DNA from: Flavobacteriales bacterium
GTDB taxonomy: Bacteria > Bacteroidota > Bacteroidia > Palsa-965
Direction of reading: 5' to 3'
Length of the DNA stretch: 64,000 bases
NCBI GenBank assembly: GCA_040377305.1
Contig: JBEIPA010000015.1
Coordinates: 1-64,000 of the forward strand
Positions 1-64,000 of the stretch are shown piece after piece. The position numbers and the translations under genes were made by a program. The notes under the pieces are model-generated. The model saw only the letters and a program-made list of their open reading frames with translations, was not told where the DNA came from and did not search any database. The stretch's first letter is position 1; each line of letters opens with the position of its first letter.

Positions 1-32
1 ATCATCCAATCATCCAATCATTTTGCGATGCG

Positions 33-40
33 TAACTTTG
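33..40 (+). promoter_or_regulatory. Bacteroidota sigma70 -7 box TAACTTTG
   Basis: Exact TAnnTTTG consensus 4 nt before the ATG at 45. Confidence 0.7.
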
Positions 41-44
41 GGTC

Positions 45-1280
45 ATGCTCCGTGAGTACCGCGCCATTCCCCGTTCCATCCTTCTCATCATTCTCGCGGA
101 GTTCTTCATTCAGTTTGTGAATGCCGGTTTCATGAATCTTCAGCCCTTGTACATGAAGGCGGAAGGATATCTCGATCCTGAAATCGCGGGTATTATTTCC
201 TGGCGCTTTGCAGGCGTATTGTTGCTTGCACTTCCATTAGGATTCTGGATCAAGGGTAGGGCAGTACTGAAATTGTTTTACGCTTCTGCAATCGGTGTTC
301 CGCTTTTCGGATTGCTGATCATTTATTTTACACATGCAGGTATGCACGATGCATTAGTCGCTGTACAGTTCTGTTGGGGCGCGTCATTCACATTCATGCA
401 GATTCCGGTATTGCCTTTCATTCTGAGAAATTGTCCGGTACCGCAACAAACGCCCGCAATTGCGTTGAGTTATTCCACCTGGAGTTTTGCAGGAATTGCG
501 AGTGCTGTACTCGTGTGGATTTTGAACAGCTATAATCCGATTGTATTCAACGAACGGAATATGCTCATCGGAATTACCATCTCCGCGTTTGCCGGAATCT
601 TCTGCGTGTATGCCGCGCGTATGAACGAGAATACAAACAGTGAAGTTCATAACGGCAAATCATCAGACTACGATTGGGGTCTAATTGCAAAGGCATTGAT
701 CCCGGTATTAGTCATTGCAACAGGTGCTGGATTAACAATTCCATTCATCAACCTGTTTTTCTCGCGGGTGCATGATCTTTCCACCAATACAATTTCCCTT
801 TGGAATTTTATTGCATCGCTGTTGGTTGCATTCGCCGCACTGCTCGTTCCGAAAATTAAAACAGGTATCGGATACAAACTCGCTATTCCCTTGACGCAAT
901 CGTTTGCGGTATTGTCACTCATTCTGATGGCTACAACAGAATGGTATGTTCACCTTCCGGCAGCAGCGGCAATTGCTGTTGGTTGTTATTTGTTGCGTCA
1001 GCCTTTGATGAACATGGCCGGTCCAATGACTTCGGAAGTCGGAATGAAATACGTAGGCAAGAAAAATCAGGAGATGACGAGTGCATTAACCGCTGCGATT
1101 TGGTCGGGCAGCTGGTTCATTAGTACTCGATTCATTTTTGCAACCTTGCGCGATACAGGATGGAATTACGCGAGCATTTTCCTGATTACAGCAGCTCTCT
1201 ATGCAGTTGGCGTAATTCTATACGTGTTGTTGATCGGATCTTACAATCGGCGGAAGGCAGCGGGAGAGATTCAGGATTAA
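45..1280 (+). CDS. MFS transporter
   Basis: 411 aa with ~12 hydrophobic segments in two halves; MFS-like layout. Confidence 0.8.
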   Translation: MLREYRAIPRSILLIILAEFFIQFVNAGFMNLQPLYMKAEGYLDPEIAGIISWRFAGVLLLALPLGFWIKGRAVLKLFYASAIGVPLFGLLIIYFTHAGMHDALVAVQFCWGASFTFMQIPVLPFILRNCPVPQQTPAIALSYSTWSFAGIASAVLVWILNSYNPIVFNERNMLIGITISAFAGIFCVYAARMNENTNSEVHNGKSSDYDWGLIAKALIPVLVIATGAGLTIPFINLFFSRVHDLSTNTISLWNFIASLLVAFAALLVPKIKTGIGYKLAIPLTQSFAVLSLILMATTEWYVHLPAAAAIAVGCYLLRQPLMNMAGPMTSEVGMKYVGKKNQEMTSALTAAIWSGSWFISTRFIFATLRDTGWNYASIFLITAALYAVGVILYVLLIGSYNRRKAAGEIQD

Positions 1281-3031
1281 ATTCTGATCGCAGCTACAAG
1301 CACATCATCGACTTGCTCATGTTCGCCTTTCCACGTGAAGAAGAATTCAGATACTTTATTTTGCTGCTCAGAAATCGGAAGCGATGAAATAGTCTGAATA
1401 AAATTCCGCAAACCTTTCAGCTTCAATTTCTTTCCACGCACTCCGCCAAACTGATCGGAATAGCCGTCGGTGAAGAAGTACAACACATCGCCCTTGCTTG
1501 TCTGTAAAACCTGCGTGGTGAAATTCTTCTTCTCATCGTAAAATTCCCCAATCGGCATCTTGTCGCCTTTGATTTCAGTCAGCTCACCTTTCGACACATG
1601 AAACACCGGACGATTTGCACTAGCGATTGAAACTTGTCCGGATTTTTTCTCGATCTGAAGTAACGAAATGTCCATTCCGTCTGCAGAATTTGCAGCACCC
1701 GAACCCATGTTTAGAGCCGATGCAATTTTCTGATCGAGCAAAGTCAGAATCATTCCCGGATGAGTTGCGCGTGCATCCGCAATCACAAGATTGAGGCAAT
1801 CAATTCCTACAATGCTCATTAATGCGCCGGGAACGCCATGACCAGTGCAATCGGCAATGGCCAGTGTAATGGTCGATTCATTTTCGTGCAGCCACCAGAA
1901 ATCTCCGCTGACAATATCACGAGGCTGATTGAAAACAAAATTCTCGTCGAAGGCAGCTTTGAACCGCCATGGAGAAGGTAAAAGCGCATTCTGAATCTTT
2001 AACGCGTAATTAATACTATCTGTGATAGACCGGTTCTTCTCTTCAATCACCCGATGCTGTTGCGCAATTTTCAGATAGGCCTGTCGGATCTCGCGGTTCT
2101 TTTCTTTGTGCTGACGATTTTCTTCCTGCAGTTTCTCTACACGGTAAGCAAACTGCATATCCTGCATCGCACGTGTATCATTCTGTTTACGGATTTCATC
2201 GTTGAGTGTAATGAATTCCTTGTAGTAGCTCAACGACTTCTGAAAATTACCTTGCTTTTCGGCAATCTTCGCACGCAACTCAACGATGGGAGGGAATTCA
2301 CCCACAAAGTTTTTATCCCGCGCAATTTTCTCAGCAGCGTCGAGACAATCAAGCGCCGTCTGATAGTTCCCATTGTGCAAGTGAACCTTCGCAAGGAAAA
2401 CGAACGCAACTTCTTCTATGATGTAATAGGAGCTTTTGCGGGCGAGTTCAACCGCTTCTGCAAATTTCTCCTGAGCTTGTTCGTAATTACCGAGGAAGAA
2501 TTCTGTTTCTCCGATGTTGTGTACAACAATTGTTTTGGTGCGATCAGTAATTGAACTGAACTGCAAACACAGATTGAAATATTCAAGCGCTTTTGAATGA
2601 TTCCCCAGTGAGTTATACGAATCGCCAACATTACTCAGCGTAGAAATTTCACCGGGTTCGTCTCCGCCTTTTCTGCGGTAAGACAGACAAGTCAGATTCG
2701 TTTGCAGGCGATTCTCGTACTCACCAAGATAGTTGTACGCTGCACCAAGTGTGTTCAGGCATTTCGCCGCCATCGCATAATCTTCCTGCGACTCAAACCA
2801 GGGAAGAGCTTCCAGACAAACCTGTAATGCTTTGTGATAGTTTCCGTTTGCCTGATAACATCGCGCAAGAAGCTCTTTGGTTTTATTCAGAAGAATCGGT
2901 TCGGCCATTCCTTCCGCACGCTCATGCAATTCCTGAACTTCAGAAAATGCAGCACGTGAATCTTCTGCGAGTAGTGCGTCGGCTTTTGCAAGAAGTTCTT
3001 CGAATTGTACAGCGGAATCAACAGCGGACAT
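1277..3031 (-). CDS. TPR-repeat SpoIIE/PP2C-family serine phosphatase
   Basis: N-terminal TPRs, coiled coil, then PP2C motifs DIVSGDFWW, ADCTGHGVPGA, DGMD, FTDGYSDQFGG, QVDD; ATG at 3031 preferred over TTG at 3040. Confidence 0.88.
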   Translation of the reverse strand: MSAVDSAVQFEELLAKADALLAEDSRAAFSEVQELHERAEGMAEPILLNKTKELLARCYQANGNYHKALQVCLEALPWFESQEDYAMAAKCLNTLGAAYNYLGEYENRLQTNLTCLSYRRKGGDEPGEISTLSNVGDSYNSLGNHSKALEYFNLCLQFSSITDRTKTIVVHNIGETEFFLGNYEQAQEKFAEAVELARKSSYYIIEEVAFVFLAKVHLHNGNYQTALDCLDAAEKIARDKNFVGEFPPIVELRAKIAEKQGNFQKSLSYYKEFITLNDEIRKQNDTRAMQDMQFAYRVEKLQEENRQHKEKNREIRQAYLKIAQQHRVIEEKNRSITDSINYALKIQNALLPSPWRFKAAFDENFVFNQPRDIVSGDFWWLHENESTITLAIADCTGHGVPGALMSIVGIDCLNLVIADARATHPGMILTLLDQKIASALNMGSGAANSADGMDISLLQIEKKSGQVSIASANRPVFHVSKGELTEIKGDKMPIGEFYDEKKNFTTQVLQTSKGDVLYFFTDGYSDQFGGVRGKKLKLKGLRNFIQTISSLPISEQQNKVSEFFFTWKGEHEQVDDVLVAAIRI

Positions 3032-3119
3032 TGACTCCAAGATAAGAAATATCAGTAGGCACTAAGCAGTAGGGCAGTTGGCGGACAGCGAGAATACGCC
3101 CACTAGCTATTTGTAATCG

Positions 3120-4325
3120 TCAGAACTTTAATACGTGCCCACGAACGCCGAATTTATTCACCTCAATAGCTGGAGCAGGAATCTTGATAAAGTTGATTGT
3201 GTTGAAGAGAACCCGCAGAAAACGTGATCGGGTAGGGATGCGGCGAAGATCAATATCCAGTGAAAAATAATATTGACGATATCGTTCTACGGTTATTTCA
3301 TTACCTGCTGAATTGTACATGACCGGATTTGCGTGTCCGCCTGTCATTCCGTTAGCACCGTATCCGAATGCAACATTTAGCCAGCGAGGAAATTTTGTTT
3401 CACGATTGAGGAATGATGCAACATTTACGGACAGCCAATATGTTTGACCATTGTAATCTTTAATGATCTGTTCATTCCTCGTACCGCCCAGGATTTCAGG
3501 TCGCATGGCTGCGTATTTGGTACGCTCAAATCCAAATTTCGGCATAACCCTTTGTTCGCGCCAGCAGAGTTCCTGAGAAATGAAAAGGGCCGCACCTCCA
3601 ACATTTGCAATCATATCTCCTGTTGAAAATCCCCAACCGGAAGAGAAGCCATCCATCACTTCAACGGCCGTTAAATACGTTACACCGGTTAATCCACCAA
3701 TCCAAACAGCTTTTTCATGTTTAATGTGCGACAGGTCCCAAAGACTAGTTGCAATTTGTCCGATGGAGTAACTTGATTGTAAATGCCCAAGTTTATCCAT
3801 CTGCAACCATTCGGCGTTGTCATTGAAAGTATGAAAGGATTCACGAGGATATTGTTTGTACCATATTTGGTTTAATACCACCAATGTTCCTGTCGTAAGA
3901 ACAGCTTGAGTGACTCCAATTGCGATGGCGGCATTTCTGTTGTATGGTTTATTTGTAATGTGGCTTGCATCGTGGAAATTTATTGAGAGCATGATTTCAT
4001 CAACGTAGATTTCCTTTTCAGGCTTTACAACTACTGAAAATAGGGTATCGCAGAAGTACCTATGATGTTCAAAACAAACATCATAGGTATCCGGGGGGAG
4101 AGGCGTAATCTTAAATGTACCCAACTCATCGGTGTGTGTGAATATTCTGCCATTATCAATTGAAACAATTACGCCAGAGATGGGCTCCGCGTGGTTGTGA
4201 AATTTTTCCATCACAGTGCCGATTATAGCGCCATCGGCAGAAGGAGAACCGTCTGCATGTGGAGGAATCTGTCCGGTCGCTGCAATCGAATTTGCGACAA
4301 TGAAGAAAAAAACAAGCCAGCGCAT
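3120..4325 (-). CDS. Secreted protein: carboxypeptidase-regulatory-like Ig domain fused to YfiM/DUF2279-like domain
   Basis: Signal peptide; GTV..PISGVIV..TDELGTFKI..LPPDTY N-domain; WLQMDKLGH, EVMDGFS.WGFS.GD..AN, KDYNGQTYWLS C-domain; ATG at 4325 follows a TATATTTA box. Confidence 0.75.
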   Translation of the reverse strand: MRWLVFFFIVANSIAATGQIPPHADGSPSADGAIIGTVMEKFHNHAEPISGVIVSIDNGRIFTHTDELGTFKITPLPPDTYDVCFEHHRYFCDTLFSVVVKPEKEIYVDEIMLSINFHDASHITNKPYNRNAAIAIGVTQAVLTTGTLVVLNQIWYKQYPRESFHTFNDNAEWLQMDKLGHLQSSYSIGQIATSLWDLSHIKHEKAVWIGGLTGVTYLTAVEVMDGFSSGWGFSTGDMIANVGGAALFISQELCWREQRVMPKFGFERTKYAAMRPEILGGTRNEQIIKDYNGQTYWLSVNVASFLNRETKFPRWLNVAFGYGANGMTGGHANPVMYNSAGNEITVERYRQYYFSLDIDLRRIPTRSRFLRVLFNTINFIKIPAPAIEVNKFGVRGHVLKF

Positions 4326-4345
4326 ACGTAAATATACCAATAAGA

Positions 4346-4384
4346 AAACCTGTCCAAACGCCTTTTGCTCGTCCGGACAGGTTT
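4346..4384 (-). terminator. Intrinsic terminator after the small T9SS gene
   Basis: AAACCTGTCC..GGACAGGTTT stem, extendable with G-U pairs on the minus strand, followed by a U-tract. Confidence 0.6.
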
Positions 4385-4409
4385 AACAGTTGCGCTTAAG
4401 GTTCTGCTC

Positions 4410-5120
4410 TTAATGCACTACTGATATTCTTCGTGTAACCTGAGCAACCCCACTCGTAATTGTCACGAAGTAAATTCCATTCGCGTAGTTTTCAGTATTG
4501 ATGGAATGCGTGTACGAACCCGGACCAAAACCAGTCTGACTTTGAACGCTTTCTACTTTGTTACCCAATGCATCGAATATGTCAATCGAAATCGACGACT
4601 CTTCGGTAAGCGTGTAGTTCAACGTTGTGCCGATCGAAGATGGATTTGGAAACACAGTCACCGAAGCTGCATCAATCGCGTGATCACCAATCGCTGTTGC
4701 ACTGTAAACGATGTTGCCGGCAAGCAAACCGGTATTGTCGTTCTCATCTCCTTCGGTAATGTCTTCATTCGAATCCACCCAAACTCCAAGGCGATATGTT
4801 CCACCCGGAATCCCCGGTGTATCGTTGATATCGATGTCCCAATTTGAAATCGTGATGAGTGAATTGCCCGATAAACTTGGAACATTCGTTGTTCCGATAA
4901 CCCAATAGTTTGTCGTCGCCTGATCATATAAATACATCGACACATCAAACGAGCCGGCACTGCTGTTGTCGTTATTTACAACGTCAATGGTAATGTCTGT
5001 GATGATTCCATCCGCTGCCGGTGGATTGTACGAGTAATTAATTCCCGGTGCCAGATCCTGCGCCACCAATGAAGTTCCGCCGCATACTGCAGCAATAAGT
5101 AGTAGTTGTTTCATGTTCAT
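4410..5120 (-). CDS. T9SS type-A sorting domain protein with CARDB-like Ig domain
   Basis: Signal peptide ending VAQ; VDSNEDITEGDENDN CARDB-like motif; CTD VFPNPS..IFDALG..GIYFV..RISVVH. Confidence 0.85.
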   Translation of the reverse strand: MNMKQLLLIAAVCGGTSLVAQDLAPGINYSYNPPAADGIITDITIDVVNNDNSSAGSFDVSMYLYDQATTNYWVIGTTNVPSLSGNSLITISNWDIDINDTPGIPGGTYRLGVWVDSNEDITEGDENDNTGLLAGNIVYSATAIGDHAIDAASVTVFPNPSSIGTTLNYTLTEESSISIDIFDALGNKVESVQSQTGFGPGSYTHSINTENYANGIYFVTITSGVAQVTRRISVVH

Positions 5121-5353
5121 GTTAGTTAGTTTGTTTTAGTGATGCAAACTTACTGGCACGAACTGAGCCGGGTTGTGAACTCATCGCTGCCGTTCACAGT
5201 TGAAAGGTTGAATAGTTCACGGTTCTATTAGAATTCATCTGAATATCAGCGTTCATCGGAAAATAGTGTGACTTCACATACTCTGAAAAAATGAATCGCG
5301 GACGGTGAACTTTGAACTGAGAACCGTGAACTTGTTATCTTTAGAACCTTCTT

Positions 5354-6643
5354 ATGACCAAAACACCCGCTGAAAAACAAGTTTTCTTAATTGTACTTGT
5401 TGCTGCACTTGGCTACTTCGTAGATATCTACGATTTGCTGCTGTTTGGTGTTGAACGTGTTTCATCCCTGAATGAAATCCTTCCTAACCAGTTTCCGGGA
5501 ATTGATGCCGTGAAACTTGCAAAACTCAACGCAAAGTATGGTGCTGAACTCCTAAACTGGCAGATGGGTGGAATGCTCATCGGAGGAATATTCTGGGGTA
5601 TACTTGGCGACAAGAAAGGAAGACTTTCGGTTCTGTTCGGATCAATTCTCGTGTACTCGCTTGCGAACATCGCGAATGGATTTGTACAAACAACAGATCA
5701 GTATGCCTGGCTGCGTTTGATTTCAGGATTCGGTCTCGCCGGAGAACTTGGTGCTGGTATTACACTGGTGAGCGAATCCATGTCGAAAGAGCGACGCGGA
5801 ATCGGAACCATGATTGTTGCAACTGTTGGTGTATTCGGAGCAGTAGTAGCAGGATTCATGGGCGATGTAATTGAGAACTGGCGCAATTCTTTTTTCATCG
5901 GTGGAGCGATGGGCCTCGCACTGCTCGTGATGCGCATTGGTGTTTACGAATCTGGAATGTTCAATCACATCAAGCAGGAAAATATTTCACGTGGAAATTT
6001 CTTTCAGTTATTCAGCACCTGGGAGCGCGTGCAAAAGTATCTCAGCATCATTTTCGTCACGGTACCTGTTTGGTTTGTGATGGGTACGCTCGTGCTTTTC
6101 TCACCGGAGTATGGACATCTCTTAGGAGTTCCTGATCTGATATTGCCAGACGGAACTTCAGCTCCCGCAATTAGTGCCGGACGATCCATCATGTGGGCGT
6201 ATGCGGGCATTACGGTTGGCGACATCGCTTCCGGATTGCTGAGTCATGTATTACGTAGCCGTAAAAAAGCATTGCTATTCTTCCTGTTGCTAACCATTGT
6301 TGGAATTATTTTATACTTCACTGTTGCCGGTAATTCAGTGGTTTCATTCTACTCCGTAGTTACGCTGATCGGATTCGCAACAGGATATTGGGCAGTCTTC
6401 ATGAGTACAGCATCCGAGCTTTTCGGAACGAACATTCGCGCAACCGCTACCACTACTGCTCCGAACTTTGTCCGCGGTTCAACAATCCTCATCTCATTCG
6501 TACTCGCGCAAGCAGTTTTAATTTTTGATGACAAGATCACCGGAACGATTGTAACCGGATCCGTGATATTGATTATTGCATTCTTTGCGTTATGGCGTCT
6601 GCCTGAAACGTTTGGCAAGGATTTAGATTATATAGAGAAATGA
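5354..6643 (+). CDS. MFS transporter (sugar/aromatic-acid type)
   Basis: LGYFVDIYD, GILGDKKGR motif A, GLAGE, SELFGTNIRA, LPET. Confidence 0.9.
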   Translation: MTKTPAEKQVFLIVLVAALGYFVDIYDLLLFGVERVSSLNEILPNQFPGIDAVKLAKLNAKYGAELLNWQMGGMLIGGIFWGILGDKKGRLSVLFGSILVYSLANIANGFVQTTDQYAWLRLISGFGLAGELGAGITLVSESMSKERRGIGTMIVATVGVFGAVVAGFMGDVIENWRNSFFIGGAMGLALLVMRIGVYESGMFNHIKQENISRGNFFQLFSTWERVQKYLSIIFVTVPVWFVMGTLVLFSPEYGHLLGVPDLILPDGTSAPAISAGRSIMWAYAGITVGDIASGLLSHVLRSRKKALLFFLLLTIVGIILYFTVAGNSVVSFYSVVTLIGFATGYWAVFMSTASELFGTNIRATATTTAPNFVRGSTILISFVLAQAVLIFDDKITGTIVTGSVILIIAFFALWRLPETFGKDLDYIEK

Positions 6644-7002
6644 GCGGACTAACTGTTGTAATCGGTGCTTCTGAAAATCCTACGCGTTATTCGCAAATGG
6701 CCATACGTTCCTTGAAATCTCACAATGAACCGGTAGCTGCAGTAGGATTAAAGGACGGAGAATTCGAAGGTGTGAAGATTCACGGCGATCGTCCGCACTT
6801 CGAGAATGTAGAAACTGTTACCCTTTATGTTGGCCCTCAGAACCAACCTGCCTGGTTTGACTACATCCTTTCCCTGAAACCAAAGCGAATAATTTTCAAC
6901 CCTGGCACAGAAAACGGAGATCTTTTTGATCTGTGTAAAGCAAACAACATTGAAGTGGTGATTGCTTGTACGCTGGTGATGCTATCTGTAGGAAACTATT
7001 AG
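6640..7002 (+). CDS. CoA-binding protein
   Basis: VIGAS.NP.RYS, TVTLYV, IIFNPGTEN, ACTLVML; ATGA overlap with the MFS gene. Confidence 0.9.
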   Translation: MSGLTVVIGASENPTRYSQMAIRSLKSHNEPVAAVGLKDGEFEGVKIHGDRPHFENVETVTLYVGPQNQPAWFDYILSLKPKRIIFNPGTENGDLFDLCKANNIEVVIACTLVMLSVGNY

Positions 7003-7039
7003 ATCCGTTTTGATCCGCTCGATCCGCTAAATCCGCGTA

Positions 7040-8227
7040 CTATTTTTCTTTGTTTAGCGCTTCGACAATCCTCCTGCACGCACCTTCCAGCACATCATCC
7101 GCAATATTCAAGGGCGGCGCAATCCGCATCGCATGATCACAGAACAAAAACCAATCTGTAATCACGCCTTGCTCAATGGCAGCATCAATATATTTCTTGT
7201 TCTCCTCGAAATTCTCAAACAGCACCGCAAGCAACAATCCTCTTCCACGCACTTCCTTAATCTTCGGATGAACAAGTGTCTTCCGAATGATCGCTTCTTT
7301 CCCCGCAACACCTTCAGCCAATTTCTCATCCACAATCACCTGAATCGTTGCCAATGCAGCCGCACAACACACCGCATTCCCTCCAAACGTAGTAATGTGA
7401 CCCAACACCGGATTATTCGTCAAAGCCAGCATATTCTTCTGCGATGAAACAAATGCACCTATCGGCAATCCTCCACCCAAACCTTTTGCAAAGACGATCA
7501 CGTCGGGAGTCACACCGCTGTGCTCAAAGCCGAACAGTTTTCCCGTCCGACCAAAACCAGTCTGTACCTCATCAAAAATCAACTGTGTTTTTGTCTGATC
7601 ACATTTCTTGCGAAGCGCAACCAGAAATTCATTCGTTCCAACAAGACAACCGGCTTCTGCCTGCACCGGCTCAACGATTACACACGCGGTATCGGTTGTA
7701 ATTTCCTGAAGTGATTCCATCACATTGAAATCCAACAAACGATTTCCCGGAATCAACGGACGAAATGCATTCTTGAATGTTTCGCTTCCCATCACACTCA
7801 ACGCGCCTTGCGTACTGCCGTGATAAGCATTGCGAAAGGAAACAACTTCGTAACGCGACGTAATTCGCTTTGCGAGTTTGATCGCCCCTTCAATGGCTTC
7901 TGCACCCGAATTCGTAAAGTAAGTTGAGTTTAACGAATCGGGTAGGAGAGACGCAATTTTCTCCGCCAGCTTCACTTGTGGCGATTGCACATATTCTCCG
8001 TACACCATCAAATGCATGTACTTATCAACCTGCGATTTGATTGCTTCCACCACTTTCGGATGACGATGTCCAACACTGCTCACCGAAATTCCGGAAATCA
8101 GGTCCACATACTTTTCACCATTGGCACCAAACAGAAACGGACCTTCTGCACGATCGATTTCCAGTCCTAATGGAGAAGGACTCGTTTGTGCAACATGTTT
8201 CAGGAAGAGTTCGCGGTTGGTCGCCAT
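7040..8227 (-). CDS. Class-III PLP aminotransferase (acetylornithine aminotransferase-like)
   Basis: NSGAEA, YHG, EPVQAEAG, DEVQTGFGRTG, AKGLGGG, TTFGGN. Confidence 0.9.
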   Translation of the reverse strand: MATNRELFLKHVAQTSPSPLGLEIDRAEGPFLFGANGEKYVDLISGISVSSVGHRHPKVVEAIKSQVDKYMHLMVYGEYVQSPQVKLAEKIASLLPDSLNSTYFTNSGAEAIEGAIKLAKRITSRYEVVSFRNAYHGSTQGALSVMGSETFKNAFRPLIPGNRLLDFNVMESLQEITTDTACVIVEPVQAEAGCLVGTNEFLVALRKKCDQTKTQLIFDEVQTGFGRTGKLFGFEHSGVTPDVIVFAKGLGGGLPIGAFVSSQKNMLALTNNPVLGHITTFGGNAVCCAAALATIQVIVDEKLAEGVAGKEAIIRKTLVHPKIKEVRGRGLLLAVLFENFEENKKYIDAAIEQGVITDWFLFCDHAMRIAPPLNIADDVLEGACRRIVEALNKEK

Positions 8228-8254
8228 TACGCGAAGATAAAGGAACCTCTGCTT

Positions 8255-8397
8255 ATTGCCACTAAGGCGCTAAGGCAATAAGGTTCACTAAGCTTTATGC
8301 AACTTGGTATCTTGCTTATGCTCATTGCCACTAAGGTGCTATGGCATAAGGTTCACTAACCTTTGTGCAACTTAGTATCTTTCTGACTTTGTGGCAT
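8255..8397. repeat. Tandem pair of ~69-bp imperfect palindromic repeats
   Basis: ATTGCCACTAAGG..TAAGGTTCACTAA..TGCAACTT.GTATCTT at 8255 and 8324. Confidence 0.8.
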
Positions 8398-8520
8398 AAA
8401 CTACTGTTTTGTGCACCTTCTCACGCGACTTTTGCAATTCTTGCATGATTCTTTAAACAAGTCAGCAAATCTTGCGCAGAAGCAATGAAGTTCACCCGAG
8501 GTGAAAATGTACATTTGACC

Positions 8521-9900
8521 ATGCTTTACAACATTCTGAAGCTTCTCTTCAAAATCACATTCCGATTCTTTTTCAGGAAGACTTTTCGCCTGAATGCCGA
8601 TCGTTTTCCGGAAACGGGTCCGCTCATTATTTGCGCGAATCATCCCGGAGCTTTTCTCGATCCGATTGTAGTCGCGGTGAGCAGTAAACGCCGGATTTAC
8701 TTCCTCGCAAAAGCTGCCGTGTTTAAAGGTGCATTCATGAAATGGCTGCTCCCGAAGTTCAACATGATTCCGATCTACCGTAAACAGGATGATCCCACAC
8801 AAATGCACAAGAACGACGAAACGTTTTCGAAGTGCTATGAACATTTGCTGAGAGGCGATGCGATTCTGATTTTTCCGGAAGGCATTAGTCAACTGGAACG
8901 CCGATTGAACGAAATTAAAACCGGAGCTGCACGAATTGCGATCGGTGCTGCTGCTCTTTCTGAATTTAAGCAGGAGGTGAAAATTCAGTGTATTGGATTG
9001 AACTACGATGATCCGAATTTGTTCAGACAGGATGTTTTGATCAGTTACAGCGAACCGATTGTAGTCAATCAGTATCAGAAGCTGTACGAAGAGAATCAGA
9101 AAGACGTAATCAGCGAACTGACGAATGAAATCCGCACGCGTTTGGAGTCGGAAGTTGTGCATATTGAACACGAGGAAGCAGACGGCATTACCAAGCAGGT
9201 TGAAAGTCTGTACCGCGCCAATCTGATCGGCGATAAAATCGAAACTGCTGAGCTCAAGAAGCGCGAACTGGAGATGGTGAAAAACATTTCCATGGCCGTG
9301 AAATATTTTCTGCACACCGACAGAAGCAAAGTCGACTCTGTCGTGAATAACATTCGCAGCTACTTCTGGAAACTCGATGAACTTGGTTTTAGTGACAAAC
9401 TCGTTCGATCGGGTAGGAAAGAAGGCAGTCGGCGCTACTATTGGCTAGGAGAACTCGCGTTGATCCTATTCGGCTTCCCGTTCTTCATTTATGGAGTCAC
9501 GATAAATTATCTTCCGTTTACGCTCGCGTCTTTTCTTTCGCGAAAGCTCGTAACACAAAGAGAATTCTTCGGTGCAATTGGTGTCGCTGCCGGCATGCTG
9601 CTCTTTCTGATTTGGTATTCGGTACTTTCAGTTGTTGTAGTGAAAGCGGACTTCACCTGGTGGATGAACCTGCTCATTATCGCTTCGTGGATTCCCGCCG
9701 GACTCTGGTGCTGGTTTTACTTCCGTTCGATTTATTACATCACGAATCGCTGGAAGTACATCAACCTGTTTCGCACGCGTAAGGAACTCATGAAAGATAT
9801 TCAGACTCAGCGCACGGAAATTCTCACCGAGTTCGAAAAGATTGCCGCTGACTTGCGCGATAAAGGCGTGATTCCGGAACAAGCGCCGGTACCGAGGTAG
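8521..9900 (+). CDS. Lysophospholipid/glycerol-3-phosphate acyltransferase (PlsC-like) with C-terminal membrane domain
   Basis: NHPGAFLD (HX4D), FLAK, PIYR, FPEG; ATG at 8521 sits 3 nt after TACATTTG (ORF track starts at 8485). Confidence 0.88.
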   Translation: MLYNILKLLFKITFRFFFRKTFRLNADRFPETGPLIICANHPGAFLDPIVVAVSSKRRIYFLAKAAVFKGAFMKWLLPKFNMIPIYRKQDDPTQMHKNDETFSKCYEHLLRGDAILIFPEGISQLERRLNEIKTGAARIAIGAAALSEFKQEVKIQCIGLNYDDPNLFRQDVLISYSEPIVVNQYQKLYEENQKDVISELTNEIRTRLESEVVHIEHEEADGITKQVESLYRANLIGDKIETAELKKRELEMVKNISMAVKYFLHTDRSKVDSVVNNIRSYFWKLDELGFSDKLVRSGRKEGSRRYYWLGELALILFGFPFFIYGVTINYLPFTLASFLSRKLVTQREFFGAIGVAAGMLLFLIWYSVLSVVVVKADFTWWMNLLIIASWIPAGLWCWFYFRSIYYITNRWKYINLFRTRKELMKDIQTQRTEILTEFEKIAADLRDKGVIPEQAPVPR

Positions 9901-9904
9901 TTAG

Positions 9905-10053
9905 GTTCCAGGTCAGTGGGCTGAAGCCACACGGTTATCAGTTGACTGTTTTGTAATAGGTTCAAAAAAGAAAGAGCGCAATTTGCGCTCTTTCTTTTTT
10001 GCAACGTACATTTTGGAGTCAACTGATAACCGGTCGGCTTCAGCCACCGGAAC
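9905..10053. repeat. REP-doublet-like inverted repeat
   Basis: GGCTGAAGCCACACGGTTATCAGTTGACT (9919-9947) nearly matches the reverse complement of AGTCAACTGATAACCGGTCGGCTTCAGCC (10017-10045). Confidence 0.8.
9963..10001. terminator. Bidirectional intrinsic terminator
   Basis: Perfect inverted repeat CAAAAAAGAAAGAGCGCAA-T-TTGCGCTCTTTCTTTTTTG between convergent genes. Confidence 0.85.
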
Positions 10054-10057
10054 TTCA

Positions 10058-10513
10058 CTATCTCTTCATCGCATAAATCACAATATCATTCACCTGACTA
10101 ATCCCAATCTCCACATCGTCTTCCACTTTAAATTGGGAAGCCATGTCGGATGGTAAAGTCACCTTCTGGTTCGAGATGAACAGGGTGTTCTTTTCTTTGC
10201 CTTGAATCTTTCCGCGAATCACTTTCTTCTTCCACGCATTCGCAGCTTTACGATGTTGCACCACTTTTCCCACGAAAAGTCGGGCACAAAGCATCGCTCC
10301 TACAACGAGACCAAGGTTCATTGCACTGCGCAGATTATCGTTATCCAGTGCCCATGCAATCCAGTTCATGTTAACATAAATCGCAACACCGGACAGAATG
10401 ATAAACGGCACGCCATAAAAGAGCGCACTTTTTTTCAACGCAGTCGCTGTCATAGCACTAAGCTGATCGCGTTCGGTTATTGACAAATCTTCGAGGGAGA
10501 CCACTGGTTTCAT
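10058..10513 (-). CDS. Hypothetical two-TM membrane protein
   Basis: 151 aa; two hydrophobic helices and a basic beta-rich C-terminus; TATTTTTA box upstream. Confidence 0.7.
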   Translation of the reverse strand: MKPVVSLEDLSITERDQLSAMTATALKKSALFYGVPFIILSGVAIYVNMNWIAWALDNDNLRSAMNLGLVVGAMLCARLFVGKVVQHRKAANAWKKKVIRGKIQGKEKNTLFISNQKVTLPSDMASQFKVEDDVEIGISQVNDIVIYAMKR

Positions 10514-10518
10514 GAGGG

Positions 10519-10974
10519 ATAAAAATACGCATTCGGCTTAAATGGAACGCGGATTTCTTTGTGCGTTACTTGCTAGTACATCGCCCGGATGATTCCGGTA
10601 ACCATCAACTTTCAGTTATTGGATTTAATGAGATACGTTTGAGTTTATCTCATTAAATCCAAAGCCCTACACATGAACCTCACCCCGCTCATCCTGTCGA
10701 AGCGGGTAACAAACCTCGGGCATAAAAATCCGCATTCGGCTTAAATGGAAACGCGGATTTCTTTGTGCGTTACTTGCTAGGTTATCGCTCGGATGATCTC
10801 GGTAGACATCATCTTTCGGTTATTGGATTTCATGAGATACGTTTGAGTTTATCTCATTAAATCCAAAGACCTGCACCTGCACCTCACCGTACTCATCCTG
10901 TCGAAGCGCCTAACAAGCCTCGGACATAAAATCCGCGTTCCTTTATCAGCATCGGGCATAAAAATCCGCGTTCC
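10519..10974. repeat. Tandem ~203-bp structured direct repeat (2 copies plus 2 terminal fragments)
   Basis: Units 10519-10721 and 10722-10925 align throughout; 17-bp stem hairpins at 10619-10662 and 10823-10866. Confidence 0.92.
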
Positions 10975-11005
10975 ATTTTTCACGAATTCCCGCTACCTTC
11001 GGCTA

Positions 11006-11698
11006 GTGAAACGCATCACAATCGCCATCGACGGCTACTCATCCTGCGGCAAAAGTACGCTCGCAAAATCACTGGCTGTAAAGCTCGGGTACAGCTATGT
11101 CGATACGGGAGCAATGTATCGCTGCGTTACACTCTACGCGTTGCAACATGGCTTCATCAAAGACGGCAATATCTTCGAAGCGGAAGTCGTAAAATCACTA
11201 GACAGCATCATCCTCAGTTTTCAGTTCAACGCGCATCTCGGTACGAACGAAACGTTCATGAATGGACTCAGTGTGGAAAAAGAAATCCGCCAGATGGATG
11301 TTTCCAGTTTCGTTTCACCGGTGAGCAAAATCCACGACGTCCGTGTAAAAATGGTCGCTCTTCAACGTGAAATGGGTCGCACCAAAGGCGTGGTCATGGA
11401 CGGACGCGATGTAGGGACCAACGTTTTCCCCGACGCCGAACTGAAAATCTTCATGACTGCCGATCCCGATGTTCGCACACAACGTCGCCTCGATGAAATG
11501 AAAGCCAAAGGTCAGGTTGTTTCCCGTGATGATGTACGACGCAACCTCATGGAACGCGATTACGAAGACACACATCGCAAAGAAAATCCACTCATTCAGG
11601 CGCCGGATGCAGTCGTTCTCGACAATAGCGACATGACCCGCGAAGAGCAACTTCATTTCGTAATGTCGTTGGTACATGAGTTGCATTTGCAGGAGTGA
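11006..11698 (+). CDS. cmk: Cytidylate kinase
   Basis: IAIDGYSSCGKST, VDTGAMYR, VMDGRDVGT.VFPDA, ERD..D..R. Confidence 0.96.
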   Translation: MKRITIAIDGYSSCGKSTLAKSLAVKLGYSYVDTGAMYRCVTLYALQHGFIKDGNIFEAEVVKSLDSIILSFQFNAHLGTNETFMNGLSVEKEIRQMDVSSFVSPVSKIHDVRVKMVALQREMGRTKGVVMDGRDVGTNVFPDAELKIFMTADPDVRTQRRLDEMKAKGQVVSRDDVRRNLMERDYEDTHRKENPLIQAPDAVVLDNSDMTREEQLHFVMSLVHELHLQE

Positions 11699-12315
11699 AA
11701 ATGAAACAGCTAAGTGATTTTTATTACTTCTCAGAGCCAATGTTTGAAACGCCCTTCCGTGCGAATCTCGTTGAGCCGAAGAAATGGCAAGGTGTCGAGG
11801 ATTCAATAAATTCACATTTGATCAGGGCAGATTTCAAGAATATCAATTTCCCTTTAGTATTTACTCATGATGAGGGGTACAAACTGCTGGACCTCATTGG
11901 CACCACTTGGGCAGGATTATATTTGATTTCTGACAGAGCTAGAGATATTTTTCTGGAAAATAGATTTAGCGGATGGACTCATTATTCAATCGAATTGTAT
12001 GATGAAAAGGGAAGGGCAATTAGTGGATATTGTGGTCTGTCTGTATCAGGAAGATGTGGCCCGATCGATTTCTCTTCTGCCCCAACAATCCAGAAAAGAA
12101 TTGGCCCAACAACTCCGCTAACAAATTACTACGTTGGATTACCCATCGGATTGGATCAATGGGACGGTAGTGACTTCTTTCTACCAAGTGGTTCTTATCA
12201 TATAATCATTTCCAAAGCAGTTGCGAATGCGATCCTGAAGAACAAACTCAAGAATATAGAGTTGGAATGCTTGGCCGAAATCGAAACACCCCATTACGCG
12301 GTACCCAAGAAGTAA
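11695..12315 (+). CDS. Putative immunity protein (Imm11/Imm43, DUF1629-like)
   Basis: LISDRARDIF..SGW..Y.IEL, WDGSDFF, IIIS..V...I...KL pattern; AT-richer than its neighbours; GTGA overlap with cmk. Confidence 0.55.
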   Translation: MKMKQLSDFYYFSEPMFETPFRANLVEPKKWQGVEDSINSHLIRADFKNINFPLVFTHDEGYKLLDLIGTTWAGLYLISDRARDIFLENRFSGWTHYSIELYDEKGRAISGYCGLSVSGRCGPIDFSSAPTIQKRIGPTTPLTNYYVGLPIGLDQWDGSDFFLPSGSYHIIISKAVANAILKNKLKNIELECLAEIETPHYAVPKK

Positions 12316-12494
12316 GTTCAGTTTTGTCTGCTATTCGATCAAATCCCTCCCCAAATCGACCGAACTCCCTCATTTCCCGCATTCCCCATTCCACTTCCCG
12401 TTTTCCGCATCCCCTAATTGAGTACCTTTGCGCCGCCCTACCGGATCGTCTGTCTGGACGGGTCAAATTTAAACCGAGGGTATTAACACAACTT

Positions 12495-14507
12495 ATGAGT
12501 ACATTTTCTGAATTGGGTCTTCGACCTGAATTGGCTAAAGCTGTAGCCGAAATGGGGTTTGAAACGCCAACTCCAATACAATTACAAGCAATTCCTGTGC
12601 TGTTGCAACGTGCTTCTGACCTCGTGGGTCTTGCACAAACCGGAACAGGTAAGACAGCAGCTTTTGGTTTACCTGTGCTTGACGGTCTTGATCTTGATGA
12701 TCATTCACCGCAAGCAATTATTCTTTGTCCAACACGCGAACTGTGTATTCAGATCGCTGGTGACCTTAAGAACTATGCGAAACACCTCCGTGGAATCAAT
12801 ATTCTTCCGGTATATGGTGGTTCAAGCATCAGCCTGCAGATCAAAGAACTTAAGCGTGGTGTTCACGTAATCGTTGGAACTCCTGGTCGTGTGAATGACA
12901 TGATCGAGCGTGGTGCAATGAAACTCGGTGGCATTCGCACTGTGGTTCTTGATGAAGCAGATGAAATGCTGAACATGGGTTTCCGCGATGCAATCGACAC
13001 GATTCTTGCTGAAACTCCTGAAACAAAACTCACATGGCTTTTCTCTGCAACAATGCCGGAAGGTGTTGCGCGCATTTCGAAAAAGTACATGAACAATCCT
13101 GCAACAGTTTCTGTGAAAGGAACACATGTTGCAAACGAATCGATTTCGCATTTCTATACTGTAGTTCAGGCACGTGATCGTTATCCTGCATTGCGTCGTT
13201 TCATCGATGCACATCCGGGTATGTACGGTATCGTGTTCTGTCGTACAAAAGCAGAAACACAGGAAGTTGCCGATCATTTAGGTCGCGATGGATATCCGTC
13301 TGATGCGCTTCACGGGGATCTTTCTCAGGCACAACGCGATTATGTCATGAAACGTTTCCGCTCTCGTGTGGTAACCGTTCTCGTTGCTACGGACGTTGCA
13401 GCACGTGGACTTGACGTGGATGACGTAACACACGTATTCCATTATCAGGCTCCTGATGAACCGGAAAATTACACGCACCGCAGTGGTCGTACAGGTCGCG
13501 CGGGAAAAACCGGAGTTTCCATTCTCTTGCTTCATGCAAAAGAACAGGGCAAGCTTCGCGATATCGAACGTGCTACAAAATCAAAACTGACTTTCCTTGC
13601 CGTTCCTTCGGGAGATGATGCAATGAAAAATCAGGTTCTTGCTTTTGCAAAACGCATTGTCGATTTCCCGGAAGACAAAACACTGGATACAAAATACCTC
13701 GAGTTGATGGAAGAAGGCATGCAGGGATTAACTCCCGGTGATGCACTTCGTCGTCTCGTATCGATGCAGATGCAGAACGCAATTGCACAACTCAAGCACA
13801 GCGATCTGAACGCACCTGCAAAAGGTGAGAAGCGTGAGCGTCGTCCTGAGATTGATGGCGAACAGATCAACTGGTTTGTTTCTGTTGGTCGTATCGATGG
13901 ATTAGAGCCTAGCGATCTTCTTAAACTATTCTGCGAAAAACTAGGTGTTGGTCGCGAACACGTTGGAAGAATTGATCTCAAGAATAACTTCTCATTTGTG
14001 CAGACAATCGCATTGAATCAGAAACAAGTTGAAGATGCATTCCGCGATGTGAATCTGAACGGACGTGATGTACGCGTAAACGTTTCTGAAAACACAGGTG
14101 GAACTGGCGGTGGTGCCGGACGTCGTCGTGATGATGGAGAAAGAAGCGGGGGCGGTGAACGTCGTGGCAGCTACGGAAAATCTTCATTCGGTGAGAGAAA
14201 GTCTTACGGTGATCGCGATCGCGGTGAACGCAAATCGTACGGTGGCGGAGAACGCAAATCATACGGCGAGAAGAAATCTTTCGGCAGTGATCGTGGTGAG
14301 CGCAAGTCTTATGGCGACAAACCATCTTTCGGTGCGAAAAAATCATTCGGAAAATCTTACGGTGAGAAATCACGCGCAAGTTCGGATGATAAGCCAAGAG
14401 AATTCGGCGGCAAAACCGGAAAGCCGGAAGGCGCTGAAGGTTGGAAGTCGTTGATGGATAGCGGCGGCGACGATCGCAAAAAGAAGTTCGTTAAGAAGAA
14501 GTGGTAA
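12495..14507 (+). CDS. DEAD-box RNA helicase with DbpA-type RNA-binding domain and RG/KSY-rich tail
   Basis: Q motif, AQTGTGKT, PTREL, TPGR, DEAD, SAT, HRSGRTGRAG; start at MSTFSELG (12495) downstream of TACCTTTG 12423-12430. Confidence 0.95.
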   Translation: MSTFSELGLRPELAKAVAEMGFETPTPIQLQAIPVLLQRASDLVGLAQTGTGKTAAFGLPVLDGLDLDDHSPQAIILCPTRELCIQIAGDLKNYAKHLRGINILPVYGGSSISLQIKELKRGVHVIVGTPGRVNDMIERGAMKLGGIRTVVLDEADEMLNMGFRDAIDTILAETPETKLTWLFSATMPEGVARISKKYMNNPATVSVKGTHVANESISHFYTVVQARDRYPALRRFIDAHPGMYGIVFCRTKAETQEVADHLGRDGYPSDALHGDLSQAQRDYVMKRFRSRVVTVLVATDVAARGLDVDDVTHVFHYQAPDEPENYTHRSGRTGRAGKTGVSILLLHAKEQGKLRDIERATKSKLTFLAVPSGDDAMKNQVLAFAKRIVDFPEDKTLDTKYLELMEEGMQGLTPGDALRRLVSMQMQNAIAQLKHSDLNAPAKGEKRERRPEIDGEQINWFVSVGRIDGLEPSDLLKLFCEKLGVGREHVGRIDLKNNFSFVQTIALNQKQVEDAFRDVNLNGRDVRVNVSENTGGTGGGAGRRRDDGERSGGGERRGSYGKSSFGERKSYGDRDRGERKSYGGGERKSYGEKKSFGSDRGERKSYGDKPSFGAKKSFGKSYGEKSRASSDDKPREFGGKTGKPEGAEGWKSLMDSGGDDRKKKFVKKKW

Positions 14508-14514
14508 TTAAGAA

Positions 14515-14669
14515 TTCGAGATTTGAAATTTGATGATTTGAAAATTCTGGTTGGTACGATCCTACTGGGTGTGTGCCAATCAGAATTTTAAATTTTCACA
14601 CGGAATTTAGTAGGGTTCAAATCTTCAAATCTTCAAATTTCGAATCTTCAAATTTTCGAATCTTCAAAT
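14515..14669. repeat. Inverted pair of degenerate 8-mer arrays (GATTTGAA / CTTCAAAT)n
   Basis: Visible directly between convergent genes. Confidence 0.8.
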
Positions 14670-14680
14670 GTCCGTTGCTT

Positions 14681-15205
14681 CTAACGGATAGACTTAATCA
14701 TACCGTAAAGCTGTTCGAGCCTGGCAGAATCGTTCGAATAACACCACGAATGAATTTTCTCCTGTGGTCCTAAATCAAGATATACTTCGCGCTGCACATA
14801 TGTTGCGGTGGTGTATTCTCTCCAGTTTGCCGTATCGCCCATAAAGGCATCGCGAAATTCCCGACGTGTGTATTCCTGTGCTCTCGGTGCAGAAGTGTCG
14901 GGAGCCGATCCGAAATAAATTCCTCCTTCATGTTCACTCAGCGATGTGTCTTCCGCCTGGAAGTAATAGACAACAAAATCCGCTCCTTGCTGCTTCTCGA
15001 CTTTATATCCCGGGAGTAAATCTACCTCGAAAGGAAGTGGATCATCAACAGGAGGCTGTGTAACGGTCGTATCTTTTTTCGCTTTGTCTTCTTCTGTTCC
15101 GCATGAAGCTGTGAACAACGAAAGTGTAAGAACACCGAACAACGCTACACCGAGAACCGGGAACGTTCTCCTGAGCGGAGTCGAAGGGCGAGCACTGAGA
15201 ACCAT
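14681..15205 (-). CDS. Hypothetical lipoprotein
   Basis: Lipobox TASC followed by acidic residues; TAATG overlap with the DoxX gene. Confidence 0.75.
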   Translation of the reverse strand: MVLSARPSTPLRRTFPVLGVALFGVLTLSLFTASCGTEEDKAKKDTTVTQPPVDDPLPFEVDLLPGYKVEKQQGADFVVYYFQAEDTSLSEHEGGIYFGSAPDTSAPRAQEYTRREFRDAFMGDTANWREYTTATYVQREVYLDLGPQEKIHSWCYSNDSARLEQLYGMIKSIR

Positions 15206-15624
15206 TAGAAGCGGGAATTTTTCCGAAGATAATTATCCGCTGAGAATCTTCCACCGCCTAAAAAGAAGATGGCCACATAAAGCATCAGATAACCCAAAGC
15301 ACCTTCACGGTCACCAATCCCGTCGTTTGAGTGAACCAGGAAAGCGGCAACACCCATGCAAATGATCAAAGGAATAGTTGCAACCCGCGTGAAGAGCCCG
15401 AGAACGACAAACGCTGTACAGAACACTTCTGCAAAAACCGTGAGTGCAAGTGATCCCGACATGCCAAGGCCAATCGGGTCGGCAAATGCGGCAGACTTCT
15501 CTGAGAAGTTCATCATCTTGGGCCAGCCATGAAGCAACATTAGTGCGGCAGAAAGTCGGAGAGCAAGTGAAGCCCAGTTGCGACTGTTATCGGCTTGGAG
15601 AAATTTGAGTCCTGTGTATGACAT
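15205..15624 (-). CDS. DoxX family membrane protein
   Basis: LRL..ALML.HG.PK, FADPIG.G, FAE, GLFTR, GGGRFS.D. Confidence 0.9.
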   Translation of the reverse strand: MSYTGLKFLQADNSRNWASLALRLSAALMLLHGWPKMMNFSEKSAAFADPIGLGMSGSLALTVFAEVFCTAFVVLGLFTRVATIPLIICMGVAAFLVHSNDGIGDREGALGYLMLYVAIFFLGGGRFSADNYLRKNSRF

Positions 15625-15667
15625 AAATGGGATTCTACGTATTGTTTGCAGTTAGAAGTTGGCAGTA

Positions 15668-15964
15668 CTATTGTCTTTTACGTGTGCGCTTAGTGGGATG
15701 TTGCTTATTGTGAATCAGTGAAAGTACAACCACTTCGTGTGCATACACCTTATACATGATTAAATATGGAAATCCAGGTAATCTACCCTGTCGAATATTT
15801 TTCCGGTAGAGCGATGCAGCCTGAGGGTATGCCAATAAATGAGCGCAATGTTCATGCCATGTGTCTAGAAAACGTTCTCCTAAGCCAGGCAAGGCTTGCT
15901 CATAATTTATGTAGGCCTCATGTAGATCTGCAATTACCGAGTCCAATAAGATCAGACTGCGCAT
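15668..15964 (-). CDS. Type II TA toxin, RelE/ParE family
   Basis: DL.EAY..YE...PGLG.RF, FPYLI.Y, V.....H..Q.P signature. Confidence 0.85.
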   Translation of the reverse strand: MRSLILLDSVIADLHEAYINYEQALPGLGERFLDTWHEHCAHLLAYPQAASLYRKNIRQGRLPGFPYLIMYKVYAHEVVVLSLIHNKQHPTKRTRKRQ

Positions 15965-16359
15965 TATTTTTTGGATATCCGACGACGCAGTTCAACTTTC
16001 GCTGCTGCCGCGGTGAAAGACTTGCCTTTACCGGATTCGTATTCTGTAATACGTCTTTCGAGTTCTGCTTCATTGGCTGAAGAGAGCTTGACAATGCGAC
16101 TTCGACTCGTTAAATCCAAACCTCGTTTTTTCTTCGGAATACCATATGCAACCACGGGTTCCGCTACCGAAAGTGACTTCGACTTAGCAGACTTGTACGC
16201 TTTCGCAATCTTTCTAAGTTCGGCCTTCAATTCCTTCTCTTCTACACCATCGTCTGGCGCAATGGATTCCCACAGAATTGAATAAATCATTTTCAGAGTG
16301 CGCCGGTCTACAATTTTCAGTCCCTGGATAATTGCCTTTCGAAGTTCTGCTGTTGTCAT
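15964..16359 (-). CDS. Putative antitoxin (addiction module component-like)
   Basis: MTT.ELR start; AELERR..EYESGK.KS motif; overlaps the toxin start. Confidence 0.7.
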   Translation of the reverse strand: MTTAELRKAIIQGLKIVDRRTLKMIYSILWESIAPDDGVEEKELKAELRKIAKAYKSAKSKSLSVAEPVVAYGIPKKKRGLDLTSRSRIVKLSSANEAELERRITEYESGKGKSFTAAAAKVELRRRISKK

Positions 16360-16381
16360 TTTTCAAAGATAAACAATATAT

Positions 16382-17611
16382 TTAAATATTATCTCCAATC
16401 TGTGAAATAACCAACTCCGTAGACTTTGCCTCCGGGAAATAACTGAGAATTTTCTGTAGCACACGATCCACAACACTATCGGGACAACTTGCCCCGCTGG
16501 TTAGAATGATTTTCGCCGGTTGTGAAGTTGGTAACCAACCCGGACTTGTTTTCAATTGATGCATGTGAAGGTCAAAGTGCTGAATTTCTTCCCGCGAAAT
16601 AATCTCTGAATCATCCTTAATGAAGTATGTCGGAAACTTACGCTCGCACAACTCTACAATATGCGATGTGTTTGAGCTGTTGTAGCCTCCAACAACAATC
16701 GCAATGTCCGCATCTTGTTCGAGCAGACCGTATGTGGCATCCTGATTTTCATTCGTTGCGTAGCAAAGCGTGTCGCGCGTATCTGCAAAGTGTTGTTTGA
16801 TATTCGCTTCCCCGTATTTTTCCTTCATCAGATCGCGGAAGTAATCGGCGATTTCCTGAGTCTCACTCGCAAGCATGGTTGTCTGATTGATGACACCAAC
16901 ACGTTCCAAATGTTTGGCGGCATCAAATCCTTTGCTCACGCGATCACCGAATTTAGCAGTGAATTCTTCCAGCGAAATTTCTCCGCGAATGAACGCACCC
17001 ACTTGTCGCGATTCTGCAATGTCTTTCACTACCAGCACCGGACTCTCATCCACGCTATGTGAAAATGTAGCACGCGTTTCTTCGTGATTCGGTTTGCCGT
17101 GGATGATGATGGTGTATTCGCCTTTGCCAAGTGATGCCGACTTCTTCCATACGCGTTCCACAAACGGACACGTCGTATTGTACTTCTGCGGCTCGATTCC
17201 CAGTGAACGCAGCTTCGTTTCAATATCGAGCGTAGTTCCGAATGCAGGAATCACGACAATATCTTCAGGCTTCAATTCTTCCCAGGGAATGATTTGATTA
17301 CCCGAAGTGTCCATCAGAAATTTCACACCGCGGGAAATCAAATCGTTATTCACTTCCGGGTTGTGAATCATCTGGCTGAGCAGAAAAATTCGTTTGCCCG
17401 GATTTTCTTCAATCGCGCGAAAAGAAATCTCCACGGCGTTCTCAACACCGTAACAAAATCCAAAGTGGCGTGCGATGAAAATTTGCACCGGACCAAAATC
17501 CAACAGCGTAGGGGAGTTGTCGCCTTTCTTCGGATCACCAGCTTTGCGAATAGCTTTTATCCTCGAGATTATCGGGCTGCGGTAGAATTCGGGTATGTTG
17601 AAACTCTTCAT
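16382..17611 (-). CDS. ispH: 4-hydroxy-3-methylbut-2-enyl diphosphate reductase
   Basis: FGFCYGV, TTCPFV, HEE, QTT, DTLCYAT..Q, SSNT, SGASCP. Confidence 0.95.
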   Translation of the reverse strand: MKSFNIPEFYRSPIISRIKAIRKAGDPKKGDNSPTLLDFGPVQIFIARHFGFCYGVENAVEISFRAIEENPGKRIFLLSQMIHNPEVNNDLISRGVKFLMDTSGNQIIPWEELKPEDIVVIPAFGTTLDIETKLRSLGIEPQKYNTTCPFVERVWKKSASLGKGEYTIIIHGKPNHEETRATFSHSVDESPVLVVKDIAESRQVGAFIRGEISLEEFTAKFGDRVSKGFDAAKHLERVGVINQTTMLASETQEIADYFRDLMKEKYGEANIKQHFADTRDTLCYATNENQDATYGLLEQDADIAIVVGGYNSSNTSHIVELCERKFPTYFIKDDSEIISREEIQHFDLHMHQLKTSPGWLPTSQPAKIILTSGASCPDSVVDRVLQKILSYFPEAKSTELVISQIGDNI

Positions 17612-17648
17612 AGTGTGGTGTCAGGATCGTATCCTTAGTCGGCTATTT

Positions 17649-17752
17649 GTAGTTTGTCAGACTGAGCGGAGTCGAAGGCGACAAATTGCAGCTTGTCAGA
17701 CTGAGCACTACGACTTCGCTCAGTATAGACTCCGTCGAAGGCGACAAACTAC
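17649..17752. repeat. REP-like cluster (CTGAGCGGAGTCGAAGG family)
   Basis: Two TTGTCAGACTGAGC..GTCGAAGGCGACAAA units; the same 17-mer occurs at 15171-15187. Confidence 0.8.
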
Positions 17753-19155
17753 AATCCATACTTATCAATCAAATACACCAACGCCGTCATTCCGCCCGCA
17801 CCCAGGTGCAACTCGCGCTTGTTCACTTTGTCGAACGTATCAATTTCGGTATGGTGATAATCGAAGTAACGTTGCGAATCTGGTTCTAAACCGAACAACG
17901 GTGTTCCGCTGGCTCTCAGATCATCAATGTCTGCACCGCCGCCACTGCTGGTGAAATCGTAAATGCCGTAGCGAAAGAATAGGGGAGCCCACGATTGCAC
18001 TTTTGCTTTTTGTTCCGGTGTTCCTGTAATTCCGAATCCGCGTGGAGTAAATCCTCCGGCATCTGATTCTATTGCAGCGATATGTTTGATTTTGTTGTCG
18101 GTCGAGTATTTCGCGTAAGCTTCACCACCGCGACCACCGTTTTCTTCGTTCATCCACATCACGGCACGAATGGTGTGTTTCGGTTTAATGTTGAGCGCCT
18201 TGAACGCACGAAGCACTTCAATAGCTTGTACGCAACCAGAACCATCATCGTGTGCGCCCGGACTTAAATCCCACGCATCGAGATGCCCACCGAAAACAAT
18301 TACTTCTTCCGGATGCTCGCTGCCTCTGATTTCACCAATGACGTTGTACGATTTGGTATCTGCGTACCACTGGCAATTCATCGTCATGTTGAACTCAACT
18401 TTTGCTCCTGAAGCAAGTTGTTTGTGCATTTCTTCTGCATCAACAGTTGAAAGTGCTGCCGAAGGAATTTTCGCGGCGAGAGAATCGGAACGCATTACAC
18501 CGGTGTGCGGAAATGTATCGAGCGAGGAAGACATGGAACGAACAAGTACAGCAACTGCACCATACGTTTCCGCAATGTGCGGACCCGCCCAGCGATAACC
18601 AACCGCTTCACCGTATGCATCAAACATGGATGCTTTACGCTGATCGAACGGATGATTGAAGAAGACGATTTTGCCCTGAATTTTTTTCTTGCCGAGATCT
18701 TCCAGTTCTTTAAAATCGGAAACTTCAATGACTTCCGCAGTCAAACCATCGGATGGGGTAGAAACCGATCCACCGAGCGCACAAATGTTCGCATGCGTAG
18801 ATTTACCATTCACAATCATGGAGCCTTCTTCAGGTGTTCCGCGCTCCCAATGTGGAACCATACATTCCTGCAACCACACCGAATCCAGACCCATAGATTT
18901 CATCATACGGAAGGTGACATCAACAGCAGTTTGCGCTCCTGCCGATCCGCTCAAACGTTTTGGTGCTTCGGTACAAAGCGTGCGCAGATTGTCGTACGCT
19001 TTTCCATTCACCAAAACTTCCTCGAAAATTTTGGTCACAGCAATTGAATCGCTGTCTTTCGATGATACTGTTACCTGCGTTGGTTTATCCTTGAACGCAG
19101 AAGCAACAAAGATGCCCGCAACAAGTACGAAGAGAATGGTGATTTGCTTTTTCAT
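17749..19155 (-). CDS. M28 family peptidase (carboxypeptidase Q-like)
   Basis: Signal peptide, PA-like insert, GGHLDAWD, GAHDDG.G, NEENG, ESDAG, YHHT. Confidence 0.9.
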   Translation of the reverse strand: MKKQITILFVLVAGIFVASAFKDKPTQVTVSSKDSDSIAVTKIFEEVLVNGKAYDNLRTLCTEAPKRLSGSAGAQTAVDVTFRMMKSMGLDSVWLQECMVPHWERGTPEEGSMIVNGKSTHANICALGGSVSTPSDGLTAEVIEVSDFKELEDLGKKKIQGKIVFFNHPFDQRKASMFDAYGEAVGYRWAGPHIAETYGAVAVLVRSMSSSLDTFPHTGVMRSDSLAAKIPSAALSTVDAEEMHKQLASGAKVEFNMTMNCQWYADTKSYNVIGEIRGSEHPEEVIVFGGHLDAWDLSPGAHDDGSGCVQAIEVLRAFKALNIKPKHTIRAVMWMNEENGGRGGEAYAKYSTDNKIKHIAAIESDAGGFTPRGFGITGTPEQKAKVQSWAPLFFRYGIYDFTSSGGGADIDDLRASGTPLFGLEPDSQRYFDYHHTEIDTFDKVNKRELHLGAGGMTALVYLIDKYGL

Positions 19156-19254
19156 AGGGAACCCTAAAGGTACTAAACAGTAGGCAGTTCACCAGTAGTG
19201 CAGTTGGCAGTAAGTATAGCGTCTTGACTGCCTACTGCCCTACAGCTCTACTGC

Positions 19255-21867
19255 CTACTGTTGATTAAAATCGTACCAATCCCTCTTCCGCGTCAGCTTC
19301 AAATCCTGCAGTACAGCCGATTTTACGTTAATCGTTACGTTGTAGCTCTGACGGAAGCCAAATGGAATCCAGTTGAACTGAAGCTCCCAGCAATGCAGAT
19401 CGCGGTAAACGTTCAGTGAAGTGTACGAGAATTCTTTTCGCGTGATATCGTAGTTGCTGTCAAAACCAATTTTCCATTTCGATGTAATGTTCGCATCACC
19501 TGAAACACGCATGGTTTGTGTCACGTTAGCATTCAATCCGTTTTTCTGCCAAACAAGATTGTATTGCATGTTCAGTGACCAGGGCACATTGAAGTCAACA
19601 TACGCCGCTGGATTCGCATTGACCATGTCAATTTCAGCTTGTGTTCCGCGACCGGAATTTCTGTTTTCACTTGCACCAAATCCTCCCGGACGAAGACTTG
19701 TACCCAATGACATTGACGCACTTGTAAGTCGTGCAAGTCGTTTGTTGTTTTTGATTTCGAAGCGCTCAATTCTCACACCCGTTGCGCTCATCATGTACGG
19801 ATCTGCCGTGAAGGAAGTATTCATATCGAACAAGCGGAACAATTTCATTCGCAAGCTTCCTGTAATCTGCGACCAATTGAAATGCTCTGCCATGAAGTTG
19901 TAGCTCGCACCAAAGTTCAAAGCGTCAATCAGCATTCTACGTTCGGGCTGCACAGCATTCGTGTCTTCGTTATTGCGCATCTTTCCTTCCCAGGAATTCA
20001 TGATAGACATTCCGAGTGCACCGATTTTTCCTCCAGGCGATGAACCGAAAATTCCGCCTTCAAAAACAGAGTATTGTGAAGTCGCACCCTGCGGACTCGA
20101 CTGCACTTCTCCCCAGAATCCATATTTCGGATCTGTAAAGTCGGGCATGTACGAAATGCTTGCGGTTGGTGTAATCACGTGACGAATCGTCTGGAACTTG
20201 GTTCGCTCGAGTTGATAGAATCCATAGAACTTCGTACTCAACGACAGACTCGCATTGAAATCAAAACTCGCACGTGCTCCATTCACTGTATCCGTAATTA
20301 CAGTTTCAGAATCAGGATCCCATGTTTTGCGAATGGTTTTGAACTGCGTGAGTGAATTCAAAGTGACAGCAGGTGTCAACGTATAATGATCGAGTACATT
20401 GAACGAAGTCGCAATCGGAATTTGTTGACGCAACCCTGTTCTGATCTTTGGCGAAATGACACTGCTGTAGTAATTCGGATTGTCCAGCAACTGTGGGTTC
20501 AACAAGGTGTCGGCAATCAGCAATGAGTTCTTGAATTCTGAAACGTAACTCATCCCGATTTTATCCCACCACTTTGCTTTTCCAACGCGCTCTTCATTCT
20601 TGAACGGATAAAAACGATTCACGTTGAACGTGGCACTCGGAAATCCGATGTCAACATTATGTGTCAGTGTGTTCTGGCTGTGCGACAAGTTGGTCGAGAA
20701 CGAACCGAACTTCCAGGTTTTCACCCACCGTACGTTCGACTGAAATGTATTCGAGAGATAATCATTCGCAATCGTAGCGTTGTACTGGTTGTAGGAACTG
20801 GAGTTCATATTCACATTCGCACCAAACTGAACTGACGGATTGAACTTCGCATCCTGCTGGTGTGTCCAACGAAATGAATAACCATTCACAATCTGACTGG
20901 TCGGCAATTCCTTATCGCCATTGTAGTTGCGCGCATAGCGAAGGCTCACATTACCGCCGTATTTGTATCTCACTTTGTAATTCGAGAACGTTTTCACACC
21001 CCAACTTCCTCTGGAATAAATATCACCGCGCAACGCAAAATCAAGCTTGTCGCTCACTCCCCAATAATAACCCCCGTCTTTTAGGAAGAATCCCCATGCA
21101 GGCGATTCACCGTATGAAGGAATCAGAATTCCGGAAGCACGTCCTTTCTTGTTCGGGAAATATCCGAACGGAACAGCAAGCGGTGTGGGAACATCTGCAA
21201 TCTGTAAGTACGCCGGACCAGTAATGATCTTATCATCCGGAATTACTTTCATCTTTTTCGCACGAATAGAGTAGTGGGGATGATCGAGATCGCACGTGGT
21301 ATATTGTCCATGTGAAAGATAAATTACGCCTGCAGAATCTTTCTTGAGTACGTCGGTGATAATGTATCCATCGCCCTGCTGTGTGGTCACTTCCTGGATA
21401 CGGCCCTTCTGGGTAACGTAGTTGTAGTCGAGCTTGTTTGCTTCGAACGACTGTCCCGCATCAGCAAATGAGGCTTTGCTGAGGTATTCGCCCTGTGTAT
21501 TGGTATCGCCTTGTGCAGTGATGATGTGATTCCGGAAATCAATACGAATGTATTTCGCCGTAATCGTCATGTCTTCATACTCCACATACGAACTGTCGTA
21601 GAGATAAACGATTTCGTTAATCAGGTCGAAACGCATGGAATCGCGTGCACCGTAAGAAACGAGCGACTTTAATCCGCTCGAAGAGACCGGTTGCACTTCA
21701 ACAGGCGGTTCTTCCTGAGCTTTTAATGTTAAAAAATGCAGGGCGAACACGGTTATCAACACAGCACAGCGGAAAAGTGCCGGATTGAATCCAAAGCAGG
21801 GTAGTGAATGGCGGTATTTTTGCTTGTGTACGATAATGCGACTCAAAACTAAATAAAAAGAGTCCAT
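19255..21867 (-). CDS. lptD: Putative LPS assembly protein LptD (Bacteroidota type)
   Basis: YTTCD..HPH, K.IP..KII.GPA, RDLHCW..F.W.PFG; start codon uncertain. Confidence 0.85.
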   Translation of the reverse strand: MDSFYLVLSRIIVHKQKYRHSLPCFGFNPALFRCAVLITVFALHFLTLKAQEEPPVEVQPVSSSGLKSLVSYGARDSMRFDLINEIVYLYDSSYVEYEDMTITAKYIRIDFRNHIITAQGDTNTQGEYLSKASFADAGQSFEANKLDYNYVTQKGRIQEVTTQQGDGYIITDVLKKDSAGVIYLSHGQYTTCDLDHPHYSIRAKKMKVIPDDKIITGPAYLQIADVPTPLAVPFGYFPNKKGRASGILIPSYGESPAWGFFLKDGGYYWGVSDKLDFALRGDIYSRGSWGVKTFSNYKVRYKYGGNVSLRYARNYNGDKELPTSQIVNGYSFRWTHQQDAKFNPSVQFGANVNMNSSSYNQYNATIANDYLSNTFQSNVRWVKTWKFGSFSTNLSHSQNTLTHNVDIGFPSATFNVNRFYPFKNEERVGKAKWWDKIGMSYVSEFKNSLLIADTLLNPQLLDNPNYYSSVISPKIRTGLRQQIPIATSFNVLDHYTLTPAVTLNSLTQFKTIRKTWDPDSETVITDTVNGARASFDFNASLSLSTKFYGFYQLERTKFQTIRHVITPTASISYMPDFTDPKYGFWGEVQSSPQGATSQYSVFEGGIFGSSPGGKIGALGMSIMNSWEGKMRNNEDTNAVQPERRMLIDALNFGASYNFMAEHFNWSQITGSLRMKLFRLFDMNTSFTADPYMMSATGVRIERFEIKNNKRLARLTSASMSLGTSLRPGGFGASENRNSGRGTQAEIDMVNANPAAYVDFNVPWSLNMQYNLVWQKNGLNANVTQTMRVSGDANITSKWKIGFDSNYDITRKEFSYTSLNVYRDLHCWELQFNWIPFGFRQSYNVTINVKSAVLQDLKLTRKRDWYDFNQQ

Positions 21868-21880
21868 TAACGTTTTAATA

Positions 21881-23200
21881 ATGATGCCGAGAGGAATCAA
21901 ACATTCATTCTTAGTTCTGGTAGGGTCGCTCATCGCGCTAGTGATAACGGCGTCCTTTTCCGCAAATAACGCGCCATCAAATGCCAAAATTCGCGTAGTC
22001 TGCATCGACCCCGGACATGGAGGTAAGGATCCAGGCTGTCACGGCGATAGTGTTAACGAAAGTGATGTGGCGTTGGCGATTGCACTGAAGCTCGGTGCTT
22101 ACATCGAGAAGTATTACCCCGATGTGAAAGTGGTTTATACCCGCAAGACCGATGTTTTTGTCGAGTTGAATGAACGTGCTGCAATTGCAAACCGCAACAA
22201 TGCCGATCTCTTTATATGTATTCACTGCAATTCAGCCTGCGTCAGGAAAAAGCAAACGAACGGGAAGTACAAAGATGTTTGCAACGAAACAGCGCATGGA
22301 GCCGAGACGTACGTGATGGGGCTTCACAAGTCAGACGGGAATCTGGACGTAGCTAAGCGTGAAAACGAAGCCGCTACACTTGAGGATGATTACCAGAATA
22401 AGTATAACATGGGTGTTAGCGGCGATGAAGCTGCAATCATTCTAAGTGCTTACCAGAACTTGTATATGGAACAGAGCACCTTGTTCGCTCAGTTTTGTCA
22501 GGATGAATTCCGTGATCGTGCCGGACGCGACGATAGAGGAGTAGAACAAGCAGGATTCCTCGTACTCTGGAAAACTGCAATGCCATCTGTCCTTATTGAG
22601 ACAGGTTTTCTGACTAATCCGGTTGAAGAACGTTTTCTCGGCGGATCAAAAGGTCAGACGCACATGGCGGCTTCGATCTTCCGTGCGTTCAGGAAATGGA
22701 AAGACAAAGTGGAAGGCATTACGCATACGTATACAGATGAAGTGGAGAAGATGAAGCCTTACAAGCTGGAGAAGGAAGACACTGCTGGACTACGCCGACC
22801 CTGGAATTATATCGCGAAGCCTGCTGGAAATAAAACGGCGACTCCACCGAAGAAAGACACCGTGAAAACAGTGGTGGTGAAGGACCCGAAAAAAGACTCC
22901 GCTACTTCAACGCCGTTTGTCGCAACCGGTAAGGTTCTTTATCGCGTACAGATTGTCTCATCAGAGAAAACATTGCCAGCCGATTCTCCGAAATTCAAAG
23001 GAGTGAAAGACGTGTGGCATTACGAGCAAAATGGAATTCATAAATACACTGCTGGCGAATATGAAACGAACGCGGAAGCCGCGAAACGTCAGGCCGAATT
23101 ACGCAGTGCAGGATTTAGTGAAGCGTTTGTAGTAGCCTTCGACAAAGATGGAAAACGCATCTCTGTCGAAGAGGCAAAAAAACTGAACGGCGGGAAGTAA
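21881..23200 (+). CDS. N-acetylmuramoyl-L-alanine amidase (Amidase_3) with C-terminal SPOR-like domain
   Basis: IDPGHGGKD.G, L.ER..IAN, IHCNS, MPSVLIETGFLTN; YRVQI..AFVVA C-terminus. Confidence 0.93.
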   Translation: MMPRGIKHSFLVLVGSLIALVITASFSANNAPSNAKIRVVCIDPGHGGKDPGCHGDSVNESDVALAIALKLGAYIEKYYPDVKVVYTRKTDVFVELNERAAIANRNNADLFICIHCNSACVRKKQTNGKYKDVCNETAHGAETYVMGLHKSDGNLDVAKRENEAATLEDDYQNKYNMGVSGDEAAIILSAYQNLYMEQSTLFAQFCQDEFRDRAGRDDRGVEQAGFLVLWKTAMPSVLIETGFLTNPVEERFLGGSKGQTHMAASIFRAFRKWKDKVEGITHTYTDEVEKMKPYKLEKEDTAGLRRPWNYIAKPAGNKTATPPKKDTVKTVVVKDPKKDSATSTPFVATGKVLYRVQIVSSEKTLPADSPKFKGVKDVWHYEQNGIHKYTAGEYETNAEAAKRQAELRSAGFSEAFVVAFDKDGKRISVEEAKKLNGGK

Positions 23201-23216
23201 TTCCTAAGTTCAACCT

Positions 23217-23259
23217 ACAGCCGGCGTTTGCGGAAACTACTAGCCGGCTGTTTCTTTTT
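23217..23259 (+). terminator. Intrinsic terminator
   Basis: ACAGCCGGC..GCCGGCTGT stem followed by TTCTTTTT. Confidence 0.65.
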
Positions 23260-23378
23260 AATTCGCTTTCTCGATTTTCGAGGAAGTACCCTAAATCAGC
23301 GAAAATCAGCCAAATCCGCTAAATCCGCGTACTATTTCACGCAGAATGCTAACTTTGTAGCTTGTCGATAGAACGCTT

Positions 23379-24398
23379 GTGAAGTACTCCAAAGAGATTA
23401 AAACCGGATTCGTTGTTGTTGTGGCTGTCGCCCTCTTCATCTACGGCTATAACTTCCTGAAAGGCAGGGATATATTCTCCAACAGCCTCGATTTATACGC
23501 AGAGTACGATCATATCGACGGGCTCACCTCAAACAACACAGTTCAGATTAACGGATTCAAAGTTGGAACTGTACGTGATATTGAGCTGACACCGGAAGGC
23601 AAGTTGCGTGTACACTTTATCATCACGGATAAAAATCTTGTACTAACAGATTCGTGCATCGCTTTGATTAAGAGTGGAGGATTGTTGGGTAATATGGAAC
23701 TCGCGCTCATTACATCGCCAAAAGGTAAGCCTGTTGTAGACGGTTCTCTAGTACGTGGGCTAAATGAGATCGGACTGAAAGACCAGGTGAATGCACAACT
23801 ACTGCCACTTAAGAACAAAGTAGAGAGTCTTGTTGGTTCGATCGATTCCATGGTTATTGTTTTTTCAGCCGTGTTAAATGAAGAAAGCGCCGAGGATATA
23901 AAAGCAAGCTTTGATAACATCAGATTGGCTTTGGAGAGTTTCCGCAACACTGCTTTCAACCTCGATACGATGGTGGCATCAAGTCATCGCAGTATGACCG
24001 ACATTGTAATCAATATGCGCGAGTTCTCTGAGATGATGGCAGAAAACAAAGACACGCTCGCTTTGGCAATGGCAAACTTTGCAAACATTTCAGATTCACT
24101 TGCGAAATCAAATCTGAAAGGGGCAATCGACAATGCGGCACTCGCACTTGCAAATGCCAATAAGCTGTTGACGCGTATCGACAAAGAAGGCGCGTCTGCG
24201 GTAATGATGGGACAAGATTCTCTTGTGATTGCCGATTTACGCTATTCAAATGCACGCATGGCTTTCCTGATCGAAGACATGACACGTTACCCGGGTCGTT
24301 ACTTGCCTTTCAAGAAGAAACCGAACAAGAAGGAAGAACAAGAAAGACAGCGAAAGATCGACAGCATTGAGCGATTGAATAAACGGAAGGATCCGTAG
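23379..24398 (+). CDS. MlaD/MCE family protein
   Basis: SKEIKTG, GYNFLKG, GL....V.ING..VG.V, helical C-terminus. Confidence 0.9.
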   Translation: MKYSKEIKTGFVVVVAVALFIYGYNFLKGRDIFSNSLDLYAEYDHIDGLTSNNTVQINGFKVGTVRDIELTPEGKLRVHFIITDKNLVLTDSCIALIKSGGLLGNMELALITSPKGKPVVDGSLVRGLNEIGLKDQVNAQLLPLKNKVESLVGSIDSMVIVFSAVLNEESAEDIKASFDNIRLALESFRNTAFNLDTMVASSHRSMTDIVINMREFSEMMAENKDTLALAMANFANISDSLAKSNLKGAIDNAALALANANKLLTRIDKEGASAVMMGQDSLVIADLRYSNARMAFLIEDMTRYPGRYLPFKKKPNKKEEQERQRKIDSIERLNKRKDP

Positions 24399-24411
24399 CT
24401 GCTTCTCATTC

Positions 24412-25725
24412 ATGGAATACATCGACAACATACTTTTTGCGGTTCTGCTCGGTGCAGGCATCTGGCTCTTCGCAAAAAACATTCGCAAGATCCGCAGAAA
24501 CATTCTCATCGGTCGGGATACTGATCGTTCCGACAACAAACCACTGCGCTGGAAAACAATGATGCGTGTTGCACTTGGACAATCCAAGATGATGACGCGT
24601 CCAATTCCTGCAATCCTTCACATCTTCGTTTACGTCGGATTCATCATCATCAACATCGAAGTAATCGAGATCCTGATTGACGGAGTTGCCGGTACGCATC
24701 GCGTTTTATCTTTTCTTGGTCCGCTCTACACATTCCTGATTGCGACTTTCGAGATTCTGGCAGTTCTTGTTCTTGCAGGATGCGCCTTGTTCCTCGTTCG
24801 CAGAAATTTCCTGAAGCTGAAACGTTTCATGAGCAAAGACCTCGATGGATGGCCTCGCTCTGATGCAAACTACATCCTCATCACCGAAATTCTTTTGATG
24901 ACAGCGTTCATTCTGATGAACACCATCGATCAGAATTTGCAGGCTGCAGGAAATGTACATTACATGAGCATCAGTTCTTCAGCATTTCCAATCAGCAGTT
25001 TATTCACAGGTGCATTCAGTGGACTCTCGCCCGATACGTTGGTTTTCATGGAGCGTAGCCTCTGGTGGTTTCACATCATCGGCATCATTGCATTCCTGAA
25101 TTACCTGCCATACTCGAAGCATCTACACATTCTTCTTGCATTCCCGAACACGTATTTCTCTAATCTCTGGAAGAAAGGCAGGTTCACGAATCTCGAATCA
25201 GTTACGGTTGAAGTGAAAGCTATGCTTGATCCTTCATACACGCCGCCACCGCCTCCTGAAACTCCGATGCGCTTCGGTGCAAAAGACGTTCAGGACTTAA
25301 CGTGGAAGCAATTGATGGATGCGTATTCGTGTACCGAGTGCGGACGCTGTACATCAGCGTGTCCGGCGAATATCACAGGCAAGCTACTTTCTCCACGTAA
25401 AATTGTCATGAACGTTCGCGATCGTGCAGATGAAGTTGGTAAGAACATGGATGCAAATGCCGGAAAGTTTGTTGAAGACAACAAAGACTTAAGCAGCTAC
25501 ATCTCGCCTGAAGAATTATGGGCCTGTACAAGCTGTAATGCCTGTGTGCAGGAATGTCCGGTAAACATCGATCCGCTTGGAATGATCATGGATATGCGTC
25601 GCTATTTGGTGATGGAACAATCTGCATCTCCAACTGAATTGAACATGATGATGACGAACATTGAGAACAACGGAGCGCCGTGGCAGTTCTCTCCTTCTGA
25701 TCGTCTGAACTGGGCAAAGGAATGA
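24412..25725 (+). CDS. Membrane 4Fe-4S dicluster oxidoreductase (FadF/HdrD-like N-terminal part)
   Basis: TM helices; CTECGRCTSACPA and CTSCNACVQECP. Confidence 0.9.
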   Translation: MEYIDNILFAVLLGAGIWLFAKNIRKIRRNILIGRDTDRSDNKPLRWKTMMRVALGQSKMMTRPIPAILHIFVYVGFIIINIEVIEILIDGVAGTHRVLSFLGPLYTFLIATFEILAVLVLAGCALFLVRRNFLKLKRFMSKDLDGWPRSDANYILITEILLMTAFILMNTIDQNLQAAGNVHYMSISSSAFPISSLFTGAFSGLSPDTLVFMERSLWWFHIIGIIAFLNYLPYSKHLHILLAFPNTYFSNLWKKGRFTNLESVTVEVKAMLDPSYTPPPPPETPMRFGAKDVQDLTWKQLMDAYSCTECGRCTSACPANITGKLLSPRKIVMNVRDRADEVGKNMDANAGKFVEDNKDLSSYISPEELWACTSCNACVQECPVNIDPLGMIMDMRRYLVMEQSASPTELNMMMTNIENNGAPWQFSPSDRLNWAKE

Positions 25726-26096
25726 AGTACGTTCGGATCATAGGGGCCATGGTTGCATTGATCACGTTAGGTTCAATGAATAGCGCACGTACACGCGTTT
25801 GGTCACTGCATATTGCTCCGTTAAATGATACACTTGTTATTGGAGTGAATAATAAAATGGAGATCTGGATGAACGGAGAACCAACAGGGAATGCACAATT
25901 TACCATTACCGGTGCGAGTGCAATTCCAAGTACGGGATATACCTTTATAGTTTCTCCGGGGTATTATCTTCCGCACGATCACGCAACGGTTAAAGTCACT
26001 TTTAAAAGTAAAGTGGTGTTGGAAAAAGTTCTCCCGTTTGTGAAGAATGAAGGCGACATCAAACTACGAGTTGAACAAATCCTGAATCAGAAATAA
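25722..26096 (+). CDS. Small secreted Ig-like protein (GldM-domain-like)
   Basis: Signal peptide; L.IGVNN.M.I....YTFIV.PG pattern; overlaps the upstream stop. Confidence 0.55.
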   Translation: MKYVRIIGAMVALITLGSMNSARTRVWSLHIAPLNDTLVIGVNNKMEIWMNGEPTGNAQFTITGASAIPSTGYTFIVSPGYYLPHDHATVKVTFKSKVVLEKVLPFVKNEGDIKLRVEQILNQK

Positions 26097-26104
26097 TTAT
26101 TCCA

Positions 26105-26533
26105 ATGAGTATAGAAGATGGATTGTTACAGGAATTGGAAAAGGACGGCAAAAAGCTGAGCCCGGTTCTTCCTGCAAACGTGAAGAATTTCCTGATTGAT
26201 ATTGATGGAACAATCTGCGATGATATTCCAAATGAAGAGTCGTGGAGAATGATGGATGCAGTGCACTATCCCGATGCGCTGGAATCTATTAACAGATGGT
26301 ACGACGAAGGACACATCATTACATTTTTCACTTCACGCACTGAAGAACATCGCGAAGTAACGGAAGCGTGGTTGATGAAGAATGGGTTTAAGTGGCACGG
26401 TATGGTGATGGGAAAACCACGTGGAGGAAACTATCATTGGATTGACAATCACATTGTGCGTGCAACACGTTTCGACGGTAAGTTTACTGACCTTGTTGAA
26501 CGAGAAGCAACGATACAGGTATTTGAGAAATAG
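26105..26533 (+). CDS. HAD-like phosphatase (LNS2-like family)
   Basis: IDIDGTIC, FFTSR, MGKPRGG, WIDN. Confidence 0.85.
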   Translation: MSIEDGLLQELEKDGKKLSPVLPANVKNFLIDIDGTICDDIPNEESWRMMDAVHYPDALESINRWYDEGHIITFFTSRTEEHREVTEAWLMKNGFKWHGMVMGKPRGGNYHWIDNHIVRATRFDGKFTDLVEREATIQVFEK

Positions 26534-26550
26534 TATTTGAACTTACGCCG

Positions 26551-27345
26551 ATGTCTGACAAAGTAATTCACGTTCCAACAATGGCCGAATACACGGCAAG
26601 GGGAGAAGCTCCGGAAATTCTTTTCTGGGTAGGTTGTGCCGGAAGCTTTGATGATCGCGCGAAAAAGATAACGAAGGCAATTGTTCGTATTCTCGATCAC
26701 GTTGGAATAAAATTCGCTGTGCTCGGATCCGAAGAAAGCTGCAACGGCGATCCTGCGAAACGTGCGGGCAATGAATTTCTGTTTCAGATGCAGGCCATAA
26801 CCAACATCACGGTGATGAATGCTTATGAAGTGAAGAAGATCGTAACGGGTTGTCCGCATTGCTTCAACACACTCAAGAACGAATATCCTTCTCTCGGCGG
26901 TAACTATGAAGTAATTCACCACACCGAACTTGTGCAGCAGCTTATCGATTCGGGCAAACTGAAAGTGCAGGGCGGAGAATTCAAAGGCAAGAAGATTGTA
27001 TTCCACGATCCATGTTACCTCGGGAGAGGAAATGATATTTACGAAGCCCCTCGCGAAGTAATTGCAAAACTCGATGTTGAACTGCACGAAATGAAACGCA
27101 GTCGCCAAAACGGACTATGTTGCGGTGCCGGTGGTGCCCAAATGTTCAAAGAAGCGGAGAAGGGGAACAAAGAAGTGAACGTAGAGCGCACTGAAGAAGC
27201 ACTGGAGTTAAATCCCGACGTGATCGCAGTAGGATGTCCATTCTGTATGACGATGATGACAGACGGCGTTAAACACTTCAACAAAGAAGGTTCAACCAAA
27301 GTCCTGGATGTTGCAGAACTGATTGCAACCGCGAATGACCTCTAA
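26551..27345 (+). CDS. CCG-domain Fe-S protein (GlpC/HdrD-like)
   Basis: FWVGC, ESCNGD, TGCPHC, HDPCYLGR, CCGAGG, CPFC. Confidence 0.92.
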   Translation: MSDKVIHVPTMAEYTARGEAPEILFWVGCAGSFDDRAKKITKAIVRILDHVGIKFAVLGSEESCNGDPAKRAGNEFLFQMQAITNITVMNAYEVKKIVTGCPHCFNTLKNEYPSLGGNYEVIHHTELVQQLIDSGKLKVQGGEFKGKKIVFHDPCYLGRGNDIYEAPREVIAKLDVELHEMKRSRQNGLCCGAGGAQMFKEAEKGNKEVNVERTEEALELNPDVIAVGCPFCMTMMTDGVKHFNKEGSTKVLDVAELIATANDL

Positions 27346-27561
27346 CGGCTTTTGGTATACCTAGTTCACGGTATCGAATTGTTGCTTTTCGTCAGAAAAG
27401 TGTCGACACCTCAGTTTTGAACAGAATCCTGAGCATAAATTACCAATTTTTAGACGAATTTGTGAGCATTTTCCCAGTGAAAATGGTGATATTTGTCACC
27501 GCCGGAATAGTGAGTCCGGAATTTTCAATACGCTGAATTTATCCCAAAAACAACACTTCTA

Positions 27562-28671
27562 ATGGAAGCACAACAGAACATCCGTTTTAACACCAAGGAG
27601 CGCCAGTTTTTCAAGGTTTTGCACGAAAGAGTAGATAATTATTTCAAAACACAGTCCAAGTCACGATTTGGGAACTGGACGAGTTGGGTGAAAACCGCAT
27701 TCATGTTCACATTATATCTTGCACCATATTTCCTGATGTTGACGGGGGTATTCTCCGGCGACTGGATGATATTTCTGGGTTACCTGATTATGGGGCTGGG
27801 AATGGCTGGAATCGGTTTAGGTGTAATGCACGATGCTAACCACGGCAGTATTTCCAAGAGTCAATGGGTCAATAATCTCCTTTCGTACAGCCTCAACTTT
27901 GTTGGTGGCCACAACAAGAACTGGCAAATGCAACACAATCATTTGCATCACACATACACGAACATTGAAGGTCATGATGAAGACATTGCTCCTGCTGGAG
28001 TATTGCGCTTCTCTCCGCATGCAAAACTCAGAAAGATCCACAAACTACAGTTTTTGTATGCATGGTTCTTCTATAGCTTGATGTCTTTGATGTGGGTGAC
28101 TACAAAAGACTTTAACCAGCTTCTTCGCTACAAGAAAATGGGATTGTTGAAAATGAAAGGTTTGAATTTCGGGAAAGAACTGATGATCATCATTGCGTCG
28201 AAACTGTTCTATTATTCCTACATCATTGCTATTCCGATTTTGTTTTTCGATTACGCAAATTGGTGGATTGTTCCACTCGCATTTGTTATTGGGAAACAGT
28301 TCACGTGTGGCTTGATCCTCGCATGCATTTTCCAGCCTGCTCACGTCGTGGAGTCAACTACTTTTCCTTTGCCTGATAAGACTGGACATATCGAAACAGA
28401 TTGGTCAATTCACCAACTATACACTACAGCAAACTTTGCTCCGCGCAATCTTATTCTTTCGTGGTTTGTTGGCGGGCTGAATTATCAGGTGGAACACCAT
28501 TTATTCCCGGCGATAAGCCACGTGCACTACCGGAAAATTTCTCCGATTGTTCGTGAAACCGCGAAGGAGTTTAACCTTCCCTATCACTCCGAACCGCATT
28601 TCGTCGGTGCTTTGTGGTCGCATACGAAGATGTTGTGGAGACTTGGGCGTCAGGAAAGTGCAGCAGCGTAA
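27562..28671 (+). CDS. Membrane fatty acid / acyl-CoA desaturase
   Basis: His boxes HDANH, HNHLHH, QVEHHLFP. Confidence 0.93.
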   Translation: MEAQQNIRFNTKERQFFKVLHERVDNYFKTQSKSRFGNWTSWVKTAFMFTLYLAPYFLMLTGVFSGDWMIFLGYLIMGLGMAGIGLGVMHDANHGSISKSQWVNNLLSYSLNFVGGHNKNWQMQHNHLHHTYTNIEGHDEDIAPAGVLRFSPHAKLRKIHKLQFLYAWFFYSLMSLMWVTTKDFNQLLRYKKMGLLKMKGLNFGKELMIIIASKLFYYSYIIAIPILFFDYANWWIVPLAFVIGKQFTCGLILACIFQPAHVVESTTFPLPDKTGHIETDWSIHQLYTTANFAPRNLILSWFVGGLNYQVEHHLFPAISHVHYRKISPIVRETAKEFNLPYHSEPHFVGALWSHTKMLWRLGRQESAAA

Positions 28672-28703
28672 TTTTCATAGCGCTCGCACCATAAACCATT
28701 AAG

Positions 28704-28745
28704 AATAAAAAAATCCGGACTGAACTTCAGTCCGGATTTTTTATT
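28704..28745. terminator. Bidirectional intrinsic terminator
   Basis: AAAAAATCCGGACTGAA-C-TTCAGTCCGGATTTTTT between convergent genes. Confidence 0.9.
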
Positions 28746-28786
28746 TCAGGAAATGGACTTTCATATAAGTCTCGTGCGCTTTCCGT

Positions 28787-29680
28787 TCAGTTTTTGAAGT
28801 GTACATTCCCACAGCATTTCTTAAATTTCTCTCCGCTATCGCAAGGGCAAGGATCGTTTCTCCCGATCTCATATTTCTTCCGATCCATCTTCCGCACTTT
28901 CATGTCGTGCTGGAAAATCTTCCCGAGCAGTTCGTATAATTCCGGATGCTTCTTTGACAACAGTTGCGGGTGCTCGAAAAAATACTCGCTGATCACCGCG
29001 AAGAATTCTATGCGACTCGTCGCGCCGTAAGGGTTCACATCTGACTTGTTCGCGTAAATCTCTTCGATCTTTTTTTCGATGAGTGTGATCCACGGAATGG
29101 CATATTGCTTTTCCAATAACACCGCAGGAATGCCGTCGATGCGGTCGTCCATCTTGTCAATAAGGTGAATGAACTCGTGTACGCCGGTATTTCGCTTGTC
29201 AGTCGTGTTGTCGAAACCATGATGTAAAGCCTGCTTCGACAGAATCATTTTTCCATCCATATAGCCAGTGCCCACCATGCCGAGGATCATGCGATTGGTA
29301 CCAGTCGTCCGGAAATTTTCATCGAAGCTCGACGGGTAGATGAGAACTTCGTACAAATTCATGTACGACCATTCCGGAAAACGAAAAATGGGAATGACCG
29401 CACTTGATGCTACCAGCAACCGATCCGTGTCGTCAACCTCAACCTGCACGCCGGTGATACGGCAGTTCGAGAGAAATTCCTGCACCTTGAATTCGAACAG
29501 TTGCTGCTCCTCTTTCGTCAGACTGTTGTAAAAAGAGACTTTTCGCGCGAGCATAATGCGCCACGCCGGAGGAAAATCATCTTGCGGCTGTGTCCAATCT
29601 TCTGCAGTAGCTTTTGTCGGGTGTTGCTTCCACCAAACTACTAACGCGATAAACACGGCAAGGGCTAGTAAATACAGCAT
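28787..29680 (-). CDS. M90 (MtfA-like) zinc peptidase with C-terminal SEC-C motif
   Basis: HEFIH..D..D, YGAT...EFFAV.SE.FFE.P; GRNDPCPC.SG.KFKKCCG. Confidence 0.88.
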   Translation of the reverse strand: MLYLLALAVFIALVVWWKQHPTKATAEDWTQPQDDFPPAWRIMLARKVSFYNSLTKEEQQLFEFKVQEFLSNCRITGVQVEVDDTDRLLVASSAVIPIFRFPEWSYMNLYEVLIYPSSFDENFRTTGTNRMILGMVGTGYMDGKMILSKQALHHGFDNTTDKRNTGVHEFIHLIDKMDDRIDGIPAVLLEKQYAIPWITLIEKKIEEIYANKSDVNPYGATSRIEFFAVISEYFFEHPQLLSKKHPELYELLGKIFQHDMKVRKMDRKKYEIGRNDPCPCDSGEKFKKCCGNVHFKN

Positions 29681-29862
29681 CGGGATTAATTGATGTGATA
29701 AAGAAAGGAAATTCTTCGCAACCTAGTTTAGCTTGGGCGAGGCAATCAACAGTAAACAGTGCGCAGTAACCAGTTCGCAGTGCGCAGTAATTGTGTGATT
29801 TTGCAAAATATGTAACTGAGTACTGCGCACTGCCAACTGCGCACTGTTTTGTACCTTTGCAC

Positions 29863-30351
29863 ATGCTCACATACAACGATATGCCACCTCATTCCCGCGT
29901 TTGGATTTACCAGTCTGATCGTGAAATCAAGGATATTGAGGTGAATGAAATCAGACGCAAGGCTGGAATGTTTCTGATGGAGTGGACTTCCCACGGGAAT
30001 GTGATGAAAGCCAGCATTGACGTCCTGTACAATCGCTTCTTTGTTGTTTGCGTGGACGAAACAGCGGCGAGTGCGAGCGGATGCGGAATCGACAAGTCGG
30101 TGAAGTTTATGCAGCAAATGGAGCAGGATTATTCGATCAATTTGTTTGATCGCATGCTGGTGCTTTATCGCGATGCGGAGACGAAAATTCAGCAGACGAA
30201 ACTCTACACCTTCGAGCAGATGATGGAAAAAGGTGAGTTGAATGCAGATACAGTTGTGTTCAATAACCTCATCAGCACGAAAGAAGAGATGCAGTCCAAA
30301 TGGGAAGTACCGGTGAAGAAAAGCTGGCACTCGCGAATGATCCCGGCATGA
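29863..30351 (+). CDS. Conserved Bacteroidota protein (often labelled ABC transporter ATPase; no Walker motif seen)
   Basis: SRVWIYQS.R, W.SHG, ASGC.ID.SV, LFDR, VFNN, SWH; ATG 3 nt after TACCTTTG. Confidence 0.85.
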   Translation: MLTYNDMPPHSRVWIYQSDREIKDIEVNEIRRKAGMFLMEWTSHGNVMKASIDVLYNRFFVVCVDETAASASGCGIDKSVKFMQQMEQDYSINLFDRMLVLYRDAETKIQQTKLYTFEQMMEKGELNADTVVFNNLISTKEEMQSKWEVPVKKSWHSRMIPA

Positions 30352-30854
30352 GCAAAAACAAAAAAAGAATTTTACTCTGGGCGTTATTCCTTTTCGGAAT
30401 AGCGCTTTTGTTTTTACCCGTGCGGGTTGATCACGTGTCACAGATTATTTCCGGTGGACCGGATGCACTCATTCTCACCGATGCGGTTGGAGATTATTAC
30501 TGCTCAGTCTTCATCGGATTCAACGGCCATCCAATCGGAATCGCATTAATCCTTTTGTTTGCAATGGGACCATTCGGAATAGTAGCACAATCATTTTCCA
30601 TCACGCGTCCCTTTGGTTTTATGGCGAGCACAGTATTGCGATTGCAGGCACTCCTGTTGTTTATAGGCGGACCATATGTGTGGTACATGATTACATACGA
30701 GCACGGCTATTTCTCCAACACCATTCACGATACATATCCTGCGTGGGGAGGATGGCTGCTGATGACTTACGTCGTTGTTAGCGGAGTCATATTGTACTGG
30801 ATTGTGGCGGCTCCACAGAGCAAACTTGCACAGTTATTTCCGGAGGGAAAGTAA
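30348..30854 (+). CDS. Hypothetical four-TM membrane protein
   Basis: ATGA overlap at 30348; four hydrophobic segments. Confidence 0.7.
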   Translation: MSKNKKRILLWALFLFGIALLFLPVRVDHVSQIISGGPDALILTDAVGDYYCSVFIGFNGHPIGIALILLFAMGPFGIVAQSFSITRPFGFMASTVLRLQALLLFIGGPYVWYMITYEHGYFSNTIHDTYPAWGGWLLMTYVVVSGVILYWIVAAPQSKLAQLFPEGK

Positions 30855-30871
30855 CTCCGAAGAGAAACTTA

Positions 30872-32470
30872 TCACTTCAGCAAATCCTTCACACTTGCCG
30901 GACGTTCTGATCCACGCCACTGAAAATCTTTGAGCAAAGCTTCAGAGGGAGAAAGTTCATTCGCCGGATAAAGCTGAGCATCCGGTTGATTGTAGAAGCT
31001 GATCGACTGTACTTCATTCTCATTAAGCCAGATCATGAGTTTGCTGCAGTCTGCGCGATTAATTCCGATCAGATCAAGTTCCGACTTCGCATAGTATAAA
31101 GTCTGCCCATTGCCTTCCACAAATATTTTACGCAACTCATTGTTCGCGAAATAACCGGTCATTTTTTTGCCCTTGATCTGGTTGTATCGGATCGTATCTT
31201 CTTCAGAAATAATGAAACAATCAACGTCCATGTCGAGACGAAGAATTTTTCCTTCCGCAAGAATGATGTCTATGTTCTTCGCAGTCAATTGACTTTCGTC
31301 TGACCAGATTACGGGAGCACCAAACATTCTCATCGTAGAATCCTGTGAAGTCCACACAAGAGAATCGCATCGGCCTTGCATGTCGGATTTGAAAAACGAA
31401 ACGTCGTGATAACCCAAAACGGTTTTCTCCTCGAGACTATCCGCGTAAATTGTTTTGCCGCCTTCGTCTTTGGGACGCGTGGTGATGGACTTCAGCGTAT
31501 CTGCATGCATAAACAGTGAATCGTTGTCGAACTCCTGAATCAGTAATGCATGTCCGGTGATGAATGACGTTTCTGTTTTCTCGTAGTGAATGGCGTAGTC
31601 ACCGTGAATCGTAACTTTCTGAGAGGTGTCCTGTATTTCAACATGCTCAAAAGCTTTCCCGATTCCATTCTTGCGATCGTACCAGATGCTGTCGCCACGC
31701 AAAGTCTGATTGTTCGTTACGATGTAAGCGTTCTTTTCGAATTGCGCAATGTCGTTGTACGTATCATAAAATCCATTTTCGCAGTAAATGAAATTCTGAT
31801 TGCTGGTTGCTTTGATCGTCGTAGGTCCTAGGAAGTAGGCAACTTTTGGTCCGGGCGTATAACGCAACGTATCACAACGCACTTCATACTGCGGATTTTT
31901 CAGCACCACATTATTCTTAAACGTCAACGTCTTCGCATCGGACGAGTAACCACCATTCTGACTCGTAAGAATGTTGTCTTTGTTAACGATTCGCCCTCCG
32001 GTGTTGTAGTACGCAAAACGATTCGCGAGGTCGTACGTAATCGCATCACAGGTCAAGGTCATGTCGTCTTCTACCAGTCGCACATTCTTTTTTGCAACTG
32101 CAATGCGTGTATTTCCATCGTACGTGAGAAAATCGCTCCACATACGGAGAGAATCACCTTGCTGAATAAAAACGTGTCCGTAGGCGTCGAGTTTATTTTC
32201 AGCACCGAAGAAATGTGCACTGTCGCAATTCATGAGCATGCCCTGATGCTCGAACCGAACGGAACCGATCAGGCGTTGATAGCCTTTGTTCTTGTCGCCT
32301 ATCAATCGATCAGCACCTTTGAGATTGATTTTTGTTTGCGCGAATGTGAATCCTGAAAACAGGACAAACAAAACAAGAAGTACAGAGCGTTTCACAGTGT
32401 TATACTGTTCAATTTTTACGCCATGTATTTGGTTCCACACATCAAGGGTGTTAAAGAATTTAAACCGCAA
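30872..32470 (-). CDS. OstA/LptA-like beta-jellyroll protein
   Basis: CDSA, AYGHV.I.QGDS, QG.CDSL, NQIKG repeats; start may be GTG at 32395. Confidence 0.85.
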   Translation of the reverse strand: MRFKFFNTLDVWNQIHGVKIEQYNTVKRSVLLVLFVLFSGFTFAQTKINLKGADRLIGDKNKGYQRLIGSVRFEHQGMLMNCDSAHFFGAENKLDAYGHVFIQQGDSLRMWSDFLTYDGNTRIAVAKKNVRLVEDDMTLTCDAITYDLANRFAYYNTGGRIVNKDNILTSQNGGYSSDAKTLTFKNNVVLKNPQYEVRCDTLRYTPGPKVAYFLGPTTIKATSNQNFIYCENGFYDTYNDIAQFEKNAYIVTNNQTLRGDSIWYDRKNGIGKAFEHVEIQDTSQKVTIHGDYAIHYEKTETSFITGHALLIQEFDNDSLFMHADTLKSITTRPKDEGGKTIYADSLEEKTVLGYHDVSFFKSDMQGRCDSLVWTSQDSTMRMFGAPVIWSDESQLTAKNIDIILAEGKILRLDMDVDCFIISEEDTIRYNQIKGKKMTGYFANNELRKIFVEGNGQTLYYAKSELDLIGINRADCSKLMIWLNENEVQSISFYNQPDAQLYPANELSPSEALLKDFQWRGSERPASVKDLLK

Positions 32471-33740
32471 CGGGTTTGCGCATCAAAGTCTGTGTACGAT
32501 CTGGTCCAACAGAAATTACCGATACAGGCACACCGATGAATTTCTCGATGAATTCAACGTATCCGTGCAGTTCCGATGGAAGCTGCTCCAACTGGTTCAA
32601 TCCGGTGAGATCCTGTTGCCAGCCTTTGAGTTCGGTGTAAACCGGGGTCAATAGCTCGGGAGAATAATCGAAAGGCAGGTGATCAATCTGTTTGCCGAGA
32701 TAATTGTAAGCTGTGCAAATCTGGATGGTATCGAGTCCGCTGAGAATATCTGCTTTCATCATGAGCAACTCGGTAACGCCGTTGATCATCACCGCATATT
32801 TCAATGCAGGAAGATCGAGCCAGCCGGTACGACGTGGACGTTTTGTAACCGAACCATATTCGTTCCCGCGATCGCGAATGCCTTGTCCAACTTCATCGAA
32901 CAACTCGGAAGGGAAGGGGCCGCTTCCAACACGCGTGCAGTATGCTTTGAAAATTCCGAACACATTTCCGATTCTGTTCGGAGCAATACCTAAACCAGTG
33001 CAAACTCCCGCACAAATGGTATTCGAAGAAGTCACGAACGGATACGAACCGAAATCAATATCGAGCAATGAACCTTGCGCGCCTTCAGCAAGAATAGATT
33101 TCCCGGCCTGCATCGCATCGTTGATGTAATGCTCACTATCGATTTGTTTGAACTCCATAAGGCGCTCAATCGCTTCAAACCATTCCGGCTCCATAGAAGC
33201 CAAATCATAGGTGAAGTTGTGGTGGCTAAGCAGCTGTTTGTGCTTCTCAACCAACGCCTGATATTTCTCTTTGAAATTGGGCAACAACACATCACCCATG
33301 CGAATTCCATTACGACCGGTTTTGTCCATGTACGTTGGACCAATTCCTTTAAGCGTAGAACCGATTTTCTCATTACCCTTCGATGCTTCAGAAGCTGCGT
33401 CGAGTAAACGATGCGTTGGCAAAATCAAATGCGCCTTTTTTGCGAAGAGCAATTTCGCTTTCACATTAACACCCATTTTCACGAGCGCATCAATTTCACC
33501 CATCACAACAACAGGATCAATGACTACGCCGTTGCCAATGATGTTGATCGAATTTTCCCGGAATATCCCCGATGGAATTGTTCTCAGGACATGTTTGATG
33601 CCATTGAACTCCAAAGTGTGACCGGCATTCGGACCACCCTGAAAACGTGCGATGATATCGTAACGTGGAGTAAACACATCCACAATTTTCCCTTTGCCTT
33701 CATCTCCCCACTGTAATCCTAAAAGAACATCTGCTTTCAT
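32460..33740 (-). CDS. purA: Adenylosuccinate synthetase
   Basis: GLQWGDEGKGK, QGGPNAGHT, EGAQG.LLD.DFG.YPFVTSS, TRVG.GPFP. Confidence 0.98.
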   Translation of the reverse strand: MKADVLLGLQWGDEGKGKIVDVFTPRYDIIARFQGGPNAGHTLEFNGIKHVLRTIPSGIFRENSINIIGNGVVIDPVVVMGEIDALVKMGVNVKAKLLFAKKAHLILPTHRLLDAASEASKGNEKIGSTLKGIGPTYMDKTGRNGIRMGDVLLPNFKEKYQALVEKHKQLLSHHNFTYDLASMEPEWFEAIERLMEFKQIDSEHYINDAMQAGKSILAEGAQGSLLDIDFGSYPFVTSSNTICAGVCTGLGIAPNRIGNVFGIFKAYCTRVGSGPFPSELFDEVGQGIRDRGNEYGSVTKRPRRTGWLDLPALKYAVMINGVTELLMMKADILSGLDTIQICTAYNYLGKQIDHLPFDYSPELLTPVYTELKGWQQDLTGLNQLEQLPSELHGYVEFIEKFIGVPVSVISVGPDRTQTLMRKPVAV

Positions 33741-33787
33741 TCTCTGTGACTTATTACTTAAAAACTTAATGACTTATTGCTTTTCGC

Positions 33788-34156
33788 TTATTGCTTCTTG
33801 TTTTCATTCAATGCTGCACCATACGCAATCAAAGCATCTTCTTCAGTGTCGTGCACCTGAAATATGGTATTCAGTTTCGTGATGATAAATAACTTTTTCA
33901 CCTTCTCGCTAAGTCCGCAGATCAGGCACTCACCACCCGATTTACGCGCTACCGTCAATGCGTGTACAAGAATATTCAGTCCCGTACTGTTCATGACGCG
34001 TAAATCCGAGAGATTGAAAATGATCCACGCATTTCCTTCCGCACACGCTTCATCAATAGCCTGAATCATTTCGCGACACTCATCACGGTCAACAAGCTCA
34101 CCGTAAAGCGAAATCACCAGGGGCGACTTCTGCTTGATGTTGAAAGTAAAGCTCAT
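33788..34156 (-). CDS. STAS domain anti-anti-sigma factor
   Basis: L.GEL, MNSTGL, ARK.GG, LF.ITKL. Confidence 0.9.
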
Positions 34157-34644
34157 GACTTTCGTTTTAGTTGTTGCTGCATGTGTTCACACTTCCCGGT
34201 TTCGGCGAGCTTGGTGCATCGTCCGAAGAAATTCAGTGCGTGAGAAGTGATGTTGAAATTAAGAAAATCCTCAGTGGTTTTCTTGATTGTCTGGATTCGT
34301 GGGTCACAGAATTCCAAAACATATGAACAATCCTGACAGATGAGGTGATCGTGTTGTTTGTAGGCATAAGCCCTCTCGAACTGCGCCTGATTCTTACCGA
34401 ACTGATGTTTCGTTACCAATCCGCATTCCAGCAGAAGTTCAATGGTATTGTACAACGTTGCACGGCTCACACGATACTTCTTATTCTTCATGTGAACGTA
34501 CAGGGATTCGATGTCGAAATGTCCGCCCTGGATATAGATCTCATCCAGTATCGCGAATCTTTCGGGTGTTTTGCGGTGACCCTTTTTCCCAAGATGTTCG
34601 GAGAAGAGGTTACGTACGGTTTCCCTGATGGTGGTATCGGCCAT
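34153..34644 (-). CDS. fur: Fur family transcriptional regulator
   Basis: [28 protein letters not shown]. Confidence 0.9.
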
Positions 34645-34804
34645 TGAGGTTGTGAAATTACGTAATAGACGGGAGACTGGAGGCGGGAGACGGGAGTAAA
34701 AAGATGAATTAATAACAGTTTTTGCACAATGAAAAACCGTTATTTCACTTTATGAGGTTTCATTGAGAAAACGGCGCTCCCGTCTCCCGTCTGTCGCCTC
34801 CCGA

Positions 34805-37033
34805 CTAATTGGGGTTGATCCGCGTTACCCCAATAACACCATTCACCTTGCGCAGTTTCTTCATCAGCTCCGTTAGGTGAGACGTATCGTGTACAAACAA
34901 CATGATCGTGCCTTCGAAAGTTCCATCCTGCGTATCGAAGCTGAGTGAGCGCATATTTACGTTCAACTCGCTCGAAATGATTTTCGTGATGTTGTTCACG
35001 AGACCTACTTCGTCGATTCCCTGAATGCGAATACCCGCAAGGAAAGAAATAACTTCCTGATTAGTCCAGCGCGCTTTCACGATGCGATAGGCGTAATTCG
35101 ACATCATCTGCACAGCGTTCGGACAATTAACGCGGTGAATTTTTATGCCTTCGTTGATCGTTATGAAACCAAAAACGTCGTCGCCGGCGATTGGATTACA
35201 ACACGGAGAAAGCTTGTATTCGATCTTGCTGAGGTTCTCACCAATGATGAGTGTTTCATCGGCAACCTTGCTGCCACGAACATCTTTTACAACCTGCTCC
35301 AGGGTAGGATCGTTCTTGCCTTTCTTGGTTGGCTTATCTTTTTCCTTCACCCACGCTTTCACGTGCTTGATGGTAATGATGTTTTTTGCAACACGATAAA
35401 ACACTTCCTGCGCACTTGGCAGCTTCAGGAAATTCTGGAAATCGTTGATATTCTGAACGGTGAATTCAAGCTTTGCATTGGAGAATTTACGCTCAAGTAT
35501 TTCACGACCATCGTCAGAAACTTTTCGCTTTTCTTCTTTGAGCGCGTTTTTGATTTTGGATTTCGCACGTGCTGTAATTACATACGAAAGCCAATCTTCT
35601 TTCGGAGTTTGTTTTCCGGATGTAAGAATTTCAACCTGGTCGCCGCTCTTCAGTTGATGACTCAAAGGAACCAGCTTGTGATTCACTTTCGCGCCAATGC
35701 ATTTCTCTCCAACTTTCGTGTGAATCTCAAATGCAAAATCCAACGCAGTAGCTCCAAACGGAAGCGTGCGCATTTCCCCTTTCGGAGTGAATGCAAATAT
35801 TTCCTCCGCGAAAAGATTGAGCTTGAAATCGTCAATGAAATCGAGCGCATCTCCTTCCGGACTGTCGAGCATTTCGCGAATCTTGCGCAACCACTCGTCA
35901 AGCTGAGTCTCTTTCTCTGATTCGCCGTTGTCTTTGTATTTCCAGTGCGCAGCGTAACCTTTCTCCGCCAATTCCTCCATGCGTTCACTGCGAATCTGCA
36001 CTTCCACCCATTTTCCATCCGGACCCATCACCGTGGTGTGAAGAGATTCGTAGCTATTCGCTTTCGGTGTTGAAATCCAATCGCGCAAACGATCCGGATT
36101 CGGGTGATAGAAATCAGTAACGATTGAATACACTCTCCAGCAATCGGCTTTCTCTTTCTCCAGCGGGGTGTCTATAATAATACGAATCGCGAAGATGTCG
36201 TAAATCTCTTCGAACGGAACTCCTTTGTGATTCACTTTATTGTGAATGGAGAAAATCGATTTCGGGCGACCGTACAAACGTGCTTTGAAACCTTGCTCCA
36301 GAAGAATTTCTTTGATCGGAAGAATGAACTTGTTGATGAAACGCTTGCGCTCTGGCTCGGTTTCTTTCAGTTTCAGTTCGATGTCTCTGTACTCAGCAGG
36401 CTCGGTGTATTTCAATCCGAGATCTTCGAGCTCCGTTTTCATCGCGTTCAATCCCAAACGGTGGGCGAGAGGACCATACAGAAACAAGGTCTCGGATGCA
36501 ATCTTCAGTTGCTTATCGCGCTTCATCGATTCGAGCGTCCGCATATTGTGCAAACGATCGGCAAGCTTGATCAGAATTACACGAATATCATCTGAAAGCG
36601 TGAGCAACATCTTTCGAAAGTTCTCCGCCTGAATCGAATTCGTTTTCTGATCGAATACTCCGGCAATTTTGGTGAGGCCGTCAATGATTTTCATCACACG
36701 TTCACCAAACATTCCCTTGATGTCATCGAGACTGATGTCCGTGTCTTCTACGGTATCATGCAAAAGCGCACACACAACCGAAGTAGTACCAAGTCCGATT
36801 TCTTCTGCGCAAATCTGTGCAACGGCAATAGGATGATAGATATACGGCTCACCGGTTTTACGACGCATGTCTTTATGCGCTTCCAGTGCTACGTTAAATG
36901 CTTTACGGATTATCTGTTTGTCACCTTTCTCCAATCGGCGTTTACACGCTTTCAGAAGATTCCGATAGCGTCTCAGGATTTCCTTACGCTCGGCTTCGAG
37001 GTCAATTTCCACAACTTTTTCTTTCTCGCTCAT
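34805..37033 (-). CDS. relA: Bifunctional (p)ppGpp synthetase/hydrolase (RelA/SpoT)
   Basis: GEPYIYHP, HDTVED, KLADRLHNMRTL, YESLHTTV, EVQIR; TGS and ACT domains. Confidence 0.96.
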   Translation of the reverse strand: MSEKEKVVEIDLEAERKEILRRYRNLLKACKRRLEKGDKQIIRKAFNVALEAHKDMRRKTGEPYIYHPIAVAQICAEEIGLGTTSVVCALLHDTVEDTDISLDDIKGMFGERVMKIIDGLTKIAGVFDQKTNSIQAENFRKMLLTLSDDIRVILIKLADRLHNMRTLESMKRDKQLKIASETLFLYGPLAHRLGLNAMKTELEDLGLKYTEPAEYRDIELKLKETEPERKRFINKFILPIKEILLEQGFKARLYGRPKSIFSIHNKVNHKGVPFEEIYDIFAIRIIIDTPLEKEKADCWRVYSIVTDFYHPNPDRLRDWISTPKANSYESLHTTVMGPDGKWVEVQIRSERMEELAEKGYAAHWKYKDNGESEKETQLDEWLRKIREMLDSPEGDALDFIDDFKLNLFAEEIFAFTPKGEMRTLPFGATALDFAFEIHTKVGEKCIGAKVNHKLVPLSHQLKSGDQVEILTSGKQTPKEDWLSYVITARAKSKIKNALKEEKRKVSDDGREILERKFSNAKLEFTVQNINDFQNFLKLPSAQEVFYRVAKNIITIKHVKAWVKEKDKPTKKGKNDPTLEQVVKDVRGSKVADETLIIGENLSKIEYKLSPCCNPIAGDDVFGFITINEGIKIHRVNCPNAVQMMSNYAYRIVKARWTNQEVISFLAGIRIQGIDEVGLVNNITKIISSELNVNMRSLSFDTQDGTFEGTIMLFVHDTSHLTELMKKLRKVNGVIGVTRINPN

Positions 37034-37175
37034 CTAGATTCAAGGCAGGTGCGCCTTCTAAAATCGAGTATGAATTTACGCAACTTTTTGGCAACTTTTC
37101 CATGGTGGGAAAGAGACCGTTTGATGATCGGATTTATAAAAGTTTGCTTTCCGTATCACTAAAACCAGTAAACCT

Positions 37176-38012
37176 TCAGTCGATCTGCACACTCAGCACC
37201 AGATTCTCAAACACCGATTGGTATTTCAGAAATTCGCCTTGCTCCATATTCGGTGCAGTACAGCTAATTACATATACGTTACTTCCGTGAACGATAATCG
37301 CATCGAGAAAACCAAACTTGGCTTCGTTCGAATAGTACATTCCGTATCTGCGGAAGCTTTTACACGAATCTATAGTCAGATAAGATTCATCAACGAGGTC
37401 AACTCTGCCCACCGCGTTGTGCAACATATTCAGCATATCCGCCGCCAACGACTCGACCGTTTGATTGGCTTCGAGATTACCCTTCGAAATGTTGATGTTT
37501 GGATTCATCAGCATCGCTTCTCCATTCACTTCTTTCTCGTACGAAACAAAAGACGCAGCATTGAACGGAGCTACCGTGTCCCAATCAACAGGTTTCACAA
37601 AACTGATTCCCATTTCTTTCATTTCAACCCGTTCAGTTTTGAAATCTGTTGGGTCCAGTGTATACGTAGTAGTTCCCGCATGATGAACTGCTGTTACCAC
37701 ATTTCCATTGGCATCGTAGCGCAACCAGGCACCTGAAGGTTCATTGTTGTACATCTGACCGCGTGCAAGAATTTTTCCATTTGCATCAAGCAAAACGGCT
37801 TCATCAATTTCTTGCCCGGCACGACTCGTGATGATGAGTTTTCCACTGTCCGTCTGTACTTCTCGTGTAGTTGCAACGTTCGAAATGGTATCGACCTTAT
37901 TCGAATCAACTTTCTCGGCAGTCACTGGAGCTGTGTCTTCACCACATGACGCAAACATGGAACCTAGCACTACGCACAAACCGAGAACCGAAAACTTAGA
38001 ACTTAGAACCAT
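37176..38012 (-). CDS. Hypothetical lipoprotein (MORN-like repeat plus PsbP/DcrB-like domain)
   Basis: Lipobox FASC; G.W..YD.NG; ISF..P.DW; ATG 1 nt after the fahA stop. Confidence 0.65.
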   Translation of the reverse strand: MVLSSKFSVLGLCVVLGSMFASCGEDTAPVTAEKVDSNKVDTISNVATTREVQTDSGKLIITSRAGQEIDEAVLLDANGKILARGQMYNNEPSGAWLRYDANGNVVTAVHHAGTTTYTLDPTDFKTERVEMKEMGISFVKPVDWDTVAPFNAASFVSYEKEVNGEAMLMNPNINISKGNLEANQTVESLAADMLNMLHNAVGRVDLVDESYLTIDSCKSFRRYGMYYSNEAKFGFLDAIIVHGSNVYVISCTAPNMEQGEFLKYQSVFENLVLSVQID

Positions 38013-38013
38013 T

Positions 38014-39285
38014 TCATTTCGCTGGTAAAACTGTTGAAGCACATTCTCCGAATCCGATTCGAATTCCATTTCTCTCTGCGTAACCACGAATGATAACGGT
38101 GTCACCATCGTTAATGAACTTGCGTTCTGTTCCGTCGCTCATCTTCACGGGTTTTGTTCCGCGCCAGGTGATTTCCATCATCGATCCGAAAGAACCTTCA
38201 TCAGGTCCGGAGATAGTTCCTGAAGCCAGCATATCGCCAATGTTCATGTTACAACCATTCACGGTGTGATGCGCAAGTTGTTGTTCCATGGTCCAATACA
38301 TGTATTTGTAGTTGGAGCAGCAAACTACGGAATCTTGATTCGCACCTTGCGGACGAATGATTACCTCGAGATTGATGTCAATATTCTTGTCGCCGGAATA
38401 TTCGAGGTAAGAAAGAACTTTTGGTTCCTGCACATATCCTTTCACGCGGAATGGTTCGAGAGCGTCAAGCGTAACAATCCACGGTGAAGCAACGGATGCA
38501 AAATTTTTCGCAAGGAATGGTCCGAGCGGAACGTATTCCCACGCCTGAATGTCGCGTGCTGACCAATCGTTGAACAACACCATTCCGAAAATGTGATCGT
38601 CGGCCTGATCGGGAGTAATGGAGTCGCCCATCGCTGTTGATTTCCCAATGATAAACGCTGTTTCTAATTCGAAGTCGAGCAGTTTTGTAGGACCAAAAGT
38701 CGGCACCTCTGCATCGGCAGGTTTGAGCTGACCTTTCGGACGATGAAATGAAGTACCTGTCACACAAATACTCGACGCGCGACCGTGATATCCCACAGGA
38801 ATGTGTTTCCAGTTCGGAAGCAATGCATTCGCAGGATCACGGAACATCTTGCCCATGTTTGTTGCGTGATCAATACTCGAGTAGAAATCGGTGTAATCAG
38901 GAATGTGAACCGGCAAAAGCATTTCTGCTTCGCTCATTGGAATCAGACAAGCTTTCTTAGCACCATCCTGCGACTGAAGCGTGTTTGTTTTTACGTCGAG
39001 CAATTCCGAAACCCGTTCACGAACAGCACGCCAGTTTTTTTGTCCGGTTGCTATGAATGCGTTCAGCGTCGATCCGCTAAAAACTTTCTTGTCTATGTTG
39101 AGCGCGTCGAGGTAGCCGAATTCAGCCACCGCCGACAAATCGAGAATGTGATTTCCGATAGCAACACCAGCCCGTGGACCTCGGCTTTTTGTACGGAAAA
39201 TGCCAAAAGGCAGGTTTTGTATTGGAAAATCGCTGTTGGCAGGAACTTCTACCCAGGATTTCAGAGATGGATCGTTTGCTCGCAT
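38014..39285 (-). CDS. fahA: Fumarylacetoacetase
   Basis: SDFPIQNLPFG, DYTDFYSS..HA.N.G, YHGRASS, LDFELE, NDWSARDIQ.WEY.PLGPF. Confidence 0.96.
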   Translation of the reverse strand: MRANDPSLKSWVEVPANSDFPIQNLPFGIFRTKSRGPRAGVAIGNHILDLSAVAEFGYLDALNIDKKVFSGSTLNAFIATGQKNWRAVRERVSELLDVKTNTLQSQDGAKKACLIPMSEAEMLLPVHIPDYTDFYSSIDHATNMGKMFRDPANALLPNWKHIPVGYHGRASSICVTGTSFHRPKGQLKPADAEVPTFGPTKLLDFELETAFIIGKSTAMGDSITPDQADDHIFGMVLFNDWSARDIQAWEYVPLGPFLAKNFASVASPWIVTLDALEPFRVKGYVQEPKVLSYLEYSGDKNIDINLEVIIRPQGANQDSVVCCSNYKYMYWTMEQQLAHHTVNGCNMNIGDMLASGTISGPDEGSFGSMMEITWRGTKPVKMSDGTERKFINDGDTVIIRGYAERNGIRIGFGECASTVLPAK

Positions 39286-39508
39286 AATTGACTAAATGAG
39301 GCGCAAAAATAAGGGAATGGGGGATGGGGAACGCGGAATGGGGGAGAAATATCAATCTGTATCACACATCCCTCATTCCCCATGCCTTATCCCTCATTCC
39401 TGAGAGCGTAAGTTCGGGTCAAAAAAGTAGCCAATTGATCACTGAAAATCAGTCCAATCAGGCACCCGTTTTCCCTATATTTGTGGATACTTACGAATAG
39501 GCGAACTC

Positions 39509-42500
39509 ATGAACAAAATTACTCTACTTCTTGCCGGAATTGCACTCTCTGTTTCAACATACGCGCAGACGGTTGTTTTCCACGAAAACTTTGAAGTTTC
39601 TGACTCGGTAGTTGCATCCGGAAATCCACTCTGGATTCCTGATCTTACTCTGCAAAGTCAGGGATTAGCAAGTACACGAAACACCGTGGCAACGAACGAC
39701 TCTTCGTTCCTCATTACAAATACGTTCAGTACCGTTGGAAACACATTTGTAATTCTGGAATTCGATCAGATCTGTAAAATCGAATTTCTCGATATCGCTA
39801 CAATCTGGGCTTCGAACGATAACGGTGTTACATGGATACAGCTAACCGCTGCGGAATATCTCGGTACCGGTTCATTCGCAGGACTCGGCAACAAGTTTAA
39901 CTCTGCAGCTTATGGTTCGTTCTGGCTGCCGGGATTGAACGCTGCTGTTCCAAGCAATGCATGGTGGATGACAGAACAGTTCGACGTTTCTGCAATTCTT
40001 GGTAACGCGCCACAGTGTAAAATCAAGTTCACATTGAAAGATGCGAACGCGAACGGTGCAAACTCCAACTACGGATGGCTCATCGATGATCTTACAGTGG
40101 TGGCTTCGCCATCGGAATTATACCCTCCAGTGATTTCTCCAGGTCCACCATTGTGGGCAAACAACGTTTACAACTTCGGTCCTTACACCGTGAACGATAC
40201 CATTACAGATGCTTCGGGCATTGCCAGTGCAACACTTCACTATTCGGTGAACGGTGGTCCGGTTAACAACGTTCCGATGACAAATACTTCGGGCAATATC
40301 TGGTCAGGAGTTATTCCTGCAATGAACGACTCGGATACGGTTTGTTATTCAGTTGATGCGATTGATGCTTCTGCTGCGGCAAACGCAGCTGTTTGGCCTT
40401 CTGTAGGTTGTCAGCAATTCATTGTCCACGCAGGAATCACGTTCCCGTATTTCGATAACTACGACGGACAGAATGATTGGTCGGATACAGCAGTGAACAT
40501 ACTTTCTCAATGGGAATTGGGAATGCCAAACTACGGCGCAACTATTGGTACGCACTCCGGACCTAACGCCTGGGACATCAACCTGAGTATTCCTTACGAC
40601 AACAATGCAGCGTGCCGACTTGTTTCACCGGTATTTGATTTCTCTACAACGCTCAATGCCACTTTGAGTTTCTGGCACAATTACAACACGGAGAATTTTT
40701 GGGATGGTGTTCGCGTTGATTATACAACCGACGGTGTAACCTGGCAGGTACTCGGTATTCAGAATGACCCGAATGGTGTTAACTGGTACAACGCCCTGCT
40801 CAACTCCAGTAATCAGCCTGGTTGGGCCGGCTCAAGCGGCGGATGGGTGAAATCTGAATATGATCTTGCATTCCTGAATAACGTTGTTGGTCCGGTACAA
40901 TTCCGTTTTGTATTTACATCAGACGGAAGTGTAATTGGCGATGGCTATTCGATCGACGATTTCTCAATTCTTCCCCCATTCCCATTGGATGCAGAAGCAG
41001 TTCAGGTCGTGGCTCCGGATGCGAGCAGCTGTTTGCCTGTAGGAAATATTCCACTCAGCGTTTCATTATCAAACGAAGGTTCGAACCCGCTCGTGGGTCC
41101 ATTCGATATCGTGTATATTCTTGATAACGGAACTCCGGTTGTTGAGCAGTATCCTGGAACACTTGCTCCGGCAGTGACAGACACGTTCACTTTCGCAACA
41201 TTGCTGAACAATACTGCGGGCGCTCACACACTCGAATGGTTTATCGTTTATCCGGGAGATGGTTGGTCGCAGAATGATACTAACTCAATCACATACACGA
41301 CAAGCCCCGGCGTAACGATTCCTTACAACCAGGATTTCGAAAGTGGTCCGGTAAGTACAAACGATTTTTGTTTGTCAGGAACAGCGCAAGGTCAAGTTCA
41401 GTATTCAACTGCTGCGGGTAACAACAGTGGTGGTGGATTGTTGTTCGATGCGACCTCTTCAACCGGATGGGATTGGGGTGCAGACACAATCATCGCTTCG
41501 CCTTTCTACATCTGGGCACCAAACATCAGTGAAGATCAGCGTGCGAATGCGCGTTTGATTGTGAACACGAGTGGTTACACGGATCTGGTTCTGGAGTTCG
41601 ACACTAAGCTGAACTACAACTTCGCTGACGAATACACGAATTTCCGTGTGAAAGTGAACGGCACAATGATCACTCCGCACATGCGCCCCAACTTCGTTTC
41701 AACACCTTACGATCAGTTCCGTTACATGCTTACTTCGTTTCTGCCTGCGCCGTACCTGATTATCGATTTCGAATCGAGCTGTACGTATGATTTTCAGTTC
41801 AACGGAATCGGCGTGTTCCTGGATAACATTAATATCTATCATCCGGACAGTTTGGATTGTGGAGTTACTACAGTTACCACACCAACTTCAATGAGCATGG
41901 CTAACCAGGCTGTTACTGTTTCCGGTGTGATCAAGAACTACGGAACATCAACGCTGACGAGCATTCCGGTTGCATACGCCGTAAACGCAGGAACACCAGT
42001 TGTTGAAACGTGGACCGGAACACTTCCTCCGAACGGAACAACTACTTACACATTCACAACAACATTCACTTCGCCAACTGGACAGTATGACTTATGTCTG
42101 TGGACACAGCTCGCCGGAGATACTGCAACGTGGAATGACACAACGTGTGTTGCTCCTGTTGGAATGCAAGTGTTAGCTGTGCCTTACTTCGACGACTTCG
42201 AAGGGCCGCAGGTATTTGCAGCTGATGTAACGTACACTCCTTCATGGGAACTGGGGACACCGGTTGCTCCATTGATTACCGGAGCTTATTCCGGATCGAA
42301 TGCATGGGAAGTAAATCTCAACGGTCCTTACCAGAACAACAGCAATGAATTCCTGTACACGCCGTTCTTTGACTTCAGCACAGCAACGGATGTTGAAATG
42401 CGTTTCCAGCACTGGTACAATGCAGATAACTATTCTGACGGTGGTCGTGTCGATTACTCAACAGATGGTGGTAACACGTGGATTGTTCTTGGTCAGCAAT

Positions 42501-43930
42501 TCGATACAAACGGTGTGAGCTGGTACAACCAGAACTACCTCGGAAGTTCAATGCTGCCCGGATGGAGCGGAACAGGCGGATCTTACTTCCAGTCGCGTTA
42601 CGATCTTTCGATGTTCAACAACTTCCCAACACCGATCCAGTTCCGTTTTGTGTTCAGTGCCGACATGTACAACTTCGCGCAGGTTGATGGATGGGCAATT
42701 GATGATTTCGAATTGTACATGGATGTGAATGTAGCTACAAACACCATCAAGTTTGGTAACACATCTGAACTGCCATTACCGGGAAGCAATTTTGTGAAGA
42801 CGAATATTCAGAACAATGGTACGTTGCCGATTACAGGTTGTAACGCAACACTGAATATTGACGGGAACAACATTGTTACCGACGCGGTGGTATTCTCTCC
42901 GGCATTGCAGCCTGGACAAGCTCGTCAGCACGTGTTCTCACAACAATGGACTGGTGCTTCACCTGGATATCATGACGTTCGTACATGGGTAAGTGCTCCG
43001 AACGGATTGGCAGACACAAATCCGAATGATGATACTACACTGTGGCACATTTCAGTGATGGACACTTTCGCAACTTATCCATACTGTAACAACTTCGAAG
43101 TTGGTAACGGAGTTCCTGCGCTTACAACTATGAACGCACTTGATTTCGTTGACCGCAAGAATAGCTGGGAACAAGGAACACCATCGAAGAACATCATCAA
43201 TACTGCACACGCAGGAACAGGTGCATGGATGACAGATCTTACGTTGAATCACCTGCAGAACGACAGCTCGGGATTATTCCTGCCTGTGTTTGTAGTTGAC
43301 ACAGTGAACTGTTATCACCTCGAGTACTGGACGAATTACATGACACAAGCCAATATGGACGGTGGTGTGATTGAATTCTCTCACGACTATGGTGCAACCT
43401 GGCAGCGTTACGGCAATTTCAACGATCCGCAGTGGTACAACTACAATACCTGTGCTGGACTTGGTGCGGGAACACAACCAAACATCGGTGGAACTGGTGG
43501 TGGTTGGGTATTGCAACAGCGCGATATTCGTTTCCACACTGCGGGACCGGTGATCATTCGTTTCCGTTTTGGATCAAACAGCAGCATTCAGTCAGAAGGT
43601 TGGGCAGTAGATGACATCTGTTTCTCACGTATTCCGCCTTGTACAGTCGGAGTAGAAGAGAACGATATGTCCGGGCTTATCCTCGAAGATGCATACCCGA
43701 ATCCTTCTGGTACTTCAACTACTATCGGTTACAACCTGCCAGAGAATGGCGAAGTGACTTTGGTACTGCGTGATGTACTCGGAAATGAAATCATGATGTC
43801 GCAGTCGAACCAGTCTCAGGGCTATAACCAGTGGACTATCGACGTGAGCGGTCTAGCCGACGGAATTTACTTTTATGAGGTTCAGTTTGGCGACCAGATC
43901 TTAACTAAACGTCTGGTTGTCAGTCACTAA
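39509..43930 (+). CDS. Large T9SS-secreted multidomain protein (MAM-like jelly-roll and CARDB/Ig repeats)
   Basis: Signal peptide ending YAQ; repeated WELG.P / FDFS / DG.RVDY / IDD modules; CTD AYPNP..GIYFY..RLVVSH. Confidence 0.88.
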   Translation: MNKITLLLAGIALSVSTYAQTVVFHENFEVSDSVVASGNPLWIPDLTLQSQGLASTRNTVATNDSSFLITNTFSTVGNTFVILEFDQICKIEFLDIATIWASNDNGVTWIQLTAAEYLGTGSFAGLGNKFNSAAYGSFWLPGLNAAVPSNAWWMTEQFDVSAILGNAPQCKIKFTLKDANANGANSNYGWLIDDLTVVASPSELYPPVISPGPPLWANNVYNFGPYTVNDTITDASGIASATLHYSVNGGPVNNVPMTNTSGNIWSGVIPAMNDSDTVCYSVDAIDASAAANAAVWPSVGCQQFIVHAGITFPYFDNYDGQNDWSDTAVNILSQWELGMPNYGATIGTHSGPNAWDINLSIPYDNNAACRLVSPVFDFSTTLNATLSFWHNYNTENFWDGVRVDYTTDGVTWQVLGIQNDPNGVNWYNALLNSSNQPGWAGSSGGWVKSEYDLAFLNNVVGPVQFRFVFTSDGSVIGDGYSIDDFSILPPFPLDAEAVQVVAPDASSCLPVGNIPLSVSLSNEGSNPLVGPFDIVYILDNGTPVVEQYPGTLAPAVTDTFTFATLLNNTAGAHTLEWFIVYPGDGWSQNDTNSITYTTSPGVTIPYNQDFESGPVSTNDFCLSGTAQGQVQYSTAAGNNSGGGLLFDATSSTGWDWGADTIIASPFYIWAPNISEDQRANARLIVNTSGYTDLVLEFDTKLNYNFADEYTNFRVKVNGTMITPHMRPNFVSTPYDQFRYMLTSFLPAPYLIIDFESSCTYDFQFNGIGVFLDNINIYHPDSLDCGVTTVTTPTSMSMANQAVTVSGVIKNYGTSTLTSIPVAYAVNAGTPVVETWTGTLPPNGTTTYTFTTTFTSPTGQYDLCLWTQLAGDTATWNDTTCVAPVGMQVLAVPYFDDFEGPQVFAADVTYTPSWELGTPVAPLITGAYSGSNAWEVNLNGPYQNNSNEFLYTPFFDFSTATDVEMRFQHWYNADNYSDGGRVDYSTDGGNTWIVLGQQFDTNGVSWYNQNYLGSSMLPGWSGTGGSYFQSRYDLSMFNNFPTPIQFRFVFSADMYNFAQVDGWAIDDFELYMDVNVATNTIKFGNTSELPLPGSNFVKTNIQNNGTLPITGCNATLNIDGNNIVTDAVVFSPALQPGQARQHVFSQQWTGASPGYHDVRTWVSAPNGLADTNPNDDTTLWHISVMDTFATYPYCNNFEVGNGVPALTTMNALDFVDRKNSWEQGTPSKNIINTAHAGTGAWMTDLTLNHLQNDSSGLFLPVFVVDTVNCYHLEYWTNYMTQANMDGGVIEFSHDYGATWQRYGNFNDPQWYNYNTCAGLGAGTQPNIGGTGGGWVLQQRDIRFHTAGPVIIRFRFGSNSSIQSEGWAVDDICFSRIPPCTVGVEENDMSGLILEDAYPNPSGTSTTIGYNLPENGEVTLVLRDVLGNEIMMSQSNQSQGYNQWTIDVSGLADGIYFYEVQFGDQILTKRLVVSH

Positions 43931-43951
43931 TAGTCAGTAAATGAAACCATG

Positions 43952-43979
43952 GAAAGACCTGTTTTCGGACAGGTCTTTC
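43952..43979 (+). terminator. Hairpin terminator with UUCG loop
   Basis: GAAAGACCTGT-TTTCGG-ACAGGTCTTTC. Confidence 0.7.
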
Positions 43980-44064
43980 TGCATTGTCAGGATTCTGTTC
44001 TGGCAGTGATGAGAGTGTATCTTTTCACCTGCGGATCGTTATAAGTGCAACAAAGCAGTTGCCA

Positions 44065-44679
44065 ATGCGGTCCATAACAATGAAACCCCCACATATGGAG
44101 GTTGTCTCAAAATACCATTTTACCAGGGAGGACATGCAGCAAGAGCAGATCCTGGTGGAAGCGGCGAAGGCGGACCCTGAGCAGTTCAGGGGTCTGTATA
44201 GCCGGTATTACGAGCGCATCTTCCTGTACGTGTGGCAGAGGTTAGACGACAAAGAAGTTGCACATGATGTGACTTCGCAGGTGTTTCTGAAAGCGATGCA
44301 GAACCTGTACAAGTACGAATTCAAAGGCGTTCCGTTTGCTTCGTGGTTGTATAGGATCGCAAAGAGCGAAGTGTACACCGTGTTGCGTAAGCAACAAACA
44401 CAACGAACTGTGAATATCGATTCCGTTGGAATGGGTGACATGGTTCAGGAAATGGAAGAGGATCAGTATGCAGAGTGGATGCCTGTTTTGTCGGCTGCGG
44501 TCGCAGATCTGGAGGAGGACGATTTGCAGATGATCGAAATGAGATTTTTTGAGAAGCGACCGTTCAAAGAGATTGCAGACATTCTCGATATCACGGAGAA
44601 CAATGCGAAAGTGAAAACGTACCGCATCCTCGAAAAGCTCAAAAAAATTCTGATTCAAAAAAAGAAAAACCGGGCGTAA
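44065..44679 (+). CDS. ECF-type RNA polymerase sigma factor
   Basis: F..LY.RY, A.D.TS.VF.KA, F.SWLYRIA, EIA.IL.I...N.K....R; start uncertain. Confidence 0.92.
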   Translation: MRSITMKPPHMEVVSKYHFTREDMQQEQILVEAAKADPEQFRGLYSRYYERIFLYVWQRLDDKEVAHDVTSQVFLKAMQNLYKYEFKGVPFASWLYRIAKSEVYTVLRKQQTQRTVNIDSVGMGDMVQEMEEDQYAEWMPVLSAAVADLEEDDLQMIEMRFFEKRPFKEIADILDITENNAKVKTYRILEKLKKILIQKKKNRA

Positions 44680-44706
44680 TCGTCCAGACAATTCATAGCG
44701 AATGCC

Positions 44707-46413
44707 ATGAAAAACTACAAGATTAATATTGACAAACCGAAACCTACGCAGGAAGAAATTCTTTCGGGGCAGAATTTTGATCAGCTTCTCAAGCAGTACA
44801 ATGCTGCACCGGGAAAGGTGATTAAGAAACCGTTCTGGCAAAAAGGTGGGTTCATCGGTTCTGTTGCTGCAGTTGCTGCTACCATTGCTATCATTATGAT
44901 GGTCGTGAAGGGCAACAACAACAGCATTACAGATGAACAGCAAGGGCCAGTTATTGTGGACAACGGAAATATTCCGGTTGTTGATACTGCAGGTCAGAAT
45001 AATTCCGGGAACAACACAGCATGGGCTCCTACGAAGAAGAAAGTTGCACCTCCTTTGGCTGGTGTGAATATTCCATTCCGGGAGTACAAGGTGAGTGCGA
45101 AGTCGGGCGGAACAATTTTATATCCGAGCGGTACTAAAGTTTCTTTCCAGCCAAACAGTTTTGTTGATGCAAATGGAAAACCGGTTTCAGGAAATGTAGA
45201 AGTTGAGTATCGCGAGATGCATGATGCGGTTGATTTCTTCCTCGCAGGAATTCCAATGGAGTACGATTCAGCAGGCGCAACTTACATTCTCGAGTCGGCA
45301 GGTATGATGGAAATTGCTGCGTTCGTGAACGGTAAAGTGGTTTATCTCGACAAGAATAAGCCGATGAAAGTTGAAATGGCTTCGGCACAAACCGGTACGG
45401 ATTACAACCTGTATCAGTTTGATTCTGTTGCGGGAAATTGGTCGTACATCGGCAAAGACAAAGTGGCTGAGATGCCTTACCCGAAAGACATGCGTGCCCA
45501 GGATTCTCTGGAAGCATTGCAGTCGTGGGTGGCAGCACAGAATACGAGAAATCCATTTTGCGGTGGAACTAAAAAAGGGAAACCGGTTGATGCTACACGT
45601 CCGTTGAAAGCCGATCCTTCAAAGAATCGTTTCGTAGTTGACTTCAACAAGAAAGAATTTCCGGAGATGGCTTCGTATGAGAATGTGATTTTCGAAGTTG
45701 ATGAATCGAAAGAGAAATTCGATGCATCAAACTACAATGTAACGTGGGAGTCGATTATTCTTGCACGTGGTAACGAAGCGAAGAAGTACACACTCACCTT
45801 GAAGAAAGGTTTGAAAACGACTGTGCTTGCAGTTTATCCGGTTCTGGATGGAGCGGAGTATGATGCTCAGATTGCAAAATATGACGCAGCACACGCACAG
45901 TATCTGAAAGACAGTGCGAACTATACAGAGTATGTTGGTATGGGTGGCGGAAGTCCGAATTTCAACATGAATAGTTTATTTGAATTTGATGCTGCGGCTG
46001 CAAAAGACAACGCATTGAGTTACGACATGCAGCGTAGTTTTGAATTGAGTGGTTTCGGAATCTTCAACACAGATAAGCCCGAAGCTCTGCCGAAAGGTTC
46101 TGTTCTTGAACTCGCATTGAACACTCCGGACGATCAGGCATTCAGTGGTTACACGTATTCACACGTTGACCGCACACGTAACTCGGTGATGACGTATGCA
46201 AGCGGATCTAAGTTCTATTGCAACACACGTTCGCAGAATCTGATCTGGGCGGTGCAGAATGGTGAGCTTTATTATGCCGAACAACCGAGCTTCTCGAACT
46301 TACCGCTCGTTGGGAAAGCTGTAGTAACGCTGAAGAAAGTGGGCAAAACGTTGAAGAATGCCGATGAAATGCGCGCCTTCTTTGGTTTGAAAGCTCCGGT
46401 AGAATCGAAATAA
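44707..46413 (+). CDS. Putative anti-sigma factor (short cytoplasmic N-terminus, one TM, large periplasmic domain)
   Basis: Directly follows the ECF gene; TM at about residues 48-67. Confidence 0.6.
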   Translation: MKNYKINIDKPKPTQEEILSGQNFDQLLKQYNAAPGKVIKKPFWQKGGFIGSVAAVAATIAIIMMVVKGNNNSITDEQQGPVIVDNGNIPVVDTAGQNNSGNNTAWAPTKKKVAPPLAGVNIPFREYKVSAKSGGTILYPSGTKVSFQPNSFVDANGKPVSGNVEVEYREMHDAVDFFLAGIPMEYDSAGATYILESAGMMEIAAFVNGKVVYLDKNKPMKVEMASAQTGTDYNLYQFDSVAGNWSYIGKDKVAEMPYPKDMRAQDSLEALQSWVAAQNTRNPFCGGTKKGKPVDATRPLKADPSKNRFVVDFNKKEFPEMASYENVIFEVDESKEKFDASNYNVTWESIILARGNEAKKYTLTLKKGLKTTVLAVYPVLDGAEYDAQIAKYDAAHAQYLKDSANYTEYVGMGGGSPNFNMNSLFEFDAAAAKDNALSYDMQRSFELSGFGIFNTDKPEALPKGSVLELALNTPDDQAFSGYTYSHVDRTRNSVMTYASGSKFYCNTRSQNLIWAVQNGELYYAEQPSFSNLPLVGKAVVTLKKVGKTLKNADEMRAFFGLKAPVESK

Positions 46414-46424
46414 TTCAGGGTAGC

Positions 46425-47207
46425 ATGCGGTCGTTGTTGAACATTTTGCTGTTGTTGCCGTTGGGTTTGTTCGCACAGACAGTGAGACCTTATGACCCTG
46501 TGGCATTCAATAAACCACCGGATGTGGTTGCAGTACCCGACACGCCGCCTAAACCTGTCAATCAGGGTGTGATCAAAGTGCGCAAGCCGGTGATACGCCC
46601 TTACTTCAAATGCGAATATTATCTCACGCTAGCGAGTGTGAGATGGGTGCAGGTTCCTATTGAAACGCCACGCGGAATAGAAATGGATAAGGTACCCATG
46701 TTCGATTCTTCGTACAGCAGGTCATTCGACCGTTTATATCCTCAAAAAGAAATTCACTTTTCACGTCAGTTGGTCGACACCATCGACTTTGCGTATTCGT
46801 TTGAGGACACTGCAAGTTGCGATACGATGATGGTTGAAATGTGGATTGGAACGAATGGAAAGGTGAAATGGAAAGAGGCCGATACGGTATATACCGGAAG
46901 TATGCCTTCAGAGTTAAAGGCGGAACTCTATCGTTACGCTATGTCCATTTCTGATTGGGGTAAAGGAGGAGGCTATAAGGAACCTAAGAAATTTATGCGC
47001 AAGCAACATCGGGCAGCCGAGAATTACTACTGCATGTTGTACATCATCGCTTCAGCAAAACCTTTAACTGCAGAACAACGTCACACCGGTGCGCGTTATG
47101 CTCCATTCGATATTCCATTGAATTCTCCTGCGGGAGACGAGCAGGAGCGGGATTTCATTGAAGGCAATCGCGTCAATCCAGGCAATGATTCAATTCCGAA
47201 AAGATAG
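46425..47207 (+). CDS. Secreted hypothetical protein, possible TonB-C-like fold
   Basis: Signal peptide ending FAQ; paralogous to the next gene. Confidence 0.6.
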   Translation: MRSLLNILLLLPLGLFAQTVRPYDPVAFNKPPDVVAVPDTPPKPVNQGVIKVRKPVIRPYFKCEYYLTLASVRWVQVPIETPRGIEMDKVPMFDSSYSRSFDRLYPQKEIHFSRQLVDTIDFAYSFEDTASCDTMMVEMWIGTNGKVKWKEADTVYTGSMPSELKAELYRYAMSISDWGKGGGYKEPKKFMRKQHRAAENYYCMLYIIASAKPLTAEQRHTGARYAPFDIPLNSPAGDEQERDFIEGNRVNPGNDSIPKR

Positions 47208-47880
47208 GATACTTCTTCTTTTTCTGTTGACGATTGGATTCACCTTTGCGTCTTCTTCGGTATTCGCTCAGGCAAACGATTCTGTGGCGCAAGGTGTAAT
47301 CAAAGTTCGTCGTTCACAGGTCCCATCAGTTTACACTGTGAAAATGAGTTACAGTTATGGATCTTCAAGTCGGGTTCTTTTTAGTTGGGGTAGAAAAAGT
47401 GGGAAGTCTGGCGGACGACAGGAACAGGACGCAGTTTATTCTCCTCCCGATCCGGTGCGATTGGAACCGAACCTCAATGATTCTAATCAAACGCTGTTAG
47501 ACAGTTCCTATATAATCGGTTACTACAATGCGCGGAAAAAGCCGGCGGAGGAATTTCCCTGGGAAGAATGGCTGAACCAAAATCCGCATACATTCGAATG
47601 GGATGATACATCGGGCATCGATAGCGTTTCATTCGATCTCGAAATCAATGCACGCGGACAAATGCGGATCAGGAGCTATGCTCACCAAGGAGATAGCTCT
47701 TCTATTGCACTGGCGGAAAAGCTTCTGCCGGTAATTAAAAAACTATGGCTGTGGTATCCTGCAAGCATGGTTACGAATGACGGGAGCAAAGTCAAGAAAG
47801 TGAGTTGCGTTGTCCGAATGAAGGTTTACGCAGTGAAATTGGGCTACGGACAAAATCTGCCGCTCAAAATTGTTGACTAG
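47185..47880 (+). CDS. Secreted hypothetical protein, possible TonB-C-like fold
   Basis: Signal peptide ending FAQ; shares QGVIKVR with the previous gene. Confidence 0.6.
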   Translation: MIQFRKDRILLLFLLTIGFTFASSSVFAQANDSVAQGVIKVRRSQVPSVYTVKMSYSYGSSSRVLFSWGRKSGKSGGRQEQDAVYSPPDPVRLEPNLNDSNQTLLDSSYIIGYYNARKKPAEEFPWEEWLNQNPHTFEWDDTSGIDSVSFDLEINARGQMRIRSYAHQGDSSSIALAEKLLPVIKKLWLWYPASMVTNDGSKVKKVSCVVRMKVYAVKLGYGQNLPLKIVD

Positions 47881-49043
47881 CGAGGCAATTCTACACCTTG
47901 CACACCTGTCATACGATCCCGTAGTTTCAGAATAGGCCTGTCGAAGAACCGGTAAATGAGAAATGCCGCTGCGAGTATCAAGGCCGTGCGCACAATGAAA
48001 AAGAGAATGAATGCCACAATCTCGCTGCCGGAAATTCCAAGCAGCAATTCCATCACACGTTGTCCGAATTCACTGTGCGTATTCATCCACTCATAAAAGA
48101 ACGGATGAATCAGGTAAATAGCATACGACATAACGCTTCCGTAAGTGACCAGTTTATAGATCAGTTTACCGGCGATCGTACGCTGTTGAGGCATAGTCCA
48201 TCGCATGGAATATGGAATGGTCAGCGCCATGGCTGCAGACAACGCAAGGAAGCCGATGATGGGAAGAATCCAGGCCAGTATTGCTCGGGCAGAAGACTGT
48301 ACGCCATATTGAACGAGAATTACATAACCAACACAAAAAGCCGTCCCCGCAATGAACCATCTCAGCTTTGTGAGTTGAGTAAAAATGGAATGCTTAATAT
48401 GATGCAGATAGGCCAGCAATACACCGCAGAACAATGAATCAAAACGGAAGGGAGGAATTGCTTTCATCACCCAATAGTTCCCAACGAGATTGTCGCGTGT
48501 CAGAATATAGGCTAATCGTAGAAGAATCACCGACGCCATGAACAACACAAAAGCGCCGATCACTTTTTTCGGGTCACTGAATCTCCGGCACACAACAATT
48601 GCAAATAAAGGAGCTACCAGGTAAAACCATTCTTCTACCGCAACCGACCAGGAATGGACAAAGAAGTTTGGGTACATGTGAAAGTTCTGCAGAAAGACTG
48701 CGTAATACGCGATGGCCTTACCCGGAACTTCCGGATGCAGAAGCCACTCGGCCACAAGAACGATATAGTAAAGCGGAAGAATGCGCCACCAGCGCCGATA
48801 CAGGAACGTCAATAGCGTTCTGCGTGCCGGCAATTGTTGATCGATGTCGCGAAACAATATTCCTCCAATCAGAAATCCGCTGAGGACAAAAAATATTTCC
48901 AGCGCGAAGAGCCCGATTTTTGATCTGCCGAGAAATTCATAGTCTAACGAAGAATGCTGAACAAGTACCAGTAAAAGTGCGAAGACACGGACTACATCGA
49001 GACCGAAGTTTCTTTGCTTCGTATGGATCGCATCCGTAGTCAA
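47877..49043 (-). CDS. Acyltransferase family 3 (OafA-like)
   Basis: GLD.VR..A, FFVLSGFLI, RRWWRILP, HSWS..VEE.FY, SY..YL.H. Confidence 0.9.
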   Translation of the reverse strand: MTTDAIHTKQRNFGLDVVRVFALLLVLVQHSSLDYEFLGRSKIGLFALEIFFVLSGFLIGGILFRDIDQQLPARRTLLTFLYRRWWRILPLYYIVLVAEWLLHPEVPGKAIAYYAVFLQNFHMYPNFFVHSWSVAVEEWFYLVAPLFAIVVCRRFSDPKKVIGAFVLFMASVILLRLAYILTRDNLVGNYWVMKAIPPFRFDSLFCGVLLAYLHHIKHSIFTQLTKLRWFIAGTAFCVGYVILVQYGVQSSARAILAWILPIIGFLALSAAMALTIPYSMRWTMPQQRTIAGKLIYKLVTYGSVMSYAIYLIHPFFYEWMNTHSEFGQRVMELLLGISGSEIVAFILFFIVRTALILAAAFLIYRFFDRPILKLRDRMTGVQGVELPR

Positions 49044-49050
49044 TCAGCGT

Positions 49051-50331
49051 TTATGAAGCGAAGAGTTTGTACTTCTTCATCATCGTATTCACCTGCTTTT
49101 TCACCGCTGCAATTTTCTTTTCGTCTTCATGGTTTGCGAGCACCAGGTCAATAAGTTCTACGATTTTCGGAATCTGTTTTTCTTTCAGTCCGCGTGAAGT
49201 AATTGCAGGAGTTCCGATACGAATTCCGGAAGTAACAAATGGAGACTTGTCATCAAACGGAACCATATTCTTGTTCACCGTGATGTCCGCTTTTACCAAT
49301 GCGTTCTCTGCCTGTTTGCCGGTGATGTTCTTGTTACGAAGATCAATAAGCATACAGTGGTTGTCTGTTCCGCCTGAAACGACATGGTAACCACGTTTCA
49401 TGAATTCATCAGACATCACTTTTGCATTCTTCACCACCTGAATTGCATACTTGAGGAATCCTTCAGAAAGCGCTTCGCCATAAGCAACTGCTTTAGATGC
49501 AATCACGTGTTCGAGCGGTCCGCCTTGTGTTCCCGGGAAAACAGCTCCGTCAAGAACAGCGGACATCATTTTGATTTCACCTTTCGGCGTTTTGAGTCCC
49601 CAAGGATTTGGAAAATCTTTACCCATCATGATCATTCCACCACGAGGTCCGCGCAAAGTTTTATGCGTAGTTGTTGTTACGATATGACAATGCGGAAGCG
49701 GATCGTTCAATATTCCACGTGCAATCAATCCTGCCGGGTGAGAAATATCTGCCATTAACAATGCGCCAACGCTGTCTGCTATTTTGCGCAGGCGTACGTA
49801 GTCCCAATCGCGGGAATAGGCAGAAGCACCGCAGATAATCATTTTCGGTTTTTCTTCTTTGGCTTTCGCTTCTACTTTCTTGTAATCGATGCGACCGGTT
49901 TCTCTTTCTACACCGTAGAATGTAGCGCGGTATAATTTCCCGGAGAAGTTCACAGGAGATCCATGCGTAAGGTGTCCGCCATGCGATAAATCAAAACCAA
50001 GAATGGTATCACCCGGATTCAGGCAACCGAGCATTACTGCAGCATTCGCCTGTGCGCCTGAGTGCGGTTGTACGTTTACCCATTCCGCGTTGAACAATTG
50101 CTTCGCACGGTCAATGGCAAGCTGTTCTACTTTATCTACAATTTCACATCCACCATAATAGCGCTTTCCGGGAAGTCCTTCTGCATATTTATTGGTGAGT
50201 ACAGAGCCCATTGCTTTCATCACCTGATCGCTGACGAAATTTTCAGATGCAATAAGTTCGATTCCGCTTTTCTGGCGGTGAAGTTCTTCAGAAATGTACT
50301 TGAAGATGATGGTGTCTTTTTTCATAGTCAA
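49051..50331 (-). CDS. glyA: Serine hydroxymethyltransferase
   Basis: [41 protein letters not shown]. Confidence 0.98.
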
Positions 50332-50379
50332 AGTGAATCAGCCATTGATGTTGGGCAGGACAAAAGTAGCAAACTGCCT

Positions 50380-50844
50380 TTATAACCTGCGGTGTACGAG
50401 GAAAGATGCAATCAGAATGATGAGCAGGACAGGGCTTTCTATCATCCCGGCCAGGAAACGTGCAATAGGGTAGGCGGCGTCACGGAAACCAATCAACCAT
50501 CCAATTACGAAGAACAGGAACGACAATAGGAAGAGGGCTGCGTAGGCGTATAGCGTGATTTTGTTGTAAGCTCTGCTTTTGAACAGCAGGTGTACAATCA
50601 GAATGGATAAACCGGCGAAGATCACGCTGAAGACTAACGTGATTGGCCATTTCAACCAATACAGTGATTCGTAGGAAAAGCTCCCGAGCCACTGCATCAC
50701 AGGGTGAACATGCGAATCCGGCGAGTTATAGTAGGTTACACGTATCTGTTCATTCCAGTTCAGGAAAACGAATTCCCTGAAAAATCCGGTGCAGACAAAC
50801 AACACCAGCAGTGCTGCTACGATCGGTTTAGTTCGCTTGTGCAT
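50380..50844 (-). CDS. Exosortase-associated membrane protein
   Basis: Four TM segments; overlaps the exosortase stop. Confidence 0.65.
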   Translation of the reverse strand: MHKRTKPIVAALLVLFVCTGFFREFVFLNWNEQIRVTYYNSPDSHVHPVMQWLGSFSYESLYWLKWPITLVFSVIFAGLSILIVHLLFKSRAYNKITLYAYAALFLLSFLFFVIGWLIGFRDAAYPIARFLAGMIESPVLLIILIASFLVHRRL

Positions 50845-51367
50845 CCGGAACAGCAGGTGAGAATTTTTTTATCCAGACGTACCACAGTAGAAAAATGAAC
50901 CCGTACATCAAGGTCTGGAACAGGTAAGTATGATTGAAGTCCAGCATTTCGGGGCTCTTTTGCGTTACAATGCAGAGTGCCACAATACGGATGATGTTCA
51001 TGATGTGAATGAGCGTAATACCCACCGGTATATACCAGAGCTTATGCTTCCACTTGCCTGGATAAGCAATGATGAATAAAGAGAAGAGTGCGAACAGGGT
51101 TAGTCCGTTGCATGGATCACCGATCCACAAACCATTTGTTCCCTGAATTCCGATGGTGCGTATTGTTTCGTGAGCGCCCTGAAATGTTTCGAAGCCCATG
51201 GTATCGAGCAACCAGATCGCCCAGAGGGAAGAATCGTTGATCACCAGCGTATCGAGAACACCCCATGGATGGATGACCCATTCGTACAGCATTCGCCATG
51301 CTGCATACATTCCGAGAAATAAGAGGAGGAAGCGGAGTATCCGTTTTTCGCGCGCTTCAAATTTCAT
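50828..51367 (-). CDS. Exosortase (short Bacteroidota XrtF/XrtX type)
   Basis: Triad motifs IGDPCNG (Cys), NIIRI (Arg), FNHTY (His) among TM helices. Confidence 0.88.
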   Translation of the reverse strand: MKFEAREKRILRFLLLFLGMYAAWRMLYEWVIHPWGVLDTLVINDSSLWAIWLLDTMGFETFQGAHETIRTIGIQGTNGLWIGDPCNGLTLFALFSLFIIAYPGKWKHKLWYIPVGITLIHIMNIIRIVALCIVTQKSPEMLDFNHTYLFQTLMYGFIFLLWYVWIKKFSPAVPDAQAN

Positions 51368-51372
51368 AAGGG

Positions 51373-51606
51373 TTAGTCTTGTCCCTTATTGGATTTGAAA
51401 GAATTGTAAAGCTTCTTCCCGCCGAAAATTGCAGCAGCACCAATAGCAACAACAATTCCGCCGTCAACCGGAATACAAGGAGGTGGCCAGCATGGCGGAT
51501 CACCAGGAGGTGGTGGCGGAGGAGGTGGTTGACCATGAAGTGCAGTAACTCCTGCAACAATCACAATAACCAAAAGGGCGAGTATCTGATAGTGACGTTT
51601 CGACAT
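51373..51606 (-). CDS. Tiny PID-CTERM-type sorting-signal protein
   Basis: Signal peptide, then QPPPPPPPGDPPCWPPPC, IPVDGG, hydrophobic helix and KK; 5 nt upstream of the exosortase. Confidence 0.82.
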   Translation of the reverse strand: MSKRHYQILALLVIVIVAGVTALHGQPPPPPPPPGDPPCWPPPCIPVDGGIVVAIGAAAIFGGKKLYNSFKSNKGQD

Positions 51607-51615
51607 CGTAGTAGC

Positions 51616-54258
51616 TTAGTAATAAATTTTCTTCGTAGAAATTTCATTGCCCTTTTGAATACGGACAAGATAAATTCCGTGTGCATCAGGATTGTCAAGA
51701 ACAATGGTCTGTGTACCCACGTTCATTGTTTTTTCGCCCATCACCATACGACCACTCAGGTCGAACATGCTTACGGTTACGATTTCTTCAACTTCAAATT
51801 CAAACTGCGCAAAGATCATCTCTCCGCTTACGTACACGTTTGTTGCAGCATCAAGTGAAGTTGCAGTAGTCTGCAAATCGAATGTGCAGTCGTTCGTACG
51901 CTCGAAGTGCAGCACGAAGTTTCTTGTTGCACCCATTTCAGCTTCTTCAAACTGATACGTGTCGTATTGGTTCAGGTTGATACGTGCGCCGGTTTCCAGG
52001 TCTTCCAGCCAAGCACAGTTGTATTCAGTAACGGTGCTGAGATCTTTGAATGTAAGAATCTGTGTACCCGGAGTAGAAGTAACAACTGCAACCGGAATGG
52101 TCAGATGATCCTGAGTAGTTCCGATATTATTCAGAATGAATTGCTCTCCCAATGAATTTTGCGTGTACACATGCGTTGCGTTTTCGTACGGAGACGCGAG
52201 GTATGGCAAATCGTAAAACATATCATACGACTCATCGCCGGCCGCATCCAGCTTAACGACTGTTTCTTCGCCAAGGCCGTTCACTGCGTTGCCCGCTTTA
52301 ATCCGGATCTGGTTACCGGAGAGCACACGCATCACGTTCGGATTTGCCACTAAGCTCTTACAAGATTCCGTGAACGTAATGTTTCCACCGGTTGAAGCAA
52401 TACACATGAAGCCTTGTGCTGCTGCAATAGTTCCACCATTAGGGTTTGTTGCATACGATCCGTTTTCCTGGAGGATCACAAAGTTCGGGCTCAGCGATGC
52501 AGAAGATGCTGCTGCAACACTTGCATACGTAACGGGACAAGCATAAGGGTTACCCACGAGGTTGTAACCTGCACCTGCACCACCAGCAGTAACTGCACGG
52601 TTTACAGTATTGAAATTTGGAGTACCACGTGTATCGAAAACCAGTGGAGCTGTCAGTGAACTAACATTATCTGCCATCCAGACCATGATACCTCTTCCAG
52701 GTGTAAGTGGTGTTGCGGTAGTTGTAACGTTTGTGTATGTGTTTGTTGTTTCAGAATAGGTGCGAACCGAACGGAAAACAGGGCAGCACGCATTCCCATC
52801 GTTACCGCCAACACCGCTCATATAAAATCGTGTGTCGTTATCCCAATCAGCAAGAGTAGTTGCTGCTACAGGAGAAGAGACATACTGCCAATAAGCAGTT
52901 GCAGGACCATTCACGAAAGTCTGAACGACCCATCCTGTACCGGTTAATGAAGCTAACGCGCCCAATGGGGCAATGCGTGCGTAAGTTGTAGTGCCCGTTG
53001 CAGAAAGGATAACAGTTCCGAATGCCGACGGACCGAATGAGCCTGTGGTGACAGTAAGTATGTTCGAGATGGTCTTAATGAAATTGACCGTTATAGAAGA
53101 CGTGTTGGAAATCGTGAGGTTGTAAAAAACCGTACTCGAAACACCATCTATAGCCTGAGGAGTGCTACCTAACATACGAACAGTACCTTGTCTCGCAGTG
53201 AAGTTGCCATTGTCCTGCCAGGTACCCGAAAGTGTGATCTGATGATTGGCAACACCCACATCGAGTGTTCCTGAAACGATTGCGAGTGAACCTGCACAAA
53301 TAATTGCACGCGCTAATGTTACGGTGCCCGACGACATAATCGTGAGGTTGTTGAAGCCTTCACCAGCAAGATTCGCACTTTGAATCACCTGGCTTGAGCC
53401 GATCATATTAACGCCAATCTGATTGGTGCAGTTAATACCTGCGAAGTTTATCCAGTTGCCACCCACATTTAAAAACTGGTTTGCACAGTCAACTGTTGTT
53501 CCGGCAAAAATACGGAAGTCGCCATTCACGGTTAGATTTCCACCTGACCATGTTTTTGTGCTTGAACCTGACGAAAGTAAGTCGAGATGGTGATAGGTTT
53601 GCAACATGATTGGATTCGCAGAGTTTCCGTTGTATCTCATGCGATTGCCAGAAATTGCAAAGTTGTAGTTAGAAGAATTTCCAAGCAATGGTTGTGCAAC
53701 AGAAAATGTACCAGTGGACCAATTGGTGAATAAACCTGTGCCCGAAGGTGAAATTGAACCTCCGGTAAGAGCCACGTTACCGCGGTTTGTAAGGCGGGCA
53801 TTATCCTGAATATAGAAGTAATTTACTTTGAGAATATTCGAGCCCGGAGCAATAGAGACGTTACAACCATTCATGAAATTCCAGTTGCCACCGTTGGTGA
53901 AAGTGCCGGCAATGGCAATCGTAGCCGGGTTGCCGTAGAAGTACATGTGGCTTACGCTTAGTGTAACACCGTTGCGGATGAAGTCACCACGCACCCGAAT
54001 ATTTCTGCTGTTGAAATTCAACGTACAGCCCGCGTTGATGATGAGGTCAACACAATCAGAAAGTGCCTGCAATGTGATTGTGTGATTACCTTGAATCGTT
54101 ACATCGTCATCCAGATCCGGAATATTATCTGCGTCGAAACCAGTATGTGTCCACGAACCTGATGCGTTCCAGTTGCCTGTGGCAAATGAAGTGAAAGTTG
54201 CTGCATTCAGATTCAACGCAAAAAAGACGAAAAGGGCTACTTGTATAATTCGATTCAT
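51616..54258 (-). CDS. T9SS type-A cargo protein (G8-like N-terminus, beta-helix-like repeats)
   Basis: GNW....W / DDVTI..H.I; repeated GN/G.W.N units; WQYVSSPV; YNLVGNPY; CTD FDLSGR..GIYLV..KKIYY. Confidence 0.85.
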   Translation of the reverse strand: MNRIIQVALFVFFALNLNAATFTSFATGNWNASGSWTHTGFDADNIPDLDDDVTIQGNHTITLQALSDCVDLIINAGCTLNFNSRNIRVRGDFIRNGVTLSVSHMYFYGNPATIAIAGTFTNGGNWNFMNGCNVSIAPGSNILKVNYFYIQDNARLTNRGNVALTGGSISPSGTGLFTNWSTGTFSVAQPLLGNSSNYNFAISGNRMRYNGNSANPIMLQTYHHLDLLSSGSSTKTWSGGNLTVNGDFRIFAGTTVDCANQFLNVGGNWINFAGINCTNQIGVNMIGSSQVIQSANLAGEGFNNLTIMSSGTVTLARAIICAGSLAIVSGTLDVGVANHQITLSGTWQDNGNFTARQGTVRMLGSTPQAIDGVSSTVFYNLTISNTSSITVNFIKTISNILTVTTGSFGPSAFGTVILSATGTTTYARIAPLGALASLTGTGWVVQTFVNGPATAYWQYVSSPVAATTLADWDNDTRFYMSGVGGNDGNACCPVFRSVRTYSETTNTYTNVTTTATPLTPGRGIMVWMADNVSSLTAPLVFDTRGTPNFNTVNRAVTAGGAGAGYNLVGNPYACPVTYASVAAASSASLSPNFVILQENGSYATNPNGGTIAAAQGFMCIASTGGNITFTESCKSLVANPNVMRVLSGNQIRIKAGNAVNGLGEETVVKLDAAGDESYDMFYDLPYLASPYENATHVYTQNSLGEQFILNNIGTTQDHLTIPVAVVTSTPGTQILTFKDLSTVTEYNCAWLEDLETGARINLNQYDTYQFEEAEMGATRNFVLHFERTNDCTFDLQTTATSLDAATNVYVSGEMIFAQFEFEVEEIVTVSMFDLSGRMVMGEKTMNVGTQTIVLDNPDAHGIYLVRIQKGNEISTKKIYY

Positions 54259-54289
54259 GTTCAATGATTTAGGGGCACTTTATTTGGAA

Positions 54290-54361
54290 CAAAGTTACTC
54301 AATTTATACGCAATTAGCCAGAATATGGTTTAGCCCTCCGCACGGGATTTTGTTAACTTTA
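54290..54361. promoter_or_regulatory. Back-to-back divergent -7 boxes
   Basis: TAACTTTG on the minus strand (54290-54297) and TAACTTTA on the plus strand (54354-54361). Confidence 0.6.
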
Positions 54362-54369
54362 CCGCCTTA

Positions 54370-56784
54370 ATGAAAACGAGCGCCGGCATTATCAGTCAAG
54401 GGGATCTAACGCGGATTTGGGCTATTGTCCGCAAAAACTGGTGGATTGTGGTGTTGATAAGTGCCGTTGGGTTCGGAATAGGGAACCTCTACACCTACAA
54501 GCTTACGAACACGTATGGGGCAACCACCCAGATTTTGTTGCGTTCCAACGACGAAATCAAGCAGGGTAGCATCATTTCTGATAATCCCTATTACGGTCCA
54601 ACAATCAAAACATATATCGATAATTCGAACGAAAGGCGAATTCTTACCTCGTACGATCTGATTCTGGAGACAATTGAGCGCCTTGACTTCGACGTATCCT
54701 ACTTTATCGTTGGACGTGTTCGTACCGATGAATTGTTCCAGGGACTTCCATTTGATGTTACTGTGGGTGAAATGGACCGGGAATTCTACGAGCAGAAAAT
54801 GAGTTTTAAGATAGTAAACGACAAGGAATACACACTCAAGTACGTGAAGGGTGGACAGGATGTTGAGGTAAAAGGAGTGTTTGGGAAAGACTTTAAGAAT
54901 GACGATTTCCATATTCTGGTCAAGCTTAAAAAATCGGGTGAACAACTGCAGGCTGCAATTGGTGCGGACTACCTGATTCAGGCCCATTCGATCGGTACTT
55001 TGGTATCGAAGTTCCAGGGCTCAATGAAAGTAGAATCTCCGGAATACACGAACATCCTTGAGATAAGTGTCGAAGATGAAATTCCGGAGCGGGGTGTCAT
55101 GTTTCTGGATACGCTCATACAGGTTTACGTGGAGAATTCATTGGAGCAACGTATGGCTGTCAATGAAAATACAGTTTACTTCATCGACAGGCAATTGTTG
55201 GAGGTTACCAGTATTCTGAACAATATTGAAGACTCGCTTCAAACTTATCGTGAAGGGAATGTGATTATTAATCTTGAGGACGAAGGACAACAATTCTTCA
55301 GTCAATACATGGGATTTAATAACAGAAAACGAAGCATGCAATTGCAAATTCAGGGACTGAAAGATTTGCAGGAATATATGAACACCAACAAGGACCCTCA
55401 ATTCCTTCCACCGGCAGCATTTTTCTCCTTTGGTGATCCCTATCTCGATCGGAGTATTACCCAGTTATATGGTCTGCAAATCAGTAGGGTCTCAATTCTT
55501 AGCACAGGCACGGAAGCAAATCCGGATGTAGTTGCACTTGACTCAAATATTACGCAACTCAAACGCAATATGAACACCTACATCAATAATAACCGGTTGG
55601 CTATTATTGAGAATATTAAAGCGACGGAATTGCAGATCGATACTTCGATTATGGAGTTGCAGGAAATTCCTCTCAAGCAAAGAGGCCTGAAAAACATTAA
55701 CCGCGAACTTCAGGTTCACGAGAACATGTACCTCTTTCTTCTGCAAAGAAAAGCAACGACCATTATTGCGCGTGGAGGTATTCTTCCCGAGACAAAAATT
55801 ATCGACAGGGCAAGAAATATCGGAGTGGTTCGTCCGAACAGAACCATGATCAATTATTACTTTGCTGGTGGCGCTTTTATTCTGTCGCTTATTATTGTTT
55901 TCATACGCATCATGTTCTTCGCGCGAATTGAATCGTACGAAGAATTGAAAGCAGCTACCGATCTGCCGGTCATCGGAGAAATTATTTATACCCCGCTCGC
56001 CGAGGATATCAAGCTTGTTGTGGATAGTGATCCGAAATCGCCGGTGGCAGAATCGTTCCGTACGGTGCGTACGAATTTACAGTACATGCTTGGGGATCGG
56101 GATAAAGGTGTAATTGTAATTACTTCCAATAGTCCGGGAGAAGGAAAAACATTCTGCTCAATCAATCTTGCCGGAATTCTGGCGAAGGGTGGCAAGAAAA
56201 CGATTCTGTTGGAGCTGGATCTCCATAAGCCACGTGTACATAAGGGACTGGGAATTGAGCACAAGATTGGATTCAGTACGCTGGCTATCGGAAAGTCGGA
56301 ACTGAAAGATATAATCATTCCAACCCAACTCGAAAATCTGGACGTGATTCTCTCCGGACCATTACCTCCGAATCCATCTGAAATTGTAGTATCGAAAGTG
56401 ATGACTACAGTTCTCGATTATTGTAAAGCCAACTATGATTTTGTAATCATCGATACACCACCGGTTGGACTCATTACAGATGCGCTTGTGCTGATGAAGC
56501 ATTCCGACGTCAGCATTTTCGTATTGAACACGAAGGCTGCATCGAAGACTGCATTGCAGAACGCTCATGAAATTGTACAGATGAACAAGCTTTCACATTT
56601 TGGGTTCATCCTCAACGGTGTGAAGCGTAAGAAATCGAAGTACTACTACAATCGCTATGCTTATGGTTACGGAAGTTACGGCGGTGGTTATGGATCTTAC
56701 GGGGGAGAAGGCTCGTACGGTGGTTATGGCTCATACGGTGACAAAACCGGAAAGAAAGCGCCTTTTGGCAAGAGAAAGAACTAG
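54370..56784 (+). CDS. wzc: Polysaccharide co-polymerase / BY-kinase (Wzc-like)
   Basis: Two TMs flanking a coiled-coil; ESFR.VRTNL, PGEGKT, DLHKP, IDTPP; C-terminal Tyr cluster. Confidence 0.92.
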   Translation: MKTSAGIISQGDLTRIWAIVRKNWWIVVLISAVGFGIGNLYTYKLTNTYGATTQILLRSNDEIKQGSIISDNPYYGPTIKTYIDNSNERRILTSYDLILETIERLDFDVSYFIVGRVRTDELFQGLPFDVTVGEMDREFYEQKMSFKIVNDKEYTLKYVKGGQDVEVKGVFGKDFKNDDFHILVKLKKSGEQLQAAIGADYLIQAHSIGTLVSKFQGSMKVESPEYTNILEISVEDEIPERGVMFLDTLIQVYVENSLEQRMAVNENTVYFIDRQLLEVTSILNNIEDSLQTYREGNVIINLEDEGQQFFSQYMGFNNRKRSMQLQIQGLKDLQEYMNTNKDPQFLPPAAFFSFGDPYLDRSITQLYGLQISRVSILSTGTEANPDVVALDSNITQLKRNMNTYINNNRLAIIENIKATELQIDTSIMELQEIPLKQRGLKNINRELQVHENMYLFLLQRKATTIIARGGILPETKIIDRARNIGVVRPNRTMINYYFAGGAFILSLIIVFIRIMFFARIESYEELKAATDLPVIGEIIYTPLAEDIKLVVDSDPKSPVAESFRTVRTNLQYMLGDRDKGVIVITSNSPGEGKTFCSINLAGILAKGGKKTILLELDLHKPRVHKGLGIEHKIGFSTLAIGKSELKDIIIPTQLENLDVILSGPLPPNPSEIVVSKVMTTVLDYCKANYDFVIIDTPPVGLITDALVLMKHSDVSIFVLNTKAASKTALQNAHEIVQMNKLSHFGFILNGVKRKKSKYYYNRYAYGYGSYGGGYGSYGGEGSYGGYGSYGDKTGKKAPFGKRKN

Positions 56785-56823
56785 GGTCATTACAGCAACT
56801 TACAGAGATAAACCCATATAAAA

Positions 56824-57687
56824 TTGCTCGAGAATCAACATTTAAAAACACGTGTTTATTCACCTGGGGGAACCGGTGACAATTTCTTCGCTATCTGGAG
56901 AAGTATTATTCGCGAGTTCTGGTTAAGTCATGGGTTGGGTTTTCGGCTTGCTTCCAGAAACATAAGCGCACGTTACCGTAGAAGTTTGTTGGGTTTCCTT
57001 TGGGCGTTCCTTCCACCAATCGTTACCTCAATTGTTTGGATCGTGCTTAATGATCAGAAAATTGTACAGTTTGGTAAAACAGATATTCCTTATCCACTGT
57101 TCGTTGTTTGCGGCACCACATTGTGGCAGATGTTCACTTCTGCAGTTGTCATTCCGATCCAAACGGTCAATGCCAGTAAGTCAATCTTGTCGAAGATCAA
57201 CTTCCCACGTGAGGCGATTCTGATTAATGCTTTTTACGAGATCTTATTTAACGTAGTAATTGGAATGATTATCATCGGCGCAATGTTGATTTATTCCGGA
57301 ATTAATCCGGGTTTTAGTGCGCTTCTATATCTGCCTTTAATTCTTCAGCTCATTTTAATTGGGTTCACGGTAAGCTTGTTCCTCCTTCCGCTTTCTCTAC
57401 TTTATTCCGACGTTCAGTATTTATTGCCAACGGCATTACAATTTGTCATGTACCTGACTCCCGTTATCTATCCTAAGCCAGTACTCACGTCATTCGAGTG
57501 GCTGTTCAAGTACAATCCTGTAGGATTAACGCTTCAATATATACGGGGCGGCATTACAAATTCTGTGGTTGATGTCACGACTTTGGATTTTGTCACGGTT
57601 GGCTTAGCAACACTTGGTTTATTCGTAGTGGGAGTTGTGTTATTCCGGATTACAATGGAAGTTTTGATAGAACGGATGGGTAGCTGA
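56824..57687 (+). CDS. wzm: Polysaccharide ABC transporter permease
   Basis: RY..S.LG.LW....P, KINFPRE, YLTPVIYP, NP. Confidence 0.9.
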   Translation: MLENQHLKTRVYSPGGTGDNFFAIWRSIIREFWLSHGLGFRLASRNISARYRRSLLGFLWAFLPPIVTSIVWIVLNDQKIVQFGKTDIPYPLFVVCGTTLWQMFTSAVVIPIQTVNASKSILSKINFPREAILINAFYEILFNVVIGMIIIGAMLIYSGINPGFSALLYLPLILQLILIGFTVSLFLLPLSLLYSDVQYLLPTALQFVMYLTPVIYPKPVLTSFEWLFKYNPVGLTLQYIRGGITNSVVDVTTLDFVTVGLATLGLFVVGVVLFRITMEVLIERMGS

Positions 57688-58886
57688 TGATACAGAATAG
57701 AGACATACTTGTAAAAGTTCAGGGTGTTGGCAAGAAGTTCAGCAAAGACCTCAAAAAGTCATTGCGATACGGATTGTTTGATGTCTGTAAGTCTGTAGTT
57801 GGATTGGGTTCACGTGAGCGCTCTGTACTGCGTAAAGATGAGTTCTGGGCAGTTCGTGATGTAAGCTTTGAACTGAGACGAGGTGAAGTTCTGGGACTGA
57901 TAGGACACAATGGTGCAGGGAAGAGTACACTTCTGAAAATGCTCAACGGATTGATCAGACCCGATGAAGGATCGATCACGATGCATGGACGGGTAGGAGC
58001 TTTGATTGAGTTGGGCACAGGTTTTAATCCGGTGCTTACAGGACGTGAGAATATTTATGTCAATGGACAAATTCTTGGGTTCTCGAAGAAAGAAATTGAT
58101 GGGAAACTAGAGTCTATTATTGACTTCTCGGAGATTCGTGAATTCATAGACAGCCCGGTTCAGAGTTATAGTAGCGGAATGAAAGTTCGTTTGGGATTTG
58201 CAGTGGCCTCGCAAATGGAACCTGACGTTCTCATTCTTGACGAGGTGCTTGCTGTTGGCGACATCGGCTTTCGCGGCAAATGCATGAAAGTAGTTCATGA
58301 AATGATGAACAGAGCAGCGGTAATTTTCGTGTCACATTCAATGCCTGTTGTAAACAGATATTGCAATAGAGCGATGATGCTTGCAAAAGGTGCAATGATG
58401 ATGGACACATATGAAGTCCAACTAGCTATTGACAAGTATCTGAGTTCTTTCGAAGGCAACAATTCAAATATTTTTTCTTCGGGACAAGTGGAGTTGCAGA
58501 AGTTTGGATTCAATGGCATTGAACTACAAACCGGAAAAGGTGAAGTGCCGGTATTTGACCACGCCGAAATCCGTATTAATCTGAAGTCTTTGGATGAGCG
58601 ACTGTCAAAGGTTCGAATCCGACTGAACTTCATCAATAAAGATTTACTCATTGTTGCTTCGGTCATTTCGGAAGAGATAGCTGTTGAACAAGGGCTGATA
58701 AATTATTACTTCAAAGCAGGACCGTTTAATGCTCAGCCGGGTATGTACAAAGTTTCATTGGTTGTTTTTGGGGAAAGCTTCAGAGACGCGCTATTGATAC
58801 ATGATTCTGTATACAACATTCAGGTAACAGGAGAGAAAGATTACGGCGGACATGTTATTATCCTTAAAACTGAACCTATTTCTTAA
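57687..58886 (+). CDS. wzt: Polysaccharide ABC transporter ATPase with C-terminal Wzt_C-like domain
   Basis: GHNGAGKST, YSSGM..RL, ILDEVLAVGD, VSH; ~150-aa C-terminal extension. Confidence 0.93.
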   Translation: MIQNRDILVKVQGVGKKFSKDLKKSLRYGLFDVCKSVVGLGSRERSVLRKDEFWAVRDVSFELRRGEVLGLIGHNGAGKSTLLKMLNGLIRPDEGSITMHGRVGALIELGTGFNPVLTGRENIYVNGQILGFSKKEIDGKLESIIDFSEIREFIDSPVQSYSSGMKVRLGFAVASQMEPDVLILDEVLAVGDIGFRGKCMKVVHEMMNRAAVIFVSHSMPVVNRYCNRAMMLAKGAMMMDTYEVQLAIDKYLSSFEGNNSNIFSSGQVELQKFGFNGIELQTGKGEVPVFDHAEIRINLKSLDERLSKVRIRLNFINKDLLIVASVISEEIAVEQGLINYYFKAGPFNAQPGMYKVSLVVFGESFRDALLIHDSVYNIQVTGEKDYGGHVIILKTEPIS

Positions 58887-58893
58887 TCGCACT

Positions 58894-59484
58894 ATGAACA
58901 AGAACGAAATATTAAAAGCAGCTCTGGCCTGCCAAGGGTGGGGAACGGAAGGTCAGCTTTCGGTAATGTATGATTTGGTGCAGAAGCATGCACAAGTCGA
59001 CGGAGATATACTTGAGATCGGTTCAGCTTGGGGCCGCAGCGCAGTTATGTTTGGGTTGTCTTCACCCAAAAAGCTCTGGTCAATCGATCCGCATTCTGGT
59101 GGTCTTCGTTACATTCTTAATAACGAGAATCAGAATTCGTATGATGAATTTCTTGGCAACTTAAAGAAGAATGGTTTGATTGATAAAGTGGGAGTCGTTA
59201 AGGCTACTACCAAAGATGCCCGCGATCAGCAACTGATTCCGGCGGACGTTAAATTCGCATTTGTATATATTGACGGACTGCATACTGCGGAAGGCGTAGA
59301 AATTGATATTGATTTTGCATGGCCTCGTTTAACTCCGGGAGCAGTTGTTGCCTTTGATGATTACTTTGTTCCGGGCGTTGTGGATATGAAAGAGATGATC
59401 GATGCGAAAGTTAAAGCGTATGGTCAAAAGCTTATCCTGGACGATAAGGTCAAGCTCGCATATTTCATTTACACAAAGGACTGA
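58894..59484 (+). CDS. Class I SAM methyltransferase (Methyltransf_24-like)
   Basis: LEIGS..GRS, YIDG.H, L.PG.V..FDDY. Confidence 0.88.
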   Translation: MNKNEILKAALACQGWGTEGQLSVMYDLVQKHAQVDGDILEIGSAWGRSAVMFGLSSPKKLWSIDPHSGGLRYILNNENQNSYDEFLGNLKKNGLIDKVGVVKATTKDARDQQLIPADVKFAFVYIDGLHTAEGVEIDIDFAWPRLTPGAVVAFDDYFVPGVVDMKEMIDAKVKAYGQKLILDDKVKLAYFIYTKD

Positions 59485-59509
59485 GTTTTCTCTCTCTTAA
59501 AGGAAATAA

Positions 59510-60679
59510 ATGAAAATGCAGTTGACGGTAGATGAGCACAAGACGACAATTGCTAATGGGAAGGACACCGGCAATATCCCGATACATCTTCCTGGCTTAA
59601 ATGGTTTACGTGCCATCGCGGCGATCAGTGTCCTTTTTGCACATCTTACGATATCACTAAAACGTTTTGGTTTAAACAGCTTCATTCTGGGTACTGATCC
59701 GAATGGAAAGCCCTTTGGAGCTTTTGTTGCAGGAATTGGAGTGACCATTTTTTTTACGCTAAGTGGTTTTCTGATCACCTATCTGCTTCTCCATGAGAAG
59801 CCGATGAATATCAACATAAGACACTTTTACATTCGCAGGGTTTTAAGAATCTGGCCGTTGTATTTCTTATATCTTGGAATTGCTCTGCTTACATTGAAGC
59901 TTTATTCCACTGAATATGATGCAGGCGGTTTAGGATGGTATCTGTTTTTAGGCGCGAATATTCCGTTTATTTTCGGAGGACAAATTCCTTTGATAGGACA
60001 CTACTGGTCGTTGGGTGTTGAAGAGCAATTCTACTTGTTCTGGCCATGGATTGTAAAAAAAGTCAAAGAGCAGTGGCTAATTTTTGTATTCGTAACGCTT
60101 GCCGGTCTTCTCATAGCTGCAAAGTGTTACTGCAGGTATTATGAAATAACGACTCACGACAATTTACCTTTTTACTTTTTGTATATCAACCGTTTTGATT
60201 GCATGATTCTAGGCGCGATTGGTGCATTAGTGTATTTCAGGCGCAAGGAGAAATTACTCCGTATTGTTTGTCATCCTGTGTCTCAACTGATCAGTTGGGG
60301 CGTAATACTTTATTTTTTCCTTAACCGGCATCTGGGAATGCTGTTTAGTCACGAGGTTGCATCAGTTGCAACGGTATTTCTGATCATTGCGCAGTCTGAA
60401 AAAAGAAATCGCATTATTAATCTGAACAATGCCGTGTTTGATTTACTGGGCAAAATATCTTACGGCATTTATGTCATTCATCCTTTGATAATTTTCTTCA
60501 GCGTTTCTCTTATTGGAAATCTTGAAGATACGTGGTCGAGCTATGTATTGGTCTATTTGGGAATTACGGGAGTAACGCTGCTTGCTTCTTATGCGTCTTA
60601 TCAGTATTTTGAACGAAAATTCCTGAAGGTAAAACACAAATTCACCACGGTATTGAGTTCGGGCAACCGGGTAAACTAA
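59510..60679 (+). CDS. Acyltransferase family 3
   Basis: LNGLRAIA, FF.LSGFLIT, FYIRR.LRIWP, WSL.VEEQFY, ISYG.Y..H. Confidence 0.9.
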   Translation: MKMQLTVDEHKTTIANGKDTGNIPIHLPGLNGLRAIAAISVLFAHLTISLKRFGLNSFILGTDPNGKPFGAFVAGIGVTIFFTLSGFLITYLLLHEKPMNINIRHFYIRRVLRIWPLYFLYLGIALLTLKLYSTEYDAGGLGWYLFLGANIPFIFGGQIPLIGHYWSLGVEEQFYLFWPWIVKKVKEQWLIFVFVTLAGLLIAAKCYCRYYEITTHDNLPFYFLYINRFDCMILGAIGALVYFRRKEKLLRIVCHPVSQLISWGVILYFFLNRHLGMLFSHEVASVATVFLIIAQSEKRNRIINLNNAVFDLLGKISYGIYVIHPLIIFFSVSLIGNLEDTWSSYVLVYLGITGVTLLASYASYQYFERKFLKVKHKFTTVLSSGNRVN

Positions 60680-60686
60680 TTACAAC

Positions 60687-61331
60687 ATGAGCAACGAAAT
60701 AAAATACTACAGTCAATACGAGCAGGATAAGTTCCTTTCTGAAAATATATTCAAAGGAAAGACCGGATTCTTTATTGAAATCGGAGCTGATGACGGTGTG
60801 GATAAGAGCAATACTTACTTTTTTGAACTGAGTGGCTGGAAAGGTTTGTGCATTGAGCCTAGTCCTTCTCGCTTTGAGCAACTTAAGAAGAACAGAAAAT
60901 GCGAATGTATCAACATGGCAGTTTCCTCTTCCGAAAAGCAAGTGGAGTTCATGGACATTACAGGTTATGGCAAAGGCTTGTCAGGAATTGTTGATCACTA
61001 CGATGCGCGTCACGTTGACAGGATTGCAAGAGAGACAACGAATAATGACCAGACAATCAGCAAGAAGAAAGTAATCGTGAACACTGCTCGTTTAGATAAT
61101 CTGCTGGCTGATAGAAATATTACTGCTGTAGATTATTGCAGCATTGATGTAGAAGGCAGTGAGGTAGAAATTCTTAAGTCAATCGATTTCAATCAAACCT
61201 GGTTTGATGTATTTACAATCGAAGACAATTACCAGACGCCGGCAATCCGTGAAATTCTTGAGCTAAATAACTTTGAGCTGATTCACAAGATTGGACCAGA
61301 TCTCGTTTACCGGAATAAGAAGCGCATGTAA
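60687..61331 (+). CDS. FkbM family methyltransferase
   Basis: YSQ..QD, FIEIGA.DG...SNT, IEP, SIDVEG.E. Confidence 0.9.
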   Translation: MSNEIKYYSQYEQDKFLSENIFKGKTGFFIEIGADDGVDKSNTYFFELSGWKGLCIEPSPSRFEQLKKNRKCECINMAVSSSEKQVEFMDITGYGKGLSGIVDHYDARHVDRIARETTNNDQTISKKKVIVNTARLDNLLADRNITAVDYCSIDVEGSEVEILKSIDFNQTWFDVFTIEDNYQTPAIREILELNNFELIHKIGPDLVYRNKKRM

Positions 61332-61336
61332 CTGCT

Positions 61337-62431
61337 TTATTCTGATTTACCTTGCGCCCTTAAGACTCTTTTCTTCCTGTATCGTTCCAGTGGGTCTGTT
61401 ATAAATCGGATCAACAGGAAACATGCGACCAACGTAATTCCCAATGCGAATTCAGCCTGGTAAGACATATTCCAACCGAACTTACCAATTACTTTCATCG
61501 CAACGAAAAGTGCGGTGATATGCGTGATATAGATCAGGTACGAATATTCCCCAATGTAATTGTCCAACTTGTTTTTCTTGGTGGCTTCAAAAATTAACGG
61601 AAGCGACACCATGATCAGGATATACAATGCGAGCTCTATGTACGGAAACTTAATTGCGTTGAAGCTCAGGACTACAGCCACGATCAGTGCAATAATACCA
61701 TAAGCAATCCTGTGATCAGTGATATTGAAACGAAGTTGTTTAGACCAGCGATAGGATAGGATCCCTGCGATGAAGAAAATGAGCTCGAAGGGAAAGAACC
61801 GGTGTGTCCATGGATCGAAATTGAATCCATTCATATAGGCAATTAAGCGTAAACCTAAAGTTGCGGCACCCAACACGAGAAGCCAGGAAGTTTTGAGTCG
61901 AACCAGAAAAGGTGCAATCAGGTAAAACATCAATTCAATACTTACGGTCCATGCCTGTGGAATTAACAGGTAGGTATGTACGCGTGGATCAGTTTGACGG
62001 AAATCACGTGCGAACTGAAGCATACCTTCCTGGTCAAAGCCCGTAAACAATGACGCATCAAGTCCGAAAATGCCCGTGTTCGAAGCAAACAGATAAGCCT
62101 TAGAGCTCCAGTGCAAAGGCGCATCACTGAGGTAGCCGTTGAGTTTGAAATAATCGCCGGTCATCACACCGCTTACGACGCAAATGATCAGCGTTGCAAT
62201 AAGGGTCACCCAATAGGCAGGATACAATCGCAGAAATCGATTCGTAATGAAAAGACGGTAACCTTTTTCGATTTGCAGATACTTTTCGCTGAGCACGAGA
62301 GCCATGTAGAATCCCGAAATGATGTAAAATGATTCCACCGCAACGCGTCCACCGGTCATGTGCAATCCAAACAAAGGTTCGCTGTGGGTAATAATTACCG
62401 CAACAGCAAGGATAAACCGGATAAGTCCCAT
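61337..62431 (-). CDS. Acyltransferase family 3 (inverted within the locus)
   Basis: G..RF.LA..V...H, FY.ISGF.M, NR.LRLYP, AWT...E..FY, SY..Y..H. Confidence 0.88.
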   Translation of the reverse strand: MGLIRFILAVAVIITHSEPLFGLHMTGGRVAVESFYIISGFYMALVLSEKYLQIEKGYRLFITNRFLRLYPAYWVTLIATLIICVVSGVMTGDYFKLNGYLSDAPLHWSSKAYLFASNTGIFGLDASLFTGFDQEGMLQFARDFRQTDPRVHTYLLIPQAWTVSIELMFYLIAPFLVRLKTSWLLVLGAATLGLRLIAYMNGFNFDPWTHRFFPFELIFFIAGILSYRWSKQLRFNITDHRIAYGIIALIVAVVLSFNAIKFPYIELALYILIMVSLPLIFEATKKNKLDNYIGEYSYLIYITHITALFVAMKVIGKFGWNMSYQAEFALGITLVACFLLIRFITDPLERYRKKRVLRAQGKSE

Positions 62432-62545
62432 ACTGTTTGCTAAAATAGCGGAATGCTCTTTAAGTCGGTCCGATTTTGTTTTTCTATCAACAATAGGGGG
62501 TATATTAATGACTATTTTTGTTTGTGATACACTAATACTTCACCG

Positions 62546-63286
62546 ATGAATTTATTTTCTGTAATCAGGAAAGCTATTCTGAAAGAAGAGCAAGACACGG
62601 ACCGTAAGCAGCCCGAAAATCGTCGCGCTAACATGGATATCGTCAATCAGTATATTGCTGATCCTGAGTTTCCTTACCTGGTAAGTTTTTCCAGAACCGG
62701 GAGTCACTGGTTGCGAATGATGATGGAACTTTATCTGGGAATGCCATCACTCAAATTGCTTTTTTTCTCGGAAACCAACACAACATCCCGTTATTCTTGT
62801 TTGCACACCCATGATCTTGATTTTACGGTAGAGGCGCGTAACGTAGTTTATCTCTATCGTGAGCCGGTAGAAACGATTTTTTCACAAATGACTTACCACG
62901 AACAGGATTTGCAGAACGACGACCTTGTTGATGCGTGGGCAGATCATTATGCCCGTCATGTGAAGAAATGGGTGATTGATGAAAAATTTACTGCGCAAAA
63001 GATTGTTTTGACTTACGAAGGACTTAAGTCCGATATCGGATCAGAGTTTCAGAAGATTTCCGATTTTTTCGGTGTACCATTCGATGCCGATAAAGCCGCA
63101 AAGGCTGCAGCGAGTGTATCGAAAGAAAAGATCAGTGAGAAGACGAAGCACGATCCGAAAGTGATTAATCTGGACAAAGATTACAGTAACCGAAGGGAAG
63201 AGTTCAAGAAGCGATACAGTGCGCGTATCTATGAGCTTATTCGTACGCGTTACCCGGAAGTGGCAACATTGTTTGAGCAACACTAA
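62546..63286 (+). CDS. Sulfotransferase domain protein
   Basis: SFSRTGSHWL (5'-PSB-like), YLYREP...I.S (3'-PB-like), YE.L. Confidence 0.8.
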   Translation: MNLFSVIRKAILKEEQDTDRKQPENRRANMDIVNQYIADPEFPYLVSFSRTGSHWLRMMMELYLGMPSLKLLFFSETNTTSRYSCLHTHDLDFTVEARNVVYLYREPVETIFSQMTYHEQDLQNDDLVDAWADHYARHVKKWVIDEKFTAQKIVLTYEGLKSDIGSEFQKISDFFGVPFDADKAAKAAASVSKEKISEKTKHDPKVINLDKDYSNRREEFKKRYSARIYELIRTRYPEVATLFEQH

Positions 63287-63294
63287 GTAACTCC

Positions 63295-64000
63295 ATGGTT
63301 GTACGTCTGGTCAAGGATTGGAATTTTCCTGATATCATGCGTCAGTCGCCTGGTGTGTCTGGTGAGTGGAATGGAATTCGTTTCACCGAGGACAAACTAA
63401 CGGAGTGTGATATTCTGGTTGTCTTTAACCGCCCTCAGCACAATTTATTCTGTAAAGTCAGAGAAGGTGGAGCCTGGCTGTTCTCGCAGGAGTCACCCAT
63501 CGGGATTTACGACTGGCACAAAAAATCGTTTCCGTATTTCGACAAAGTGTATACTTTTTGGGAGAACGATAACGCGAAAAATATCTTTCACGATCAAACC
63601 ATGTTGCCCTGGCATATTGGTAAGTCGTATGACGAATTGAAAGCTCTGGAACCGGGCCATCTGAAAACGGATGAAGTGTCGTGGGTCACGAGTAGCGCAT
63701 CTTCTAAAGAAGGGCATCGCCTGCGAATGGCATTTCTCGAGTTTCTGAATTCAAAGCAATTCCCGCTACGCTTATTCGGAAGAGGATTTAATCCAATCGA
63801 CGATAAGTTTGACGGGATTTATCCCTACAAATATTCAATTGCTGTCGAGAATTACTCGTGCAATGATTACTGGACGGAGAAAATCGCTGATTGTCTTTTG
63901 TCGTGGACTTTACCGTTTTATTACGGTGCGAAGAATATTCAGAAGTTTTTACCTGAAGGTTCGATGGTGCACATTGATCCTGCGAAACCGGAAGAGTCGT
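63295..64000 (+). CDS. Glycosyltransferase family 10 (fucosyltransferase-like), truncated by the window end
   Basis: Absent from the ORF track; manual translation MVVRLVKDW..YKYSIAVENYSCNDYWTEKIADC...PFYYG matches the GT10 motif. Confidence 0.85.
   Translation, partial: MVVRLVKDWNFPDIMRQSPGVSGEWNGIRFTEDKLTECDILVVFNRPQHNLFCKVREGGAWLFSQESPIGIYDWHKKSFPYFDKVYTFWENDNAKNIFHDQTMLPWHIGKSYDELKALEPGHLKTDEVSWVTSSASSKEGHRLRMAFLEFLNSKQFPLRLFGRGFNPIDDKFDGIYPYKYSIAVENYSCNDYWTEKIADCLLSWTLPFYYGAKNIQKFLPEGSMVHIDPAKPEES

Follow-up and report, generated by a model that had tools for sequence, protein, structure and literature searches.

A 77-residue PID-CTERM precursor encoded with exosortase X and a type IX secretion cargo beside a wzc locus in a Flavobacteriales bacterium

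The closest described relatives of the locus analyzed here lie in the exosortase/archaeosortase superfamily, for which a Cys/Arg/His triad has been named and whose exosortases have been linked to EPS loci (10.1101/2023.06.07.544157). As far as the available text of two sources goes, experimental evidence within the superfamily is confined to archaeosortase A (PMC7157517; 10.1101/2023.06.07.544157): in the archaeosortase A/PGF-CTERM system of Haloferax volcanii, C-terminal cleavage is coupled to lipid anchoring in an ArtA-dependent manner (PMC7157517). Its homologous Cys/Arg/His enzyme serves as our model for the transfer proposed below, yet the system differs in being archaeal, with large S-layer glycoprotein substrates and an archaeal-type lipid. 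A genome with PEP-CTERM proteins, on the other hand, usually encodes many such substrates, and these have genuine protein domains (10.1101/2023.06.07.544157). The PEP-CTERM/exosortase A system (XrtA, EpsH) of Proteobacteria and others resembles ours in its homologous enzyme and in a sugar-polymer locus with a tyrosine autokinase/chain-length protein, whereas here a single substrate occurs, devoid of any domain, and the motif is PID, not PEP. MYXO-CTERM signals, too, are short, C-terminal, and tripartite, with a Cys near the membrane helix (10.1101/2023.06.07.544157), and the peptide described here likewise has a Cys near the helix of such a signal; in MYXO-CTERM, however, the invariant Cys lies inside the signature motif and the signal is cut by glutamic intramembrane proteases (myxosortases), while our cysteines form no part of the PID motif, are missing from most of the family, and are accompanied by an exosortase. 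C-terminal domain sorting by the type IX secretion system (T9SS) and PorU is a further instance of C-terminal-signal sorting in Bacteroidota, represented here by a type A domain encoded upstream and by PorU in the genome, but it is unrelated machinery acting at the outer membrane, and the link of its cargo to an exosortase substrate here comes from gene pairing only.

The locus also compares with the NCBIfam-curated XrtX/PID-CTERM system (NF046081, NF046080, NF046082), with which it shares the order peptide-XrtX-partner, a tripartite tail, and an enzyme above cut-off; it differs in peptide and partner scores that fall slightly short of the cut-offs, and in its poly-Pro/CWPPPC subtype. By its model matches the operon is a further member of this curated kind, for which we found no functional literature, no paper naming XrtX or PID-CTERM having turned up in the literature searched. 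What appears to set it apart is the poly-Pro/CWPPPC subtype itself, with a wzc locus and a T9SS protein as neighbors.

Within the window (the whole stretch of 64,000 nucleotides that was analyzed), four minus-strand ORFs encode the T9SS surface protein, the 77-aa PID-CTERM peptide, XrtX, and a probable XrtX-associated membrane protein (table 1). They are tightly packed: 9 nt and 5 nt separate the first three, and the last begins 17 nt before xrtX ends. The identity of the enzyme is backed by the E value of its NF046081 match (1.3e-54), by the distance to the runner-up model (XrtF, 91.9 bits), and by the TIGR04178 signature (62.9 bits). An XrtA-type enzyme with a PEP-CTERM system was considered and rejected, there being no XrtA model among the 17 families listed and the motif being PVD, not PEP. 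In related loci a homologue of the XrtX-associated protein directly follows XrtX, as here. The sequence-only reading of this DNA had proposed four packed genes, an exosortase with Cys/Arg/His motifs, and a PID-CTERM-type tail on the peptide. The ORF coordinates agree with the first; the second is borne out by the NF046081 score and by C86, R127, and H146, invariant in 8/8 aligned Bacteroidia homologues; and the third also holds, P-I/V-D-G-G, helix, and basic cluster all being present in a peptide that scores under the family cut-off.

Table 1. Features of the XrtX operon and the adjacent sugar-polymer locus, in positions of the window.
Feature	Position	Strand	Evidence
Probable XrtX-associated membrane protein, 154 aa	50380..50844	-	NF046082 72.8 bits, cut-off 75
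Exosortase X (XrtX), 179 aa	50828..51367	-	NF046081 184.6 bits, cut-off 170
XrtX predicted catalytic His146	50930-50932	-	alignment
XrtX predicted catalytic Arg127	50987-50989	-	alignment
XrtX predicted catalytic Cys86	51110-51112	-	alignment
PID-CTERM precursor, 77 aa	51373..51606	-	NF046080 23.8 bits, cut-off 26
Likely mature 19-residue peptide QPPPPPPPPGDPPCWPPPC, including the CWPPPC Cys pair	51475..51531	-	translation and relatives
T9SS-secreted surface protein, 880 aa from ATG	51616..54258	-	TIGR04183 33.7 bits, cut-off 23
Candidate promoter -7 box TAACTTTG	54290..54297	-	32 nt before the ATG at 54258
Wzc-type polysaccharide co-polymerase/tyrosine autokinase	54370..56784	+	TIGR01007 164.3 bits, cut-off 108.05
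Wzm-like permease	56824-57687	+	ORF; L066/L070 counterparts match galactan Wzm/Wzt models
Wzt-like ATPase	57687-58886	+	ORF; L066/L070 counterparts match galactan Wzm/Wzt models

The XrtX operon is best explained as one transcription unit, judging from a terminator scan and the distribution of -7 boxes. No terminator-like sites above chance were detected within the operon, and the 111-nt divergent region between the cargo gene and wzc contains TAACTTTG, which fits TAnnTTTG, a motif that we take to be the Bacteroidota -7 consensus. The window has 31 matches over its two strands, so that chance would put about 0.03 in this spacer on the operon strand. Among -7-box motifs upstream of the genes on that strand, the sole intergenic one precedes the cargo gene, a further one lying within the cargo gene (53505-53512). 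The glyA gene has its own -7 box. A check of RNA runs turned up none containing the stretch.

The precursor consists of a signal peptide (residues 1-25), a core (26-44), IPVDGG (45-50), a hydrophobic helix, KK, and a tail. Its tripartite end, translated as IPVDGG-IVVAIGAAAIFGG-KK, aligns with PID-CTERM family members; in a six-frame search the NF046080 score was 25.5 bits, also under the cut-off, while relatives from other families reach 28.8-52 bits. Counted from the likely signal-peptide cleavage site (HG|Q) up to IPVDGG, the Pro/Cys core of about 18 residues that had been proposed stands as a short Pro/Cys peptide, yet not in its details: it is 19 residues long, and its Pro run has 8 members, not 7. 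The earlier view that the apparent substrate is a tiny peptide is supported by the genome-wide count. An HMM search of the genome gave the peptide as the sole clear PID-CTERM match, the next being 15 bits within a 627-aa frame, and a regular expression run over all six frames returned one true match, again the 77-aa peptide. Beyond this, we infer that the peptide might bear a pGlu cap, a disulfide loop, and a lipid, and that it might serve as an anchor or acceptor.

By codon comparison, the peptide core is shown to be under purifying selection: against four close relatives its 25 core codons have 10-13 synonymous and 0, 0, 0, and 3 non-synonymous differences, as opposed to 7-15 non-synonymous differences in the signal peptide and 2-8 in the helix and tail of the same relatives. 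The peptide lies directly upstream of XrtX in 20/20 loci of the order. This position, together with conservation in which core differences are mainly synonymous, indicates that the ORF is not there by chance, and its absence from relatives, on which the sequence-only reading would have fallen, is not what is seen. CWPPPC is invariant in the same 20 loci and recurs in L077, a metagenome locus with an XrtX of 41% identity. Other positions are more plastic. Three loci of the order (L084, L086, and L095) and L077 have Ala where the others have the N-terminal Gln, which weakens the case for an essential pGlu role. The motif Asp is Asn in four of the 20 loci, and the KK pair is absent from six, namely the four Asn loci plus L090 and L098, so that the sorting signal tolerates more variation than its name implies.

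The surface protein carries a signal peptide and a type A C-terminal sorting domain (residues 820-880), and could alternatively start at a TTG at 54264 (51616-54264, 882 aa); the genome encodes PorU (1342.8 bits, cut-off 420). Its N-terminal half is modeled as beta-solenoid-like (pLDDT 96.3), with structure matches limited to weak beta-helix ones, none at E <= 0.001, and its C-terminal half as a beta-sandwich module (pLDDT 84), for which structure matches were to generic beta-sandwiches only. We found 123 homologues, and the protein is homologous (E 2e-36) to one encoded upstream of the peptide in another family. Since the genome has at least 228 T9SS-tailed ORFs, a single adjacency of this sort says little by itself. 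A homologue of the cargo is, however, directly upstream in 16/20 loci of the order, and phylum-wide 19 of 24 peptides follow a T9SS type A-tailed ORF on the same strand within 500 nt. These upstream ORFs match TIGR04183 in 18 of the 20 tested and have 255-450 aligned residues in common (mostly 320-450), well beyond the tail; the link is absent for 5/24 peptides, including all three f10 genomes. Such counts, with wzc present in 19/20 loci of the order, show a conserved linkage to T9SS and wzc genes, the lack of which would have counted against the sequence-only reading. No description of a T9SS cargo linked to an exosortase substrate was found in the literature searched.

Transcribed divergently from the XrtX operon, wzc is the first gene of a sugar-polymer locus. 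Its product comprises the Pfam parts Wzz (38.8 bits, above cut-off), GNVR (25.1 bits, cut-off 27.7), and AAA_31, and stays below the cut-offs of the XrtA-associated models TIGR03018 (116.3 vs 230.65) and TIGR03007 (68.2 vs 278.85). Past the Wzm- and Wzt-like genes, a region with tblastn matches in relatives, methyltransferase, acyltransferase, sulfotransferase, and GT10 genes extend to the window end (Pfam, 58852-63999). In G087, G103, G107, and G363, which belong to other Bacteroidia families, wzc is likewise divergent from the peptide operon, and the peptide has a Cys pair directly before the P-I/L-D motif (PIDGG; PLDSG in G363). The other class of XrtX loci has no wzc within 1.5 kb in any of 28 cases, and the wzc link is thus not family-wide. 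There, 1-12 scattered peptide copies occur, in contrast to the single copy beside wzc here, and the peptides, like most of the family, are without the two cysteines.

Of 30 genomes having an XrtX(-like) match, 27 show PID-CTERM matches over cut-off, with up to 12 matches per genome; of 20 genomes lacking such an enzyme match, 2 do. The family layout is a signal peptide, 8-20 Pro-rich residues, and PIDGG-helix-KK, and among the 30 genomes 103/104 over-cut-off matches fall in open frames of at most 183 aa. Large PID-CTERM proteins as the real substrates, a prospect that the sequence-only reading had held against itself, are therefore represented by one match in 104. Its emphasis on a minimal substrate was overstated, tiny size being the rule of the curated family and no peculiarity of this operon.

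How might these parts work? The reading that we place first, at a little short of an even chance, is that XrtX cuts the 77-aa protein, its sole recognizable substrate in the genome, and passes a peptide of about 19 residues to an envelope acceptor, working with the T9SS protein and the wzc locus. The precursor would be exported by Sec and cut by signal peptidase before Gln26, as the A|Q junctions in relatives suggest; XrtX would then cut at IPVDGG, removing the helix-KK anchor, and the peptide would be transferred to lipid or glycan, not to water, by analogy with archaeosortase A. Cys39 and Cys44 may form a disulfide in the peptide, which may act in functional partnership with the co-transcribed T9SS protein. 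It seems rather unlikely to us that XrtX would fix the C-terminus of the peptide on lipid or the wzc polymer so that the T9SS protein, docked on the peptide or ligated to it, is held at the cell surface, the peptide thereby joining the two sorting systems and each gene pair providing an adhesin with its custom anchor. XrtX could instead be a plain protease, freeing by hydrolysis an unanchored periplasmic or extracellular peptide that acts, for example, as a signal, a chaperone-like binder, or a redox or metal-binding loop. The product, of some 19 residues including an invariant CWPPPC loop, would have a size typical of released peptides, hydrolytic release is equally compatible with the sequence data, and whether exosortases transfer or hydrolyze is unsettled (10.1101/2023.06.07.544157). 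We nevertheless regard this as improbable: the peptide genes are duplicated with T9SS genes (up to 12 per genome; 19/24 behind a T9SS-tailed ORF), which is more in keeping with a stoichiometric partner than with a diffusible signal, and ArtA, a homologue, has been connected with lipid anchoring (PMC7157517).

A protein left uncleaved beyond its signal peptide, a single-pass micro-subunit of the inner membrane whose Pro-rich periplasmic tip regulates or scaffolds XrtX, Wzc, or T9SS transit, would account for the helix and basic tail being kept everywhere and for the tight coupling of its gene with those of two membrane proteins, beside wzc. The best conserved parts, however, are the core and P-[IV]-[DN]-G, the latter at the membrane boundary, which is the site of recognition for exosortase-type signals, while helix and tail drift (2-8 non-synonymous differences vs 0-3 in the core), and the peptide goes together with an enzyme whose Cys/Arg/His triad is intact; we consider such a subunit distinctly unlikely. 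Least credible of all, and very improbable in our judgment, is a peptide that is incidental or a decoy, the true XrtX substrates being other, larger proteins with a divergent signal. Signals of this kind could be overlooked by a 25-position HMM and a regular expression, and the peptide does lie below the curated PID_CTERM cut-off; yet it is the sole match in the whole genome, precedes XrtX directly in every one of the 20 loci of the order, and has family counterparts elsewhere that are also mini-proteins in 103 of 104 matches.

To our knowledge, the acceptor of exosortase substrates is not established for any bacterium. In this operon the whole substrate between signal peptide and sorting tag comes to about 19 residues, so that one mass measurement could show both the cut site and the acceptor. 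No description of an exosortase cooperating with type IX secretion and with a polymer of the cell surface was found in the literature searched. The case made here is one of gene order and conservation: the pairing of peptides with a single family of T9SS proteins and the placement of wzc in this lineage suggest that the three cooperate.

Our findings place the enzyme, tag and partner encoded on the minus strand of the window in curated NCBIfam families and, with the enzyme over its cut-off, the module is, by profile match, of a known kind (see table). The exosortase identity proposed in the sequence-only reading holds by HMM, XrtX standing above its curated cut-off. The PID-CTERM assignment fared less clearly, for the tail is matched but, at 23.8 bits here and 25.5 bits in a whole-genome search, stays under the cut-off of 26. 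Over the operon, Pfam matched nothing beyond the T9SS tail and, weakly, the exosortase, with no match for the peptide or the XrtX-associated protein. In XrtX, Cys86, Arg127 and His146 are invariant in 8/8 aligned Bacteroidia homologues; Cys/Arg/His is the triad named for exosortases and archaeosortases in the consulted text of 10.1101/2023.06.07.544157. A single-protein XrtX query against metagenomes led to six loci. Among the papers listed in literature searches, none was relevant to PID-CTERM, XrtX or exosortase X, the matches to XrtX being mathematical symbols. The four ORFs are set apart by gaps of 9 and 5 nt and joined by one 17-nt overlap; inside them, terminator-like and sigma-70-like sites are not above chance. 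The motif TAnnTTTG, which we take to be the Bacteroidota-type −7 box consensus, has 31 copies in the window, one of them 32 nt 5′ of the cargo ATG, another within the cargo gene and another in the 48-nt gap before glyA; the window scan placed none directly before the peptide gene. Given no excess of internal terminators or promoters and −7 boxes before both cargo and glyA, we infer a four-gene operon with glyA (serine hydroxymethyltransferase) transcribed apart. A look-up of RNA runs listed none that contains this stretch. The glyA gene follows the XrtX-associated gene in 19/20 loci of the window genome's own order, and in genome G363.

Features of the XrtX locus and of related T9SS proteins, with positions and profile matches
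Feature	Sequence	Position	Strand	Remarks
Four ORFs, putative operon	window	50380-54264	-	
T9SS cargo, 882 aa	window	51616-54264	-	match to the T9SS type A tail model TIGR04183 at 33.7 bits (cut-off 23); 880 aa if started at ATG 54258, the length of the window's own protein in the homologue listing
Peptide, 77 aa	window	51373-51606	-	PID-CTERM tail, NF046080 23.8 bits (cut-off 26)
Exosortase X, 179 aa	window	50828-51367	-	NF046081 184.6 bits (cut-off 170), ahead of XrtF at 91.9, the second-best model
XrtX-associated membrane protein, 154 aa	window	50380-50844	-	NF046082 72.8 bits (cut-off 75)
TAnnTTTG copy before glyA	window	50361-50368	-	
glyA	window	49051-50331	-	
T9SS protein, 1473 aa	window	39509-44679	+	InhA-like MAM, CARDB and CBM56 domains
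Wzc C-terminal tail	window	56690-56784	+	unusually long, Gly/Tyr/Ser-rich (YYYNRYAYGYGSYGGGYGSYGGEGSYGGYGSYG...)
T9SS cargo paralogue, 1617 aa	window genome (G000), contig C45	about 55712-60565	+	24-32% identity
T9SS protein, 1884 aa	locus L066 (G363)	3481-9135	+	between xrtX and the XrtX-associated gene, opposite strand

The peptide is laid out as a signal peptide ending in HG, a likely cut before Gln, PPPPPPPPGDPPCWPPPC, IPVDGG, a hydrophobic helix, KK and a tail. From the likely cut to IPVDGG it counts 19 residues with eight consecutive Pro, one Pro more than the core string first proposed. Codons were compared with those of four close relatives, taken from metagenomes and a MAG and sharing 78-81% identity in XrtX. 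Over the 25 core codons, Gln26 through PVDGG, there are 10-13 synonymous and 0, 0, 0 and 3 non-synonymous changes, and over the 25 signal-peptide codons of the same relatives 7-15 non-synonymous ones. A core with almost exclusively synonymous change beside a variable signal peptide shows that the frame is translated and that strong purifying selection acts on the core. XrtX occurs in 31/35 genomes of the own order (21/23 of good quality; 30/34 without the unpublished G408, which lies outside the fetched loci). In the locus set drawn from this order (20 loci, one for each of 20 genomes) the peptide gene lies directly 5′ of XrtX every time, so that the conserved ORF which the earlier reading presupposed is indeed found. 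CWPPPC is likewise kept in 20/20, with a Pro run of 2 to 8; Asn replaces the motif Asp in 4/20, and the KK pair is absent in 6/20, namely the four Asn loci, L090 and L098. In L090-L094 and L098, PVNGG, PVNSG or PVDNG replaces PVDGG with CWPPPC unchanged, and the helix ends with single K/R residues in place of the KK pair. Ala rather than Gln follows the likely signal cut in L084, L086 and L095, and also in the metagenome locus L077.

Across Bacteroidota, XrtX passed its cut-off in 64 of 401 sampled genomes, mostly from one family of a second class and with few from the window's class, Bacteroidia. PID-CTERM matches over cut-off accompanied XrtX or an XrtX-like match in 27/30 genomes, versus 2/20 genomes in which XrtX gave no match at E 1e-20. 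Those 30 genomes gave 110 matches to the PID_CTERM model, 104 of them over cut-off. The tiny size of the apparent substrate noticed in the window is real, but it is not special to this operon, since 103 of the 104 sit in stop-to-stop frames of at most 183 aa (the remaining one in a 995-aa frame); small substrate size is, from these frames, a family trait. Members begin with a signal peptide (its end mostly Ala before Gln), go on with a Pro-rich stretch of 8-20 residues and PIDGG, and close with a helix and basic cluster. In the window's class, genomes whose XrtX reaches or nears the cut-off encode one peptide each, immediately 5′ of the enzyme, and two Cys stand right ahead of its P-I/L-D motif: these read CWPPPC in L077 (41% identity in XrtX) as well as the own order, and C-G-x-P-F-x-P-(x)-C in G087, G103, G107 and G363. 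The mature part of the peptide is Cys-free in the other class and in families f14 and f2. In L037 (G316), a tandem pair of PID-CTERM peptide genes lies behind one T9SS-tailed ORF.

The T9SS cargo is a further recurrent element. Because the window genome, which encodes PorU, holds at least 228 T9SS tails by our own profile (at least 150 by the curated model), a single adjacency proves little. The proposed gene linkage is nonetheless conserved: a cargo homologue lies directly 5′ of the peptide in 16/20 own-order loci, in G255 and G363 (the latter at E 2e-36, near full length) and, less strongly, in G279, and over 23 loci of both classes 19/24 peptides stand behind a T9SS-tailed ORF (within 500 nt, same strand), the exceptions being L043, L044, L054, L055 and L062. 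TIGR04183 matched 18/20 tested ORFs upstream of peptides. Alignments among the paired ORFs span 255-450 residues (320-450 in most), versus a tail of 70-80, and pairing with such shared homology is, judged from these alignments, not chance. At three f10 loci (L063, L064, L065) the peptide has no T9SS-tailed gene upstream. All three carry a conserved 158-171-aa ORF 3′ of the XrtX-associated gene and then mutually homologous proteins of 1014-1383 aa, with a 78-aa ORF in between in L065 and none in L063 and L064; neither the ORF nor the large protein gave a useful family match (Pfam was run on the large proteins). The C45 cargo paralogue has no PID-type peptide gene on its 3′ side. Over its C-terminal 550 residues, the 1884-aa L066 protein shows 53% identity with the cargo encoded 5′ of the peptide. 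The 1473-aa T9SS protein of the window is followed 3′ by a sigma-70 family (ECF-like) factor. In the structural model, the cargo's N-terminal half shows regular short strands (pLDDT 96.3), with weak beta-helix matches in the PDB and none at E <= 0.001; the C-terminal half (pLDDT 84) forms beta-sandwich domains, with generic beta-sandwich matches of TM 0.17 or less among known structures. An ESM Atlas search with the cargo returned only unnamed Bacteroidota clusters. From shape alone, the cargo resembles an adhesin or a surface protein that binds glycans. Binding prediction for cargo residues 22-882 with peptide residues 26-77 gave 0.01 against a mark of 0.32 and is neutral on binding. We also considered cysteine co-variation, as the last 400 residues of the cargo hold 3-7 Cys beside Cys-pair peptides versus 0-2 beside Cys-free peptides or in the other class; it was rejected as lineage-wide cysteine usage, because across the 228 T9SS-tailed ORFs of the window genome the median there is 7 Cys anyway.

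Divergent from the operon lies a gene for a Wzc-type co-polymerase/tyrosine autokinase (TIGR01007, 164.3 bits vs 108), followed 3′ by genes for a Wzm/Wzt-like transporter, two methyltransferases, two acyltransferases, a sulfotransferase and a GT10 glycosyltransferase. The Gly/Tyr/Ser-rich tail of this Wzc presumably represents the autokinase's tyrosine cluster. The suggested wzc synteny is conserved in the own order (19/20 loci, the 20th stopping at a contig edge), but at 0/28 XrtX loci of the other class does wzc lie within 1.5 kb, and the link is not family-wide. In L084, L086 and L095, wzc and the peptide gene are immediate divergent neighbours; wzc is also divergent in G087, G103 and G107 (f10) and in G363 (f18), and G279 has Wzm/Wzt genes 3′ of an XrtX-like module. 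That exosortase genes sit at EPS loci together with a tyrosine kinase is familiar from XrtA systems, as described in the consulted text of 10.1101/2023.06.07.544157.

How the module may work can be proposed as follows. Sec would export the precursor, and the signal cut would fall before Gln26, which is perhaps cyclised under the Bacteroidetes Q-rule for N-terminal Gln (as outlined in PMC5837995 and PMC10653852). The C-terminal helix would keep the peptide tethered, with KK on the cytoplasmic side; XrtX, with Cys86 as nucleophile, would cleave at or near IPVDGG, and the peptide of about 19 residues, probably with a Cys39-Cys44 disulfide, would be handed to an acceptor. Plain release of the peptide remains a rival to such a transfer: the consulted text of 10.1101/2023.06.07.544157 treats transfer versus hydrolysis by exosortases as unsettled. 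ArtA, whose substrates PMC7157517 describes as cut and lipid-anchored, is the sole experimental precedent in the superfamily. The peptide may also serve as an uncleaved micro-subunit, which remains a rival as well. Larger hidden substrates of XrtX remain a third; over the whole 5.18-Mb genome the PID_CTERM model matched the peptide ORF and otherwise only part of a 627-aa frame (15 bits), and a regular-expression scan of all six frames (a P-x-D/E-G-G-type motif, then a helix, then a basic residue) gave the peptide as the one true match. By this genome-wide count the peptide is the sole clear PID-type protein. What we add is descriptive, namely a poly-Pro/CWPPPC subtype, constant wzc adjacency and a common cargo family. 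Overall, because the genes are paired, our findings point to the peptide acting jointly with the T9SS protein and, in its own lineage, with the wzc polymer.
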